Notes: generated from the sequence alone by a model not told the origin. 64,000 nucleotides of DNA from Myxococcota bacterium (GCA_044344255.1 JBIJDH010000003.1:32001-96000); one strand, 5' to 3'. Numbered from the stretch's first letter, positions 1 through 64,000 are shown. A program made the numbers and translations.

Positions 1-2
1 AG

Positions 3-725
3 CAGGGCGTCGAGGAAGGCCGGGGAGTGCCTGCGCATCCCGGCCGCGCCCTGAACGAGGGGCTCGACGACGATGGCCGCGAGCGTGTCACCGTGCTCCC
101 GGAGCAGCTCGTCGGCGTGCGCGAGGCAGCGGGCCTCGTCGTCGGGATCGGGGCGGTCCGGGGCCGGGAGGCGGAGGGCGTCGAAGAGCAACGGCCGGTA
201 GACGCCGTGGAAGAGCTCGATGCCGCCGACGGAGACCCCCCCCAGGGTGTCGCCGTGGTAGGCCTCGGCCAGAGCGGCGAAGCGGGTGCGCTGGCGCTGC
301 CCGCGCTGCTGCTGGCATTGGAAGGCGATCTTGAGCGCCACTTCGACCGCGGTTGAGCCCGAGTCCGAATAGAAGACCCGGCTCAGCGGCTCGCCCGCGC
401 CGGGGAGGCGGGCGGTGAGCTCGATGAGGCGCCGGGCCAGCCGGGCCGATGGAACGCTGGCGAGTCCGAGCAGGGTGCTGTGGGCGACCCGATCGAGCTG
501 GGCGCGCACCGCGGCGTCGATGTGAGGGTGGCGGTGCCCGTGCACGTTGGTCCACAGGCTCGCCACCCCGTCGAGGTAGCGGCGCCCCTGGACGTCGATG
601 AGCTCCACCCCCTCGGCTCGCTCGATCATCAGCGGATCGCCGGCGGCCTCCCACTCGTCTTGTTGAGTGAAGGGGTGCCAGAGGTGCTGCAGGTCCCAGC
701 GGGCGAGGGCTTCGGGGGTGGGCAT
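3..725 (-). CDS. bioA: Adenosylmethionine-8-amino-7-oxononanoate aminotransferase (runs off the window edge, 3' part missing)
   Basis: Manual minus-strand translation from the ATG at 725 gives MPTPEALARWDLQHLWHPFTQ...YLDGVASLWTNVHGH...FYSDSGSTAVEVALK...AYHGDTLG...AAIVVEPLVQGAAGM, which are BioA motifs. It is absent from the ORF track because there is no stop in the window. Confidence 0.9.
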   Translation of the reverse strand, partial: MPTPEALARWDLQHLWHPFTQQDEWEAAGDPLMIERAEGVELIDVQGRRYLDGVASLWTNVHGHRHPHIDAAVRAQLDRVAHSTLLGLASVPSARLARRLIELTARLPGAGEPLSRVFYSDSGSTAVEVALKIAFQCQQQRGQRQRTRFAALAEAYHGDTLGGVSVGGIELFHGVYRPLLFDALRLPAPDRPDPDDEARCLAHADELLREHGDTLAAIVVEPLVQGAAGMRRHSPAFLDAL

Positions 726-756
726 CGGGGACCGTTATTCGGTCGCCGACCCGAGG

Positions 757-3036
<2,280 letters not shown>

Positions 3037-3055
3037 GGGCGTCTCCGAGGGCGTT

Positions 3056-3119
3056 CGTGATCTGGCACCGACGTGGTCTGGCACCGACGGGGTCTGGCAC
3101 CGACGTGATCTCGCATCGT
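3056..3119. repeat. 16-bp tandem repeat (cgtg(a/g)tctggcaccga), about 3.5 copies, intergenic
   Basis: Units at 3056, 3072 and 3088 plus a degenerate unit at 3104, read directly from the sequence. Confidence 0.85.
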
Positions 3120-3139
3120 GGGATGTCGAACTCGCGCGG

Positions 3140-4723
3140 TCAGCGACCGACGGCGAGCTTCAGCGCGCCATTCGTTCGGTCATAGTAACTCACGTACACG
3201 AGGTCGTTGCTGTCGATGGCGATGTCGGGGGACAGGCCGACGTCGCCGGTGGAGTCTACGGTGATGAGCGCCCATGCGCTCCCGTCGTAGTGGGCGACCT
3301 TCAGGTTCTTGTTCGTATCGTCATAATATGCGATCCAGGGCAGGTCGGCGGAGTCGAAGGCGAGGCGGGCGTAGCTCCCCACGCTGCCGGTGCTGTCGAT
3401 CGTGCTGAGGCTCCAGCTCAGACCCCCGTCTGTGGAACACCCGTATTGAAGGTCAGCCGTGTCGGTGCGGAAGAGGGCCACGCAAGGAGTGTCATCACTC
3501 TGAAGGGCGAGGCTCGTGTATTTCCCCTTCGTGCCCACCGTGTTCGAGAAGCTGAGGTCTCCCGGGTAGGCGTATTGTGCCTCGTCGGCGAAGGCGCCGC
3601 CGTCGTAGTAGGCGATGTGGTCATAGCCGGCGCTGTCAATGGCGAGGCTGGTGTAGGTGCCGGTGGCGCCCGCGTAGTTGATGTCGACTTGGGTGTAGAG
3701 CGCGTCGATCCCGAAGAAGGCCCACGGTGAGGTGAGGGTGTCGGCCAGCATCGGGATCCCATAGTCGGCGTCATACCAGGCGAAGCTCGGGAGGTTGGAG
3801 CTGTCTACCGCGATGGAGACGTATTGGCCGACGTCGAGAGAGGCCGAGCTGGCGAAGTCTTCGACGGGCAGGGCGCTCGTCCAGGTGCCGGTGGCCTCCC
3901 GATAGGCATAGTCGAGCTCGCGTACCCCCGAGCTGTCCTCGCGGGTGTAGGCGATCTGGAAGCGGTCGGCCGCGTCGACCACGGCGTCCATCCACTCGCC
4001 GAGGATGGCCCCGGACTCGGCGAGGGCGTCGATCGGGGAAGACCAGGCGCCACCCGTGGACCGGATGGCGAAGCGGACGAGGCCATGGTCGAGATCGAAC
4101 CAGGCGAGCTGCACGCGGTCCCCGGAGTCCGTGTCGATGGCGGAGGGGCTGCCCGCGTCGACGGAGGCGTCTACGGTCTCGGTCTCGAAGCGCTCGTCGG
4201 TGAGGCCGTCACAGTCGTTGTCTTTGCCGTCCGCGGTGTCCTCGTCGGCGTCGGGGTGGACGAGGGGGTCCTTGTCATTGCAGTCGTCGGCGAGGAGGTA
4301 GCCGTCTCCGTCCACGTCATCGTCCGGGGTGGTGGGATCGCAGTCGTTGTCGATCCCATCGTAGGCGACCTCGATCGCCTCGGTGCTCACGCTGTCGTCG
4401 GTGTCGTCGCAGTCGCCGTCCTCCTCGGTCTGCCCGTCTCCGTCGTCGTCCACGGTGTCGGGGTCCGGATCGGCGTCGGTGTCCGCGTCGCTGTCGGCGT
4501 CTGAATCGGCGTCGCTGTCGGCGTCTGAATCGGCGTCGGCATCCCCGTCGGTGTCGGTGTCGCTGTCCGCGTCGGTGTCCGCGTCGCCGTCGGCGCCGCC
4601 GCTCCCGTCACCTTGCCCGGTCGGGTCCTTCCCCTTGCCGAAGAAGCCGCCCGAGCAGGCGCTGAGCAGGAAGAGGCTGAGCAGGAAGGGATGGAGGGGG
4701 AGGAAGGAGGGGGCGAGGCGCAT
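3140..4723 (-). CDS. Lipoprotein with an Asp/Ala/Ser linker, MopE-type repeats and a C-terminal beta-propeller-like domain
   Basis: Lipobox LSAC, a DADSDADSD tract, DCDD/DNDCD repeats and repeated S.AIDS.D.P.IAYYD blades. Confidence 0.8.
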   Translation of the reverse strand: MRLAPSFLPLHPFLLSLFLLSACSGGFFGKGKDPTGQGDGSGGADGDADTDADSDTDTDGDADADSDADSDADSDADSDADTDADPDPDTVDDDGDGQTEEDGDCDDTDDSVSTEAIEVAYDGIDNDCDPTTPDDDVDGDGYLLADDCNDKDPLVHPDADEDTADGKDNDCDGLTDERFETETVDASVDAGSPSAIDTDSGDRVQLAWFDLDHGLVRFAIRSTGGAWSSPIDALAESGAILGEWMDAVVDAADRFQIAYTREDSSGVRELDYAYREATGTWTSALPVEDFASSASLDVGQYVSIAVDSSNLPSFAWYDADYGIPMLADTLTSPWAFFGIDALYTQVDINYAGATGTYTSLAIDSAGYDHIAYYDGGAFADEAQYAYPGDLSFSNTVGTKGKYTSLALQSDDTPCVALFRTDTADLQYGCSTDGGLSWSLSTIDSTGSVGSYARLAFDSADLPWIAYYDDTNKNLKVAHYDGSAWALITVDSTGDVGLSPDIAIDSNDLVYVSYYDRTNGALKLAVGR

Positions 4724-4845
4724 CGACGGCTCCGGAGAGAGAGGGCACCTTTTCCCCGTGCTCCGCCGCTGTCAACGGAAGAGCACGGAACGTCGCCCGG
4801 TTGTCGCCGAGCGCCTCCCGGGCTGCGCTCCCCCCGCCCGGGCCC

Positions 4846-6207
4846 TCAGCGCGCGCCGGCCGCCGCGAGGGCGCGATCGAAGGCGGCGAGGCCGTGATCG
4901 AGGTCGACCTCGGCGATGAGCATCGGCGGCGCGATGCGGAAGACGTTGCCGAAGCGGCCGCCCTTGCCGAGCAGCAGGCTCTCGTTTCGGGCGGCCTCGA
5001 AGATGCGGTTCGTGAGGGCGGGATCGGGGGTGCGGTCCTGGGCGAGCTCGTCGACCACGACCTCGATGCCCCACATCAGGCCCATTCCGCGCACGTCTCC
5101 GAGGTTGTGGGGGTACTTCTCCTGCAGGGCCCGCAGGGCGTCGCCGAGCCGCTCTCCGAGGCGGGCAGCCCGCCCGGGGATGTCCTCGGCGGCCATCTTG
5201 TCGATGGTGGCCTGCGCGGCGGCCATGCTCACGGGGTTGCCGCCAAAGGTCGAGATGGTGAGCCGGGGGAGGCTGCGGGCGATCTCGGGCGTGGTCATGC
5301 AGTTGGCGGCTGGCATCCCGTTGGCCATGCCCTTGGCCATCGTGATGATGTCCGGCGTGACGCCCCAGTGCTCGATGCCCCACCACTTGTCGCCGGTGCG
5401 ACCAAAGCCCGTCTGGACCTCGTCGGCGATGAAGAGCCCGCCGTACTTGCGGACGATCTCCACCGCGACCTGGAAGTACTCCTTCGGCGGCACCACGAAG
5501 CCGCCGACGCCCTGGATGGGCTCGGCGAGGAAGCCGGCGATCTGGCCGGTGGTGGTGTACTGGATGAGGCGCTCGATGTCCTTCGCGCAGGCCAGCCCGC
5601 AGCCGGGGTAGGTCTGGTTGAAGGGGCAGCGGTAGCAGTTGGGCTCGGCGGCGTGCTTGATGCCGGCGATCTGCGTGGGGAGCACCCGCCAATTGCTGTG
5701 GGCGGTGAGCGACTGGGCGAGCATCGAGCGGCCGGAGTATCCGTTCCGCAGCGCGATGAGCTCGCTCCGCCCGGTGTGGCTCATGGCGAGCATCACGGCC
5801 ATCTCGTCGGCCTCGGTGCCGCTCGCGACGAAGAAGCTCTGGCTGATGTCGCCGGGCGCGATGCCGGCCATGGTCTCGGCCAGCTTCACCACGGGGAGGT
5901 TCGGGTAGAGCGTGCTCAGGTGGGTGAGGCGGTCGAGCTGGACGCGGATGGCGCCGTTGACGTCCGGATCGGCGTGCTGGAGGGAGACGGTGAGGATGCC
6001 GCCGAAGAAGTCGAGGTACTCCCGCCCGTCGGTGTCGTACACCCTCACCCCCGCGGCGCGGTCGACCACGATCGGCTCGCTGTAGTAGCTGAGCGTCGAG
6101 GGCATGAGGTAGCGGCTGTGCTTCTCCCGGATCTGCTCGGACAGCGTGGGGGAAGGCGCGGCGGGTGATGTCGAAGAGGGCGGGAGATCGTGAGGGGCGT
6201 CGTTCAT
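4846..6207 (-). CDS. Class-III PLP-dependent aminotransferase (AGXT2/GABA-AT-like)
   Basis: Motifs YLDFFGG, SGTEA, AEPIQGVGG, FIADEVQTGFGRTG, MAKGMANG (PLP Lys) and STFGGNP. Start re-set to MNDAPH. Confidence 0.9.
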   Translation of the reverse strand: MNDAPHDLPPSSTSPAAPSPTLSEQIREKHSRYLMPSTLSYYSEPIVVDRAAGVRVYDTDGREYLDFFGGILTVSLQHADPDVNGAIRVQLDRLTHLSTLYPNLPVVKLAETMAGIAPGDISQSFFVASGTEADEMAVMLAMSHTGRSELIALRNGYSGRSMLAQSLTAHSNWRVLPTQIAGIKHAAEPNCYRCPFNQTYPGCGLACAKDIERLIQYTTTGQIAGFLAEPIQGVGGFVVPPKEYFQVAVEIVRKYGGLFIADEVQTGFGRTGDKWWGIEHWGVTPDIITMAKGMANGMPAANCMTTPEIARSLPRLTISTFGGNPVSMAAAQATIDKMAAEDIPGRAARLGERLGDALRALQEKYPHNLGDVRGMGLMWGIEVVVDELAQDRTPDPALTNRIFEAARNESLLLGKGGRFGNVFRIAPPMLIAEVDLDHGLAAFDRALAAAGAR

Positions 6208-6409
6208 GTTCGGCTCCGAGGCGCGGGCAGTTCGATCGAGGAGGGCGGAGGCTGTGGGCCTCGGCGTCAGGCATGATGCCACGGTAGCGGGGGTGGTACG
6301 AGGTGGCCGCGCGGCCTCCGTCGCTCCGACTTGCGGGTGCGGATCTCTACGCTTAGTGCGGCCTGGTCTCTCCTCCCGCGTCTCCCTCGACGCCGATCTG
6401 GGGTCCTCC

Positions 6410-7885
6410 ATGTCTGAACAGATCCATGCGGTCAACCTCATCGGCGGGCGGTTGGAGTCCGGCGCGCGCACCGCCCCGAACACCTGCCCCGCGCGGGTCT
6501 CCGAGGTGGTGGGCTCGGCGCCCCTCTCTGGTATCGAGGAGGCGGTCGCGGCGGTCGCGGCCGCCAAGGCCGCCTTCCCCGGCTGGGCAGCCACCCCGGC
6601 GCCGGCCCGCGGGGAGCGCCTGTTCCGCCTCGTGCGCCTGATGGAGCAGAACGCGGAGCGGCTCGCCCGCACCCTCGCCTGGGAGGAGGGGAAGATCCTG
6701 AGCGAAGCGATGGGCGAGGTGGCCAAGGCCATCCGCTACGTGGAGTTCGCCGCCGGGGATTGTCGTCGCATGGCGGGCATCACGGTTCAGAGCGAGGTGC
6801 CGGGCACCTTCGCGATGACGATCTGGCGCCCCCTCGGCGTGGTGGGGCTCATCACCCCCTGGAACTTCCCGGTGGCCATCCCGCTTTGGAAGCTCGCCCC
6901 TGCAGTCGCGGCCGGCAACACCGTGGTGCTCAAGCCTGCGCCCGAGACCCCGGCCACCGCGCACCTCATCGGCGAGCTCATCACCGAGGCCGGCTTTCCC
7001 CCCGGGGTGGTCAACATCGTCTACGGCGACGCCGAGCCCGCCAAGGCGATCATCGAGCACCCGGACGTGGTGGCGGTCAGCTTCACCGGCAGCACCGAGG
7101 TCGGCCTCGCCATCGAGGCGCGCTGCGGGGCGCTCCACAAGCGGGTCCAGTGCGAGATGGGGGGGAAGAACCCCATCCTCGTCTTCGCGGACGCCGATCT
7201 CGCGGCCGCGGCCGCCGCCGCCGCCAAGGGGGCCTTCGGCAGCACCGGACAGCGCTGCACCGCCACGAGCCGGGCCATCGTGATGGCCGACGTGGCCGAC
7301 GACTTCGTGGCGCTCCTCGCCGCGGAGGCCGACCGGGTGCGGGCCGGCCACCCCTTTGACCCCGAGAGCACGATGGGCCCCTCGGTGAGCGAACGGCAGC
7401 TCAGCACGGTGTCTCGGTACCAGCGCCTCGGCGCCGAGGAGGGCCGCCTCGTCTGCGGCGGCGGGCGCTCGCTCGCCGGGGGCCTCGATCAGGGTTGGTT
7501 CCCCGAGCCCACCGTCTTCGATCACGTCGCCCCGGACGCCCGCATCGCCACCGAGGAGATCTTCGGCCCCGTGCTGTCGGTGATCCGTGTCCGCACGGTC
7601 GACGAGGCCATCCGGGTGGCGAACTCCGTGCAGTATGGCCTCACCGGCTCCGTCTTCACCCGCGACCTCGGCTTCGCCTTCCAGGTCATCGAGCGGCTCG
7701 AGACGGGCATCCTCCATGTGAACAATCCCACGATCGGGGGGGAGGCGCACATGCCCTTCGGTGGGGTGAAGAACACCGCCACCGGCCCGAAGGAGATGGG
7801 CGCCGAGGCCTGGCGCTTCTACTCTGAGGACAAGGCCGTCTACATCAATCATGGCGGCGCGGTGCGCAAGAGCAACCTGTATTGA
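6410..7885 (+). CDS. Aldehyde dehydrogenase (semialdehyde dehydrogenase-like)
   Basis: Motifs ITPWNFP, FTGSTEVG, CEMGGKNP, GQRCTATSR, EEIFGPV and PFGG. Start at MSEQIH. Confidence 0.92.
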   Translation: MSEQIHAVNLIGGRLESGARTAPNTCPARVSEVVGSAPLSGIEEAVAAVAAAKAAFPGWAATPAPARGERLFRLVRLMEQNAERLARTLAWEEGKILSEAMGEVAKAIRYVEFAAGDCRRMAGITVQSEVPGTFAMTIWRPLGVVGLITPWNFPVAIPLWKLAPAVAAGNTVVLKPAPETPATAHLIGELITEAGFPPGVVNIVYGDAEPAKAIIEHPDVVAVSFTGSTEVGLAIEARCGALHKRVQCEMGGKNPILVFADADLAAAAAAAAKGAFGSTGQRCTATSRAIVMADVADDFVALLAAEADRVRAGHPFDPESTMGPSVSERQLSTVSRYQRLGAEEGRLVCGGGRSLAGGLDQGWFPEPTVFDHVAPDARIATEEIFGPVLSVIRVRTVDEAIRVANSVQYGLTGSVFTRDLGFAFQVIERLETGILHVNNPTIGGEAHMPFGGVKNTATGPKEMGAEAWRFYSEDKAVYINHGGAVRKSNLY

Positions 7886-7945
7886 CGGTGCCGGACTCGG
7901 CGAGAGGCGTCCCTGACATGAGCGTGTCCTTATGAGCGCGACCTG

Positions 7946-8389
7946 ATGCGGGCGGTCATCCAGCGGGTCCGTCGAGCGAGCGTCACGGTGGAGGGCCACG
8001 TGAGCGGCGCCATCGAAGGCGGGCTGCTCGTCCTCGTCGCGGTCGCGCCCGAGGATGACCTCGGCTCCGTGGAGTGGCTGAGCGAGAAGCTGGTCCACCT
8101 TCGGATCTTCGCGGATGAAGAGGGGAAGATGAACCGCTCCGTCATCGACCTCGGGCTCGGCGTCCTCGTGGTCTCACAGTTCACGCTGTACGGAGACTGT
8201 CGGAGGGGGCGTCGGCCCGCCTTCACGGGCGCAGCCCCGCCCGAGGTGGCCCGGCCGCTGGTGGATCGGCTGAGCGAGGCGCTCTCCGAGAAGGGGGTAG
8301 TCTCGGTGGGCCGGGGGATCTTCGGCGCACACATGGAGGTCTCCCTCGTCAATGACGGACCTGTGACGCTGATCTTGGACAGTCCATGA
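7946..8389 (+). CDS. dtd: D-aminoacyl-tRNA deacylase
   Basis: Motifs [18 protein letters not shown] and VNDGPVT. Confidence 0.95.
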
Positions 8390-8402
8390 TCTTGGACAAG
8401 TC

Positions 8403-10106
8403 ATGAGCACAGACACCGGCGAGAGCCTCGGAGCCAACCCCCTCGACCACCTGGACGCCGTCGTGGTGGGTCTCGATCAAGAGGGGCGGATCTCCTACAT
8501 CAATGACGCCGCCTTGCAGCTCCTCGGCTGGAGCCGGGCGGAGATCGCGGGGCAGAGCTGGTTCGGCTGCGCGGTGCCCCTGGAGCGCCGCGCGGAGATG
8601 GCGGAGGTCTTCCGCCTGATCATGGAGGGACGGGTCAAGGCGCTCGCCTGGTATCGAAACGACGTGCTGACGAAGAGCGGGGGCCGCGTCCTGTTGAGCT
8701 GGTTCAACCAGCTCACCCGTGATGAGCGGGGCGGCATATCGGGCACGCTGAGCATCGGGAGGGTGCAGGCTGCGGGGCTCGAGGGGCTCGAGGGGCTCGA
8801 GGGGCTGGGTGGCGCGGACGCGAAGGCGGACGGGGAGGCGCACCCCGGCGCCCAGGTGGGCACCGCCGAGGAAGACACGGACGCGCTCCATGTCGCGGTG
8901 CGCCTTCGAACCTCGGAGCTCGTGCGGGTCAACGAGGCGCTCTCCTCTCTCGTCGAGCGGCAGCGCGTCACGGAGGCCAGCCTCGACCTCTACCGGCGCC
9001 TCTTCCAGCGGGTCTCGGTGGGCCTTGTCGTCTTTCGGCTCGTCGATCCGTCGGATTTTGGAAGCTTCGAGCTGGTGGACGCCAACCCGGCGGCCGAACG
9101 GTTGATGGGCCTCTCTCGCACGCGCTTCCTCGGGCGGCCGATGCGGGAGTGGGGTGCGGGCACGGTCTCCTCTGACCGACCGCGCATCTACGCGGAGGTG
9201 CTCCAGAGCGGGATCCCGAAGGCGCTGGGTGAACGGTATGTCCCCGCGGGGAGCCTGGTCGGGCTCGAGGAGGGCAAGTGGCTCTCGAGCCATTGTTTCA
9301 AGTTGGGCGCCGAGCTCGTCGCGCTCAGCTTCGAGGACGTGACCGCCCGTCGTCGCGCCGAGGACCACGTCATCCAGCAGGCCTCCGAGCTGCTGCGCTC
9401 CAACGGGGAGCTGGAGCAGTTCGCGTACGTCGCCTCTCACGACCTCCAGGAGCCGCTCCGAAAGGTCCAAGCCTTCAGTGACCGTCTGTTGGCCTTGTAC
9501 GAGGGTAGCCTGGATGAGCGGGGTCGCGACTACCTCCGACGGATCCAGCGCTCGGCGGCGCGTATGCAGGGCCTCGTGCTCGATCTCCTCACGCTCTCTC
9601 GGGTTCAGACACGGCGACAGTCCGTCGAGAAGGTTGACCTCAACCTCCTCCTGTCGGAGATCTCCGCCGAGCTGATCCCGCTCTCGGACGAGCCCCGGGG
9701 CACGATCACCGTGGGCCCGCTGCCCTCGATCGAAGGAGACCGCACTCAGCTCGTCCAGCTCTTCCAGAACCTGCTGTCGAACGGCCTCAAGTTCTGTAAG
9801 GAAGGGTGGCTTCCGCGGGTGCGGGTCGGGGCCGGGCGGCTTCCGGGGGCCCGCTGGGAGTTCAGCGTGGCCGACGAAGGGGTCGGCTTCGAGGGGCGGC
9901 ACCTGGACCGCATCTTGCAGCCCTTCCAGCGCCTCCACCCTCAAGTGTCGTACCCCGGGACGGGCATCGGCCTCGCGATTGTCCATCGGGTCGTCCAGCG
10001 GCACCACGGGACCATCCGCGTGGTGAGCGCTCCGGGCGAGGGGGCCACCTTCTTCATCACGCTCCCGGACCGACAGCCACAGCCCGGGGAGCCCGAGCTC
10101 CCCTGA
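8403..10106 (+). CDS. PAS-domain sensor histidine kinase
   Basis: Two PAS-like segments, H-box FAYVASHDLQEPLRK, N-box QLFQNLLSNGLKF, and DEGVG and GTGIGL G-boxes. Confidence 0.92.
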   Translation: MSTDTGESLGANPLDHLDAVVVGLDQEGRISYINDAALQLLGWSRAEIAGQSWFGCAVPLERRAEMAEVFRLIMEGRVKALAWYRNDVLTKSGGRVLLSWFNQLTRDERGGISGTLSIGRVQAAGLEGLEGLEGLGGADAKADGEAHPGAQVGTAEEDTDALHVAVRLRTSELVRVNEALSSLVERQRVTEASLDLYRRLFQRVSVGLVVFRLVDPSDFGSFELVDANPAAERLMGLSRTRFLGRPMREWGAGTVSSDRPRIYAEVLQSGIPKALGERYVPAGSLVGLEEGKWLSSHCFKLGAELVALSFEDVTARRRAEDHVIQQASELLRSNGELEQFAYVASHDLQEPLRKVQAFSDRLLALYEGSLDERGRDYLRRIQRSAARMQGLVLDLLTLSRVQTRRQSVEKVDLNLLLSEISAELIPLSDEPRGTITVGPLPSIEGDRTQLVQLFQNLLSNGLKFCKEGWLPRVRVGAGRLPGARWEFSVADEGVGFEGRHLDRILQPFQRLHPQVSYPGTGIGLAIVHRVVQRHHGTIRVVSAPGEGATFFITLPDRQPQPGEPELP

Positions 10107-10169
10107 ACCCCGGCGGGGGTGGCGACGGCGCACGACAACCCCGGGGATGCCCTGTTGACCGGAAAAGTC

Positions 10170-10198
10170 TTGAAATGAAAGGTATATCCGGCCATATT
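10170..10198 (+). promoter_or_regulatory. Candidate sigma-70 promoter upstream of the HU pair
   Basis: TTGAAA-17 nt-CATATT in an AT-rich patch. Confidence 0.4.
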
Positions 10199-10475
10199 TT
10201 GGCGCATTCTTGGTCCTGCCTTGTCGTAACTGGGGGGCGCCTGCAAAAAGAGTAGAGCCGGTGCCGTTTTCACGCTGCGATCCCCTTCCCCCTTCGCCGA
10301 GGGTGATGATAGGGGGGGCATCCCCGATGCACCTTCCAGGGTGCGGCGCCCCGCCGAGGGGCGGCGTTCATGGTCCCCGAACGACGGCGCAGCGGACGGG
10401 TCCGTCTGAGCCCCCCATTTCGCACTTCCACCCGTTTAGAACCTCCACCCGCTTAGAACCTCCAGGAGAGTATTG

Positions 10476-10769
10476 ATGAACAAGAAGGAAATGGCTGCCA
10501 AGCTCGCCACCCAGATCGGTGTCTCCCAGGTCAAGGCCATGGAGATCCTGAACACGATCTTCTCGGCCGAGTCCGGCGAGGGCATCTTCGCCGTCGAGCT
10601 CGACGCCGGCCGCAAGGTCACGATCCCCGGCTTCGGCACCTTCGGCACGAAGTCTCGCGCCGCCCGCATCGGGACCAACCCCTCCACCGGCGCCAAGATC
10701 GAGATCACCTCGAAGAAGTACGCGTTCTTCAAGCCCGGCAAGACGCTCAAGGAGCGGGTGGTCAAGTAG
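10476..10769 (+). CDS. hup: HU family DNA-binding protein (paralog 1)
   Basis: MNKKEM...GFGTF...RAARIGTNPSTG...FKPGKTLKE, with a GGAG RBS upstream. Confidence 0.93.
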   Translation: MNKKEMAAKLATQIGVSQVKAMEILNTIFSAESGEGIFAVELDAGRKVTIPGFGTFGTKSRAARIGTNPSTGAKIEITSKKYAFFKPGKTLKERVVK

Positions 10770-10902
10770 CGCGCCTTGCGCCGCGATCCCCGCTGCGGGA
10801 TCCGCTGCGGGATCCGCTGCGCCCTGGCGCCGCTCCGACTCGGAATTGTGCTCTGGTCGTCTCCATTTCTCTGAACTGTGTCTTGCATTTACGGAGCGTG
10901 TC

Positions 10903-11196
10903 ATGAACAAGAAGGAACTGGTCGCCAAGCTGGCCAAGAAGACGGGTCTCTCCCAGGTCAAGGCGATGGAGGCGGTCAACGCCATCTTCGGCGCCGAGCC
11001 CGGTGAGGGCATCATCGCCGTGGAGCTCGACGCGGGCCGCAAGGTCCTCATCGCCGGCTTCGGCACCTTCTCCACCCGGTCCCGCGCCGCTCGCACCGGC
11101 ACCAACCCGGCCAACGGCGCCAAGATCGAGATCAGCGCCAAGAACTACGCGCACTTCAAGCCGGGCAAGACCCTGCGCGAGCGCGTCGAGGTCTGA
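10903..11196 (+). CDS. hup: HU family DNA-binding protein (paralog 2)
   Basis: MNKKELV...GFGTF...RTGTNPANG...FKPGKTLRE, with a GGAG RBS upstream. Confidence 0.93.
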   Translation: MNKKELVAKLAKKTGLSQVKAMEAVNAIFGAEPGEGIIAVELDAGRKVLIAGFGTFSTRSRAARTGTNPANGAKIEISAKNYAHFKPGKTLRERVEV

Positions 11197-11361
11197 TCAA
11201 CACCGGTGGATAGATGCTCCCGTCGGGTGCGTGTATCTCCCTTGAAGGGCTCCGGGCGTCGCTCGGGGCCCTTGTCAATTCTACAGTTGCCAATTTTCCT
11301 GTCACGCAGCGCAGGTCCGGGTGGGTTCGGAGCGCGGTAGTGGGGGGCAGAGGTCCAGCGA

Positions 11362-12828
11362 ATGATCGGCGCCGTCCTGCTCCTGCTCACCCTCTCGCCT
11401 GCGGCCCGGGCGGGCGACGACGGCGTCACCCTGAGCCTGGCCGGGGGGTACGTCTGGACGGACCCCAACGAGAACCTGGAGTCCACCTGGACCGCGGTCG
11501 GGCGCCTCGGCTACACGCTGAACCGCCGCTGGACCCTCGAGGCCGACACCGGCTACCTGCAGGGCTACACCCGCGCCTGGGGGCACGGGTACGACGCGCT
11601 CACGCCGCGGCTCAACGTGCTGCTCAACCTCACCACGGAGGGGCCGGTCCAGCCCTACATCGCCCTCGGCGGCGGCACCATCTGGAAGAAGGTGCGGCGG
11701 GACGCCAACGTGTACGCCACCCAGGCGAAGGAGGGCGAAGACTGGGGCAACTACAAGAACCCTGACTCTGACTTCCAGATCGACGCCGGCCCCGGCACCC
11801 ACGTGCGCCTCGCCGGCCCGATCTCCCTTCGTGTCGACCTTCGGGCGATGGTCAACCTCGGCAGTGAGCCCCACGGCGACATCCCCGACGACTTCATCAA
11901 CTGGGAGCTCACCGCAGGATTCTGCTTCCGGGACGCCGAGCGCCGCCGCGACACCGACAAGGACGGCATCGTGGACCGCGTCGACGACTGCGTGGATCAG
12001 CCCGAAGACCGCGATGACTTCGAGGACGAGGACGGCTGCCCCGACAACGACAACGACGGCGACGAGATCGAGGACGCCGACGACGACTGTCGGGACGAGC
12101 CCGAAGACCGGGACCACTTCGAGGACAAGGACGGCTGTCCCGAGGAGGACAACGACAAGGACGGTATCCTCGATGAGGAGGACCGCTGCCGGACCGAGGC
12201 CGAGGACAAGGACGGGCACGAGGATCGCGACGGGTGCCCCGACGATGACAATGACGGCGACGGCATCGCCGACCTCGAGGACGGCTGCCCGAACCGCGCC
12301 GAGGACATCGACCAGTGGCGCGACGACGACGGCTGCCCCGACGAGGACAACGACGGCGACCGCGTCGCCGACCGGGTGGACGCCTGCCCGAACGTGCCGG
12401 AGGTCTACAACAAGGTCGATGACGAGGACGGCTGCCCCGACGACATCCCGCCGCCCCCGAAGGAGCTCGAGAAGTTCACCGGGGTCATCCACGGCATCAA
12501 CTTCAAGGTCAACAGCGACGAGATCACGGTCGACTCCTACCGGGTCCTCGATGAGGCCGCGGCGGTCTTCGTGAAGTTCAAGGACGCGCGGGTGGAGATC
12601 CAGGGCCACACCGACTCGGACGGCCAGGACGCCCGCAACCTCGAGCTCTCGGCCCGCCGCGCTCGCTCCGTGGTGACCTACCTCGTGCGCCGCGGGGTCG
12701 ACCCCGATCAGCTCGAGTGGGTCGGTTACGGAGAGACCCGCCCGCTCGTCCCCAACACCACGCAGTCGGCCAAGGCGGTGAACCGCCGGGTCGAGTTCCA
12801 CCTCCTCGACGCGCAGGCGCCCCCCTGA
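11362..12828 (+). CDS. OmpA family protein with a beta-barrel, TSP type-3 (DxDxDG/DGCPD) repeats and an OmpA-C domain
   Basis: Signal peptide, DGCPD.DNDGD repeats, and the motifs IQGHTD, LSARRA and NRRVEF. Confidence 0.92.
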   Translation: MIGAVLLLLTLSPAARAGDDGVTLSLAGGYVWTDPNENLESTWTAVGRLGYTLNRRWTLEADTGYLQGYTRAWGHGYDALTPRLNVLLNLTTEGPVQPYIALGGGTIWKKVRRDANVYATQAKEGEDWGNYKNPDSDFQIDAGPGTHVRLAGPISLRVDLRAMVNLGSEPHGDIPDDFINWELTAGFCFRDAERRRDTDKDGIVDRVDDCVDQPEDRDDFEDEDGCPDNDNDGDEIEDADDDCRDEPEDRDHFEDKDGCPEEDNDKDGILDEEDRCRTEAEDKDGHEDRDGCPDDDNDGDGIADLEDGCPNRAEDIDQWRDDDGCPDEDNDGDRVADRVDACPNVPEVYNKVDDEDGCPDDIPPPPKELEKFTGVIHGINFKVNSDEITVDSYRVLDEAAAVFVKFKDARVEIQGHTDSDGQDARNLELSARRARSVVTYLVRRGVDPDQLEWVGYGETRPLVPNTTQSAKAVNRRVEFHLLDAQAPP

Positions 12829-15314
12829 GCGCCCCGTCGAGAGAGGCGCTGCCGATCGACGAGGTGCTGCCTGCGCTCCAGGCCGCGCTCGCGGTCGCCC
12901 CCTGCGCCGTGCTGATCGCGCCGCCTGGCTCTGGCAAGACGAGCCGCGTCCCCGGCGCCCTGCTCGACGGCGGTCTGCTCGGGGCGGGGCGGGTGGTGAT
13001 GCTGCAGCCGCGCCGGGTCGCCGCGCGGCTCGCCGCGCGCCGCATCGCCAGCGAGCGGGGGGTCGAGCTGGGCCAGGAGGTCGGCTACCGCGTGCGCTTC
13101 GAGGACCGCACCAGCCCCCGCACCCGCATCGAGGTCGTCACCGAGGGCGTGCTCACCCGCCGCATCCAGTCCGACCCCTTCCTCGACGGTGTCTCCGCCG
13201 TCATCCTCGACGAGTTCCACGAGCGGCACCTCGAGGGCGACCTCGCGCTCGCCCTCCTCGATCAAGTGCGTCGGGAGGCCCGCCCTGACCTGAAGCTGCT
13301 CGTGATGTCGGCCACGCTCGACCCTGCCCCCCTCGTGCGCTTCCTCGGACGGCGAGGGGAGCCCTGCCCGGTGCTGCGGGCCGAGGGGCGGCGCTACCCG
13401 GTAGAGCTCCTCTACGATCCGCGCCCAGACGAACGATACCTCCCCGAGCGTATCGCCTCGGCCGTGCGGGAGCTGCTGCGATCCAGCGAGGAGGGCCACG
13501 TCCTCGCCTTCCACCCCGGGGTGGGCGAGATCGACCGCGTGGCCGAGCTCCTCGGCGACCTCGCCGAGCGGGGCGTCGCGGTGCTCCCGCTGCACGGGCG
13601 CCTCAGCCTCGATGAGCAGGACCGTGCCCTCCGCCCCTCGGCCGCCCGCAAGGTGGTGCTCTCCACCAACATCGCTGAGAGCTCGGTGACCCTGGCCGGC
13701 GTGGTGGGGGTGGTGGACTGCGGGCTCCACCGCACCACCGTCTTCGATCCCGCCCTCGGCCTCGGCGCGCTGCAGACCCTCCCCATCTCCACCGCCTCGG
13801 CCGACCAGCGAGCCGGGCGCGCAGGCCGCACCGGGCCCGGCCTCTGCCGGCGCCTCTGGACCGCCGGTGAGCAGCGCCAGCGCCCCGCCGCGGACCTCCC
13901 CGAGGTCGCGCGGGCGGACCTCGCCGGCGTCACCCTCGAGCTCCTCGCCTGGGGGGTGTCCGACCTCGGCGCCTTCGGCTGGTACGAGGCCCCCCCGGAG
14001 GCCTCGCTCGAGCGGGCCCGAGCCCTGCTCCGCTCGCTCGGCGCCCTCAGCCTCGACGGCCTGACCGCGCTCGGGCGCGACCTCGCCCCGCTCCCGCTCC
14101 ACCCCCGCCTCGCCCGGGTGGTGGTCGAGGGACACCGTCGGGGCTGCTTGCGGGCCGCCGCCACCGCCGCCGCGCTGACGAGCGAGCGCGACCCTTGGGA
14201 GCGGGCGGGCCTCGCCGCGGACCTCTGCGATCGGGTGGGCTGGGTCGATCGGCGGGGCACCGGGGCCGACCCCCGCGCCCTCCACACCGTGAAGGAGACC
14301 CGCGATCAGCTCGTGCGGGTGGCCCTCTCCGCCCTCGGCCCGGCTCGCCGGGAGGTCGAGGCCTCCGACGAGGCGATCGTGCGCTGCCTGCTCGCCGGCT
14401 TCCCCGATCGGGTGGGCCAGCGGCGCACCGAGGGCGGCGGCCGCTTCCGCCTCGCCGACGGGCGGGGGGCGGCGCTCGGCCCGGGCGTCGAGGTCGGCGC
14501 GGCCCCCCTCCTGCTCGCCGCCGGCCTCGAGGGCTCGAGCCGCGGCCCCGACGCCATCATCCGCCTCGCCGCGGTGGTGGAGGAGGGTTGGCTGCCGGTT
14601 GAGGTTGTCACGACCTGCCTCTTCGACCCCGAGCGCCAGGCGGTGGTCGCCCGCGAGGAGACCCGCTTCGGCGCGCTCCTGCTGCGGGAGCGCCCCTCCC
14701 GAGAGGCCGCCGATCCGGCCGCGGTGGCGGCGCTCCTCGCCGCGGCGGCCCTCGAGCGAGGCGGGGCCCTCGATCTCGAAGGGGAGGGGGGCGCCTTGCT
14801 CGACCGCCTGCGCTTCCTCGCCGGTGCCCTGCCCGAGCTCGGCCTCCCCGACTGGTCGGCCGACCTCCACGAGCTCATCCCCGAGCTCTGCCTCGGTCGG
14901 CGCTCGCTCTCGGAGCTCCGCGGCCTCGATCTCAGCCGAGAGCTGCTCGGCCGGTTGACCTACGCCCAGCGAGAGGCCCTCGACCGCGAGGCCCCCGCGT
15001 CGCTGACGGTGCCGAGCGGCGCCCAGGCCTCCATCGACTACAGCCAGCGGCCGCCCGTGCTCTCGGCGCGGGTGCAGCAGCTCTTCGGCATGAAGGAGAC
15101 GCCGCGGATCGCGCAGGGGCGGGTGGCGTTGATGGTGCACCTCACGGCGCCGAACAACCGGCCGGTGCAGGTCACCCGCGATCTATCGAGCTTCTGGGCG
15201 AACACCTACGCGGAGGTCCGCAAAGACCTGCGGGGGCGATACCCCCGGCACGCCTGGCCGGAGGACCCGACCACCGCCATCCCCGAGAACCGCCCCGCCC
15301 GCAGGCCGCGCTGA
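12825..15314 (+). CDS. hrpB: ATP-dependent RNA helicase HrpB (start codon uncertain)
   Basis: Motifs APPGSGKT, QPRRVAAR, DEFHER, MSAT, STNIAESS and QRAGRAGR, and a C-terminal RGRYPRH.WPEDP. Confidence 0.93.
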   Translation: MSAPSREALPIDEVLPALQAALAVAPCAVLIAPPGSGKTSRVPGALLDGGLLGAGRVVMLQPRRVAARLAARRIASERGVELGQEVGYRVRFEDRTSPRTRIEVVTEGVLTRRIQSDPFLDGVSAVILDEFHERHLEGDLALALLDQVRREARPDLKLLVMSATLDPAPLVRFLGRRGEPCPVLRAEGRRYPVELLYDPRPDERYLPERIASAVRELLRSSEEGHVLAFHPGVGEIDRVAELLGDLAERGVAVLPLHGRLSLDEQDRALRPSAARKVVLSTNIAESSVTLAGVVGVVDCGLHRTTVFDPALGLGALQTLPISTASADQRAGRAGRTGPGLCRRLWTAGEQRQRPAADLPEVARADLAGVTLELLAWGVSDLGAFGWYEAPPEASLERARALLRSLGALSLDGLTALGRDLAPLPLHPRLARVVVEGHRRGCLRAAATAAALTSERDPWERAGLAADLCDRVGWVDRRGTGADPRALHTVKETRDQLVRVALSALGPARREVEASDEAIVRCLLAGFPDRVGQRRTEGGGRFRLADGRGAALGPGVEVGAAPLLLAAGLEGSSRGPDAIIRLAAVVEEGWLPVEVVTTCLFDPERQAVVAREETRFGALLLRERPSREAADPAAVAALLAAAALERGGALDLEGEGGALLDRLRFLAGALPELGLPDWSADLHELIPELCLGRRSLSELRGLDLSRELLGRLTYAQREALDREAPASLTVPSGAQASIDYSQRPPVLSARVQQLFGMKETPRIAQGRVALMVHLTAPNNRPVQVTRDLSSFWANTYAEVRKDLRGRYPRHAWPEDPTTAIPENRPARRPR

Positions 15315-15344
15315 CAGGGGAGGACACTCCAGGTTTGGGCCCAG

Positions 15345-17207
15345 CTATCCGGGGTTTGAGGCCGAACATGCGGCGTCGCCGCAGAAGTGTTCCACGACGC
15401 CAGGGTCTGCCGGGTCGAGGAAGCGGAGGGTCTGCGCCTTCGTGCCCTCGTAGTGCCGCGGCTCGTCGTGGGCGTAGGTCTTCGGGCTCGGGCGGTTGGT
15501 GCCGTCCTGGGGCGCCTTCTCGGGGTCGAACTGGGAGAGGGCGGGGCCCTGGAGGGGGGCTGGCGAGGCCGTCAGGCTGTCGGGCGTGGTGGCCGAGGGG
15601 TCGAGCAGGCGCATCCCGACGCTGCGCGCGAGGAGCTCGGTCGTGAGGTTCGGCACCTGATCGTCGTGGATCGCCTCCTGCCAGAGCAGGCTCCGCCCCT
15701 GGAGCTCGGGGACGAAGCTCGCAGGATCGGCCTCGTCCCAGAAGAGCTGGCTGGCGGCGTACAGGAGCTGGCGGTCATGAGGGGAGGGGACACCTTGGGT
15801 CAGCAGCGCCTCGAAGGTGGGCCAATTGCTCGACCGTTCGAGCATCGTCGACCAGGCCGAGCCGCCGACATGCAGCACGCCGTGCTCGATGCGGTCGTTG
15901 TTGGCCAGCATCACCGCCCCCTCGATGCCGCCGAGGCTGATGCCGTAGTACCAGAGCCGGCTCGGGTCGGCCTTGCCCATGAACAGGTCGTCATCGAGCA
16001 GGTCACCCTCGAGGGCGAGGCGGGAGAGGGCGATGGTGTTGCCCACGCCTTGGCTGAGCTTGTCGGTGAGCTCGGGGATCCGCCCGAAGTCATCGCCGAC
16101 GGCGATGGCGGTGGGGGTGTCCTTGTAGGTGAGGCCCCGCCAGGTGGTGGCGAGGATGATGGCCCCGGCCCGGTTGGCGAGCTCGACGAGGGCGGCCGAG
16201 TCCTCGTCATTGACGTAACGATCGGGCTCTCCGAAGATGCCGTGGCCGAAGAGCCAGACGGGGACGGTGCCCGGCTCGGCCTCGCGCACCGCGTCGGGGA
16301 GGTAGGCGTAGAGCTCAACCTCGGCCGGCTCGGACAGGCGGGGGAGCCCCTCGGCGTCGAGGGAGAAGGAGACGTCACCCTCGAGCCAGTTGTCGGCGGT
16401 GAAGCGGCCCTCAGCCCGCCGCCAGACCCCGGGCGGCAGGGTGTCGCCCGCGTCGGTGTCCTGGACGGTCCGCCAGGCCCAGGTGGTGGGGGTGGAGACG
16501 GTGGCGGCGATCTCCCGGGTGGGGGTGGCGCCCTCGCCGATCGGGAAGTCGACCGCAACGGCGATGTTGTTGACGCCGAGCGACTGGAGCGCCTCGCTCA
16601 GGTCCTGGTAGTGCTCGTTCCGGCCCTCGAGCCCGGTGATGAGGTCGCCCGAGAGCATGGCGTCGAACCAGAGGGGGGGCTGGAGCTCAGCGCCGGTGGT
16701 CGTGCGGGCCGCGCTGGTGACGACGACCGAGACGGTGTGCCCGACGGTCATCACCTCGAGCGGGCGGACGATGAGCGTGGGCACCTCGGTGTTGTCGGGC
16801 CAGGCGTCGACCTCGGCGAAGCAGCGGAGGCGGGTCCCGGTGGTCAGGTCCCAGAGCTGGACGCTGTCCGGCTCGCCGCCCCCGTCGAGGCCGGGGAGGG
16901 AGGCGGGATCGAGGGGCTCGTCGGTCTCGAAGACGGTGGTCTGGACCACGCTGAAGCCCCGCCGCCACTGGAGCCGCTCGACCGGGAAGGGGGTGCCGCC
17001 CTCGGCCTGGGGGAGGGCGTCCTCGGGGATCGCGAGGTGGCCGCCCTCATCGACGAGCTCGGCGCTGGGGAAGGCCATGCCGAGGCGCCGCTCGCCCACG
17101 GGCGCTGGGCTGGGCTCGGACTTGTCCCCCGCGCAGGCGACGAGCGCGCCCGCGGTGACGAGGGCGGCGGCGATCTGTGAGCGCTGGGAGAGCTGGGAGA
17201 TCGGCAT
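15345..17207 (-). CDS. Lipoprotein with a putative alpha/beta-hydrolase domain
   Basis: Lipobox LVAC, FGHGIFG, nucleophile elbow GISLGG, DDQVPN and a late His. Confidence 0.7.
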   Translation of the reverse strand: MPISQLSQRSQIAAALVTAGALVACAGDKSEPSPAPVGERRLGMAFPSAELVDEGGHLAIPEDALPQAEGGTPFPVERLQWRRGFSVVQTTVFETDEPLDPASLPGLDGGGEPDSVQLWDLTTGTRLRCFAEVDAWPDNTEVPTLIVRPLEVMTVGHTVSVVVTSAARTTTGAELQPPLWFDAMLSGDLITGLEGRNEHYQDLSEALQSLGVNNIAVAVDFPIGEGATPTREIAATVSTPTTWAWRTVQDTDAGDTLPPGVWRRAEGRFTADNWLEGDVSFSLDAEGLPRLSEPAEVELYAYLPDAVREAEPGTVPVWLFGHGIFGEPDRYVNDEDSAALVELANRAGAIILATTWRGLTYKDTPTAIAVGDDFGRIPELTDKLSQGVGNTIALSRLALEGDLLDDDLFMGKADPSRLWYYGISLGGIEGAVMLANNDRIEHGVLHVGGSAWSTMLERSSNWPTFEALLTQGVPSPHDRQLLYAASQLFWDEADPASFVPELQGRSLLWQEAIHDDQVPNLTTELLARSVGMRLLDPSATTPDSLTASPAPLQGPALSQFDPEKAPQDGTNRPSPKTYAHDEPRHYEGTKAQTLRFLDPADPGVVEHFCGDAACSASNPG

Positions 17208-17300
17208 CGCTGGCCCTCTGGGTGCGGGGGCTCCTAACGGCGGCCGGGCTCGACCGCCCCCGGTCGGCCCTCCGCGGAGGGGGGATGGGCGGTTACCGGC

Positions 17301-17372
17301 AGTGGGCTGAGTGGGCTGAGCGGGCTGAGTGGGCTGAGTGGGCTGAGTGGGCTGAGTGGGCTGAGTGGGCGG
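17301..17372 (+). repeat. 9-bp VNTR (agtgggctg) x8
   Basis: Eight consecutive units read directly, two with substitutions, ending at the RBS of the downstream ALDH. Confidence 0.95.
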
Positions 17373-17383
17373 AGGGTGCAGCG

Positions 17384-18856
17384 ATGAACGGACAGGCCGG
17401 GTTGAACTTCGGGCAGGATCTCGCCAACTACATCGACGGGGCCTTCGTCCCTCCTGAGTCGGGGGCCTGGTTCGACAACATCGACCCTGCGCGCGCGCGC
17501 CGGATCGGCGGCGTACCGCGATCGGGGCCTGGCGACGTGGACCGCGCCGTCCGAGCGGCGAAGGCGGCGATGAGCGGGCCCTGGTCGCGCTTCACGGCGG
17601 GTCAGCGGGCTGACCTGCTCGACCGGGTCTCCGCCCGCCTCGCGGCGCGGGCCCCCGAGCTCGCCCGCCTGGAGAGCGAGGACACCGGCAAGCCGATCCG
17701 CGTGGCGAGCACCGTCGATATCCCTCGCGCCGTCGATAATTTCCGGTTCTTCGCGGGTGCTTTGCGGCACACCCGCACAGACTGTCACGCCACCGAGGGG
17801 GCCCTCAACTACACGCTGCGGCGCCCGGTGGGGGTCTGCGCGCTCATCACGCCCTGGAACCTCCCCTTGTACCTGCTCACCTGGAAGGTGGCTCCTGCGC
17901 TGGCGATGGGCAACGCGGTGGTGGTCAAGCCATCCGAGCTCACGCCGCGAACGGCCTCCGCCCTCGCGGAGGTGCTGCACGAGGAGGGCCTGCCGGCCGG
18001 CGTCTTCAACCTCGTGCACGGCACCGGCCCCGCCGTGGGCGCCCCGCTCACCGCGCACCCGCTTGTCTCCGCCGTCTCTTTCACGGGGGGCACCGCCACC
18101 GGCGCCCAGGTGGCGGCGGCGGCCTCGTCCACCTTCAAGAAGCTCAGCCTCGAGCTCGGCGGGAAGAACCCCACCCTGGTCTTCGCCGACTGTGACTTCG
18201 ATCGTACCGTCGAGGGCGCCGTGCGCGCGGGCTTCCTCAACCAGGGGCAGGTCTGCCTCTGCGGCTCCCGGCTCCTCATCGAGCGGCCGATCTACGAGCG
18301 CTTCCTCGCCGCCTTCGCCGCCCGGGTCGCCGCCATGAAGGTGGGAGATCCGGCCGATCCTGCCACAGAGCTCGGCGCCCTCGTCAGCGAGGCCCACCGG
18401 GAGAAGGTGGAGGGCTACGTCAACCTGGCCCGAGAGGAGGGCGGGCGGGTGCTCACGGGCGGCCTGCGGCCGCAGCTCGGCCCTGAGCTCGACCGAGGCG
18501 CCTTCCTCCGGCCCACGGTGGTCGACGGCCTCTCCCCCGCCTGCCGGAGCGCCACCGAGGAGATCTTCGGCCCCGTCGTCACCGCGCACCCCTTCGACAC
18601 CGAGGAGGAGGCCGTCGCCATCAGCAACAGCAGCCGCTACGGCCTCGCCGCCTCGGTGTGGACGCGCGACCTCGGCCGGGCCCACCGCGTCTCGGCGGCC
18701 CTGGAGACGGGGATGGTCTGGGTCAACACCTGGCTCAACCGCGACCTGCGCGTGCCCTTCGGCGGGATGAAGGACAGCGGGGTGGGCCGCGAGGGCGGCG
18801 AGTACTCGCTCGGCTTCTTCAGCGAAGCGCGGAACATCTGCGTGGCGCTGCCCTGA
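17384..18856 (+). CDS. 2-aminomuconate/2-hydroxymuconate semialdehyde dehydrogenase-like ALDH
   Basis: Motifs VDIPRAVDNFRFFA, PWNLPLYLLTWK, LELGGKNP, NQGQVCLCGSR and WVNTWLNRDLRVPFGG, typical of the HMSADH/ALDH8 group. Confidence 0.88.
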   Translation: MNGQAGLNFGQDLANYIDGAFVPPESGAWFDNIDPARARRIGGVPRSGPGDVDRAVRAAKAAMSGPWSRFTAGQRADLLDRVSARLAARAPELARLESEDTGKPIRVASTVDIPRAVDNFRFFAGALRHTRTDCHATEGALNYTLRRPVGVCALITPWNLPLYLLTWKVAPALAMGNAVVVKPSELTPRTASALAEVLHEEGLPAGVFNLVHGTGPAVGAPLTAHPLVSAVSFTGGTATGAQVAAAASSTFKKLSLELGGKNPTLVFADCDFDRTVEGAVRAGFLNQGQVCLCGSRLLIERPIYERFLAAFAARVAAMKVGDPADPATELGALVSEAHREKVEGYVNLAREEGGRVLTGGLRPQLGPELDRGAFLRPTVVDGLSPACRSATEEIFGPVVTAHPFDTEEEAVAISNSSRYGLAASVWTRDLGRAHRVSAALETGMVWVNTWLNRDLRVPFGGMKDSGVGREGGEYSLGFFSEARNICVALP

Positions 18857-18897
18857 GCGGGGCCGCCCCTGGGCTGGGGCGTGATAGGCCCGCGGCC

Positions 18898-19671
18898 ATG
18901 TCTGGTCCCCGCGCCGTCCGTCCGCCCCGCCCGCCCCGTGAGATGAAGGTCTCCGGGGTCAACGCCGTGCTCGCCCTCTGGCGGGCCCGCCCCGCCGATC
19001 TGGTGCGGCTCTACGTCCGGGAGGACCGCACCCGCGAGCTGGGCGCGGCGCTGCACGACTGCGCGGCGCGGAAGATCGCCTACCATATGGTGACGGACGA
19101 AGACCTCGACAAGCTCTCCGAGAGCACGCACCACGAGGGGGTCGTCGCCCTCTGTCGCCTCCCTCCGCTGGTCGGGGACGCCGCCCTCCTCGAGCGCCTC
19201 GACGCCCGCGATCGGCGGCGCGAGGTCCTTCTCTGGCTCGACGGCGTGGGCAACCCGCACAACGTGGGCGCGCTGCTCCGCACCGCGGCGCACTTCGGCG
19301 TCGCCGCCGTGCTCGGGGTGGAGGGAGAGATGCCGGGCATCTCCCAAGCGCTGCTGCGGGTCTCGGAGGGGGGCGCCGAGCAGGTGCCGATCAGCCGCCT
19401 CGCGGACCCCGGGGGCACCCTCGATGCCCTGCGCGAGCGGGGCTACGTCCTCTTCGGCACCGACTCCCGCGCGGGGAATTCGCTCTACGGCGGGCGCCTC
19501 CCCGATCGCCTGATCATCGCGCTCGGCAACGAGGGGCAGGGGCTCTCTTCCCGCCTCGCCCGGCGCTGTGACCGTGTGCTGCACGTCCCCGGCAGCGGGC
19601 TCGTCGAGAGCGTGAACGTGGGCGTCGCCGGCGCCCTCATGCTCGGCGAGTGGTGGCGGCAGGGCGCTTAG
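18898..19671 (+). CDS. TrmH/SpoU family RNA methyltransferase
   Basis: SPOUT motifs HEGV, NPHNVGALLRTA, GNEGQGL and ESVNVGVA. Confidence 0.9.
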   Translation: MSGPRAVRPPRPPREMKVSGVNAVLALWRARPADLVRLYVREDRTRELGAALHDCAARKIAYHMVTDEDLDKLSESTHHEGVVALCRLPPLVGDAALLERLDARDRRREVLLWLDGVGNPHNVGALLRTAAHFGVAAVLGVEGEMPGISQALLRVSEGGAEQVPISRLADPGGTLDALRERGYVLFGTDSRAGNSLYGGRLPDRLIIALGNEGQGLSSRLARRCDRVLHVPGSGLVESVNVGVAGALMLGEWWRQGA

Positions 19672-19674
19672 GCG

Positions 19675-20655
19675 ATGTCGCCCGCGCCGCTGCGCCTACC
19701 GGCCGATCTCCGGTCGGAGGGCTGGGTGGGCTACCAGGCCCCCCCTGGCCACGAGGAGCGCCTGATCGCCGACCTCGGCGACCAGGGGCAGTGGTTCGGC
19801 CCGCTCTACCTCGTGCCGGGGGGGTACCGGCCCTGCCCTTGGGCGGCCAACGTCTGGCTCGAGCCCGAGCTCCTGCCGATCCGCTCGGTCGGAGACGCAG
19901 CGAAGCAGCTCCGGGCGAAGCAGCGCAGCTGGTGGCCGCTCTCGGTGTCCTCTCACCGCCGCCTCGCCCTCATCACCGAGGCCCTCCCGCACGTCTCGGC
20001 CAAGCCGCTCCGCTTCGGCGAGGCCGCTCGTCGGAGCCCGCTGGGCGCCTTTACGCTGATCGACGAGGGCTTGTTGCTCGCCTCGGCCCGCTGCTCGAGC
20101 CCCTTCCCGAACGGGGACCTCCACCTCGTCGAGGACCGCGAGGGGCCGCCGAGCCGGGCCTACCTCAAGCTGTGGGAGGCGCTGACCCGCCTCGGCCGGG
20201 CCCCCACCGCAGGCGAGACCTGCCTCGAGCTCGGCGCCTGCCCCGGCGGCTGGACTTGGGTGCTGCTCGGCGGTGGGGCCGAGGTCACCGCCGTCGATCG
20301 CTCGCACCTTGATCCCCGCCTGATGGGCCACCCCCGCCTCGAGTTCGTGCAGGGGGACGCCTTCGCCCTTCACCCGGATCGCTGCCCGCGGGCCTGGGAC
20401 TGGCTGTTCTCCGACGTGATCTGCTACCCGGAGCGCCTCTACGAGTTCGTCACCGCCTGGATCGCCTCGGGGCGCGTCTCGAACTTCGTGTGCACGTTGA
20501 AGTTCCAAGGCGATGACCACTACGGCGTCATCCGCGACTTCGCGGCGATCCCCGGAGGGCATGTGCTGCACCTCTCTCACAACAAGCACGAGCTCACCTG
20601 GATGCGGCTCGATCCGGCGGTCGAGCCCCTCGGGGCGCTCCCCGCCTCCCGCTAG
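19675..20655 (+). CDS. FtsJ-domain SAM methyltransferase, RlmM-like
   Basis: Motifs PSRAYLKLWEA, LELGACPGGWT, WLFSDV and TLK. Confidence 0.8.
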   Translation: MSPAPLRLPADLRSEGWVGYQAPPGHEERLIADLGDQGQWFGPLYLVPGGYRPCPWAANVWLEPELLPIRSVGDAAKQLRAKQRSWWPLSVSSHRRLALITEALPHVSAKPLRFGEAARRSPLGAFTLIDEGLLLASARCSSPFPNGDLHLVEDREGPPSRAYLKLWEALTRLGRAPTAGETCLELGACPGGWTWVLLGGGAEVTAVDRSHLDPRLMGHPRLEFVQGDAFALHPDRCPRAWDWLFSDVICYPERLYEFVTAWIASGRVSNFVCTLKFQGDDHYGVIRDFAAIPGGHVLHLSHNKHELTWMRLDPAVEPLGALPASR

Positions 20656-20967
20656 GCGGCGCGGCGAGGCGCGATGGGGCGAGGGGGGCTTACCCTTCGA
20701 GGGGAGCCCACGGCCGCGTGAAAGCGATCGAAAGCGACGAGGGTTCCGCCACGGGAGCGTGGAACACCTTGCGTTCGAGCGTTAACTTTCGGGGTGTGTC
20801 GTCGGCTTTCCTATCCGACACCTGGGGGCGAGCTCCTGGGAGCCCGTACGGCGGGCCGCTATCTTTTCTTTCTAGGCCCTCCGTCTCCTCCGTACCCGGC
20901 ACGCCGGATCGCCCTCTTCGCGGGTCCGTCGCGACCGGGTACGGGGGAGGCCTCTCGGCGACCTCGG

Positions 20968-23262
20968 ATGCCCGTGAACACTGAGACCTTGCAGCAAACC
21001 TGGGCGGAGGGGCCCGGCGTCACCGTCGGCGGTGCCTGCCCGTCCGCGCCGAGGGCCGAGCTCCTGGCCGGTCGGTACCAGCTCGGTCGGGAGATCGGGC
21101 GGGGCGGCAACGGCGTCGTGGTGGAGGGGATCGATCAGCTCACCGGGGAGCGCGTGGCGGTGAAGCGGGTGCGCGCCGGCTCACCCGCTGAGCTGCGCCT
21201 CGCCCGCCGTGAGGTCGCCTCGCTGCGCTGGCTCGATCTCCCCGGCGTGGCCCACCTCCTCGACGACGGCATCGAGGCTGGGGAGTGGTACCTCGTGATG
21301 GACTTCGTCGAGGGCAGCGCCTTCCCCGACGGAGATCGTGTCTGGCGCTGGGATGAGCTCGAAGGGCCCGCTGTCCAGCTCCTCGATGTCCTCGAGCGTG
21401 TGCACGAGGCGGGCATCTTCCACGGTGACCTCAAGCCCGGCAACGTGCGGCTGCGGCCGGATGGGCGGATCGTCGTGCTCGACTTCGGCATCGCGGCCGG
21501 GCGGGCGCTGCCCAGCCGTGGGCCCGATCCCCTCGCAGGCACCCTCCACTACATGTCCCCCGAGCGGCTCCGCGGGGCGCCCCTCGACGCTCGCGTCGAC
21601 CTCTACGCCATCGGGCAGATGCTCCACGACGCGCTCACCGGCGATGGGCGGGAGAAGCTCGAGGTGCGACCGGGGCTGCCCGTGGAGGTCGTCGAGCTCG
21701 TGCGCGCCCTCTTCGCCCGCCGCCCGGAGGATCGCCCGGAGAGCGCGGAGGCGGCCCTGGCGCGCCTCGGCCACCCCCCGGTGCGGCTCACCGACGGCCT
21801 CTGCCCCGGCCGACCCTGGGACGAGGCGGCCCTCCGCGCGCTCTTCGCCGGCCCCGACGCCTTCCTGCACCTGCGCGAAGACGCCGCGCGGGTGCTCTGG
21901 CAGCGGGCGGGCCGCACACCGGCGGCGGTGGAGGCGGAGCTCCAGCGGTGGGTCCGGGCGGGGCTCGCGCGACCGGAGGGCGGCAAGGTGGTGATCGATC
22001 GGCTGGCGATCGAGCTCTTGGAGGATCGACCCCAGGAGCGGCGCCTCCGCGCGCTGCTCCGCGCGCGGGCCTCGGGGGAGGAGACGGTCACCGAGGTGCT
22101 CGCGGTGGCCGGGCGCTGGATGCGGAACGGGCAGCCGCGGCGAGGCTTGTCGACCCTGCTGCTGGGCCTGGACGTGGCCCGGCGGGAGCAGCTGGTCGAG
22201 GTCGAGGAGGCCCTCCTGTTGAGCATCGCCGCCGCGGCGATGTCGGAGCAGCGGCGGCCGCCGATCCGCCGGGCGCGCGTGGAGATCGCCCGCTCCGGGC
22301 TCTCGAGCGCCGCCCTCGACGGCGCGGACCGCATCCTGCACGCCCTCGACGCCGACCTGTGTGGAACGGTGGCCCTCGTCCCTGCCTTGGTGGGCGGACT
22401 GCCGACCCACCCGAATGAAGAGCTCGAGATCTGGCGGGCCGGCCTCCTCGTGCGCGCGGGGCGCCTCCCCGCCTCCGAGGAGCATCGCCTCATCGGCCTC
22501 GAGGGCTGGGCCAGCACCCCCCGCCGTCGGGCCCGCTGGCTGGCCTGGCAGGGCAACTTCAAGTACCTGCAGGGCGACTACCCGAGCGCGGCGGCGATGC
22601 ACCTCGAGTCCTCCGCCCTCCGCGAGACCCGCCACGAGTACATCGTGTCTACCTTGAACGCCGCCGAAGCTCACATCGACGCGGCCGCGCTGGACGAGGC
22701 CGCGAGCCTCGCCCAGGCTGCACGGTTTGAGGCGGCGCGTGGGCGATTGCCGCGTGAAGAGGTGCGCGCCACCACCCTCGTGCGCTCGGCCCGCCTCCGG
22801 GCCCGTAAGCCCCAGGTCGCCGCGCCCGAGCTCGCCGAGGCCGCGCTGCAGGTGGACCTCTTCGAAGGCGCGAAGCTCGCGCTGGTCGAGGCGGTGGTGG
22901 CGTGGGACGCGGGAGACCCGGCAGGAGTGCGGGGCCTCGCGCTCCGCGCGGCGGAGGCCTTCGAGCGGGTCGGTCGCCTGCTCCCCGGCTTGCTCGGGCG
23001 CGGGCTGGCCTGTGCGGCAGGCGCTTCGGTGGAAGGCCTGCTGCAGGCCGTCACCCGGGCGCCGCTGGAGCAGGCACCCGCCATCGGCGTGCAGATCTAC
23101 GGCCTGCTGGCCCTCGGCGGACACGCGTTGACGGTGGCCGAGCATGACCGGGCGGCGCGACTCGCTGCCAGCTGGCCGCTCGAACGCTGGGATGAACGCA
23201 GAGAGGTCCTCAGTGTGCGAGAATCCCTCGCCGCTCTTTCCGTTGCGTCGGGCTCCGACTGA
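20968..23262 (+). CDS. Ser/Thr protein kinase with a C-terminal helical/TPR-like region
   Basis: Motifs IGRGGNG, VAVK, HGDLKPGN, DFG and GTLHYMSPE, then an Ala/Leu-rich helical C-terminus. Start set at MPVNT. Confidence 0.88.
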   Translation: MPVNTETLQQTWAEGPGVTVGGACPSAPRAELLAGRYQLGREIGRGGNGVVVEGIDQLTGERVAVKRVRAGSPAELRLARREVASLRWLDLPGVAHLLDDGIEAGEWYLVMDFVEGSAFPDGDRVWRWDELEGPAVQLLDVLERVHEAGIFHGDLKPGNVRLRPDGRIVVLDFGIAAGRALPSRGPDPLAGTLHYMSPERLRGAPLDARVDLYAIGQMLHDALTGDGREKLEVRPGLPVEVVELVRALFARRPEDRPESAEAALARLGHPPVRLTDGLCPGRPWDEAALRALFAGPDAFLHLREDAARVLWQRAGRTPAAVEAELQRWVRAGLARPEGGKVVIDRLAIELLEDRPQERRLRALLRARASGEETVTEVLAVAGRWMRNGQPRRGLSTLLLGLDVARREQLVEVEEALLLSIAAAAMSEQRRPPIRRARVEIARSGLSSAALDGADRILHALDADLCGTVALVPALVGGLPTHPNEELEIWRAGLLVRAGRLPASEEHRLIGLEGWASTPRRRARWLAWQGNFKYLQGDYPSAAAMHLESSALRETRHEYIVSTLNAAEAHIDAAALDEAASLAQAARFEAARGRLPREEVRATTLVRSARLRARKPQVAAPELAEAALQVDLFEGAKLALVEAVVAWDAGDPAGVRGLALRAAEAFERVGRLLPGLLGRGLACAAGASVEGLLQAVTRAPLEQAPAIGVQIYGLLALGGHALTVAEHDRAARLAASWPLERWDERREVLSVRESLAALSVASGSD

Positions 23263-23353
23263 GCCGCGCGCGGCGCTCACCCTCCAACGGCCTCTCGAAT
23301 GAGGGCCGCCCCCCACTCCAAACGCCGCGAGCCTCGGCGATCACGGGTCCACC

Positions 23354-24100
23354 ATGACGAAAGTCTTGCTCACGAGCAACCCCCTACGCGTGGTCGGCGC
23401 CGCGCTTCGAGGCCCCGAGATCTTCGAGGGGTCCTACGTCGTCCAGAAGATCCCCACGGCGACCGAATTCGAGCCGCTGGGGCAGATCTTCGCCTACAAC
23501 CGCACCGTCTCGGGTGGCGCCCCGACCTATGAGGAGAACTGGACGACCAACGAGCCCACCCTGGCACAAGGTAATTTTGTGGCCGCGGCCAACGTCCCGC
23601 CGCCCAGCCCCGCCTACCTGACGGCGAACACGGGCTTTCAGCTCGTCGAGATGGGCGGCGCCGACGCTTGGGAGATTGAACGCCAGCGTCTGCTGAACCC
23701 ACCTTCCCCCATCACGTCCATCCGCAGGCTCCACTCCCGTCAGGAGGCGAAGTGGGTGGCGGTGGCGCAGAACGCGCAGCCGAACGCTGTCTCCTACAAC
23801 AATGTCAATGGGCCTTTCGGTTTCGAAGTGCGTAACCTCAGCAAGCTCCCCAACTCCATCGTGGTGAATATCCGTCGCGGCTTCCTCATCCGCACCGTGG
23901 TCAACACTGTGTGGCACGACGTCTGGTACCTCTACGGAAGCTACCAGGCGCCTCGGGGCGGCACGGTCGCGAACGGTGGGCTGATCACCCGGGTCCAGGC
24001 TCCCTCGGGGCAAACCAGCGGCACCTTCAGCTTTGGGGAGCCCGTCGCCTGGACGATCGACATCACGTACGCCTGGAGCGTGCTCGACAGTAATAGCTGA
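23354..24100 (+). CDS. Hypothetical 248-aa beta-rich protein, Asn/Thr/aromatic-rich, no signal peptide
   Basis: Clean ORF with non-shadow amino-acid composition, co-oriented between the kinase and the protease. Confidence 0.8.
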   Translation: MTKVLLTSNPLRVVGAALRGPEIFEGSYVVQKIPTATEFEPLGQIFAYNRTVSGGAPTYEENWTTNEPTLAQGNFVAAANVPPPSPAYLTANTGFQLVEMGGADAWEIERQRLLNPPSPITSIRRLHSRQEAKWVAVAQNAQPNAVSYNNVNGPFGFEVRNLSKLPNSIVVNIRRGFLIRTVVNTVWHDVWYLYGSYQAPRGGTVANGGLITRVQAPSGQTSGTFSFGEPVAWTIDITYAWSVLDSNS

Positions 24101-24149
24101 GTTCTCAGGCGTATCAAGTTTGGCCTGTTTCGCGTTGAGGTGTGTTCAC

Positions 24150-26366
24150 ATGGCTCGTCGTCCAGTCTCTGCGGGTGCGCCTGCTGTCCCGACTCCGCCT
24201 TCATCCTCCGTCTTCGAGGCGACCGCGCTCCGCAGCGTGCTGCTGCGCTTGCCCGGCGAGCGGCGGGGCCGCCGGCTCACGTCCGATGAGCTGTTCCGGG
24301 CGGAGAACCGCCGGATCTTGGAGCTCGGTCGGACGTTCGCCGCCTACTACGAGGCGGACGCCCTCGAGCCGGCGGTGCATCGGCCGGTGTTCGCCGATGA
24401 GGTCGTGCTCACGCTCTCGGTGTGGCGCCGCGGGGGTGGCCCGGGTCGCCTCCGCATCCGCGTCGGTGATCTCCGCGGGGATGGCCCCCTCTCGCGGCCG
24501 CAGCTCCGGCGCGCCCGCGAGAGCCTGCGCGCGGGGAGGCTCGTGGGGTCCTTCCCCCGTCAGCCGCGCCGCTCGGACACCCTCGCCCAGCAGGCGCGTC
24601 GCCACGTCTCTGAGCTCGTCGTGGAGCCCGTCGTCCGCTCTTCGCGCGACCTCCGCGGGGCGCTGCGCAGCGGCGGTGAGCTGCTGGGCGGGTGGCTCCG
24701 CGTGCGGTGCTCGAACCGGGCCGACGCCCACAAGGTGGTGCGCATCCTCGAGGACCACCCCGGGGTGGCCGAGTGCTTCTTGGAGAGCTCCACCGCCCGG
24801 TTCCGCCGCGGGAGCGCGGACGGCGGGGGCGACGACGCGGAGGCCCTCGACTTCGCCTTCGAGGGCGGCGTCACGGAGGGGAGCCCCCGCCTCGCCCAGC
24901 GGTATCGGTTCGCCGCGCCCGAAGGGGTGGGGGCCGACGTGCTGGACGTGCTGTCGGTCCCGGGTGGCGATGGCGCGGGGGTCCACGTCGTCGACGTGGA
25001 GGAGGGCTGGTGGCAGGGCAAGCCGCTGATCGCCAAGGGCGCCAAGAAGAAGGGGAGTGGAGGGATGCGGGTGATCGGGCGAGTCGGCGGTCACCCCGAC
25101 CTCCCGCTGGCCGATGAGACCGAGCCCCCGAGCGTGCAGGGCGCCGCGGCTTGGCACGGCGCGCGGGTGATCGGCGTGATCTCCAGCCGAGCGGACGGTG
25201 CGGACAGTGGCATCCTCGGCCTCGCGCCTGCGGCCTCGCTCGGCCTCGTCGGGGCCTTCGCCGCGTCGCCAGGCGGCGAGATCGAGGGGGCCTACGAGGA
25301 TGACGTGACAGGCGCCCTCGCCCACGTGCTCGAGCAGGTCGTGTCCTCGGACCGGCCCTTCGTCGTGCTGCTCGAGGTCCAGACCTACAACCCCGACCAC
25401 CCCGAGGACCCCGCCCACATCGGCCCCGTCGTGCTCCGCACCGACGTGCGCTCCGCGGTGAGCGCCCTCGTGGAGGCCGGCGCTGTGGTCGTCATCGCCA
25501 GCGGGAACCGGTCCCTGGCCACGCTGGGGGACCGGCCCGAGGAAGCCAATTTCGACGGTGATCTCGTCCGCGAGCTGCGGCAGGGGCGCTCGGCCACGCT
25601 CCGCGTCCGGGACCTCGACATCGGCGGCGGGGGCCTGCTCGTCACCTCGGGGGTCTGGGATCGTGCGGCGGGGCGGTGGCTCCGCAAGGCCGAGTCTGTG
25701 TTCGGCCAGGAGGTCGAGCTCTTCGCCCACGGAGCGGGGGTGCTCACCACGGACTTCCGCGTGTCTACCGAGGACGGCACCGTGTCCCGCGACGCCCGGC
25801 TGACCGACCAGTTCGCCGACACCTCGGCCGCCGCCGCCATCGTCGCCGGCGCGGCCGCGGTGGCCTGCTCGCTCGGGCTGGCGGCGGGCCGCCGGCTGAG
25901 CTCGGCTCACGTTCGGGCGCTCTTCGCACAGAGCGAGACCCTCGGCTACACCCGCGGGACCGTCGACCGGCCGACGGAGTGGGTCCCTGCCTTCAAGATG
26001 CCAGACCTCGTCCGGATCGCGGCCTCGCTCGAGCTCTTGCCGGGCCTCCGCATCCGGGGAGCCGCGCAGGGTGGACGTGCGGTGACGGTCGAGCTCGTGA
26101 GCGGGGAGGGGTCGGCGCAGGGGCTCTCCCTCACGGCGTACGGGCCGGCGGGGCGGGTCGCCACAACCCCCCTCCGCGGCGCCGGTTCGGTCACCCTCGT
26201 GGGCGAGATCACGAAGGTGCTCCTCCACTTTGGAGAGACGCCCGCCGCCAGCCACCCGGCGCTCGATCCCCGGAGCGCGTCCTGGCGCGAGCTCGTGGAT
26301 CGGGGCCTCGCCTTGGCCCTCACGGGCTCGGCCTTCCAGGGTGGCGGGGGCGCGGCGGCGCGCTGA
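24150..26366 (+). CDS. S8 (subtilisin-like) serine peptidase without an evident signal peptide
   Basis: Catalytic-like D (VHVVDVEEGW), H (WHGARVIGVI), oxyanion N (IASGN) and S (DTSAAAAIVAG). Confidence 0.8.
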   Translation: MARRPVSAGAPAVPTPPSSSVFEATALRSVLLRLPGERRGRRLTSDELFRAENRRILELGRTFAAYYEADALEPAVHRPVFADEVVLTLSVWRRGGGPGRLRIRVGDLRGDGPLSRPQLRRARESLRAGRLVGSFPRQPRRSDTLAQQARRHVSELVVEPVVRSSRDLRGALRSGGELLGGWLRVRCSNRADAHKVVRILEDHPGVAECFLESSTARFRRGSADGGGDDAEALDFAFEGGVTEGSPRLAQRYRFAAPEGVGADVLDVLSVPGGDGAGVHVVDVEEGWWQGKPLIAKGAKKKGSGGMRVIGRVGGHPDLPLADETEPPSVQGAAAWHGARVIGVISSRADGADSGILGLAPAASLGLVGAFAASPGGEIEGAYEDDVTGALAHVLEQVVSSDRPFVVLLEVQTYNPDHPEDPAHIGPVVLRTDVRSAVSALVEAGAVVVIASGNRSLATLGDRPEEANFDGDLVRELRQGRSATLRVRDLDIGGGGLLVTSGVWDRAAGRWLRKAESVFGQEVELFAHGAGVLTTDFRVSTEDGTVSRDARLTDQFADTSAAAAIVAGAAAVACSLGLAAGRRLSSAHVRALFAQSETLGYTRGTVDRPTEWVPAFKMPDLVRIAASLELLPGLRIRGAAQGGRAVTVELVSGEGSAQGLSLTAYGPAGRVATTPLRGAGSVTLVGEITKVLLHFGETPAASHPALDPRSASWRELVDRGLALALTGSAFQGGGGAAAR

Positions 26367-26381
26367 GCGCCCCCTGGGGGC

Positions 26382-26843
26382 TCAGGTGCCGGGCGCGCCG
26401 GCCGGTGCTTCACCGACCCCAAAGGCCACGATGCGGGCGCGCAGGTCCTCGGGGATGCGCACCGGCCGGAACCAGTCGGGGGCGCCGGGCTGGAGGCCGA
26501 TCATCACCACACGGCTGAGGCCGGTCGCGCGGAGGGCGAGGTCCGCGCCGACGACCCGGAAGTCGAGGCGGAGGCTGCTCCCGCCCAGCTCGCCCACGCG
26601 GAGCTCGACCGTGAGCCGCTCTCCTGGGCGACAGGGGCGCTTGTAGTCGGCCTCGGCGTGGGCGGAGGGGAAGCCGTGGCGCTCCAAGACCTGAGCATAG
26701 GGGAGGCCTAGGGCCTCGCCGAACCAGGCCTCCATCGCTTGATGGAACCAGTCGAAGTAGCGGGGGAAGTACACGACGCCGGCGGGGTCACACTCCCCGA
26801 AGGTGACGGTGCGGGCGTGCCGGAAGGGGCTCCGTTGGGGCAT
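26382..26843 (-). CDS. Acyl-CoA thioesterase (4HBT/YbgC hot-dog fold)
   Basis: Motif ECDPAGVVYFPRYF. Confidence 0.9.
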   Translation of the reverse strand: MPQRSPFRHARTVTFGECDPAGVVYFPRYFDWFHQAMEAWFGEALGLPYAQVLERHGFPSAHAEADYKRPCRPGERLTVELRVGELGGSSLRLDFRVVGADLALRATGLSRVVMIGLQPGAPDWFRPVRIPEDLRARIVAFGVGEAPAGAPGT

Positions 26844-26998
26844 GGGGGCGTCCGGGAACGGGAGTATCGGCTGACGGGAGGCGGCCGGGGCAGTGGGGCA
26901 TTATCATCGGCGGCCCGGTAGACGGTCGGGGTGTCGCGCACGGCGCCGGACCCCCACCGAGCCGCCGCTGGGCGCTGACCTGGACCTTGGAGCCTTCG

Positions 26999-27874
26999 AT
27001 GTCGAGTCCTGTGGATGTGCCGGTCGATGTTCCGGTTGCTGGGATCGAGCCGGCGTCTTCGAGCGTGGCCACCGCGGTGATCCACCCCGTGGCCCCGGTG
27101 GTGCTCGCGCCCTTTGAGGCGGTGATCACCCTGCTCCGGGATCGACGGGCGGCGCTCGACGCCCGGCAGGGCGCGCTCGAGCTCAGGGGCCTCGTGCTCT
27201 GCCTCGCGCTCCTCGTGCCCACGAGCGCCCTCTACATCCACTTGGTGAACGAGGGCCCCTACAGCCTGGACACCGCCTCCCCCGCGGTCCTCCAGGGGGC
27301 GGGCGTGGTGGTCCTGCTGGGCGCCGTGCTGCTCGCCAGCCTCGTCGCCATGCCCCCGGGCGCCGGGCTGCGGTGGACGAAGCGGCGCGCCTGGGAGGAT
27401 CGGCTCATCGGGCCCTCCTTCCAGGGTCGTTCCGGTCTCGAATTTTCGACGATGAACGCAGGGGATCGAAGCCCGGAAGGCGAGACGCGCACCCTCGAAT
27501 TCGTGCGGGCGGTCTTCGCGCCCGGGCTGCACTGGGGCCCGATCCCGGCGGCGCTCCGCGACGTGACCTTCGCCGAGTTTCAGCGCCTCTGGAGCGGTTG
27601 GTTCCTCGTCGAGCGACAGACCGCCGCGCTGCGCCGATGCTTTCGGTTGGGGGCGCTGGGGCTCTTGCTCGGCGGGCTCGGCCTCATGGTGGAGAACAGC
27701 GGCGGCTCCAACCTCGGGCCCTCGGGCCTCCCGCCCGCGGGCGGCCTCCCTTCGAACCTCGCGCCCGGCGGCGGGACCCAGGGCGGCGGGATGCAGGGCG
27801 GCGGGATGCAGGGCGGCGGCGTTCAGGGAGGTGGCAAGCAGGGTGGCCAACAGGGTGGTCAGGGCGGGCGTTAG
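26999..27874 (+). CDS. Hypothetical membrane protein with a C-terminal (QGGGM)n tail
   Basis: About three hydrophobic segments and GGMQG repeats. Confidence 0.6.
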   Translation: MSSPVDVPVDVPVAGIEPASSSVATAVIHPVAPVVLAPFEAVITLLRDRRAALDARQGALELRGLVLCLALLVPTSALYIHLVNEGPYSLDTASPAVLQGAGVVVLLGAVLLASLVAMPPGAGLRWTKRRAWEDRLIGPSFQGRSGLEFSTMNAGDRSPEGETRTLEFVRAVFAPGLHWGPIPAALRDVTFAEFQRLWSGWFLVERQTAALRRCFRLGALGLLLGGLGLMVENSGGSNLGPSGLPPAGGLPSNLAPGGGTQGGGMQGGGMQGGGVQGGGKQGGQQGGQGGR

Positions 27875-30306
27875 CCGCGCTCGGCTGCGGCGCGCTCCGC
27901 CGGCGCTGGCGTGGCCTCGGCCAGGAAGCGGCTCGGGACCTGGCTGCGGCCGCGGCTGTCCCGCTCGGCCCAGGACAGGTGCAGGTGGTGGCGCGCGCGG
28001 GTCATGGCGACGTAGAGCAGGCGTCGCTCTTCGTCGATGTCTTCGTCCTTGCCTTCTCGCACCGCGAAGTAGGAGGGCACCCCGCCCTCCACGATCCCCG
28101 GCAAGAAGACTCGGTTGAATTCGAGGCCCTTGGACTGGTGCATCGTCAGGGTACGCACCCCCGCGTTGTCCTCACGACCGTCGCCGTCTTTGGAGAGGGC
28201 CACCCGATCGAGCACGTGGCCGAGGGCGACGGCGGCGGGGAGGCTCGGATCGTCGAGGCGGCGGAGGCGCTGCACGAGGGTGGAGAGGTGGGTGAGGCGC
28301 TCGGGCTCGCCCGGGTACTTGTGGCGGAGCAGCTCCTCGATGATGCGCTCCACCAGCGCCGGCGGGCGGAGGTCGAGGGCGGCCCAGCGAGCGAGGGTCT
28401 CGCGGAGGCGGGCGAAGGCCGGGGCCTGCTGGAAGAGCATCGCCGCGCGTGCCGCCCGCCCCGGGGCCGCCCGCTCGCGGAGCACCGCGGAGAGGGCAGC
28501 GGTGGCGAGCACGTCGTCGAGGGCCCGGTGGGTGGGGATGAAGGGGATGCCGAGCCGCTCGATGAGGATGCCGAGCTTGTAGCGGGGGGCGGCGATCAGG
28601 CGGCGGGCGTCGACCAGGGTGTCGAAGGCGACGTCGAGGCGCAGCGGCAGGCCGAGGCGGCTGGCCCCTGCGCGCAGCATCCGGGTGTCGAAGGTGATGT
28701 TGTGGCCCGCGATCGGGGCGTCGCCGATGAAGGCCGCCAGCGCGCGGAAGACCGCCTCGCGGGGCTTCCCCTCGGCGGCGAGGCGCTCGGCGGTGATGCC
28801 GTGGACCGCGGAGGAGGCCCCGAGCGGCTGATCGGTGCGGAGGAGGGCCGTGAAGCAGTCGGCGGGGTCCTGGTTCCAGCGCCCGCCCCGCAGGCGGAGG
28901 GCGGCGACCTCGATCACGTCGTCCTGGCCGGGGTCGAGGCCGGTGGTCTCGGTGTCGAGGATGATGACGTCCTCGGTTCGGAGGCCCTGGAGGGGATCGC
29001 CGGAGCGGATGACCCGCTCGTCGAGCAGATCGGCGAGGGAGAGGCCGATCGGCCGCCCGGCGAGCACGAGGCGGTCGACGGACTCGGCGCTCACGCCCTT
29101 GACGAGGCGGCGGGTGACCCGGCGGGCCGCGTTCTCGTCGCGGGGATCGTGGACCAGGCGCGCGAGGGCGAGCGCGTCCTTCACCTCCTGGCGGCGGAAG
29201 AACTGGAAGGCCTCCATCGTGGCCGCGGGCACGCCTCGGCGGGCCAGCGCGGCGCCGACCTCGGCGAGCTGGCTGTGGGTGCGCACCAGGACGGCGATCT
29301 CGGCCGGATCCTCACCGGCCTCGATCGCGGCGGCGCAGCGGGCGGCGATGTCATCCTGCTCCTCCCGGGCGGTGGGGTGCTGACTGCGGGTGGGCGGCTC
29401 TCCTCGGGCTGCCCCCACCGCGGGCCGGACGACGCTCGTGCGGCGCAGCATGTGGCCGCCGAGCGCGTCAGCGACGGCGAGGATGGCCTCGGTCGATCGG
29501 AAGCAAGCGGTGAGCAGCAGGCGGCGAACGGGCCCAAAGTCCGCCTCCACCGCCCGCAGCAGGGCGTGGGGGGCCGAACCCCGCCAGCCGTAGATGGTCT
29601 GGTCGAGGTCTCCCACGAGGCACAGCGCCCGCGCCTCGGCGGCGAGCACGCGCAGCACCTCGTACTCGGAGAGGTGGGTGTCCTGGACCTCGTCAACGAC
29701 GATGCTCTCGAAGCGGCGGCTCCAGCGGCTCCGCGGGCCCTCCTCGCGGGTGAGCATGGCGCGGGTGAGCAGCACGAGGCCGGCGAAGTCGAGGGCGCCG
29801 CGGGCGGCCAGGGCGGCGGCGTAGCGGGCGCTCGTGGGGTGGTCGCTGAAGGCCCCGGTCGACCACTGCTCGACGGTGGCCTCGCCCGGGGGCACGGCGG
29901 CGGCGTCGCCGTGGATGCGGTGCATGGCGGTGGTGGGAGCGGCCTCGCCGAGCTCGCGGAGGAGCTCGGTGACGTCCTCCTCGTCGAGGACGCGGAAGTC
30001 GGCCGAGAGCTCGATGGACTCCGCCTCGGCGTGCAGGATCTGGCTGCAGAGGGCGTGGAAGGTGGACACCACCACCCGAGCGGCGACATCCGCACCGACG
30101 GCGCGGGCGAGGCCCTCGCGGAGGTGCCCGGCGGCGCGGTTGGTGAAGGTGAGGGCGAGGACCCGCTCCGGGGCCACCCCGCGGGCGAGGGCGCGGTGAA
30201 CGCGGAGGGCGAGGGTGCTGGTCTTGCCGCTGCCGACGGCGGCCAGCACGAGGACGGTGCCGTCCTGGGCCTCGATCACCGCGGCCTGTTCGTCGGTGGG
30301 GCTCAC
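27871..30306 (-). CDS. UvrD/PcrA-like helicase with an inserted DEDDh 3'-5' exonuclease domain
   Basis: Helicase motifs GSGKT, TFTNRAA, DEVQD, GDLDQTIYGWRG, TMHQSKGLEF and EERRLLYVAMTRA. Exonuclease motifs DTETTG, GHNITFD and HRALDD. Confidence 0.92.
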   Translation of the reverse strand: MSPTDEQAAVIEAQDGTVLVLAAVGSGKTSTLALRVHRALARGVAPERVLALTFTNRAAGHLREGLARAVGADVAARVVVSTFHALCSQILHAEAESIELSADFRVLDEEDVTELLRELGEAAPTTAMHRIHGDAAAVPPGEATVEQWSTGAFSDHPTSARYAAALAARGALDFAGLVLLTRAMLTREEGPRSRWSRRFESIVVDEVQDTHLSEYEVLRVLAAEARALCLVGDLDQTIYGWRGSAPHALLRAVEADFGPVRRLLLTACFRSTEAILAVADALGGHMLRRTSVVRPAVGAARGEPPTRSQHPTAREEQDDIAARCAAAIEAGEDPAEIAVLVRTHSQLAEVGAALARRGVPAATMEAFQFFRRQEVKDALALARLVHDPRDENAARRVTRRLVKGVSAESVDRLVLAGRPIGLSLADLLDERVIRSGDPLQGLRTEDVIILDTETTGLDPGQDDVIEVAALRLRGGRWNQDPADCFTALLRTDQPLGASSAVHGITAERLAAEGKPREAVFRALAAFIGDAPIAGHNITFDTRMLRAGASRLGLPLRLDVAFDTLVDARRLIAAPRYKLGILIERLGIPFIPTHRALDDVLATAALSAVLRERAAPGRAARAAMLFQQAPAFARLRETLARWAALDLRPPALVERIIEELLRHKYPGEPERLTHLSTLVQRLRRLDDPSLPAAVALGHVLDRVALSKDGDGREDNAGVRTLTMHQSKGLEFNRVFLPGIVEGGVPSYFAVREGKDEDIDEERRLLYVAMTRARHHLHLSWAERDSRGRSQVPSRFLAEATPAPAERAAAERG

Positions 30307-30755
30307 CGTTGGCTGAAGATCGTCTCAAAGACGCGGTAGTGGTCGCCGTTCATGCCGACCCGACGGTAGGCCTCCATCGCGGCCGTGTTCCGCGTGTCGA
30401 CGTAGAGCCGGAGCCCGCCGACGCCGGTCTCCAGGGCCTCCTCTCGGACCATCCGGTAGAGCTCGCGGAAGACCCCGCGGCCCCGCGCCTCCGGCCAAAC
30501 ATAGACAGACTGTATCCACCACATGGTCTTGGCCCGCCAGTCGCTCCACTCCGAGGTGGTGAGGAGCTGGCCGACGACCTCGCTCCCCACTTGGGCGACC
30601 CGGTAGCGGCCGAGCGTGGTGTCGGCGAGCACGGCGGCGACGCCGGCGCGGAGGGCCTCCAGGGGGAGCTCGAGCCCTTCGGTCTCGGCGGCGAGGGCCC
30701 GATTGCCCGCGACGAGGCGGTCGAGGTCGCCCTGCTGCGCCTGGCGTAGCTCCAT
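30303..30755 (-). CDS. GNAT family N-acetyltransferase
   Basis: Motifs EWSDWR, WWIQSVYV, RGRGVF and LRLYV..N..A. The start is at 30755 or 30767. Confidence 0.88.
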   Translation of the reverse strand: MELRQAQQGDLDRLVAGNRALAAETEGLELPLEALRAGVAAVLADTTLGRYRVAQVGSEVVGQLLTTSEWSDWRAKTMWWIQSVYVWPEARGRGVFRELYRMVREEALETGVGGLRLYVDTRNTAAMEAYRRVGMNGDHYRVFETIFSQR

Positions 30756-31009
30756 CGGTAGCTCCATCCGTAGGTCCTTCAAGGGTCGCTCCTTCACGGG
30801 CCGCTCCGATCGCCGGCGGGTATCCCGTTCCTCGGCTGGGGTCCCCGGGGCGCGACGGCGCCAGAGGGGGAGGGCCCGACATCCACGGCCGGGGGCTCGA
30901 CACGAGCGAGGCGCCCGTTTCATAATAGGGTGCGAGTCGTCCGTGTCGGTTGTGCCGATGCCCTCGTACACTTGATCCCCCGAGCGTCCAATATGTGGAA
31001 GGCCGCCCT

Positions 31010-31969
31010 ATGAAGCTGAAGTTGACACCGGAAGAAGAGCGCTCGCTCGCCGCAGATGTTCGGGCCGCAGAGCAGCGAGCCCGCGACGCCATCGCGGGGA
31101 TTGATGCGGCAGAGCGGATCCTGATGGGGCGGCCGCTGCGCACCGAGCGCACCCGCGCCGCCGCCTTGGAGCGCTTGGAGGCCGCCGTCGCCGCCTGCGA
31201 GGCCGCCGCCAAGACGGACCCTGCCGTACGAAAGGCATGGGAAGAGGCGAAATTTCACCTCCGTGAGGCCGAGACCAAGCTCTGGGAGCTGGCGATGTCC
31301 GGTAAGCGGGTGGCCTTTGGCGAGGCCCGCAAGCTGCAGAGCCCGTTGATGAGCGAGGAGGACTTGGCCCAGGAGGGTGTGATCGGCCTCATGCGGGCCG
31401 CGCGTCGGTTTGATCCCGACCGCGGCATCCGCTTTGCCACCTACGCCCGCTGGTGGGTCCGCGCCCAGATGACCCGTGCCTTGGAGACCACCGGCCGCAC
31501 CGTGCGCGTGCCCGGAGGGGCGGTCGAACAGGCCCGCAACCTGCGCATCGCCGCCGGGCGCTTCGAGCGGGAGGGTGTCCAATACACGATCGAAGACCTC
31601 GCCCGCGAGGTCGGCCTCGACGCCGAGCGGGCCGAGTTCCTGCTCAGCCAGGGCCACGTCGTCTCGATGGACGAGCCGGGCGAGGACGGCGGCACCCTCG
31701 GCGATCGGATCCCCTCCGAGGACGAGGCCGGTCGGCCGGAGGAGCGGGCGATCCAGAAGGACGTCATGGATCGGATCAGCGACGCGATGGGCGGCCTCGA
31801 CCCCCGGGAGCGCTTCGTGATTGAGCACCACTACGGCCTCATCGGCGGGGAGACCCACGGCGACTCCCACACGATGGCCGAGATCGGCAAGTCGATCGGG
31901 CTCAGCCGCGAGCGGGTCCGCCAGATCGAGGCCGCGGCGATCCATCGCCTCCGGGGCATCGTGACCTGA
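31010..31969 (+). CDS. Alternative sigma-70 family factor (RpoD-like regions 2-4, no region 1.1)
   Basis: Motifs DLAQEGVIGLMRAARRFDPDRGIRFATYARWW and LSRERVRQIE. Confidence 0.92.
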   Translation: MKLKLTPEEERSLAADVRAAEQRARDAIAGIDAAERILMGRPLRTERTRAAALERLEAAVAACEAAAKTDPAVRKAWEEAKFHLREAETKLWELAMSGKRVAFGEARKLQSPLMSEEDLAQEGVIGLMRAARRFDPDRGIRFATYARWWVRAQMTRALETTGRTVRVPGGAVEQARNLRIAAGRFEREGVQYTIEDLAREVGLDAERAEFLLSQGHVVSMDEPGEDGGTLGDRIPSEDEAGRPEERAIQKDVMDRISDAMGGLDPRERFVIEHHYGLIGGETHGDSHTMAEIGKSIGLSRERVRQIEAAAIHRLRGIVT

Positions 31970-32015
31970 AGGGGCGTCGGGCGGGATAGGGGGGCTCCCC
32001 CCTCGGAGCCCAGCG

Positions 32016-32942
32016 ATGACGGTATCCACAGAGGCCACAGCACCCACGCGCGGTGGCGGCGTGATCGTCGCGGGGGTGCTCGCCCCGCACCCGCCGCACC
32101 TCGTCTATGCCGAGAACCCGCCGCAGAACGAGCCCCGCGCCGAGTGCGGCTGGGAAGAGCTCCGCTGGGGCTACGAGCGCCTGCGCCGCAGCCTCGCTCG
32201 CCGCGACTACGACGTGATCGTCGTACACTCTCCCCACTGGAAGACCGTCCAGGGCACCCACCTCCTCGGGGTGCCGCGCTTCGACGGCCTGTCGGTCGAT
32301 CCCATCTTCCCGAACCTCTTCCGCTTCCGGTATGGCCTCGACGTCGACGTGCCGCTGGCCGAGGCGATCGCCGCTGAGGGCGCGCGGGCGGGCCTGCAGA
32401 CCACGCTCATGCGGAACCCCGACTTCCGGGTGGACTACGGCACGATCATCGCCTGCCACATGGTCAACCCGGCCTGGGACAAGCCGATCGTAGCGATCTC
32501 ATCGAGCCGCTCCTATTACTCGTTCAGCAACGAGGTGGGTGACGACGAGATGCTCGCGCTCGGGCGGGCCACGGCGCGGGCGGTGGAGGGGCTCGGCCGG
32601 CGCGCGATCCTCCTCGCCAGCAACTCCCTGAGCCACCGTCACTTCACCGAGGAGGCGCAGCTCCCCGAAGATATGAGCAAGGAGCATGTGTACCACCATG
32701 GACAGTACCTTTGGGACATGCACATCCTCGACCTGATGCGAAAGGGACGGATGCAACAGGTGATGGACGAGATGCCCGACTTCATCGAGCAGAGCGTGAG
32801 CGAGTGTAAGGAGGGGAGCCTCTCCTGGCTGGTCGGGGCGCTGGGCGTCCCACGCTATCCGGCCGAGGTCCACGCCTACGGCTCGGTGATTGGGACGGGC
32901 AACGCCATCGTCGAGTGGGACCCCGCGGGAGGTGGCCGATGA
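32016..32942 (+). CDS. amnB: 2-aminophenol 1,6-dioxygenase beta (catalytic) subunit-like, LigB family
   Basis: Motifs APHPPHLVYAENPPQNEPR..GWE.LRW.YER, HSPHW, DPIFPNLFR, DYGT, LSHRH and GSVIGTGNA. Confidence 0.88.
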   Translation: MTVSTEATAPTRGGGVIVAGVLAPHPPHLVYAENPPQNEPRAECGWEELRWGYERLRRSLARRDYDVIVVHSPHWKTVQGTHLLGVPRFDGLSVDPIFPNLFRFRYGLDVDVPLAEAIAAEGARAGLQTTLMRNPDFRVDYGTIIACHMVNPAWDKPIVAISSSRSYYSFSNEVGDDEMLALGRATARAVEGLGRRAILLASNSLSHRHFTEEAQLPEDMSKEHVYHHGQYLWDMHILDLMRKGRMQQVMDEMPDFIEQSVSECKEGSLSWLVGALGVPRYPAEVHAYGSVIGTGNAIVEWDPAGGGR

Positions 32943-34369
32943 GCGTCCCCCTCGGGCTCGTGGTGCCCACGATGCCCCACCCGCTGCTCGTCCCCGACCA
33001 GAACCCGGGCTGGGCCGCCGTCCGCGCCGGCTACGAGGCGGCGCGTCAGCGCATCCTCGAGAGCGACGCGGACCTCCTCGTCCTCTACAGTACAGGGTGG
33101 CCGAGCGTGATCGGTCATCAGATCCAGGCCGATCCCGAGCCCGAGTGGGTGCACGTCGATCAGGACTGGCACATGCTCGGCAGCATCCCGTATCGTTTTC
33201 GTATGGACGCCGAATTCGCCGCCGCTTGGCAGCGCGCCGCCACCCGCCGCGGGCTGCACGCGCGCACGGTGGCCTACCGCGGCTTCCCGATCGACACGGG
33301 CTCGATCGTCGCCTTGAAGCTGCTCAACCCAGACAATCGGCTCCCGGCTACGATCGTGAGCTGCAACATGTACGCCGATCGGGCCGAGACGCTGGTCCTC
33401 GGCAAGTCGGCCCGCGACGCCATCGAGCGCGGCGGGCGCCGCGCGGTGCTGGTCTCCGTGACGGCCCTGTCGAGCTGGACCCACCCCCGGCCGGTCCCCC
33501 CGGCGCGGGACCGCATCTCTTCGCTGCAAGATGACGAGTGGAACCGCAAGCTGCTCGAGCTCTTCGGGGAGGGCCGCCTCGAAGACGTGGCCCAGCTCGC
33601 CCGCACCTTCACCGCGCAGGCCCACGCCGACAGCAAGCTCAAGGGCATCTGGTGGCTGGCGGCGGCGATGGGGCAGCACAACCGCTACCAGGGCGTGGTG
33701 CACGCCTACGCCCCCGTCCAGGGCACCGGCGCGGCCGTGATCTCGCTCACCCCCTCCGATCGGGAGGCCGCCGGGCACGAGTTCGACGAGGAGGACGTCG
33801 AGCGCTTCCACGGCGACCGCGACGTGATGGGCGGCGCCGACCTCGACGACGAGGCGGCCGAGGCCCCGCCTGCCCTCGCCCGCCCGGTCCCTGCTCCGGT
33901 CCCCGCTCCGGTGCCTGTGGCCTCGGTGAAGGCCGGTGCGGCGGTCGGCCCTGCCCTCCACGTAGCGGGGGCGCCCAAGCCCGTCGGCGCCTATCCCCAC
34001 GCCCGGCGGGTGGGCGATCTGCTCTTTCTCTCCGGCGTCGGCCCCCGCGATCCGGCCACGAACGCCGTCCCCGGCGGTCCCGTGCGAGGCCCGGACGGCG
34101 CCCCCTTGCCCTACGACGCCGAGGCCCAGACCCGCGCCACCATCGAGAACGTGAAGCGCATCCTCGAAGGCGCGGGCTCGAGCCTCGACCGAGTGCTCGA
34201 CGTCACGGCCTTCCTCATCGACATGGACCGCGACTTCGCCGCCTACAACAAGGTCTACGCGGAGTACTTCACGGCGGTGGGCGCCACGCGCACGACGCTG
34301 GCGATCTCTGCCCTCCCCACGCCGATCGCGGTGGAGCTCAAGGTGATCGCGGCGGCCGGGCCGGCATGA
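32939..34369 (+). CDS. Fusion of a 2-aminophenol 1,6-dioxygenase alpha-like subunit and a RidA-family (2-aminomuconate deaminase-like) domain
   Basis: N-terminal LigB-fold segment (LVLYSTGW, FPIDTG, GTGAAV), an acidic/Pro-Ala linker, then RidA motifs PVGAYPHA, SGVGPR and TRTT..LPTPIAVELK. ATGA overlap with amnB. Confidence 0.85.
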   Translation: MSVPLGLVVPTMPHPLLVPDQNPGWAAVRAGYEAARQRILESDADLLVLYSTGWPSVIGHQIQADPEPEWVHVDQDWHMLGSIPYRFRMDAEFAAAWQRAATRRGLHARTVAYRGFPIDTGSIVALKLLNPDNRLPATIVSCNMYADRAETLVLGKSARDAIERGGRRAVLVSVTALSSWTHPRPVPPARDRISSLQDDEWNRKLLELFGEGRLEDVAQLARTFTAQAHADSKLKGIWWLAAAMGQHNRYQGVVHAYAPVQGTGAAVISLTPSDREAAGHEFDEEDVERFHGDRDVMGGADLDDEAAEAPPALARPVPAPVPAPVPVASVKAGAAVGPALHVAGAPKPVGAYPHARRVGDLLFLSGVGPRDPATNAVPGGPVRGPDGAPLPYDAEAQTRATIENVKRILEGAGSSLDRVLDVTAFLIDMDRDFAAYNKVYAEYFTAVGATRTTLAISALPTPIAVELKVIAAAGPA

Positions 34370-34998
34370 GCCGCATCTACGACATCACGCCCCCGGTCTC
34401 GCCCCGGATCGCGGTCTGGCCGGGCGACGTCCCCTTCCAACAGGACTTCACCTGCCGGATGGCGGAGGGGGCGCACCTCGAGCTGTCGAGCGTCACCACC
34501 ACGGTCCACGTGGGGGCGCACACCGACGCACCCTCTCATTACCGGCTCGGCGGAGCGGGGATCTCCGAGCGACCGCTCGAGACCTACCTCGGCCCCTGTG
34601 AGGTGATCTGGGTGGACGTCCCGCGGGGGGCCCGCGTCCTGCCGGCGCACCTCCCGGCGGTCGTCCGGGCCCCGCGGGTGCTGCTGCGCACCGGCACCTT
34701 CCCCGATCCCGACCAGTGGAACGAAGACTTCGCCGCCCTCTCCCCGGAGCTCGTCCACGCCCTCGCCGCCCAGGGGGTGCGCCTCGTGGGCATCGACACT
34801 CCGAGCGTCGACCCCATGACCAGCAAGGCGCTCGAGGCCCACAATGCGGTGGCCGATCACGACATGGCCGTGCTGGAAGGCGTGGTCCTCGACGCAGTGC
34901 CGCCCGGGCTCTACACGCTCGTGGCCTTGCCGCTCCGGATCGAAGGCGCAGACGCCTCCCCCGTTCGCGCCGTGCTCGTGGCAGGATGGCCGGCGTGA
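34366..34998 (+). CDS. kynB: Kynurenine formamidase (cyclase family)
   Basis: Motifs VWPGD, HVGAHTDAPSHY, GIDTPSVDP and GADASPVRAVL. ATGA overlap with the upstream gene. Confidence 0.88.
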   Translation: MSRIYDITPPVSPRIAVWPGDVPFQQDFTCRMAEGAHLELSSVTTTVHVGAHTDAPSHYRLGGAGISERPLETYLGPCEVIWVDVPRGARVLPAHLPAVVRAPRVLLRTGTFPDPDQWNEDFAALSPELVHALAAQGVRLVGIDTPSVDPMTSKALEAHNAVADHDMAVLEGVVLDAVPPGLYTLVALPLRIEGADASPVRAVLVAGWPA

Positions 34999-35768
34999 AG
35001 CTCGAGCCCCACCAGAGCAACGCCCGCCTCGTCGACGGAGCCGGCGCCGATGACGCCCCGGTCAGTGTCGGCGCCCTGGTCGAGCTCGGCTACGCAGTGT
35101 GGAACGTCGCCTCGCTGCAGGTGCTCTTTTGTGACCCTTTCATCCCCGGCGCTGACCGCCCCTTGGAGGAGCAGCCCGTCGGGAAGGGTGGCTGGGACGG
35201 CGTCGTCAGCGGCACGTTCCGGCGGCTGGTCCCCGGCCCGCGGGGCGCGGTCCCTGCGGGGACGGTGGTGCGCGACGGGCGCCTCGACGCCCAGGGCGGC
35301 CCCGAGACCGCCGGGCGCGGCGGCGTCGCGGTCCTCGAAGACGGGAGCATCCTCGTCGGCCGCGCCGAGGGCACTGGGCTCCTGGAGCTCGAGGCCCGCT
35401 TCGGCCAGCCGGGGCGGCCCCTCCGCCACTTCCTCGGCGGCGGAGCCCTGCTCATCGAGGAGGACGAGCCCACCGACGAGATCGATCTCCTCGTCCGCCA
35501 GGGCTGGAACGGCCGCGCCGGCGGCTTCCGCGCCCCCCAGATGGTGGCCGATCACCACCTCGTCCTCGGCATCAAGCGGGGGCAGTGTGTGATCGCGCTC
35601 AGCCCGGTCCGCGCCGCCGTGCAGATCCAGGCCGACCTCCTCGCCGCCGAATTTGGCGCCGCCGTGAAGTTCGAGCGAGGCACCGGCCTCTTCTGCTGGG
35701 ACGGCGCGATCCGGTTCCCCGGAAGGAACCCCTCCGGGCTGGCCTTCCGGCTGTACCGGGATGGTTGA
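34995..35768 (+). CDS. Hypothetical protein (weak resemblance to the phosphodiester glycosidase family)
   Basis: GTG start overlapping the kynB stop; motifs GRGGVAV and FLGGGALLIE. Confidence 0.55.
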   Translation: MKLEPHQSNARLVDGAGADDAPVSVGALVELGYAVWNVASLQVLFCDPFIPGADRPLEEQPVGKGGWDGVVSGTFRRLVPGPRGAVPAGTVVRDGRLDAQGGPETAGRGGVAVLEDGSILVGRAEGTGLLELEARFGQPGRPLRHFLGGGALLIEEDEPTDEIDLLVRQGWNGRAGGFRAPQMVADHHLVLGIKRGQCVIALSPVRAAVQIQADLLAAEFGAAVKFERGTGLFCWDGAIRFPGRNPSGLAFRLYRDG

Positions 35769-36321
35769 GGGGGCGAGGGCAGAGGGAGCGGAGGGGGGAG
35801 AGAGCGACGAGGCGCTCTTTGGCCGGTACTGCGGGAGCGGAGACCGCGCCGCCTTTGAGCAGCTCTTCTCGCGGTACAGCGAGCGGCTCTACGGCTTCTT
35901 CATCCGTCAGGTGGGCGACGCCGAGCTCTCCCGCGACCTCGTCCAGCAGACCTTCCTCCAGCTTCACCGCGCCCGGGCTGACTTTCGACAGGGCTGCCTC
36001 GTGCGGCCCTGGCTGTACACCATCGCGGCGAACCTGCGCCGAGAGCACTTCCGGCGGCGGGGGAGGCGGCCCGAGGTCGGCCTCGATCCGGAGCTCCACC
36101 CCGAGCCCTCGGTGGCCCCGGCGGCCACCACGGCGACGCAGCGTGCCGTGCGGCGCGCGCTCGAGCAGCTCGGCGACGATCAGCGCGAGGTCGTGGTCTT
36201 ACACTGGTACGAGGGCCTGTCCTTCCCGGAGATCGGCGAGGTGGTAGGCGCCAGCACCACGGCGGTGAAGGTCCGCGCACACCGCGCCTACAACAAGCTC
36301 CGCGCCCTGCTCGGCGAGTAA
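35761..36321 (+). CDS. ECF sigma-70 factor
   Basis: Motifs SDEAL, AFEQLF, DLVQQTFL, PWLYTIAAN and GLSFPEI...VKVRAHRA. Confidence 0.92.
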   Translation: MVEGARAEGAEGGESDEALFGRYCGSGDRAAFEQLFSRYSERLYGFFIRQVGDAELSRDLVQQTFLQLHRARADFRQGCLVRPWLYTIAANLRREHFRRRGRRPEVGLDPELHPEPSVAPAATTATQRAVRRALEQLGDDQREVVVLHWYEGLSFPEIGEVVGASTTAVKVRAHRAYNKLRALLGE

Positions 36322-36352
36322 CCAACCCCCCATCTGGACCGTACCGGACCCC

Positions 36353-37081
36353 GTGAGCTCCCGCCTGCCATCCACACCCTCCACCCTCGGCGCCCCCGCC
36401 GGGCCGCTGGGCGCCTCGGCGCTCGACGCCGACCGGGCCCATCCGCCGAGGCTCGATCCCGCTGCTTCGGAGCGGATGTTCGCCGGGTTGATGAGCGAGG
36501 TGGCGGCGCCGCTCAGCCTCCGCGCCCGGCTGGCCGAGCGCTCCACGGGGGCGCGGCTGCTCCTCGCTCTCGCGGGGATCGGGGCCACGATGGGCCTCGT
36601 GCTGCTCGTCTTTCCCCCCCGCCTGGACGATCAGGCCCCGGCCGGCCTGCTGCTCGCCGCCTTGTCCTTCGCAGGCGTGGTGGGCGGGCTGGCGCTCGGT
36701 CTGCGAGGGCTCCAGCGGCCGCCGCCCTCCCCAGCCCTTCGCCTCTTCCTGGGAGCCGCGCCCTGGGCGCCGCTCGTCTTCGCCGCCCTGCTTGCCGAGG
36801 CGCCCTCGGCGCCGCCTGCGGAGTGGCTCCTGCGCTCGAGCGGCTGCCTCTCGGTCGGCCTCGGGGTGGGCGCCATCTCCGTGCTGGGCGGCTGGTGGCT
36901 CCAGCGGGAGAAGCCAGGCTCCTTGTGGCGCCTGGGCGCCTTGGCCGCCGTCGCGGGATTTTCGGACTGGGCGCTGCTCTCGATGCACTGCCCGAGCCGA
37001 GAGCTGGCCCACCTGCTCGTCGGGCATGGGCTCGGCGGGCTGGTCGTCGGCGTGGGGCTGCTCGCGCTGCGGCGGCGGTAG
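36353..37081 (+). CDS. Membrane anti-sigma factor (NrsF/DUF1109-like)
   Basis: Directly follows the ECF gene, with multiple TM segments and a MHCP...H...H motif. Confidence 0.7.
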   Translation: MSSRLPSTPSTLGAPAGPLGASALDADRAHPPRLDPAASERMFAGLMSEVAAPLSLRARLAERSTGARLLLALAGIGATMGLVLLVFPPRLDDQAPAGLLLAALSFAGVVGGLALGLRGLQRPPPSPALRLFLGAAPWAPLVFAALLAEAPSAPPAEWLLRSSGCLSVGLGVGAISVLGGWWLQREKPGSLWRLGALAAVAGFSDWALLSMHCPSRELAHLLVGHGLGGLVVGVGLLALRRR

Positions 37082-37084
37082 CGC

Positions 37085-39577
37085 TCAGACGCCCCGCACG
37101 AGGCGCAGGCCCGACGACTCTTTGGGCCCTGCGGCGTCCGACTGGTGGCGGTGCGCGGCCCGAACGTGCACGGCGTTGGAGATCCAGCTCCCGCCTCGCA
37201 GGACGCGCGGGCCCGGGCCGGCGCCGGGGTGGAGCCGGAGGCGGCCGTCCGGGTCACGCGGCGGCCCCAGGGGATCCGGAGCCTCCAAGCACCAGTCTCG
37301 GACGTTGCCGCCCAGGCCTCGCACCCCGTACGGGCTGTGGTCCAGCGGGTAGGCGTGGATCGAGGCCAGCAGGGGCCGACCGGCGTGGCTGTCGCGCATG
37401 CAGCAGAAGGAGGGGTCGAGCTGATCACCCCAGGGAAACACCCGCTCGTCGGCTCCCCGGGCCGCCTTCTCCCACTCCACCTCGGACGGCAGGCGCCAGG
37501 GCAGGGCGTCCCGATCGGCGCGCCAGCGTGCGTAGGCGGAGGCGCCGTACCAGTCCACGAGCACGACGGGCCAGTCTGGCTCCCAGAGGTCGCCCTGGGC
37601 GTCGGGGACGAGGTGAAAGCGCCCGTCCCGGTCTCGACCGTAGATGAGGCCGGGCTCACCCACGCGGCCCACCCGGGGCGCGCAGGCCAGCGCCTCCGCC
37701 TCCCGCCCGTGGGCGACCAGCTCGTCGAGGAAGGCGATGTAGTCGGCGTTCGTGATCGGGTGCACCGCCATCGCGAAGGAGTCGACCCAGTACCGGGTCC
37801 GCGGGAGCGCCGAGGGGGCCCGGTCATCACCGCCCACCCAGGCCCAGCCCTCGGGGACGAGCCGCTCGGCGGCGTCGGCCGCGGCGGCGCGGTCTGCGGC
37901 GAGGTGGGCGACGGGCAGGGGGCGTGGGCCACCTCCGGGTCCGATGGCCTCCTGCGCCTCGCCGCGCGACAGGGCGACCGGGACGAGGAAGGATCGGTCT
38001 TCCCAGTGAAGCTCGGCGGTGTAGGAGCCGGCGGGGAGCTCCTCGTGGAGCGGGGTCTGGCGCGTGGGGAGGGGGGATGAGCGGCGCATGCGGCGCCCGG
38101 CGGGGAGCTCGGGGTGGAGGACGACGGCGGCGCCCGGCGGCTCGGTCGTCAGGGTGAGCATCGCGCGGCCCTCCACCCAGCGGCGCTCGCCCGGCCCGCC
38201 GTGGCGCGCCACCTTGGCCAGGCAGCGGGCTGTCTCGACGAGATCGCGGCGGATCTGCGCCGCTTCGTACCGCGCCCGCCACCGGAGGGTGAGCCGTCGG
38301 TGCGCGGGCGCGCAGGCGTCGTCGTAGGTGAGCGCGGCCTCGAGGCGGAGCTCGGCCTCCGCGTCCTGCGCCGCGGCCTCGCGGCTGAGGGCCTCGGCCT
38401 CGTCGGCGGCGGCCCACGCGGCGGACTTCGCCTCCGTGGCCGCCCAGAGCGGCAGCTCGGCGAGCGCGGCCGCCGCCTGAGCGCGGAGCCCGTCCGCGCG
38501 GGCGGTGAGGGCCGCCGCCGAGGCGAGCTCGGCCTCCGCCCGCTCAAAGAGGGCCAGCGCCTGGTCCTGGCGCTCGGCGGCGTCCAGCCAGCCGGCGAGC
38601 CGCTCGGCGAAGGCCACGCCGTCCTCGGGGCGGTCGATGGGGTCGCGGGACATGGCGCTGGCGCACACGCGCACCAGCTCTTCGGGCGGTGAGGGCGCGC
38701 CGGGCCCGCCCAGGGGGGGTGGCGGGCCTGCGGCGAGCGCCGCCAGGGCCTCCCGCGGGTCGGCCTGAGGGTAGGGAGGGTGGCCGGCGAGCAGCGTGTA
38801 CAGGATGGCGCCGAGGGCCCAGACATCCACCGCGCAGTCGGGCGGCGCCCCGCGGGCCTGCTCGGGGGCCATCCAGGCGGGCGTGCCGGCCACGAGGCGG
38901 TCGTCGGCCGGATCGTCGGCCGGGTCGTCGAGAGAGGCCGCGACGCCCCAGTCGATCACGTCGACCTCACCGAAGTCACCCACGAGCAGGTTGTCCGGCT
39001 TGAGGTCGCGGTGAACGACGCCGCGGGAGTGCGCGTAGCCCACGGCCTCGGCGGCGCGCCGCAGGGCGTCGACGAGGCGGCGCAGCGTCCAGCCGCTCGC
39101 CGTGGCGCTCCAGCCCGAGGGCTTCGCGGCGCGATGCAGGGCGTGGACCACGCGGCCGAAGGAGCGCCCGCCCGCCCGCCGCATGGTGGCGTAGGGCCGG
39201 CCGTCCCCGAGCACGCCGGCGTCGTAGACGGGCACGATGCCGGGGTGCTGGAGAGAGGCGGCGAGGCGCGCCTCGCGGTTGAACAGGGCGCGGAGCTCCG
39301 CGGCGAGGTCGGGCCGCGCGATCTTCATGACGACGGGCCGGCCGAGGAGGCGGTCCTCCACCAGCCACACTTCGCCCATCCCGCCCTGTCCAAGGGGCTC
39401 AAGGCGGGTGTAGCGCGCCTCGGGGGAGGAGAGCGCGCGCCAAGCGGCGGTGTCGCCTTCGGACGTCAGGGTCGTGTCGCCTTCGGGCTCGGCCTCTGGC
39501 TCGGCGCCCGGCTCGGCGCCGAGCGGGGGCGGTCCTGGGGGAGCGGGAGCGAGGTGAGCTCCGAGGGTCGGGCGCAT
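37085..39577 (-). CDS. Ser/Thr kinase fused to an FGE-sulfatase (SUMF1/EgtB-type) domain
   Basis: Kinase motifs LGQGGMG, HRDLKPDN, DWG and GTPAWMAPE. FGE motifs RLPSEVEWEKAARG, GNVRDW and RVLRGGSW. Start set at MRPTLG. Confidence 0.9.
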   Translation of the reverse strand: MRPTLGAHLAPAPPGPPPLGAEPGAEPEAEPEGDTTLTSEGDTAAWRALSSPEARYTRLEPLGQGGMGEVWLVEDRLLGRPVVMKIARPDLAAELRALFNREARLAASLQHPGIVPVYDAGVLGDGRPYATMRRAGGRSFGRVVHALHRAAKPSGWSATASGWTLRRLVDALRRAAEAVGYAHSRGVVHRDLKPDNLLVGDFGEVDVIDWGVAASLDDPADDPADDRLVAGTPAWMAPEQARGAPPDCAVDVWALGAILYTLLAGHPPYPQADPREALAALAAGPPPPLGGPGAPSPPEELVRVCASAMSRDPIDRPEDGVAFAERLAGWLDAAERQDQALALFERAEAELASAAALTARADGLRAQAAAALAELPLWAATEAKSAAWAAADEAEALSREAAAQDAEAELRLEAALTYDDACAPAHRRLTLRWRARYEAAQIRRDLVETARCLAKVARHGGPGERRWVEGRAMLTLTTEPPGAAVVLHPELPAGRRMRRSSPLPTRQTPLHEELPAGSYTAELHWEDRSFLVPVALSRGEAQEAIGPGGGPRPLPVAHLAADRAAAADAAERLVPEGWAWVGGDDRAPSALPRTRYWVDSFAMAVHPITNADYIAFLDELVAHGREAEALACAPRVGRVGEPGLIYGRDRDGRFHLVPDAQGDLWEPDWPVVLVDWYGASAYARWRADRDALPWRLPSEVEWEKAARGADERVFPWGDQLDPSFCCMRDSHAGRPLLASIHAYPLDHSPYGVRGLGGNVRDWCLEAPDPLGPPRDPDGRLRLHPGAGPGPRVLRGGSWISNAVHVRAAHRHQSDAAGPKESSGLRLVRGV

Positions 39578-39717
39578 GGCGGACTCTACCCTGCGGACCG
39601 CGCACAGCCGTGCACCGTCGAGGCCCGTCTGTGCACCGGCGTGCATGGACATGCACGCGGGGGCACAGCCCCCGCCCTCGGCGCGCCGGACGTCGGCTTG
39701 TCTTGCGGAGAGGCCGC

Positions 39718-39733
39718 TGGCATGATGCTTGCT
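39718..39733 (+). promoter_or_regulatory. Sigma-54 (-24/-12) promoter
   Basis: TGGCAT-GATGC-TTGCT, close to the consensus TGGCAC-N5-TTGCW, ending about 26 nt before the ATG at 39760. Confidence 0.75.
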
Positions 39734-39759
39734 CTTCATGCTGGCAACCCGGAGCTCTG

Positions 39760-40247
39760 ATGCGCGTCCTGCTCGGCCTCGCCCTCCTGATGACCGCCCC
39801 CGCCGTCGCCCTGGAGCCCTCCACCTGCGGCTGCGATCCCTCCGACGGCGAGGCCTGCCTCGCCGAGGCCTGGTCCGTGCCCTCCGAGCTCGAGGCCGTG
39901 CTGGACGGCTGCGAGGCCGATCCGAGCGGGATCTGCGCCGACGAGGCAGCCCTCTTCGAGCTCGCCCTCCTCTCGCCACCGGCCTGCCTGCCCACCGACT
40001 ATGCCGCCGTCCTCGCGGCCGCCGGGCCGTCCACGCCCGCTGGCGTCGGGCTCGGGCTCCTGATCCGGATCAAGAAGTCCCTCCCTCTGGGCTACGACGA
40101 CTGCCTGCAGAGGCCCCTCCCGGTGAAGGGATCGTCCCGCTGGCTCGAGTGTTTCGCGGTAGGGCTCGTCGGCGACACCGAGGACGGCGGCGCGCCCGGC
40201 GCTCCGGCGGGCCTGCCGACGGGCGGACCCGAGTGGGTCGGCGGGGA

Positions 40248-40251
<4 letters not shown>
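39760..40251 (+). CDS. Small secreted Cys-rich hypothetical protein
   Basis: Signal peptide MRVLLGLALLMTAPAVA and eight Cys. Confidence 0.7.
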
Positions 40252-43004
<2,753 letters not shown>

Positions 43005-43019
43005 GCGCGGGCTGCGCGG

Positions 43020-43511
43020 TCAGGGGGTGAGCTGGAGCTCGAGCGCCGCGTCGCCTTCCCAGCTCGTGATCTCGAGGGAGAGGCCGCCCTGGGCGGGCAG
43101 CTCCAGCGCCTCGATCCCCGCCCAAGCGCCCACCTCCGCGCCCTCCAGGTCGAAGGCGATCACGTCGACCGGGCCGTCTGTCCACAGCGAGAGCGCACCT
43201 TCTTGCGGCTCGAGCTCGACGTCCACCGGCTCGCCGGGGTGGGCGATCAGCGCCAGCGGCTCGAAGTCACCCAGCGTGTCGAGGCAGGTGTCACCGTAGG
43301 TGATCACGAGACGATTCCCCTCCATTCGGCAGGCGATCTCTGGATGCTTGTCAATGTCCTTGCACACCTGCGTGCAGGTCTTTCCCTTGGTGTCGATCTG
43401 GGCGCAGTCCACCTTGACGGTGATGCCGCTCATGGTGATCACCATCTTCTCGGCGAGGGCGGCGCCGCTGAGGGCGAGGGCGGCGAGGACAGGGAAGAAG
43501 AGCTTGTTCAT
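43020..43511 (-). CDS. Small secreted Cys-containing hypothetical protein (paralog B)
   Basis: Signal peptide MNKLFFPVLAALALSGAALA, GGAG RBS, and a 4-Cys N-terminal motif shared with its neighbour. Confidence 0.8.
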   Translation of the reverse strand: MNKLFFPVLAALALSGAALAEKMVITMSGITVKVDCAQIDTKGKTCTQVCKDIDKHPEIACRMEGNRLVITYGDTCLDTLGDFEPLALIAHPGEPVDVELEPQEGALSLWTDGPVDVIAFDLEGAEVGAWAGIEALELPAQGGLSLEITSWEGDAALELQLTP

Positions 43512-43546
43512 GGGTTCTCCGATCGGATGAGGGGTGGGGGCGTGGA

Positions 43547-44080
43547 CTACTGGGCCTGCACGGAGACGGTCTCGCGGAAGGGCGAGTGGGAGATGATCTG
43601 CACGTGGGCGCCGGCCTCGGCCGGGATCGTGAGCTCGACCGGGCCCATCCAGGAGGACTCGACACCGTCCGCGCCGCGCACGATCACCTCGATCCCCTCG
43701 CCGGTCCGAAGCTGCCACGAGGTCGGCGCGGCGCCTTCGAGCCCGGTGTCGTCGCTCGCTTCCACGTCGAGGTCGATGACCGTGAAGGGCTCGATGCCGA
43801 GCTGGGTGGCCTCCTCGGTGGTGGTGCCCCAGGCGAGCGGCCCGCCGGTCATCACGACGCGGCCCTCGCTGTACTTGCAGGTGTAGCCGGCGATCTTGTT
43901 GATCTCCTCGCAGAAGCGCTCGCAAGACAGGTACCAGGGGCGCTCCACCGCGCTGCAGGGCCCGCTGAAGATGAAGCCGGGCCCGGTGACCACGAGCTTG
44001 TCCGCCAGGGCGGGAGCGGCGAAGGCCCCGAGGAGGGTGGTGAGGGCGAGCAGGCGCGACGAGAAGGAGCGGACGGACAT
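43547..44080 (-). CDS. Small secreted Cys-containing hypothetical protein (paralog A)
   Basis: Signal peptide ending ...PALA, with the same 4-Cys motif. Confidence 0.8.
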   Translation of the reverse strand: MSVRSFSSRLLALTTLLGAFAAPALADKLVVTGPGFIFSGPCSAVERPWYLSCERFCEEINKIAGYTCKYSEGRVVMTGGPLAWGTTTEEATQLGIEPFTVIDLDVEASDDTGLEGAAPTSWQLRTGEGIEVIVRGADGVESSWMGPVELTIPAEAGAHVQIISHSPFRETVSVQAQ

Positions 44081-44130
44081 GGTGTTGCTCGGGGCTCGGG
44101 TGGGGTCCCGCTGGGGACGCTCTCCACCAT

Positions 44131-44146
44131 TGCAACCGGCGTGCCA
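44131..44146 (-). promoter_or_regulatory. Sigma-54 (-24/-12) promoter
   Basis: The minus strand reads TGGCAC-GCCGG-TTGCA, an exact consensus, about 50 nt upstream of the ATG at 44080. Confidence 0.85.
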
Positions 44147-44299
44147 CGAGAAAGATCAGCGTATGTCCGTGCTTGCCCTCGGCGGTGACCCCCCGAGGGC
44201 GGGGACAGGCCTGGCCCCGTCGCTGCCTGTGCGCGGCGGTGCAGGCGCGTGGGCGGCCGTGCGGCGGAGTGCCGCGGGAGAGGCGGCGCTCCGTCGGGC

Positions 44300-46450
44300 T
44301 CACCGCGGCCACCCCATCGTGCAGTGGCTCTCGGTCCGCGGGTCGGAGGCGAATTCTGCGTTGTGGGACCAGGGCTCGCTCGGGGCCTCGCAGGTCCAGG
44401 TATTCCAGGTGTCGCCCGGCCTCAGCGCTCGATCGCCGCAGTGCTGGACCCCGTCCCCGTGTGTAAAGCAGACCCTGGCGTAGATGCGACGGTCACACTT
44501 GTTCACCAGCTTGACCTCGAGGCCATCGGTGCCGCAGGGGCCCTTCGAACGCGCGACCTCCTGCAGGCAGCTCGGGAGCGGCAAGCGGCGACCGTCCGCC
44601 GGGCCACCGCAGCCGTAGTCCTTGTCGTCTTCCTTCCCGTTTCCCTTGCCTTCTTCCTTCCCTTCGCGGGGCGCAGCGGTGGCTCTGGCTGCGGCCTCTT
44701 TGACTCGAGCGCGCTGGTCCTCCACGCTGGACGGAGGGGGTGTCGCCGTCCTCGGCTGCGCGCTGCTTCGGGCCGGTTCGAGGGGCGTGGCGGGGGCGGA
44801 GGTGCCGCCCTTCGCCGAGGCGGCGCTCTTGGGGCGCTCGGCGTCGCGGGCGGCGGCCAGCTCACGGGCGCGCTGGGCCTGTTCAGCCTGCTGGGCGCGT
44901 CGGGCCTGCGCCTCCTGCTCTGCGCGCTGCGCCTCCACCTGGGCCCGCTGCCTCGCTTGCTGCTCTTCGGCGGCCCGCTGGCGCGCGGCCTCGTCGGCGG
45001 CCTGCCTCGCCCGGGCCTCCGCTTGGAGCTGCAGCCGCTTCTCCTCTTGGGCCCGCATGACCTCGCTCATCTCCTGGGTGGCAGACTGCAGCTCGCTCAT
45101 CACGGTGTTCATGGTGCCTTGCCGGCGCGCGGCCTTGTCTTCCGCCACGAGGCGTTGGTAGGCCTCATGCACGCGCTGGGCCTCCTGTTGTTCGCGGCGC
45201 CGCTCCGCCTCTCGCGCCTCGTTCGCCGCCTGGGCCGCCGCGGCGACGCTCCGCTCCTGGGCGGCGTGGGTGGCCCGGATCGAAGCCGCGCGGTCCCGGA
45301 AGAGCGCCTGCTCCTCCCGGACGCTCGTCGCGAAGACGGCCCGATCGCAGGCCGCCGGATCGGGCCCGACCCCGGGGGCGCCGCCCAGACAACGCTCTTC
45401 GTCGATGAGGCGTGCCATGTCTGTGAAGATGTCTGCATCGGCGCGGTGTGTTGTGATCCGGGCCGCCTGTAGGCAGGCGAGCCGGTCTCCGTCCGCGCAG
45501 CGCCCTGGCGCCGCGGCCCGGCAGGCTCGGGCGGCGTTGGACAGCGGCTCAACCCCCTTGAGCTCGCCGGAGGTGGGCTCTCCAAAGGTGAGCTTCACCA
45601 TGGCGCCGCCTGTGCGTGACGCGGCGGGGACCGCACGGAGCGCGCGCAGATCGTCGACCCGCGGTGGCGTCGCCCCTGTGTTGACGCCGGCGGCGAGCCC
45701 CTGGAGATCGACGCGGATGGTCGCGGCGGAGGCCTGGGCGCACTCCTGGGTCCAGCCTTTCATCGCCCGAACCCCGTCGGCGGCCAACGTGACCGAGGTG
45801 GCGGACCCCCAGGTGATGGGCATGGTGCCACCCACGGCGACCGCGGCCGGCGGCAGGGCGACCGAGAGCGCGGGCTGCGGCGCGAGGGTCGGCGCCAACC
45901 CATCGTTCGCGCAGGCCTTGACGGTCCCCGTCCTCCAAGACGACGTCTCCTCGTAGGGGCGTTTCCGTACTTTGTCTGCCTCTGCCCTGGCCATACCCTT
46001 CTTGCTGAAGATGATCGCCGGGATCGGGATGCCGACCGCCGCGACCCCGAGCCCCGTGGCGAGCTTGCCGGTGTCTTCGCCGTCCACGATCCCGGATATT
46101 GCATAGGCCATGCCACCAATGATTGCGGATATCCCGACGTTGAAGGCGAGCACCTGATTGGCGCTCAGGTTCCGCCTGTCGATGTTGACGCGTTGTCCCC
46201 AGACCGCGTCCTGGCACATCGCGGTGGCCTCGAGCGGGACGCGGATCGCGCCGGTGCTGTCTGTGACGGCGCCCCCTGCGGAGAGGGTGTGTCCGATATA
46301 GACAGACTCCTCGTGTGTCGCTTCGAAGCCTTGCCCTGCGGGCTGCCAGGCGGCCTGCTTCATGAAGCAGCTGGAGAGCAGCAGGGCGACCGAACCGAAC
46401 CCCATCGAGAGAGCGGGAGAGGGTGCGCGTGGGCGGGTGGGCAGTGTCAT
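44300..46450 (-). CDS. Hypothetical lipoprotein/membrane protein with a coiled coil and a Cys-rich C-terminus
   Basis: LLSSC lipobox-like motif, two hydrophobic segments, a QAR/EQ-rich coiled coil and a Cys-rich tail. Confidence 0.65.
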   Translation of the reverse strand: MTLPTRPRAPSPALSMGFGSVALLLSSCFMKQAAWQPAGQGFEATHEESVYIGHTLSAGGAVTDSTGAIRVPLEATAMCQDAVWGQRVNIDRRNLSANQVLAFNVGISAIIGGMAYAISGIVDGEDTGKLATGLGVAAVGIPIPAIIFSKKGMARAEADKVRKRPYEETSSWRTGTVKACANDGLAPTLAPQPALSVALPPAAVAVGGTMPITWGSATSVTLAADGVRAMKGWTQECAQASAATIRVDLQGLAAGVNTGATPPRVDDLRALRAVPAASRTGGAMVKLTFGEPTSGELKGVEPLSNAARACRAAAPGRCADGDRLACLQAARITTHRADADIFTDMARLIDEERCLGGAPGVGPDPAACDRAVFATSVREEQALFRDRAASIRATHAAQERSVAAAAQAANEAREAERRREQQEAQRVHEAYQRLVAEDKAARRQGTMNTVMSELQSATQEMSEVMRAQEEKRLQLQAEARARQAADEAARQRAAEEQQARQRAQVEAQRAEQEAQARRAQQAEQAQRARELAAARDAERPKSAASAKGGTSAPATPLEPARSSAQPRTATPPPSSVEDQRARVKEAAARATAAPREGKEEGKGNGKEDDKDYGCGGPADGRRLPLPSCLQEVARSKGPCGTDGLEVKLVNKCDRRIYARVCFTHGDGVQHCGDRALRPGDTWNTWTCEAPSEPWSHNAEFASDPRTESHCTMGWPR

Positions 46451-46683
46451 GGAGGGAGCCCTCTGGGAGCCGCGCGGGTGGGGTGGCGGCTCAGCGAACT
46501 CGTACGCACGGGGGGCCCGATGGACAGGCGGCTTCGGTTTGGCGAGAGACGGAGCTGACGGCGCTCATGGCGTGTGTGGGACCAACGTGGCCGCGACGGT
46601 CCGTTCGGTTAGCTGTCCGAACAGAGCGTGCGGCGAGCCTGGGTTCGCGCTACGGGCACCGCCCCCGGCACGGCGAGGCGAGC

Positions 46684-47187
46684 TTGGATCCGACGCCCTT
46701 CATCCTCCTCGGCTTGCTGATCGTCGGTGTCGTCGGCGGGCTGCTGTGGAAGGTCCGACGAATGAAGATCGACCGCGAGGCCGGGCTGCGGGCGGTCGGG
46801 CCCGGCCTCGGGCTGCGCTGGGTCGGGAGCGTGGACGCGGAGGCGCTCCTCGGCCCCTTCCCCTTCTATCGGGAGACGGTCTCCCGCGGCGCCGCCAACC
46901 TGCTCGAGGGGGAGCGCCTCGGCCGCCGCGTCCGTGTGGTGGACTACGCGTATAGCCACACCCTCGAGGACTCCGCCTCGACCTGGCGGCGCACCCTCCT
47001 CCTCTTCGATGCGCCGGGCTTGGCGGACTGCCGCCAGCGCCCGAGCCTGCTCCAGCCGGGCTGGACCGTCGATGGGGTCGGCGGCCGGGCCCTCCTCGGC
47101 CGGGGGACAGAGGTCGTGGCGCCGAGCGAGCTCGGGGCAGAGCTCGCCGCGGCCGAGGCCCTGCTCGCGGCGATGGGCGGGTCCTGA
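46684..47187 (+). CDS. Hypothetical membrane-anchored protein
   Basis: Probable TTG start followed by one TM helix (FILLGLLIVGVVGGLLW). Confidence 0.55.
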   Translation: MDPTPFILLGLLIVGVVGGLLWKVRRMKIDREAGLRAVGPGLGLRWVGSVDAEALLGPFPFYRETVSRGAANLLEGERLGRRVRVVDYAYSHTLEDSASTWRRTLLLFDAPGLADCRQRPSLLQPGWTVDGVGGRALLGRGTEVVAPSELGAELAAAEALLAAMGGS

Positions 47188-47283
47188 GGCGGGGGCGCGG
47201 AGGGGCCGCGCCGCGCCGCCTCGAGGTCGGGCGCGGTGTCGGGGATCCCCGGCCGGTCCTCGGCCGTGTATGATGCGGGGCGA

Positions 47284-48462
47284 ATGTCGGCTCTCCCCTC
47301 GCTCCCCCCCGGCGCCGCCCCAACGGGGGAGCGGTCCGCCCGCCGCTGGGCGCGGCTCGGCCTCTCGGCCGCCTCGACGGTCGCGGCCCTCTTGCTGCTG
47401 GAGGGTGGGCTCCGCCTCGCCTGGCCGGGGCGGGCGGACGCGATGAACCTCGCCGCGTTCACGCGCACCTCCACCCGACCGGGACAGATGACGGAGCTCA
47501 TCCCCGGCGCGCGGAATGACCACTTCGTGGGCGGCCCCGTGCGGATCAATGAGCACGGCCGGCGGGGCCCGAGCGCTCCCCTGGAGAAGCCCCGCGACAC
47601 GGTTCGGATCCTCGCCGTCGGTGACTCGGTGACCTTCGGGTACGGCGTCCGGGAGGAGGCGACCTATCACCAACGGATCGCCAGCCGGTGGACCGCTGGG
47701 GGAGGGCGGAGGTTCGAGGCGATTAACGCGGGCCTCACCAGCGCGGGCCTGCCCTACGTCCTCCACACGGTGCGCGCCGAGTGTGGGGTCCTCGACCCTG
47801 ATCTCATCCTCGTCGGGCTCGTGGTGAATGACTTCGGCGTCTATCCCCCGGAGGTGCTGGAGGAGCGACCCCTCGCTCGCTCTCGGACGGAGGCAGATCC
47901 CGGCCGCTGGCGCCTCCTCGGGCCGCTCCACCGCTCCACCGTGGTCACGATGAGCGTGCACCTGGCGAAGAGCCTGCTCTATCGGACCCGGCTGCTCGAC
48001 CTCAGCGACAGCCCCGGCTATCACTTCCCGGCGCTGGCGGACCCCTCCCCTGCGCTCGACGCGGTGTGGGAGAGCAGCCTGTCGGTGCTGGACGCCACGG
48101 TGGAGGCGGCGCGCGAGTGCGGTTCCCCTATCGCCTTCACCCTCTTCCCCCTCGAGATCCAGCTCAGCGCCTCGGCCCTCCGCCGATACACCGAGGACCT
48201 CGGCTTTCCACTCGGAGAGGGGGTCATCGCGCGGGACCCGCAGCGGCGCCTGGCGGAGTGGGCCGCCGATCGGGGGGTCTCTTTCATTGACCTCGCCCCC
48301 GCCTTCCTCGGTGCTGACCCGAGCGCCCTCTACCTGCGGGGCGGGTACGTCACCGTAGACCCTGTCCACCCCTCGGAGGAGGGTCATCGGGTGGCCGCCG
48401 ATCAGCTCGTGGCGCACCTGGAAGAGATGGACCTCTTCCCTGAGCCCGGAGGCGCCCGATAG
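47284..48462 (+). CDS. SGNH/GDSL hydrolase family protein, membrane-anchored
   Basis: Motifs AVGDSVTFG, INAG, VVND and DPVHPS..GH, with an N-terminal TM segment. Confidence 0.88.
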   Translation: MSALPSLPPGAAPTGERSARRWARLGLSAASTVAALLLLEGGLRLAWPGRADAMNLAAFTRTSTRPGQMTELIPGARNDHFVGGPVRINEHGRRGPSAPLEKPRDTVRILAVGDSVTFGYGVREEATYHQRIASRWTAGGGRRFEAINAGLTSAGLPYVLHTVRAECGVLDPDLILVGLVVNDFGVYPPEVLEERPLARSRTEADPGRWRLLGPLHRSTVVTMSVHLAKSLLYRTRLLDLSDSPGYHFPALADPSPALDAVWESSLSVLDATVEAARECGSPIAFTLFPLEIQLSASALRRYTEDLGFPLGEGVIARDPQRRLAEWAADRGVSFIDLAPAFLGADPSALYLRGGYVTVDPVHPSEEGHRVAADQLVAHLEEMDLFPEPGGAR

Positions 48463-48516
48463 GGCGAGACGCGGGAGCGCCGGTCGCAGGGCACCGCGGT
48501 GGGCCCCCTGCCTGAG

Positions 48517-50472
48517 TCAGTCACCCGCCTCGACATACCCGAGCGCCTGGAGCATCGCGCGCTGCTCTTCGCCGAGATCGGCCGGCGCGCTCGACCGGAG
48601 GCTGTGTCGGGGCTGCCCGTCCAGCAGGTCGCGCAGGAGCTCGGGGTGCTGCTCGGCGAGGTTGTGGGTCTCTCCCGGATCGGAGGCCAGGTGAAAGAGC
48701 TGCTCTGGACCCGCCTCGTCCCATATGGCCTTCCAGTCCCCCCGGCGGACCGCGAACATGCGGTCGGGGGCGACCCGCAGCATGTTCCCCACGCGCAAGC
48801 GCCGCTCGCCGTCTACCGGCCGGGAGAGGTCGGCCCCGCGCATCGCATCGCTGTGGCCGCCGGCTGCGGCGAGCAGGGTGGGCGGGAGGTCGACCAGGCT
48901 CACCGGCTCGGAGACCACGCCGGGCGCTTGGCGCAGCCCGGAGATGACCAAGGGGATGTGGGTCTGCTCTTGATAGAGGGCGTGTCCGTGCTCGAAGCCC
49001 CCGTGCTCGAAGACCTCCTCCCCGTGATCGGCGGTGAGGGTGATGATCCGACCGCGGGCGGGCGCCTCCCCGAGCGCGTCGAGGATACGCCCAGCCTGTC
49101 GGTCCACGAAGCGCACCTCGTCCCGGTAGGCCGCCAACAGCTCGTCGCGGAGCCCCGTCCGACCTTCGAGGGCCGCCACCTCGGCATGAAAGTCGCCGGT
49201 CACCACGCGGAGGCTGGCCTCGGAGACGGAGGGGTCTGTCGTGTGAGCGTAGGGCAAGTGGCTGTCGAGGTAGTGGATCCAGAGGAAGAGCGGGCGGTCC
49301 CGGCGTTGGGCGAGGACCTGGAGGGCGTGGTCGGTCAGCCCCTCTCCGTCGATCGAGCGGCAATGGATGGACTTCGACCAGCGCTGCGTCGCCCGCGCGA
49401 GCAGCGGACAGGCGGCGAGGTTCTGCAGCCCCCGCGGCAAGGCGTGGGGGCGCCACCCCGGTTGATAGAAGTAGTCGAAGCCGCGATCGAGCCCGAAGCT
49501 GGCGCCGACGAAGGGGTTGGGGGCGATCACGCCGACCGTGTCGTATCCTCGCGCCGCGAGCTCTGTCGCAAGGGCCGGCGTGTCGGGGTGGATTCCCGAG
49601 CGGCCCCCTCCAACGTGGGCGCCGGCTCCGTGCACGTCGGGGGGCACCCCGGTGAGCAGGCTGGCCACAGAGGGCAGGGTCCAGGGGGCGGTGGACTGCG
49701 CGGCGGTGAACACGAGCCCCCCGGCGGCGAGGCGCTGATAGAGGGACATCTCCTGGGCGATGTCGAAGCGGAGGGTGTCGACGCTGATGAGCACGATGTC
49801 GGGACCCCGGCCAGGCTCCCGGCTGCTCCAGTCGACCACGGGCGGACCGCTCGGGAGGCGGGCGAGCGCGACCCCGAGCAGGCCTACGAGCGCGCCGCCC
49901 CCAGCTCGGGAGGCCAGCCACCCCATCGCCCCTGCGCAGGCGCCCAGCGTGGCCAGCAGTCCGAGCGGAGGCAGGTCGCCCGGAGCCAGCAGCCACGCCA
50001 CCACCGAGCCGAGGCCGAGGAGGCTCAGCGCCGCGGCCGGGCGGGGATAGGGGCCCCGCGCTCCCGCGCCAGAGTGCCGGTGGAGGGCGGTGATGGTGGC
50101 GAGCAGGGCGACGACGCTCGCCAGCGCCGCCTCCCGCCCGGCGACCTCATGAATCGCCGGGCCGAGGACGCCGAGGCCGATGAGCGCGGTGAGGCAGGCT
50201 CCGAGGAGCCGGTGCAGGGCGAAGCGCAGCCGCCCGGGGAGCGGGACGGCGTCCAACACCCGGGCTGGCACCGCCGACAGGAGCACCATCCCCGTGAGGG
50301 AGATGGTGATGGTGACCCCGGCGAGCTGCTCGCCGCCGCTAAAGCGCGCCAACACCAGCTCGGCGGCGCCCAGGAGGGCCCCGAGGCGGAGGGCCTCGGG
50401 CCAGTGGTGTGGCTCAGCGGCGCCCGGCGTTGCGACCGTCGGGTGAGGGGAAAGGGCGGTCGTCGCGGACAT
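48517..50472 (-). CDS. Membrane-anchored sulfatase/alkaline-phosphatase superfamily protein
   Basis: Multi-TM N-terminus; motifs ISVDTLR, APWTLPS, HYLDSHLPY, TADHGEE and EHGH. Confidence 0.88.
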   Translation of the reverse strand: MSATTALSPHPTVATPGAAEPHHWPEALRLGALLGAAELVLARFSGGEQLAGVTITISLTGMVLLSAVPARVLDAVPLPGRLRFALHRLLGACLTALIGLGVLGPAIHEVAGREAALASVVALLATITALHRHSGAGARGPYPRPAAALSLLGLGSVVAWLLAPGDLPPLGLLATLGACAGAMGWLASRAGGGALVGLLGVALARLPSGPPVVDWSSREPGRGPDIVLISVDTLRFDIAQEMSLYQRLAAGGLVFTAAQSTAPWTLPSVASLLTGVPPDVHGAGAHVGGGRSGIHPDTPALATELAARGYDTVGVIAPNPFVGASFGLDRGFDYFYQPGWRPHALPRGLQNLAACPLLARATQRWSKSIHCRSIDGEGLTDHALQVLAQRRDRPLFLWIHYLDSHLPYAHTTDPSVSEASLRVVTGDFHAEVAALEGRTGLRDELLAAYRDEVRFVDRQAGRILDALGEAPARGRIITLTADHGEEVFEHGGFEHGHALYQEQTHIPLVISGLRQAPGVVSEPVSLVDLPPTLLAAAGGHSDAMRGADLSRPVDGERRLRVGNMLRVAPDRMFAVRRGDWKAIWDEAGPEQLFHLASDPGETHNLAEQHPELLRDLLDGQPRHSLRSSAPADLGEEQRAMLQALGYVEAGD

Positions 50473-50559
50473 TCGCCCGGACCATAGAGGGGGCGGGGCG
50501 GGCTGTCACCTCAAACCTGGGCAATGTCGGCCTCGGAACCCCAGCCCGGACGTCCTGAC

Positions 50560-51858
50560 TTACACAAGCTCCTTCAAGATCGAGGCGAGATCCTCGTCAT
50601 TCCCGTCGAGGTCGAGCACGCCATCGTCGGCGGGCCGAGCTGCGCCGCGCGCCCCGGTCCGAGCGGGAGGCCCGCCGAGGGGCCCCGGTGCGGTGAGCCG
50701 CGGTCGCGGCGCGGGGGCCATCGGCGGCGGCGAGGGGCGCAGGCCGGGGCGCGCCGAGGGTTGGGTCGGGGCCTCGATCGGCCGCTCCGAGGTGGTCGGA
50801 GGGAGCGGGCCGGCGGAGGTGCTGGCCTCATCGGGGAGGGGCTCGCGGCCGGCGTCGCGGCTGCGCACGAAGTGCCGATCGCGGCTGTCCTGCCAGCGGC
50901 GCCAGCGCTCGAAGCTCCACATGCCCTCGGCGGCGCCAGTCTGGAGCTGGTTCTGGAGGCGGCCGAAGGCCCCCTGGCGGATGATCGCGCGCACGGGGTC
51001 GTTGTTGACGAGCACCTCGCACTCCGGGAGGCGGACGCCGAGGTCGGCCCGGTGGAGGAGGCGCTGCGCGACCACGCCCACGAGGGTCTCGGCGAGGGCA
51101 GCCTGGACGCTCGCCTGGGCCTCGGGGGCGAAGCTGGCGACGATCCGCGAGAGGGCCTCGGCGCAGGATCCCGCGTGGAGCGTGGTGATCACGAGGTGGC
51201 CGGTCTCGGCGGCGGTGAGGGCGAGGCGGATGGTCTCGGCCTCCCGCACCTCGCCCACCACGAGCACGTCTGGATCCTGGCGGAGGGCGTCCATCAGCCC
51301 CTGCTGAAAGGTGGGGGTGTCCCGCCCGACCTCCCGCTGTCGGATGAGCGATCGGCGCTGCCGGTGGCTGTGCTCGATCGGCTGCTCGAGGGTGATGATG
51401 TGGGCCGACCGGCTGCGGTTGATCTCCTCGACGAAGGCCGCCAGGGTCGAGCTCTTCCCGGAGCCCGTGGCGCCGGTCACGAGCAGGAGGCCGCTCGGGC
51501 GCTGCAGGAGGCGGGCGAGGTCGGGGTGGAGGTTGAGGCTGTCGAGCGTGGCCTGGAAGGGGTGGAGCAGGCGGATCGCGAAGCCGAGCCCATGGGCGCT
51601 GTGGAGCACGTGGATCCGGCAGCGGGTGCCGCCGATGGTGCGGGCGAGGTCGGCGGAGCGCCGCTCCTGCAGGGCCGCCCAGCCCTCTTCGTCGAGCAGC
51701 CGGGCGGCTTCGGCGGCGAGCTCCGTCGGGGAGATCTGGAGGTCGAGGGGGCGGAGCTGACCGTTCACCCGCAGGGTGGCCGGGAGCCCGGCTTCGAGGT
51801 GCAGATCGCTGGCGCCGAGGGCGCTCGCCTGGGACAGGAGGGAGTCGAGCAGGGCCAA
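50560..51858 (-). CDS. PilT/PilU family type IV pilus ATPase
   Basis: Motifs ASDLHL, TGATGSGKSST, IITLE.PIE, ALRQDPDV..VGEVR and AAETGHLV.TTLH. Probable TTG start. Confidence 0.9.
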   Translation of the reverse strand: MALLDSLLSQASALGASDLHLEAGLPATLRVNGQLRPLDLQISPTELAAEAARLLDEEGWAALQERRSADLARTIGGTRCRIHVLHSAHGLGFAIRLLHPFQATLDSLNLHPDLARLLQRPSGLLLVTGATGSGKSSTLAAFVEEINRSRSAHIITLEQPIEHSHRQRRSLIRQREVGRDTPTFQQGLMDALRQDPDVLVVGEVREAETIRLALTAAETGHLVITTLHAGSCAEALSRIVASFAPEAQASVQAALAETLVGVVAQRLLHRADLGVRLPECEVLVNNDPVRAIIRQGAFGRLQNQLQTGAAEGMWSFERWRRWQDSRDRHFVRSRDAGREPLPDEASTSAGPLPPTTSERPIEAPTQPSARPGLRPSPPPMAPAPRPRLTAPGPLGGPPARTGARGAARPADDGVLDLDGNDEDLASILKELV

Positions 51859-52336
51859 GGGGGCTCCTTCTGCGCGCAGGCCGCGGGGGCGCCGGGAGCC
51901 AGGGCGGTCCCGAGGCGGGGAGTGGGAAGAACGACAGGGTAGCACCCGCCGCTGGCCGTCTCTTCCGCCCACCGGCGACCGGCGCCGGCCTCGTCGAGAC
52001 AGCCTCGATTTAACGTCGAGCCTCAAGGAGCCGATAGGCCCTTCTCCCCCCGATTCGGCCCCCATGGGCCCCCTGGAGCGTGAAATGGCTGTCACCCCCT
52101 GTACCTGGGTCGTCTGCGCCGCCGCTCTGGGCTCCTCTGTCCACAGCGTCGGCGCCCCCGCCTTCGGCTTCGCGGAACCGGGCAGACGCTGACCCTCTGG
52201 GGTCAGTCCTCCGTCCAGACACGCGGGCCACAATCGGCCTCCGGGCCAGGCCGCCTACACGCGTCGTGAGGCGGCCACTGAGTCGCGGCGTCGACGCCCT
52301 GTCGAGGCCGCGGAACCCCCGCTGTGTGGACGAACA

Positions 52337-53518
52337 ATGTACCCTCCTGCTGGTCAGCTTCCGATGGTGGAAGCGGCTTCAACCCATCCTGTCTCCCCGA
52401 TCCCCAGCGCCGCCGGGCGCGCCGCCGCCCCCTCCTTGGAGGGCCTCGGCTGGTCCAATTCATTCCTCTCCCAGCTCGACCTCGCCGACCTCCAGCCCTC
52501 GCGCCTCGGCCGCCTCCCTGTCGGGCGGGTGAGCTTCGAGAGCCACGGCCACTACACGCTCCTCACCGAGGTGGGGGAGGTGGCGGCCGAGCTCGGCGGG
52601 CGGGAGCGCGACCGCGCCGCCGCCTTCGACGACTGGCCCGCGGTCGGCGACTGGCTCCGCCTCCGTCCCCCCGAGGGCGACGGCCCCGCCCTCGTCCTCG
52701 GCCGCCTCGAGCGCCGGAGCAGCCTCTCCCGGGTCGCGCCGAGCGGGCGCCGGCAGGTGGTGGGGGCCAACCTCGACCTCGTCTTCATCACGAGCGCGGT
52801 CGAGGGCGACCTCAACCTGCGGCGCCTCGAGCGGTACCTCGCCGTCGCCCGCGAGGGGGGCTGCGAGCCGGTCATCCTCCTCACCAAGGTTGATCAGGCC
52901 CGCGACGCCGAGCGCGCCCGCCGGGAGGTGGAGCGGGTGGCGGAGGGCGCCCCGGTGCTCCTCTCGAGCGCGCTGCGGGGCGACGGCCTCGCGCAAGTGG
53001 AGGCGCTCCTGTCGCCCGGGGCCACCGCCGCCTTCGTGGGCTCGTCGGGGGTGGGCAAGTCCACCCTCGTCAACCGCCTCCTCGGCGCCGAGCTCGCGCC
53101 GACGGGCCCGGTGCGGGAGGAGGACGGCAAGGGCCGCCACACCACCACCGCCCGCCACCTCCGCCGGACCCCCAGCGGCGCCCTGGTCCTCGACACCCCG
53201 GGGATGCGGGAGCTGGCGATCGGGGACGCGCAGGACGGCGTGTCCGCCACCTTCGCCGACGTGCTCGCCCTCGCGGAGGGCTGCCGCTACCGGGACTGCC
53301 GCCACGCGGGCGAGCCCGGCTGCGCGGTGGCCGCGGCGCTCGAGGCCGGGGAGCTCGATCCCGACCGCCTCCGCAGCCTCCAGAAGCTTGAGCGGGAGGC
53401 CGCCTACGACGCGGCGCGGGACGATCCGCGCCGGGCGGCGGCGATGCGCGAGGCCTGGAAGAAGCGCACGATGAACGCGAGCGCCCGCGCCGCCTACCGC
53501 AAGGCCAACGGGGGCTGA
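52337..53518 (+). CDS. rsgA: Ribosome small subunit-dependent GTPase RsgA
   Basis: Motifs TKVD, GSSGVGKST, GRHTT and DTPGMRE, with the Zn finger CRYRDCRH.GEPGC. Confidence 0.93.
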   Translation: MYPPAGQLPMVEAASTHPVSPIPSAAGRAAAPSLEGLGWSNSFLSQLDLADLQPSRLGRLPVGRVSFESHGHYTLLTEVGEVAAELGGRERDRAAAFDDWPAVGDWLRLRPPEGDGPALVLGRLERRSSLSRVAPSGRRQVVGANLDLVFITSAVEGDLNLRRLERYLAVAREGGCEPVILLTKVDQARDAERARREVERVAEGAPVLLSSALRGDGLAQVEALLSPGATAAFVGSSGVGKSTLVNRLLGAELAPTGPVREEDGKGRHTTTARHLRRTPSGALVLDTPGMRELAIGDAQDGVSATFADVLALAEGCRYRDCRHAGEPGCAVAAALEAGELDPDRLRSLQKLEREAAYDAARDDPRRAAAMREAWKKRTMNASARAAYRKANGG

Positions 53519-53698
53519 GGCGAGCGCGGGCGGGGAGGGGGCGGTAGAGGCGAAGAGAGGCCGTCCGAGACGAGCTCGCGCTCCTGCCGTCCCAGACTGT
53601 GACCGGTGTCCCTCCAGTCCTCGGCTCCGACCCTGACAGCCTTTGAGGGGTTTGTGTCTTCCGTTCATCCGATAGGGGTGGGCCGTCCGGGCGGAGAT

Positions 53699-55984
53699 TC
53701 ACCTCGCCGCCCGGGCGACCTGCCGCTCCCAGGCGTCCAGGACCTGTGCCACCAGCATCTTCGCCGGGGTCTCTCCGTCCAGCTCCAGCGCCAAGAGGTC
53801 GGGTGCCAGCAGCCGCCCCCGTGCGCGGTCCTGCTCGTCGCGTGCGCCCAGTTGGGCAGGCGTCACTCCGCGTCGTCTGGCGCGCAGTCCGAGTGGGGCG
53901 TCCAGCCACACCCGCAGCCCTGCCGCGATGCTGCGGCCGAGGCCCCGGCCGACCAGGACCGCCGCGGTCCGCTGTGCGACGCCCAGCTCGGCCTGGATGG
54001 TGGCGTCGACATCGGGGTGCCCACAGCGGTCGGAGAGCGGGGAGCCTGGCATGTCCATTTGGGTGCGCGTGGCCAGCTCCCGGGCTCGTGCACCGGTGTC
54101 CAGAAAGGTCCAGCCCAGGACATCGGCGACAGCGCGGCCGAGGGTGGACTTCCCCGCGCCCGCCGTCCCGTCGATGGTGATAATAGGTAGGGTTGGCCCC
54201 GGCTTCTCGGCCACGACGAGCCAGAAGCGGGGCACTCCACAGTCGGCCGCTTCGGTGGGTTCGACGACTTTTCGCAGGACCAGACCTGCGAGATCGATGG
54301 CGGTGACCCAGTCCCCGAAGCTTCGGTGCAGGACCGTCACGGGCTCGGGCCGGCCAAACCAACGATATGCGCGGGGGCCCGTCCGGTCGTAGTCGCGCAC
54401 CCTCGCTGCGCCGTCCTCCGTCCACCGCGCGCCCGGCGGCGTGGCCGTGCGCAGCGGGTGCTCGGTCGATAGGACAAGGCGCCCGCCGGGTCTCAGCGCG
54501 CCTGCGGCGTTTCGCAGCGCCCCTCCGAGGTCTTCGACGTGGTCGAGTGAGCAGGGGGCGACAGCGGTGTCGAAGGGACCGGGCAGCGAGGCGGTGTCCA
54601 GCGATCCTTCAATCAGCTGGAATCCGGGCAAGGAGCGGCGCCGTGCGGCGGCCGCCATGGGCTGGCTAGCCTCCACGCCCACCACCTCGGCCCCGTGGGG
54701 TACCAGCAGAGCGGCAAAGCGCCCATCTCCGCAGCCCAGGTCGACGACCCGGTGTCCCTTGAGCCCCTCCGGGCCGGGCAGCGCCCGCAGCATGACCGCG
54801 TTGAGGACCCGGTGGTCGCGCAGCGCGCCCGACTGGGAGGCTGCGAGGTAGCGCGCGGCCCAGCCTGGCTCGGTGTAGGCCAGCGCCGGGGCCGACGGTT
54901 GGGTGGACTCCGCCGCGGGGCTGTCCAGCAGGCCGAGGGTGCGCAGCAGGTCGGCCACGGCACCGGCGGGGTCGTCCAGCGTTCCATGCCAGTCCGGCCG
55001 TGCCGCCGGATCACGGGGAGCCCGGCCCACCTCGAGCGGCACGATGCTCAAGCCAACTGCACGGTCAGCCGGCGGTGGGGACACCTCGCCGATGCGTACA
55101 AGCGTGGCGCCGCTCTCGCCGGGGCTCACGAGGCGGACTCGGCCGCGCGACCATCCCAGCAGTCGCTCCCGCAGCATCGTATATCCGGAATGCCCGGCGC
55201 CATCGGTGAGCAGGCCGACGGGGACCGGGGCGCCCCCTGTGAGCTCCAACGCAGGGTCTGGCCCGGTGACCAGACCCAAACGCGATTGGACGCTCCCTGG
55301 CAGCACCTGGAGGGCCACCCACCAGGCTGCCGCGGGCCAGGCCGCCTCTGCGACGCCGATGACGGGCACACAACAGGTGCGCTGTAGCGTGGTCGCGTCC
55401 GCGCCGCGAAGGAGCACCGCGTCGGGGACCATGTGCAGCGCCGAGAGGCCGGCCTGCGCTGGCTTCGTGGAGCTCCGCCCGCCGGGCAGCGACACGCCGC
55501 ATGTGACGTGCAGGTGGGCGGCCGGGGGTCCGAAGGCCAGCAGCATCGCGCCCAGGACGAGGCGGTGCTCCGGCTCTCCCGCCGTGCCGCCGACCTCGAC
55601 CACGCGGCGCGGCGCCTCTGGCCAGGAAAAGGCGCTGGCGAGGGTGGGCAGAAGGCGAGGCGAGGCGTCGATGCCGTCCAGTCCTGCCAGTCCCCGGCGG
55701 AGCAACCCAGCGAGGCTGGTGTCTGCTTCGGGTGCAGGCCGGAAGCCGGGAACGAGAAAGGCCGCCCGTCCCACGTCGGCGTCAAATGCCAGACCATCGT
55801 CGGTTTCGATCACATCTCCAAAGTGGGCGTTGGAGAATCCTTTGAGATCGCCCTGAAGGCAGGGCTCCACCTTGCGGTAGTCCACTGGACCCGCGCTTCG
55901 CGCCCACCAGCGGGCGAGGACGGCCGCGCAGCTCCCCTTGCCGATGTCAGCGGCCACGCCGCCCGTGACGAGGACCCAGCCCAT
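53699..55984 (-). CDS. Fusion of a divergent CTP-synthase N-terminal (amidoligase) domain, a class I SAM methyltransferase and a cytidylate kinase-like domain
   Basis: PyrG-like: VTGGVAADIGKG, KVEP, GDV..TDDG..FDADVG, VEVGGT.G and TKP.Q. MTase: VVDLGCGDG, FD, L.PGGRLV.S.EHP. Cmk-like: ITIDGTAGAGKST..LGW.FLDTG and VLVGR. The start overlaps the upstream stop (TGATG). Confidence 0.85.
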   Translation of the reverse strand: MGWVLVTGGVAADIGKGSCAAVLARWWARSAGPVDYRKVEPCLQGDLKGFSNAHFGDVIETDDGLAFDADVGRAAFLVPGFRPAPEADTSLAGLLRRGLAGLDGIDASPRLLPTLASAFSWPEAPRRVVEVGGTAGEPEHRLVLGAMLLAFGPPAAHLHVTCGVSLPGGRSSTKPAQAGLSALHMVPDAVLLRGADATTLQRTCCVPVIGVAEAAWPAAAWWVALQVLPGSVQSRLGLVTGPDPALELTGGAPVPVGLLTDGAGHSGYTMLRERLLGWSRGRVRLVSPGESGATLVRIGEVSPPPADRAVGLSIVPLEVGRAPRDPAARPDWHGTLDDPAGAVADLLRTLGLLDSPAAESTQPSAPALAYTEPGWAARYLAASQSGALRDHRVLNAVMLRALPGPEGLKGHRVVDLGCGDGRFAALLVPHGAEVVGVEASQPMAAAARRRSLPGFQLIEGSLDTASLPGPFDTAVAPCSLDHVEDLGGALRNAAGALRPGGRLVLSTEHPLRTATPPGARWTEDGAARVRDYDRTGPRAYRWFGRPEPVTVLHRSFGDWVTAIDLAGLVLRKVVEPTEAADCGVPRFWLVVAEKPGPTLPIITIDGTAGAGKSTLGRAVADVLGWTFLDTGARARELATRTQMDMPGSPLSDRCGHPDVDATIQAELGVAQRTAAVLVGRGLGRSIAAGLRVWLDAPLGLRARRRGVTPAQLGARDEQDRARGRLLAPDLLALELDGETPAKMLVAQVLDAWERQVARAAR

Positions 55985-56790
55985 CAGGCCGCCGCCTTCG
56001 CCGAAGCGCCAGCGTGGGGGGAGCGTCGTAGCCAGTCGGCCTCGGGTGTCACCCGCGCCGTCCGGAGGTCCAGGCCCGCCTGCCGCCCCAGTGTTGCGAG
56101 GAGGCGCGCGGACAGGGCGAGGGTGGCGAGGGGGTCGACGGGGCAGGGGAACGTAATGATCTGGACGGTCGGCGCATGTTCGGCGATCCAACCGGCGACA
56201 GCCTGGGGGAGGGAGTCGCCCAAGTAGAGCACCGTGCCGCCTCGCCGAGCCAGTCGTGCGTGCCACCCGTGGCCAAGCTCGGATGTCGCAGTGGCGCTGA
56301 GGTCCAGCTCGGGTACCTTCGCTCTCACGCTGCCGGATAGGCTCTGCAGGGCCTCGCTTCCGGCGTCCGTGACCATCAAGAGCTCGTGTCGGTCCAGTGG
56401 AGGCAGGACCAGCTCCTCGGGCCGCCATGGGGTGAGCTCCAGCTCCTCTCGAAGGCGCAGCGCGGCGGCCTCGACCCAATCCAGCGGCACCCAGGCGTGG
56501 GGGTCCACCCCGGCGGGCACCTCCAAGCGTGGCGCCCACGGGTTGCCCCGCGCTCCGGCCTCACAGAGCAGCAGATCGGGCTGGAGCCCCATCGGCATCG
56601 CGGCGCTGCGGCTGACGTGAACGTGCACCATCCGCCCATGCGGCGCGTCGGGGAGCGCCGCCGTTGCGGGACGGCCGAGCTGCATGAAGGTCGCTGCCGC
56701 TGCTCGGGCGATCGCGAGGGAGGCGCCGATGCCGGTCCAGAGCATGGGCGCGTGGTCGAGGTGGGCCGAGATGTCGGGGGGCCGGATCAT
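55984..56790 (-). CDS. Compact double-SIS (GlmS-C/FrlB/PGI-PMI-like) sugar-phosphate-binding protein
   Basis: GIGAS, VSRS, AKVPE and SELGHG correspond to SIS/GlmS motifs (GxGxS, SxSG, KxxE, ExxHG). GGAG RBS upstream. Confidence 0.65.
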   Translation of the reverse strand: MIRPPDISAHLDHAPMLWTGIGASLAIARAAAATFMQLGRPATAALPDAPHGRMVHVHVSRSAAMPMGLQPDLLLCEAGARGNPWAPRLEVPAGVDPHAWVPLDWVEAAALRLREELELTPWRPEELVLPPLDRHELLMVTDAGSEALQSLSGSVRAKVPELDLSATATSELGHGWHARLARRGGTVLYLGDSLPQAVAGWIAEHAPTVQIITFPCPVDPLATLALSARLLATLGRQAGLDLRTARVTPEADWLRRSPHAGASAKAAA

Positions 56791-56921
56791 GATTGCTCCA
56801 TTTAGGGTCTTGGAGAGGGACGCGCCGGCGAAGCGGAGGCGGACAGAGCTCGGCCGTGTTCAAGAGCGCAGTCGGCGCCCCCCCGGGTGAACAAACGCCC
56901 GCCCGAGGCCACCGCGGGGAG

Positions 56922-59816
56922 GTGAAGCTCCGCCGCCCCCCCGCGCTCTCTCCTTCGTGCACCTCGCCCCCGCTCCGCGCCAGGCTCGCCCGCGCCCTGG
57001 TGTCGCTGGCGCTGGTCGCCGCGGCCCGGGGCGCGCCCGCCGGGGCCCGGCCTGCCGACGCCGCGCTCGGCGGCCCGGTTGACCTCATCCTCGGGCCCGG
57101 CGCCTGGTGGGCGGAGGGCACCGAGCTCACGGACGGGCTGTGCTCGGCCCGCTTCCGTGAGGGGATGCTCATCCCGGTCGTGGCCCGCGGCGCCCCCGAC
57201 CGGCGCCTCGGCCTCGCCTTCGTGGGGGAGGGTGACCTCCGGCTCGAGCTCCCCGCGCGCGCCGACGCCTGGGCCTTCGCCAACCTCGCCGTGCTGCGCT
57301 TGGGCGCCGATCGCGCCGCCATGGCCCCGATCGCACACCAGGAGCGCCCCTTCACCGACACCTTCAGCCGCGCGCTGCTGCTCAGCGCCGATCCCGCGCT
57401 CTCCATCGTCACCGCCGGGCTCGATCCTGTGGGGGGCGGGGTGGTGGGCGGACAGCCAGGGTCCGACGTCGACGCCGAGCTGGTGGTCACGAGCGACCGC
57501 GGGGAGGGCACGCGCCGCCTGCTCGCCGAGGCCCTCCTCACCGAGCGCACGCGGCGCCTCCAGCAGGTGGGGCTCGACCCCCGAGAGCTGCTCCGCCTCG
57601 ACCGGGTGCTCGCCGACGGCCTCGGCGCGCCCGGCGCCTCGCTCCGCCTCCTCGCCGACTACCGCACCGAGGCACGCTTCCCCACCGGCCGAGGCGAGGC
57701 CGGGCCGGACCCGGGCGAACCCTGGCTGACCTGCCTCCGGGACGGCACCGATCACGGCGACACGGGGCTGCGCGCGGTGGCGTTCGCCGCAGGCACCGAT
57801 GGGGAGCGGGTGCCGCACTACCGGACCCTCGCCGGCCTGCCCTTCCCCGAGGTGGGCGGTGAGCCCGGGCCGAGCCCGAGCTTCGTCGACCCGCGGGTCG
57901 AGCTGGAGGTGGAGGTGAAGCCGACCCGCTCCCGCCTGGAGCTGGAGGTCCACAGCCGCGCCCGCGTCACGCTCACCGCCGCCGAGCCCGGCGTGGCGCG
58001 CCTGCTGCTCCGGCTGCCGAGGGAGGAGGCGGTGGCCGGGAGCTGGGCGCTCGAGCGCGCCGCCCTCGACGGCGGAGCTGGGTTGAGCTGGGCCGAGGCG
58101 CCGATCCTCGAGCCGCTCCCCCTCGAGGCGGGTTCGCGGGTGGCGCAGGGCCTGCCCCCAGAGCGGAGCGAGGCCGGGGGGACGCTCGGCCTGGCCTACG
58201 AGGGCAAGGGCAGCGACAGCCCGATGAAGGGGCCGACCTCCACGGCCTCCGCGGCCCCCACCCCGGGCGTGCAGGGCGGCGCCGGCTGGTTCGTGCGACC
58301 GCAGATCCCCCGCACCTTCGGGGAGCGTGTCGCCACCCCCCACGATGCGCCCCTGGCCGTGCTCCTCGCGCTGCCCCGGCCGCTCGACCGCGGGGAGACC
58401 CTCACCCTGAGGCTCGCCTGGCGGGCACGCTGGACCTACGCCGCCTGGGGGAGCATCCGCAGCCCCGAGGACGGGGACCGGCCGATCTCGCTCGGCGCCT
58501 CGACGGGGGCCCGGAGCCTGCTGCCGGAGCTGGTCCCGGCGCGGGGAGGCACCCCTTGGACCGGGACGGTGACGGTCGGCCTGCCGCCGCGGGACCTCGA
58601 CCTCGCGGTCTCGGGCACCACCGCCGCCGAGCGGGTGGACGAGGGCGGCTGGCGCTGGACCACCTCGACCCTCGACCACGCCCGCCGGCCGGCCCTCGCG
58701 GTCGGGCGCTGGGTGGACCGGGCCGAGGCCGCCCTCCCCGACGCCGGCCTGCCTGCGGTGCGGGCCCACACCTTCAGCGGAGGGCCCGCCACCCTCTCGG
58801 AGCTGGGCCCCGAGGTGCGGCGGGTGCTCATCTTCCTCGGCCGCTTCCTCCCCACCGCGGGCCTCGGCGAGTTCGACGTCTTCGAAGATCCCCAGACCTT
58901 CACCACCGACGTCGACCGCGGCGCCGACGCCCGCGCGAGCGGCCTCGGCGCCATCTCGCGCACCGCGGTGGTCGACACCGTCGACGCCGACCGGGCCGCG
59001 CGCCAGGACCGCGCCGCCCCCCAGACCGCCCTGGCGCGCCAGGTGGCGGCCTCCGTCTGGGGCCAGCGGGTGGGGCCGGCCAACCGGCGCGAGGCCTGGC
59101 TCACCCGCGGCCTCGCCGACCTCTACGGGGCGCTCTACCTCCGCGCCGCGCAGGGTGAGGCAGGCTTTCTTGCCTTCGAAGCGCGCCTCGATCGCGCCCG
59201 CGCCGCCATCGAGCGCCCGCCGGACGGCAACCGCCTCGACGGGCGGCCCGCGGTCCCCCGCCTCTCGCTCACCGACCCCGGCTCCCTCCGCGTCGAGGAC
59301 CCCGGGCTGCTCGACCAGGCCGCCTTCTTCTTCCTCGGCCGGGTGCTCCGGGAGCATGTGGGTGACGACGCCTACTTCGCCGGCCTCGACCGCCTCGCCC
59401 GCGACACGGCGGGCGGGCGAGTGACCACCGACCAGCTCCGCGTGGCCCTCGAGGCCAGCTCGGGCCTCCCCCTCGCCGACCTCTTCGACACCTGGGTCTA
59501 TGGGGGCCTCGTGCCCGGCCTCCGCCTCGACTACGCGCAGGCCCCGGACGGCGGGCTCGAGGGCTGCCTCGAGAGCGACGTGCCCTTCGGCGTCCTCGAG
59601 GTGCCCGTCGTCGTCCGCCGAGCGAGCGGGGAGCGGGTGGCCGCCGCCCGCGTGCGGGTCGTGGATGGACAGGGGGCCTTCACCGTGCCGGCCGACCCGC
59701 GCTGGGCCGCCGAGCGGCTGGAGGTGGCGCTCGACCCCCTGAGCCAGCTCCCGGCCCGCGCGCGGGACGTGCAGCGAAAGGAGCGGGTCGCCTGCGGGGC
59801 GTCCACAGCGCCCTGA
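56922..59816 (+). CDS. Large exported M1-aminopeptidase-fold protein with a degenerate zinc motif (start uncertain)
   Basis: The C-terminal segment LARQVAASVWGQRV....EAWLTRGLA.LY aligns to the M1 HELAHQW.G..V....WL.EG.A region, followed by VG.D..F and F..WV. Confidence 0.65.
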   Translation: MKLRRPPALSPSCTSPPLRARLARALVSLALVAAARGAPAGARPADAALGGPVDLILGPGAWWAEGTELTDGLCSARFREGMLIPVVARGAPDRRLGLAFVGEGDLRLELPARADAWAFANLAVLRLGADRAAMAPIAHQERPFTDTFSRALLLSADPALSIVTAGLDPVGGGVVGGQPGSDVDAELVVTSDRGEGTRRLLAEALLTERTRRLQQVGLDPRELLRLDRVLADGLGAPGASLRLLADYRTEARFPTGRGEAGPDPGEPWLTCLRDGTDHGDTGLRAVAFAAGTDGERVPHYRTLAGLPFPEVGGEPGPSPSFVDPRVELEVEVKPTRSRLELEVHSRARVTLTAAEPGVARLLLRLPREEAVAGSWALERAALDGGAGLSWAEAPILEPLPLEAGSRVAQGLPPERSEAGGTLGLAYEGKGSDSPMKGPTSTASAAPTPGVQGGAGWFVRPQIPRTFGERVATPHDAPLAVLLALPRPLDRGETLTLRLAWRARWTYAAWGSIRSPEDGDRPISLGASTGARSLLPELVPARGGTPWTGTVTVGLPPRDLDLAVSGTTAAERVDEGGWRWTTSTLDHARRPALAVGRWVDRAEAALPDAGLPAVRAHTFSGGPATLSELGPEVRRVLIFLGRFLPTAGLGEFDVFEDPQTFTTDVDRGADARASGLGAISRTAVVDTVDADRAARQDRAAPQTALARQVAASVWGQRVGPANRREAWLTRGLADLYGALYLRAAQGEAGFLAFEARLDRARAAIERPPDGNRLDGRPAVPRLSLTDPGSLRVEDPGLLDQAAFFFLGRVLREHVGDDAYFAGLDRLARDTAGGRVTTDQLRVALEASSGLPLADLFDTWVYGGLVPGLRLDYAQAPDGGLEGCLESDVPFGVLEVPVVVRRASGERVAAARVRVVDGQGAFTVPADPRWAAERLEVALDPLSQLPARARDVQRKERVACGASTAP

Positions 59817-60034
59817 GCCTCCTGCTGAGCACGGTGAGCCCTCTGCTGGGCGCGGTCCGTCCGCCGCGGGCATCCGCCACGGGCCGAGGGTGGAGACGGG
59901 CGCCTTTGGGTGTACCTGGAAGCGTGTGTCCCGCTCGCGAGAGGTCTTATTGTAGGTGCATGATGGTGTCCGAGTCGGCCGCACCGGCGCCGCCCGGCAC
60001 ACCTCTCCGACACCGCTCCGAATTCGAGGAACCG

Positions 60035-63000
60035 ATGCACCGAGCCCCCCCGCTTCGCCCCTTGGTGCTGCTCGCCACCTCTCTCCTCGCCTGCGGTCCC
60101 GAGGATGGGGGCACCCCGATCGACAGCGCGCCCTCGGAAGAGCCGACGGCGCCGCTCGCGGGGGCCGCTACACCGGACGGCGCCTCAGACGGCTGGCTCG
60201 CCACGGTTCAGGAGCGCATCGCCGCCGAAGGTCGGGCCTTCCACCTGCGCGAGGGCGCATTCATGGCGGACCTGCCGACCGCGGGCCTGAGCGCGCGGCT
60301 GGACGCGGAGGGGGTCGAGGTCTCGGGTGAGGGGGGCGAGGTGCTGCGCCTCCGCAGCTCGGCCTGGGGGCGTGGCGGGGACCTCCTCTCGATCGGGGCG
60401 CGCGCGCCGGCGCTGGGGGACTGCACCGCCGCCCTGGACGCCTCTGGCACCTGCGTCCGTCGGGTCGAGCTGGAGGAGGCCGGGCTCACCGAGTGGTGGG
60501 TGGGCCTCGGAACGGGGCTGGAGCAGGGCTGGGTGGTCGAGGCCCCGCCCGCGGGTGAGGGGGCCCTGGTGGTGGTGGTAGACGTCGAGGGGGCCACAAG
60601 CATCGACGCCGACGGCGAAGAGGCCACGCTCTTCGACGGCGAAGGGCGCATGTGGATCGTCGGCGGCGTCTCGGCCTGGGACACGGAGGGCGAACCGCTG
60701 CCCACGCGGCTCCTGGCCACGGACGCGGGGCTGCGCGTGGAGGTCGACGACACAGGGGCGGTCTACCCGGTGGAGATCGATCCGGTCTACACCACCGCGG
60801 CCACGACGCTGACCGGGGAGGCGACAGGCAATTGGTTCGGCTGGTCGGTGTCGGGCGCGGGGGACGTGAACAACGACGGCTACGACGACGTGATCGTGGG
60901 GGCGTGCAATTATTCCTCCGGCACTGGTCGCGCCTATGTGTACACGGGGTCGGCCAGCGGGGTGTCGACCACCGCGGCGACGACGCTGACCGGGGAGGCG
61001 ACGGGCATCCGATTCGGCTGGTCGGTGTCGGACGCGGGGGACGTGAACAACGACGGCTACGACGACGTGATCGTGGGGGCGTTCAAGTATTCCTACTCCA
61101 CCGGTCGCGCCTATGTGTACACGGGGTCGGCGAGCGGGGTGTCGACCACCGCGGCGACGACGCTGACCGGGGAGGCGACGGGCAACCAATTCGGCTTGTC
61201 GGTGTCGGGCGCGGGGGACGTGAACAACGACGGCTACGACGACGTGATCGTGGGGGCGCTCAGGTATTCCTCCAACATCGGCCGCACCTATGTGTACGCG
61301 GGGTCGGCCAGTGGGGTATCGACCACCGCGGTGACGACGCTGACCGGGGGAGGGTCGGGCTACTACTTCGGCTTGTCGGTGTCGGGCGCGGGGGACGTGA
61401 ACGGGGATGGCTACGACGACGTGATCGTCGGGGCGTACGGGTATTCCTCGGACACGGGCCGGGCCTATGTCTACGCGGGGTCGGCGAGCGGGGTGTCCTC
61501 GACCGCGGCAACGACGCTGACCGGGGAGGCGACGGGCAACCAATTCGGCTGGTCGGTGTCGGACGCGGGGGACGTGAACAACGACGGCTACGACGACGTG
61601 ATCGTGGGGGCAACAGGGTATTCCTCGGGGACGGGCCGCGCCTATGAGTATGCGGGGTCGGCGAGCGGAGTGTCGACCACTGCCGCGACGACGCTGACCG
61701 GGGAGGCGACGTACAGCGAATTCGGCAACTCGGTGTCGGGCGCGGGGGACGTTAACAACGACGGCTACGACGACGTGATCGTGGGGGCAAGAGGGTTTTC
61801 CTCCACCGGCCGCGCCTATTTGTATGCGGGGTCGGCGAGCGGGGTGTCGACCAGCGCGGCGACGACGCTGACCGGGGAAGCGTCGTCCTACTATGGCCAT
61901 TCCGTGTCGGACGCGGGGGACGTGAACAACGACGGCTACGACGACGTGGTCGTGGGAGCGTCCTATTATTCCTACACCACCGGCCGCGCCTATGTGTACC
62001 TGGGCTACAGTGACGACGCTGACGGAGACGGATACGCAGTGGCCCTGGACTGCGACGACACGGACGCGGCGATCAACCCCGGCGCCACCGAGGTCTGTGA
62101 CGCATCAGACAATGACGAAGACTGCGACGGGCACACCGACGACGCCGACAGCTCGGCCAGCGCCGCCACGAAGACCAGCTACTACCTGGACAGCGACAGC
62201 GACGGATACGGCGGCTCCACCACCGGCACCTATTGCGACCTCCCCACCGGCTACACCGCGACATTTGCCGACTGCGATGACAGCGTCGCCGCCGTCAACC
62301 CCGGCGCCACCGAGGTCTGTGACGCCGCCAACACCGACGAGGACTGCGACGGCCTCAAGGATGACGCCGACAGCTCGGCCAGCGCCGCCACGAAGAGCAG
62401 CTACTACCTGGACAGCGATGGCGACGGCTTCGGTGGCTCCACCACTGGTGCTTATTGCGACCTCCCCACAGGCTACACCGCGACCTCCACAGACTGCGAT
62501 GACAGCGTCGCCACCGTAAACCCGGGCGCCACGGAGGTCTGCGACGCCGCCGACACCGACGAGGACTGCGACGGCCTCGCCGATGACGCCGACAGCTCCG
62601 CCGCCGCCGCCACGATGACCACCTGGTATCGGGACGCCGACTCCGACGGCTACGCAGGCACGGCGACGACCAGCACCTGCGACATGCCCACCGGCTATCT
62701 GTCCACGAGCACCGACTGCGACGACACCCAGGTTGCGGTGAACCCCGGGGCCACCGAGATCTGCGACGCCGCCAACACCGACGAGGACTGCGACGGCCTC
62801 TCTGATGACGCCGACAGCTCCGCCTCCGCCGCGACGAAGACCGGCTATTATCTGGACGGCGACGGCGATGGGTACGGCAGCACCACGAGCGCTGCCTGGT
62901 GCGATCTGCCCCCGGGGTACGCGACGGGCAGCACGGACTGTGACGACTTCGCGACCGGAGTCAACCCCGGCGCCACGGAGGTCTGCGACGCCGCCAACAC

Positions 63001-64000
63001 CGACGAGGACTGCGACGGCCTCGCCGATGACGCCGACAGCTCCGTCTCCGCCGCCACCTATGGCGTCTACCACGCAGACGTAGACGGCGACGGTTGGGGA
63101 GATCTGGACGCTCCGGTGGGGGCCTGCGACGCGTCTCTCTCTGCGGTGGTGGACGACACCGACTGCGACGATCTCGACCCCGACATCAACCCCGATGCCA
63201 CCGAGGTCGCCGGCGACAGCGTGGACCAGGACTGTGACCTCAGCGAGCTCTGCTATGTGGACGCCGACGACGACGGATGGCGGACCGACACGGAGGTCGC
63301 CTCGACCACCCTGGACTGCAGCGGCCTCGGGGAGGCCCTCGCCTCTGACCCCGCTGATGACTGCGACGACGCCGACGCGGCCTTCCACCCCGACGCCACC
63401 GAAGACGACTGCGCCGATCCGAATGACTACAACTGCGACGGCTTCGTCGGCTACGCGGATGCGGATGGCGATGGCTACGCGGCCTGCGAGGAGTGCGACG
63501 ACGGGCTCTTCGCGGTGAACCCGAGCGCCACGGAGCTCTGCAACGGTATCGACGACAACTGCGACAGCAGCACCGATGGAGCCGACGCGGTCGGCGCCAC
63601 CGACTGGTACGCCGACCTCGACGGTGACCTCTACACCGACCCGACGGACGCTGTCGCCTCCTGCGACCCCCCCGAGGGCTACGCCGCGGCCTCGGCCGAG
63701 GCGGACTGTGACGATGGTGACGAGACGATCAACCCCGAGGCGCTGGAGGGAGTGGACGACGCGGTCGACCAGGACTGCGATGGCCTTGAGCTCTGCTACC
63801 TCGACCAGGACGACGACGGCTATCGGCCCGACGAGACGAGCACGCTGGAGAGCGCAGACCTGCTCTGTGACGCCTCCGGCGAGGCCACCGCCGAGGACCC
63901 GAGCGGGGACTGCGACGACCTCGAGGCGACGGTGTACCCGGGCGCCACCGAGGTCGCCGGGGACGGCGTCGATCAGGACTGCGACAGCATCGACCTCGCG
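60035..64000 (+). CDS. Giant surface lipoprotein with seven FG-GAP repeats and many MopE-type repeats (runs off the window edge)
   Basis: Manual translation gives MHRAPRFAPLVLLATSLLAC (lipobox), (F/Y)G.SVS.AGDVN.DGYDDV.VGA x7, then DCDD...NPGATEVCD repeats. There is no stop in the window, so it is absent from the ORF track. Confidence 0.9.
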   Translation, partial: MHRAPPLRPLVLLATSLLACGPEDGGTPIDSAPSEEPTAPLAGAATPDGASDGWLATVQERIAAEGRAFHLREGAFMADLPTAGLSARLDAEGVEVSGEGGEVLRLRSSAWGRGGDLLSIGARAPALGDCTAALDASGTCVRRVELEEAGLTEWWVGLGTGLEQGWVVEAPPAGEGALVVVVDVEGATSIDADGEEATLFDGEGRMWIVGGVSAWDTEGEPLPTRLLATDAGLRVEVDDTGAVYPVEIDPVYTTAATTLTGEATGNWFGWSVSGAGDVNNDGYDDVIVGACNYSSGTGRAYVYTGSASGVSTTAATTLTGEATGIRFGWSVSDAGDVNNDGYDDVIVGAFKYSYSTGRAYVYTGSASGVSTTAATTLTGEATGNQFGLSVSGAGDVNNDGYDDVIVGALRYSSNIGRTYVYAGSASGVSTTAVTTLTGGGSGYYFGLSVSGAGDVNGDGYDDVIVGAYGYSSDTGRAYVYAGSASGVSSTAATTLTGEATGNQFGWSVSDAGDVNNDGYDDVIVGATGYSSGTGRAYEYAGSASGVSTTAATTLTGEATYSEFGNSVSGAGDVNNDGYDDVIVGARGFSSTGRAYLYAGSASGVSTSAATTLTGEASSYYGHSVSDAGDVNNDGYDDVVVGASYYSYTTGRAYVYLGYSDDADGDGYAVALDCDDTDAAINPGATEVCDASDNDEDCDGHTDDADSSASAATKTSYYLDSDSDGYGGSTTGTYCDLPTGYTATFADCDDSVAAVNPGATEVCDAANTDEDCDGLKDDADSSASAATKSSYYLDSDGDGFGGSTTGAYCDLPTGYTATSTDCDDSVATVNPGATEVCDAADTDEDCDGLADDADSSAAAATMTTWYRDADSDGYAGTATTSTCDMPTGYLSTSTDCDDTQVAVNPGATEICDAANTDEDCDGLSDDADSSASAATKTGYYLDGDGDGYGSTTSAAWCDLPPGYATGSTDCDDFATGVNPGATEVCDAANTDEDCDGLADDADSSVSAATYGVYHADVDGDGWGDLDAPVGACDASLSAVVDDTDCDDLDPDINPDATEVAGDSVDQDCDLSELCYVDADDDGWRTDTEVASTTLDCSGLGEALASDPADDCDDADAAFHPDATEDDCADPNDYNCDGFVGYADADGDGYAACEECDDGLFAVNPSATELCNGIDDNCDSSTDGADAVGATDWYADLDGDLYTDPTDAVASCDPPEGYAAASAEADCDDGDETINPEALEGVDDAVDQDCDGLELCYLDQDDDGYRPDETSTLESADLLCDASGEATAEDPSGDCDDLEATVYPGATEVAGDGVDQDCDSIDLA
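60809..62002 (+). repeat. Seven about 177-bp (59-aa) near-identical FG-GAP coding repeats
   Basis: ctgaccgggg anchors at 60809, 60986, 61163, 61340, 61517, 61694 and 61868. Confidence 0.9.
62048..63050 (+). repeat. About 222-bp (74-aa) MopE-type coding repeats, with more divergent copies continuing to the window end
   Basis: gactgcga(c/t)gac anchors at 62048, 62270 and 62492 and onward. Confidence 0.8.

Follow-up and report, generated by a model that had tools for sequence, protein, structure and literature searches.

What becomes of a CTP synthase (CTPS) that is joined to a methyltransferase and a kinase? CTPS is among the most conserved enzymes of life, and we found no report in the literature of a CTPS paralogue recruited to another job. 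A locus of a Myxococcota bacterium (GCA_044344255.1) raises this question. It lies in a 64,000-nucleotide stretch of DNA (the window), and an original prediction, made from the sequence, had read it as a candidate single-polypeptide pathway to a modified pyrimidine nucleotide. A full-text literature search returned no paper describing CTPS fused to a methyltransferase and a kinase, and none linking CTPS to phage defence; no model specific for the family was present in Pfam, NCBIfam or PADLOC. In our best reading, the locus would make a methylated cytidine or uridine nucleotide without using glutamine, possibly for use in conflict.

Gene B encodes a four-part fusion protein

Gene B (P0001; 53699..55984, minus strand) is an open reading frame of 761 aa that translates without a stop. 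Its GC3 was 0.82 in frame, and a 185-codon upstream extension in the same frame had a GC3 of only 0.52-0.65; because GC3 falls in this extension, we placed the start at the ATG at 55984. The predicted 761-aa reading frame is thus real. Its division into four parts was assigned from Pfam, NCBIfam, profile comparison with the PDB and a structure model. All three domains that had been named beforehand were detected by Pfam with scores above the gathering cut-offs: the N-terminus did match CTP_synth_N (residues 3-73, 37.5 bits), followed by Methyltransf_23/11/25/12 (residues 399-510, 52-57 bits) and Cytidylate_kin (residues 602-639, 39.1 bits). The Pfam matches were incomplete: of the 265 positions of CTP_synth_N only the first 72 were covered, and of the 211 in Cytidylate_kin only the first 38. 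Using a profile built from 21 family members and run against PDB sequences, we observed whole-domain matches to CTP synthase, the methyltransferase 3bkw and E. coli Cmk. The structure model of B was confident (pLDDT 86.3).

Logan contigs from four of four other lake-water runs covered 53650-56850 and contained no other letters, indels or joints. Single contigs spanned the CTPS/methyltransferase junction (54180-56147, 54258-56121 and 54293-55619) and the methyltransferase/kinase junction (53650-54376 and 53960-54247), as well as the junction between B and the adjoining gene A. A search for the same architecture elsewhere recovered about two dozen relatives with the shared design. Because the contigs of four other runs match and the relatives have the same design, the fusion is not an assembly or frameshift artefact.

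We observed purifying selection over all four parts of B (dN/dS 0.10-0.25), with values of 0.155 for the CTPS-like unit, 0.247 for the pseudo-amidotransferase, 0.101 for the methyltransferase and 0.169 for the kinase. Among pairs at ≤97% amino-acid identity, dN/dS was 0.15-0.20 for B and 0.12-0.29 for A. These data bear on the idea that B is a decaying or purely regulatory pseudoenzyme fusion without catalysis. The truncated Pfam matches and the dead glutaminase described below would fit such an account; however, selection acts on all four parts, the catalytic residues are invariant across clades with about 30% identity, and the model is confident. We find a pseudoenzyme hardly credible.

The CTPS-like unit has a predicted intact synthase site and a dead glutaminase

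Residues 1-215 of B (55340..55984, minus strand) form a CTPS synthase (amidoligase) domain, assigned from the profile, VIA, invariant columns and alignment to the genome's own PyrG. The family profile matched PDB CTP synthase over 3-230 (E = 4.6e-22). The B model matched CTPS structures with Z 25-28 (VIA), and its residues 1 to ~355 aligned over the full length of CTPS chains (E. coli 3..538, ~346 residues). B did not reach the PyrG equivalog cut-offs (TIGR00337, 32.1 vs 462.75 bits; NF003792, 36.3 vs 308 bits).

The residues conserved in B include the catalytic K16, K38, D70 and E130 and the substrate-contact residues E40, T134, E137, E139, T173 and K174. Consistent with the expectation that the P-loop Lys and acidic residues are kept, K16, K38, D70 and E130 did not vary in any of the 19 aligned members, drawn from both clades. 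They correspond to Lys16, Lys38, Asp70 and Glu145 of Drosophila CTPS, which contact the transferred phosphate (PMC8325340). The same source gives Asp40 as the uracil contact, Asp152 and Glu154 as ribose contacts and Thr193 and Lys194 as triphosphate contacts of UTP, with Lys192 as a further contact. The counterparts in B are Glu40, Glu137/Glu139 and Thr/Ser173/Lys174. The position of CTPS Lys192 is not kept in the B family, where it is S, T or another residue. R193 and D261 were invariant and were placed by eye at the CTPS ATP-ribose contacts Arg216 and Asp312. The ATP-adenine region of B was shorter than that of PyrG in the alignment to the genome's own enzyme. The nucleotide-binding segments had been described as different, and VAAD, GEPEH and STKP are present in the sequence, but the changes are mostly conservative (D to E). 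On these alignments, the synthase active site of B is predicted to be intact.

Such a site would also suit an auxiliary, glutamine-independent CTP supply for stress or salvage, consisting of an NH3-dependent CTP synthase and a CMP kinase, with the methyltransferase unrelated or regulatory. Canonical CTPS is able to use free NH3, and CTPS and Cmk both lead towards CTP. The synthase residues of B are likewise intact. However, the genome already has a canonical pyrG (421.7 bits) and cmk (248.2 bits) elsewhere, and the family is extremely rare. Moreover, the methyltransferase is the most constrained part of B (dN/dS 0.10) and, unlike the kinase, was found in all members above 590 aa. We consider an auxiliary CTP supply very unlikely.

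Residues 216-360 (54905..55339, minus strand) form a shrunken pseudo-glutamine-amidotransferase domain, recognised by structural alignment to CTPS chains and by invariant columns. In alignments of 21 and 19 sequences, no Cys or His was invariant or near-invariant in this region; the glutaminase of B is therefore dead. The invariant residues were D261, Y268, R274, W278, R324, R329, D331 and W332, and no PDB sequence matched profile positions 216-370. The region had been described as a degenerate middle without glutaminase motifs. The lack of conserved Cys and His stands, but the middle is a structurally retained pseudo-amidotransferase whose fold is kept in truncated form. In E. coli CTPS, Pro54, His57 and Val60 form the gate of the NH3 tunnel (PMC9138612). 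Two of these three gate positions are replaced in the B family (Pro54 by Asn and His57 by Phe/Ile), and Val60 is Val/Ile.

The characterised neighbours of the methyltransferase are mostly N-methyltransferases

Residues 364-595 of B (54200..54895, minus strand) form a class I SAM-dependent methyltransferase, as determined by Pfam, profile, structure and invariant columns; the original prediction had placed it at ~54880-54200, in agreement with residues ~369-595. The family profile matched the methyltransferase 3bkw over 6-215 (E = 5.9e-26), and the domain belongs to a 3e8s/3bkw/3g5l/ToxA-like subgroup. We observed the motif I sequence LDLGCGDGR and conserved LRDH, SLDH, TEHPxR, RW and PRF motifs. 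D415, G417, G419, G421 and E438 were invariant, representing the GxGxG of motif I, the acidic residue before it and the acidic motif II residue.

The model of this domain was compared with 3e8s bound to SAH (Z 26.8, rmsd 2.0, 32% identity), 3bkw (Z 22.7), 3g5l (Z 22.7) and ToxA (5je5; Z 23.1), all of which share the class I fold and a C-terminal lid. The TEHP, Y..G.R..W and H motifs are common to 3bkw and the B methyltransferase. Unlike the fused B part, these four proteins stand alone (220-245 aa). Three of them (3e8s, 3bkw and 3g5l) are structural-genomics proteins without an assigned substrate, and ToxA, a toxoflavin N-methyltransferase, is only 20% identical to the B domain. The profile and structural neighbours with a known job were mostly N-methyltransferases (ToxA, XrdM, MitM, CypM, CalS10 and TylM1-type). 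By analogy with structural neighbours at 20-34% identity, methylation would most plausibly be on nitrogen, and the site is a guess.

RNA is a common substrate of class I methyltransferases of this size, and B had weak Pfam matches to RrnaAD and FtsJ. An RNA target (tRNA or rRNA uridine or cytidine), or another macromolecule in place of free nucleotides, would fit these matches. In contrast, B retains the ribose contacts of CTPS and its triphosphate contacts (Thr173 and Lys174), and CTPS binds free UTP. No RNA-binding domain was found by Pfam, and the distribution of the family is unlike that of a translation factor. We give modification of RNA or another macromolecule little credence.

The kinase domain is derived from cytidylate kinase and is variable

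Residues 599-761 (53702..54190, minus strand) form a cytidylate-kinase-derived P-loop kinase domain, supported by partial Pfam and NCBIfam matches, the profile and alignment; the location agrees with the ~54190-53699 given earlier. The family profile matched E. coli Cmk (1kdo) over its full length (4-223, E = 1.4e-22), and B scored 40.2 bits against the Cmk equivalog TIGR00017, which has a cut-off of 135.55. The domain keeps the P-loop DGxAGxGK(S/T)T, GR..GR, the RA.RR lid and RD..D. D605, G606, G611, R680, R701, R704, D716 and D719 were invariant and K612 was found in at least 90% of members; P0013 has lost the P-loop Lys.

Other elements of the domain varied. The NMP-binding insert is short in the window's B, the archaeal clade and P0018 lack the NMP-binding segment, and the length of the Cmk insert ranges from 0 to ~60 residues across the family. 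The Arg of the DSGAxYR helix is absent in the archaeal clade and P0018, and where Cmk has the Asp of its GRD motif, family members carry varied residues. We take this Arg, the insert and the GRD Asp to be the CMP-binding elements of Cmk. The whole kinase domain is missing in six relatives (P0017, P0019, P0020, P0028, P0032 and P0033).

Compared with Cmk (TIGR00017, PDB 1kdo/2cmk), the B kinase shares the fold, P-loop, GR..G, RA.RR and RD..D, but does not keep the GRD Asp and is variable in the NMP-binding helix and insert. The label of a Cmk-like kinase is therefore apt for the fold, P-loop and lid motifs; it does not extend to the CMP-binding elements, which are not kept, or to the relatives without the domain. 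Because the NMP-binding region is remodelled or deleted and some relatives have no such domain, the B kinase need not be a CMP kinase, judging from its sequence. The absence of the domain from six relatives, together with the loss of the P-loop Lys or NMP-binding segment in others, suggests that the kinase step is dispensable or different.

Gene A encodes a conserved partner with a predicted double-SIS fold

Gene A (P0023; 55984..56790, minus strand) encodes a divergent protein of 268 aa, identified from its ORF, GC3 (0.84), junction with B, orthologs and predicted fold. The stop of A and the start of B share one base (TGATG). In one other genome (G005), an A ortholog with 55% identity lies directly upstream of B, and at eight low-GC loci a 234-235-aa counterpart abuts B (hhalign to A, E = 8.8e-5, 177 columns). 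A is thus directly upstream of B, with overlapping or abutting start and stop, in the window, in G005 and at the eight low-GC loci. A is a conserved partner of B, and the two form a two-gene cassette. A 453-aa gene upstream of a stand-alone CTPS-like protein (L089) was considered as an A homologue and rejected.

A had no Pfam or NCBIfam match at E ≤0.001/0.01, including to Pfam SIS, and no PDB sequence match below E 0.7. We compared its predicted fold using Foldseek, where the top 16 hits at E ≤0.001 were all GlmS/GFAT isomerase domains or phosphosugar isomerases. With VIA, 50 of the top 50 rows were SIS-family phosphosugar enzymes or regulators (Z 10.9-7.1), almost all from the double-SIS GlmS/NagB-II/FrlB group; the best matches were the GlcN-6-P deaminases 2cb0, 2dec and 1j5x (Z 10.7-10.9). 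The ESM Atlas placed A with SIS clusters (TM 0.76 to a cluster that is 100% PF01380). The A model is of moderate quality (pLDDT 65.8, with a poor N-terminal half), and Z values of 9-11 are not far above background. These comparisons suggest that A is a double-SIS-fold protein of the GlmS-isomerase, GlcN-6-P-deaminase or FrlB kind. Across A proteins, GHG, K158, S60 and D252/R255 were invariant and may correspond to the GlmS motifs. A contains a TG.G(A/F) loop, an S.S(A/G) loop and an (E/D)xGHG motif, which we take to be at the positions of the GlmS phosphate loops and ELKHGP motif. The position that would correspond to the general base of GlmS differs between clades.

The predicted fold of A raises a reading in which the two genes would serve the biosynthesis of a natural product (nucleotide-linked or a nucleoside) or of a surface component. 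Here A would isomerise or aminate a hexose-6-phosphate, the CTPS-like unit would join a sugar amine, instead of ammonia, to C4 of a uridine nucleotide or supply CTP for activation, and the methyltransferase would N-methylate the amino sugar. The closest folds to A all belong to enzymes that form or cleave C-N bonds at C2 of hexose-6-phosphates. The methyltransferase profile also matches N-methyltransferases of NDP-amino sugars (CalS10 and dTDP-3-amino-3,6-dideoxyglucose N,N-dimethyltransferase), and without a glutaminase the nucleophile is left open. However, A and B are the only two conserved genes, with no nucleotidyltransferase, glycosyltransferase or exporter travelling with them, and the mobile, cross-domain, defence-island distribution of the pair would be unusual for a surface or antibiotic pathway. 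We regard such a cassette as possible but unlikely.

The cassette is rare and mobile

The B family was present in 2 of 61 genomes of relatives, with one true match in 401 genomes of a phylum sample. About 26 representatives scored at least 97.8 bits among 1.84 billion, and below that value scores plateau at canonical PyrG. A-type proteins were as rare as B, with 10 matches in 5.8 billion clusters. A genome-contig scan dominated by a generic methyltransferase pattern listed 80 loci, none of which had a match to the CTPS-like part. We found no relatives in IMG/VR viral contigs, phage records or plasmid records.

A and B also occur together in a clade labelled Poseidoniales archaea, in a 3.2-kb block whose flanks are unrelated, and an A protein at 91% identity carries the label Candidatus Poseidoniales archaeon. 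Cassettes that are 96-98% identical share only this ~3.2-kb block (~200 nt upstream, A, B and ~50 nt downstream). In the window, the cassette GC3 (0.82-0.84) is the lowest among real genes (0.85-0.95). The cassette is rare, mobile and common to a few bacteria and marine archaea, and the best explanation is that A and B are a self-contained two-gene module gained by horizontal transfer. Two further proposals were rejected: an integron cassette for the archaeal block, based on flanking palindromes, where neighbouring genes point both ways; and the placement of P0176 (A-type) and P0020 (without the kinase domain) on one contig, where the former is of the low-GC and the latter of the high-GC type.

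We assessed the neighbourhoods using PADLOC. Known or candidate defence genes were beside three of nine loci with readable flanks; the low-GC loci are close kin, and this count is no statistical enrichment. In G005, ZorD (455 bits), ZorA and ZorB are convergent just downstream, and a DRT-like RT+HRDC gene is upstream. L096 has a GmrSD-like gene, DEDDh+WYL (PDC-S48) and Macro, and L093 has T5orf172 (PDC-S57). Within the window, the neighbours of the cassette were ordinary (RsgA, a T2SS-type ATPase, a sulfatase and secreted proteins), and the three scanned with PADLOC had no match. No system-specific PADLOC-DB 2.0 model matched A or B. A had no match at all, and B was matched by mad2 over the methyltransferase region (62 bits) and by pVip-kinase and VakA over the P-loop (20 and 16 bits).

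Upstream of A, a start-codon survey pointed to a probable divergent intergenic or promoter region at 56791..56921. The neighbouring secreted protein likely has its true start at 56922, where a GTG follows the sequence GGGGAG. Neither a sigma-70-like promoter nor an intrinsic terminator was found in 53450-57000, a result that is uninformative in a 72% GC genome. The divergent 1007-aa neighbour was considered as a third component and rejected: it had no Pfam, NCBIfam or PADLOC match and no counterpart at other loci.

A proposed route to an N-methylated pyrimidine nucleotide

The most economical reading of the B sequence is that a uracil nucleotide would receive an amine by ligation and would then be methylated and altered in its phosphorylation state. 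This idea gains support because the O4-phosphorylating residues and the uracil, ribose and triphosphate contacts are kept or conservatively replaced. We propose that the CTPS-like unit binds a uridine-type ribonucleoside triphosphate and may use ATP to phosphorylate O4. This phosphate would then be displaced by ammonia or another amine that is not derived from glutamine. The nitrogen may come from A, for instance through deamination of an amino-sugar phosphate; alternatively, A may present a phosphosugar amine. The methyltransferase would act on the product, most plausibly at nitrogen, to give an N-methylated cytidine nucleotide such as N4-methyl-CTP, and the kinase domain could feed or recycle the monophosphate form.

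Because the module is rare, moves across contexts and domains of life and is sometimes found in defence islands, we consider a role of the product in conflict more likely than one as a housekeeping metabolite. It could be a nucleotide analogue directed against viruses or microbes, comparable to what viperin and its CMP kinase produce. Overall, we assign a probability of roughly 0.45 to the reading that A and B are a horizontally acquired module making an N-methylated pyrimidine nucleotide, with a role in conflict more likely than one in housekeeping. A bolder version is quite unlikely: that A and B are a chemical immune module of bacteria and Marine Group II archaea, in which an SIS deaminase takes the place of the glutaminase as nitrogen donor and UTP/CMP is converted to an N-methylated cytidine triphosphate that poisons or mutagenises viral polymerases.

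The locus pairs a CTPS that keeps its nucleotide-activating site and has lost its own nitrogen supply with a newly gained methyltransferase, kinase and SIS-fold partner. This architecture predicts an undescribed pyrimidine nucleotide and a new route of nitrogen to an amidoligase. Because the module moves between contexts and between bacteria and archaea, sometimes beside Zorya, reverse-transcriptase and GmrSD-type genes, it offers a candidate nucleotide-analogue system, for defence or as an antibiotic, that is short and clonable. Either outcome would be useful for enzymology and for making modified nucleotides.

Comparison with known systems

B residues 1 to ~355 have the two-domain fold of CTP synthase (PyrG/CTPS; CTP_synth_N + GATase; PDB 1s1m, 7mih and 7dpt). 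Like CTPS, B has the P-loop and the Lys16/Lys38/Asp70/Glu set for O4 phosphorylation. Unlike CTPS, B has no Cys-His-Glu triad, its amidotransferase domain is smaller by roughly 100 residues, and it has two further enzymes fused to it and an SIS partner protein.

The predicted fold of A is shared by the double-SIS enzymes GlmS (1moq), the GlcN-6-P deaminases (2cb0 and 1j5x; NagB-II, 8fdb) and the FrlB/FraB deglycases, with ~200 of 268 residues aligned. A is shorter than these enzymes (235-268 vs 320-370 aa) and only 10-17% identical to them. A is never fused to an Ntn amidotransferase.

Viperin occurs with a CMP kinase both in prokaryotic pVip-kinase fusions and in the eukaryotic viperin-CMPK2 pair. 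B resembles these systems in architecture alone, in that enzymes supplying CTP are linked to one that uses SAM and modifies a pyrimidine nucleotide. The P-loop of the B kinase weakly matches the PADLOC pVip-kinase and VakA models (E = 6.8e-5 and 2.9e-3). Unlike viperin, B has no radical-SAM domain, and its SAM enzyme is a methyltransferase. If the chemical immune module were borne out, A and B would have been rebuilt from three housekeeping enzymes of pyrimidine and SAM metabolism and would parallel viperin with CMPK2, with a methyltransferase as the SAM enzyme.

Gene B is a real four-part fusion

The fusion gene B occupies an open frame of 761 codons on the minus strand (53699-55984) in a window of 72% G+C. 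Because GC3 was 0.82 in this frame and only 0.52-0.65 in its 185-codon upstream run, we placed the start at the ATG at 55984. Pfam gave partial matches above gathering scores to CTP_synth_N (residues 3-73), four methyltransferase families (residues 399-510) and Cytidylate_kin (residues 602-639). Against the equivalog models for PyrG and Cmk, NCBIfam scores fell far short of the cut-offs. Using 21 relatives, we built a profile that matched whole domains of solved proteins (PDB sequences): CTP synthase (3-230, E = 4.6e-22), methyltransferase 3bkw (6-215, E = 5.9e-26) and E. coli Cmk (4-223, E = 1.4e-22). The domain coordinates and motifs quoted in the original prediction were correct.

The fusion is not an assembly artefact. 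Contigs of four further lake-water runs matched 53650-56850 throughout, free of substitutions, indels and joints, and single contigs bridged every domain junction of gene B and its junction with the partner gene A. Canonical pyrG and cmk, which the original prediction had proposed to look for elsewhere in the genome, were both present in the 8.18-Mb genome (421.7 bits; 248.2 bits, fused to aroA); auxiliary CTP supply beside these housekeeping genes is a rival reading of gene B. The housekeeping cmk (L003, G000:C65:61474-65115) appears at the C-terminal end of a stop-free frame of 712 codons that opens with AroA (EPSP synthase)-like sequence, the known bifunctional AroA/Cmk arrangement.

The CTP-synthase-like unit has lost its glutaminase

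The AlphaFold2 model of gene B was confident (pLDDT 86.3). Modelled residues 1 to ~355 aligned along entire CTP-synthase chains (E. coli 3-538, Z = 25-28, ~346 residues), so the middle is a shrunken amidotransferase domain and not a linker. The earlier description of a short degenerate middle without glutaminase motifs held for the catalytic residues, which are absent, but the predicted structure keeps the amidotransferase fold. Family alignments contained no conserved Cys or His in this domain, which excludes a triad glutaminase. Two of the three ammonia-tunnel gate residues of E. coli CTP synthase (Pro54, His57, Val60; PMC9138612) are replaced in gene B.

The synthase site was conserved. K16, K38, D70 and E130, invariant in both clades, correspond with partly identical numbering to Drosophila Lys16, Lys38, Asp70 and Glu145, which contact the phosphate passed to O4 of uracil (PMC8325340). 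The same paper assigns Asp40 to uracil, Asp152 and Glu154 to ribose, and Lys192-Thr193-Lys194 to the triphosphate; at these contacts, Glu40, Glu137 and Glu139 are invariant in the family, followed by Thr/Ser173-Lys174, and there is no Lys at the Lys192 position. R193 and D261 were also invariant and were placed by eye at the ATP-ribose contacts Arg216 and Asp312. The residue pattern shows a CTP-synthase-like unit with a dead glutaminase and an intact synthase site. We conclude from the sequence that ATP-dependent activation of a uridine-type ribonucleoside triphosphate is probably retained in this unit, whose nitrogen would no longer come from a built-in glutaminase. The unit may aminate the activated uridine nucleotide with ammonia or a non-glutamine amine.

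A rival explanation is that gene B encodes a pseudoenzyme. Gene B is under purifying selection, which the original prediction had named as a check: within the low-GC clade, a second, divergent branch of the family, dN/dS was 0.15-0.20 for the fusion, and no domain exceeded 0.247 (synthase 0.155, middle 0.247, methyltransferase 0.101, kinase 0.169).

The methyltransferase and kinase domains

Structure and sequence comparison placed the methyltransferase domain at residues 364-595 (minus strand). It was closest to 3e8s (Z = 26.8, 32% identity), 3bkw and 3g5l, structural-genomics proteins of unknown function, followed by the toxoflavin N-methyltransferase ToxA (Z = 23). More distant sequence neighbours with known substrates were mostly N-methyltransferases. 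This domain would then modify the aminated product, probably on nitrogen; a rival reading makes gene B an RNA-modifying enzyme.

The kinase domain (residues 599-761, minus strand, from the Cmk profile and alignment) retains the Cmk P-loop and lid motifs. Its NMP-binding segment is variable, and is deleted in the low-GC clade and in the relative P0018. One member, P0013 (833 aa), lacks the P-loop Lys, with GSGATT replacing GxGK(S/T)T, and six relatives lack the domain entirely. The kinase may handle the monophosphate form and appears dispensable.

Gene A is a conserved partner with a predicted SIS fold

Gene A (55984-56790, minus strand, 268 aa, GC3 0.84) lies directly upstream of gene B, and its stop overlaps the gene B start by one base. 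It had no match in Pfam, NCBIfam, PADLOC or PDB sequences. The other carrier among the relatives, G005, has an ortholog at the same position beside the fusion (55% identity), and each of the eight low-GC loci covering this region has a 234-235-aa frame abutting the fusion. Profile-profile comparison linked the long and short forms (E = 8.8e-5, 177 columns), both of which contain WTG.G, (E/D)xGHG and, C-terminally, D.LR motifs.

All matches of the predicted structure (pLDDT 65.8, C-terminal half good) were to phosphosugar proteins of the SIS family, and nearly all of these were double-SIS enzymes. The best matches were GlcN-6-P deaminases (Z = 10.7-10.9), with the GlmS/GFAT isomerase domain, AgaS, NagB-II and FrlB/FraB also found. 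Independently of the structure search, the ESM Atlas led to SIS clusters. Gene A appears to be an obligate partner of the fusion, with a predicted SIS fold. Because its closest structural matches either release nitrogen at C2 of hexose-6-phosphates or transfer it there, gene A may by analogy deliver nitrogen to the CTP-synthase-like unit; a rival reading of the same pair is a sugar-amine-nucleotide biosynthetic cassette. Taken together, we infer that A and B make a methylated pyrimidine nucleotide.

A rare and mobile cassette

A similarity search (E <= 0.001) returned 21 proteins, 20 of them true relatives of gene B (40-62% identity); the remaining one, P0022, is an unrelated methyltransferase. 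Sixteen relatives had 758-833 aa, and 15 of these carried precomputed Pfam matches to all three named families (P0003 lacked CTP_synth_N). Three were 603-626 aa without the kinase domain, and one was an N-terminal form of 423 aa. A metagenome scan added the second clade (~30% identity, 39-45% G+C), with six complete genes of 746 aa and three others that were partly covered or truncated at contig ends.

Carriers of the family are rare. Two of the 61 relatives' genomes had it, G005 being the sole carrier among the 60 besides the window's own. In a 401-genome phylum sample it occurred only in the window's own genome; a second match in that sample (42.6 bits, 573-aa frame) looked like ordinary pyrG. 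With HMMER, 26 of 1.84 billion representatives scored at least 97.8 bits, and below them ordinary PyrG formed a plateau at or under 90.6 bits. P0046, probably a eukaryotic oddity, has 708 aa, a C2 domain and a partial match to CTP_synth_N (residues 401-480), and scores 90.6 bits against the family profile. A-type proteins were as rare as the fusion (10 matches in a 5.8-billion-cluster collection).

The low-GC clade is probably archaeal, since a gene A protein 91% identical to that of locus L090 carries the source label Candidatus Poseidoniales archaeon. Low-GC cassettes that were 96-98% identical in DNA shared just a ~3.2-kb block (~200 nt upstream, A, B and ~50 nt downstream) between unrelated flanks, with intergenic ACAAGGG..CCCTTGT palindromes at its borders. 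In the window, the cassette had the lowest GC3 among the real genes. No relative turned up in the viral, phage and plasmid collections searched. The distribution shows modular mobility across domains of life.

The imperfect, intergenic palindromes of the ACAAGGGnnCCCTTGT type (L090 100-190; L095 1143-1225 and 4551; L092 491-570; L096 2596) are short, come in up to three tandem copies ~31 nt apart, and flank the archaeal cassettes on either side, where inter-locus homology ends. These repeats could be REP-like elements or sites of recombination.

Neighbourhoods and possible role

PADLOC and Pfam identified known or candidate defence genes at three of nine loci with flanks. At the G005 locus, the cassette faces a convergent Zorya-I-like set (ZorD 455 bits, ZorA, ZorB); upstream of the cassette stands a DRT-like reverse transcriptase with HRDC. 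Locus L096 carries GmrSD-like and Macro genes and a DEDDh-WYL gene of candidate system PDC-S48, and L093 a T5orf172 gene of candidate system PDC-S57. The other six loci, including the window, had none by these searches. A conflict role accounts for the distribution better than a housekeeping one, on the thin basis of three of nine loci, and there is a substantial chance that A and B form a new defence or antibiotic module based on a small molecule.

The G005 flanks (L088, G005:C16:37000-56900) lie at 12320-19843 (minus) and 4623-6905 (plus). The Zorya-I-like operon encodes ZorD-like SNF2 (957 aa), ZorA-like (777 aa) and ZorB-like (367 aa) proteins plus an unassigned 407-aa gene; together with the 760-aa HRDC and reverse-transcriptase protein and two FGE-sulfatase-domain proteins, it encloses the cassette like a defence island. 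On the 42% GC contig of L089 (4238-10730), a stand-alone 374-aa CTP-synthase-like and pseudo-amidotransferase protein, without methyltransferase, kinase or A partner, follows a 2Fe-2S ferredoxin and precedes a NADAR-domain protein. The upstream genes include an ECF sigma factor and a concentrative nucleoside transporter, and a large neighbour gene has a CHU_C type IX secretion domain.

In the window, a 1007-codon frame (56793-59816, plus, GC3 0.94) diverges from gene A and probably starts at GTG 56922 (GGGGAG upstream). Its signal-peptide-like N-terminus and lack of Pfam, NCBIfam or PADLOC matches mark it as a large secreted protein without an assigned family. A protein of more than 1388 aa with seven FG-GAP and nine MopE-type metal-binding repeats (59834-64000, plus), a Ser/Thr kinase fused to an FGE-sulfatase domain (37085-39979, minus) and a 1091-aa sigma-54 activator with a long N-terminal extension (39729-43004, plus) are content typical of myxobacteria-like genomes.

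Comparison with known systems

No CTP synthase-methyltransferase-kinase architecture was present in the Pfam, NCBIfam, PADLOC and PDB entries or literature searched. Gene B differs from PyrG in the triad, the tunnel gate and the equivalog score, and from Cmk in lacking the CMP-binding elements and scoring under the cut-off. Its first step would nevertheless work like that of CTP synthase.
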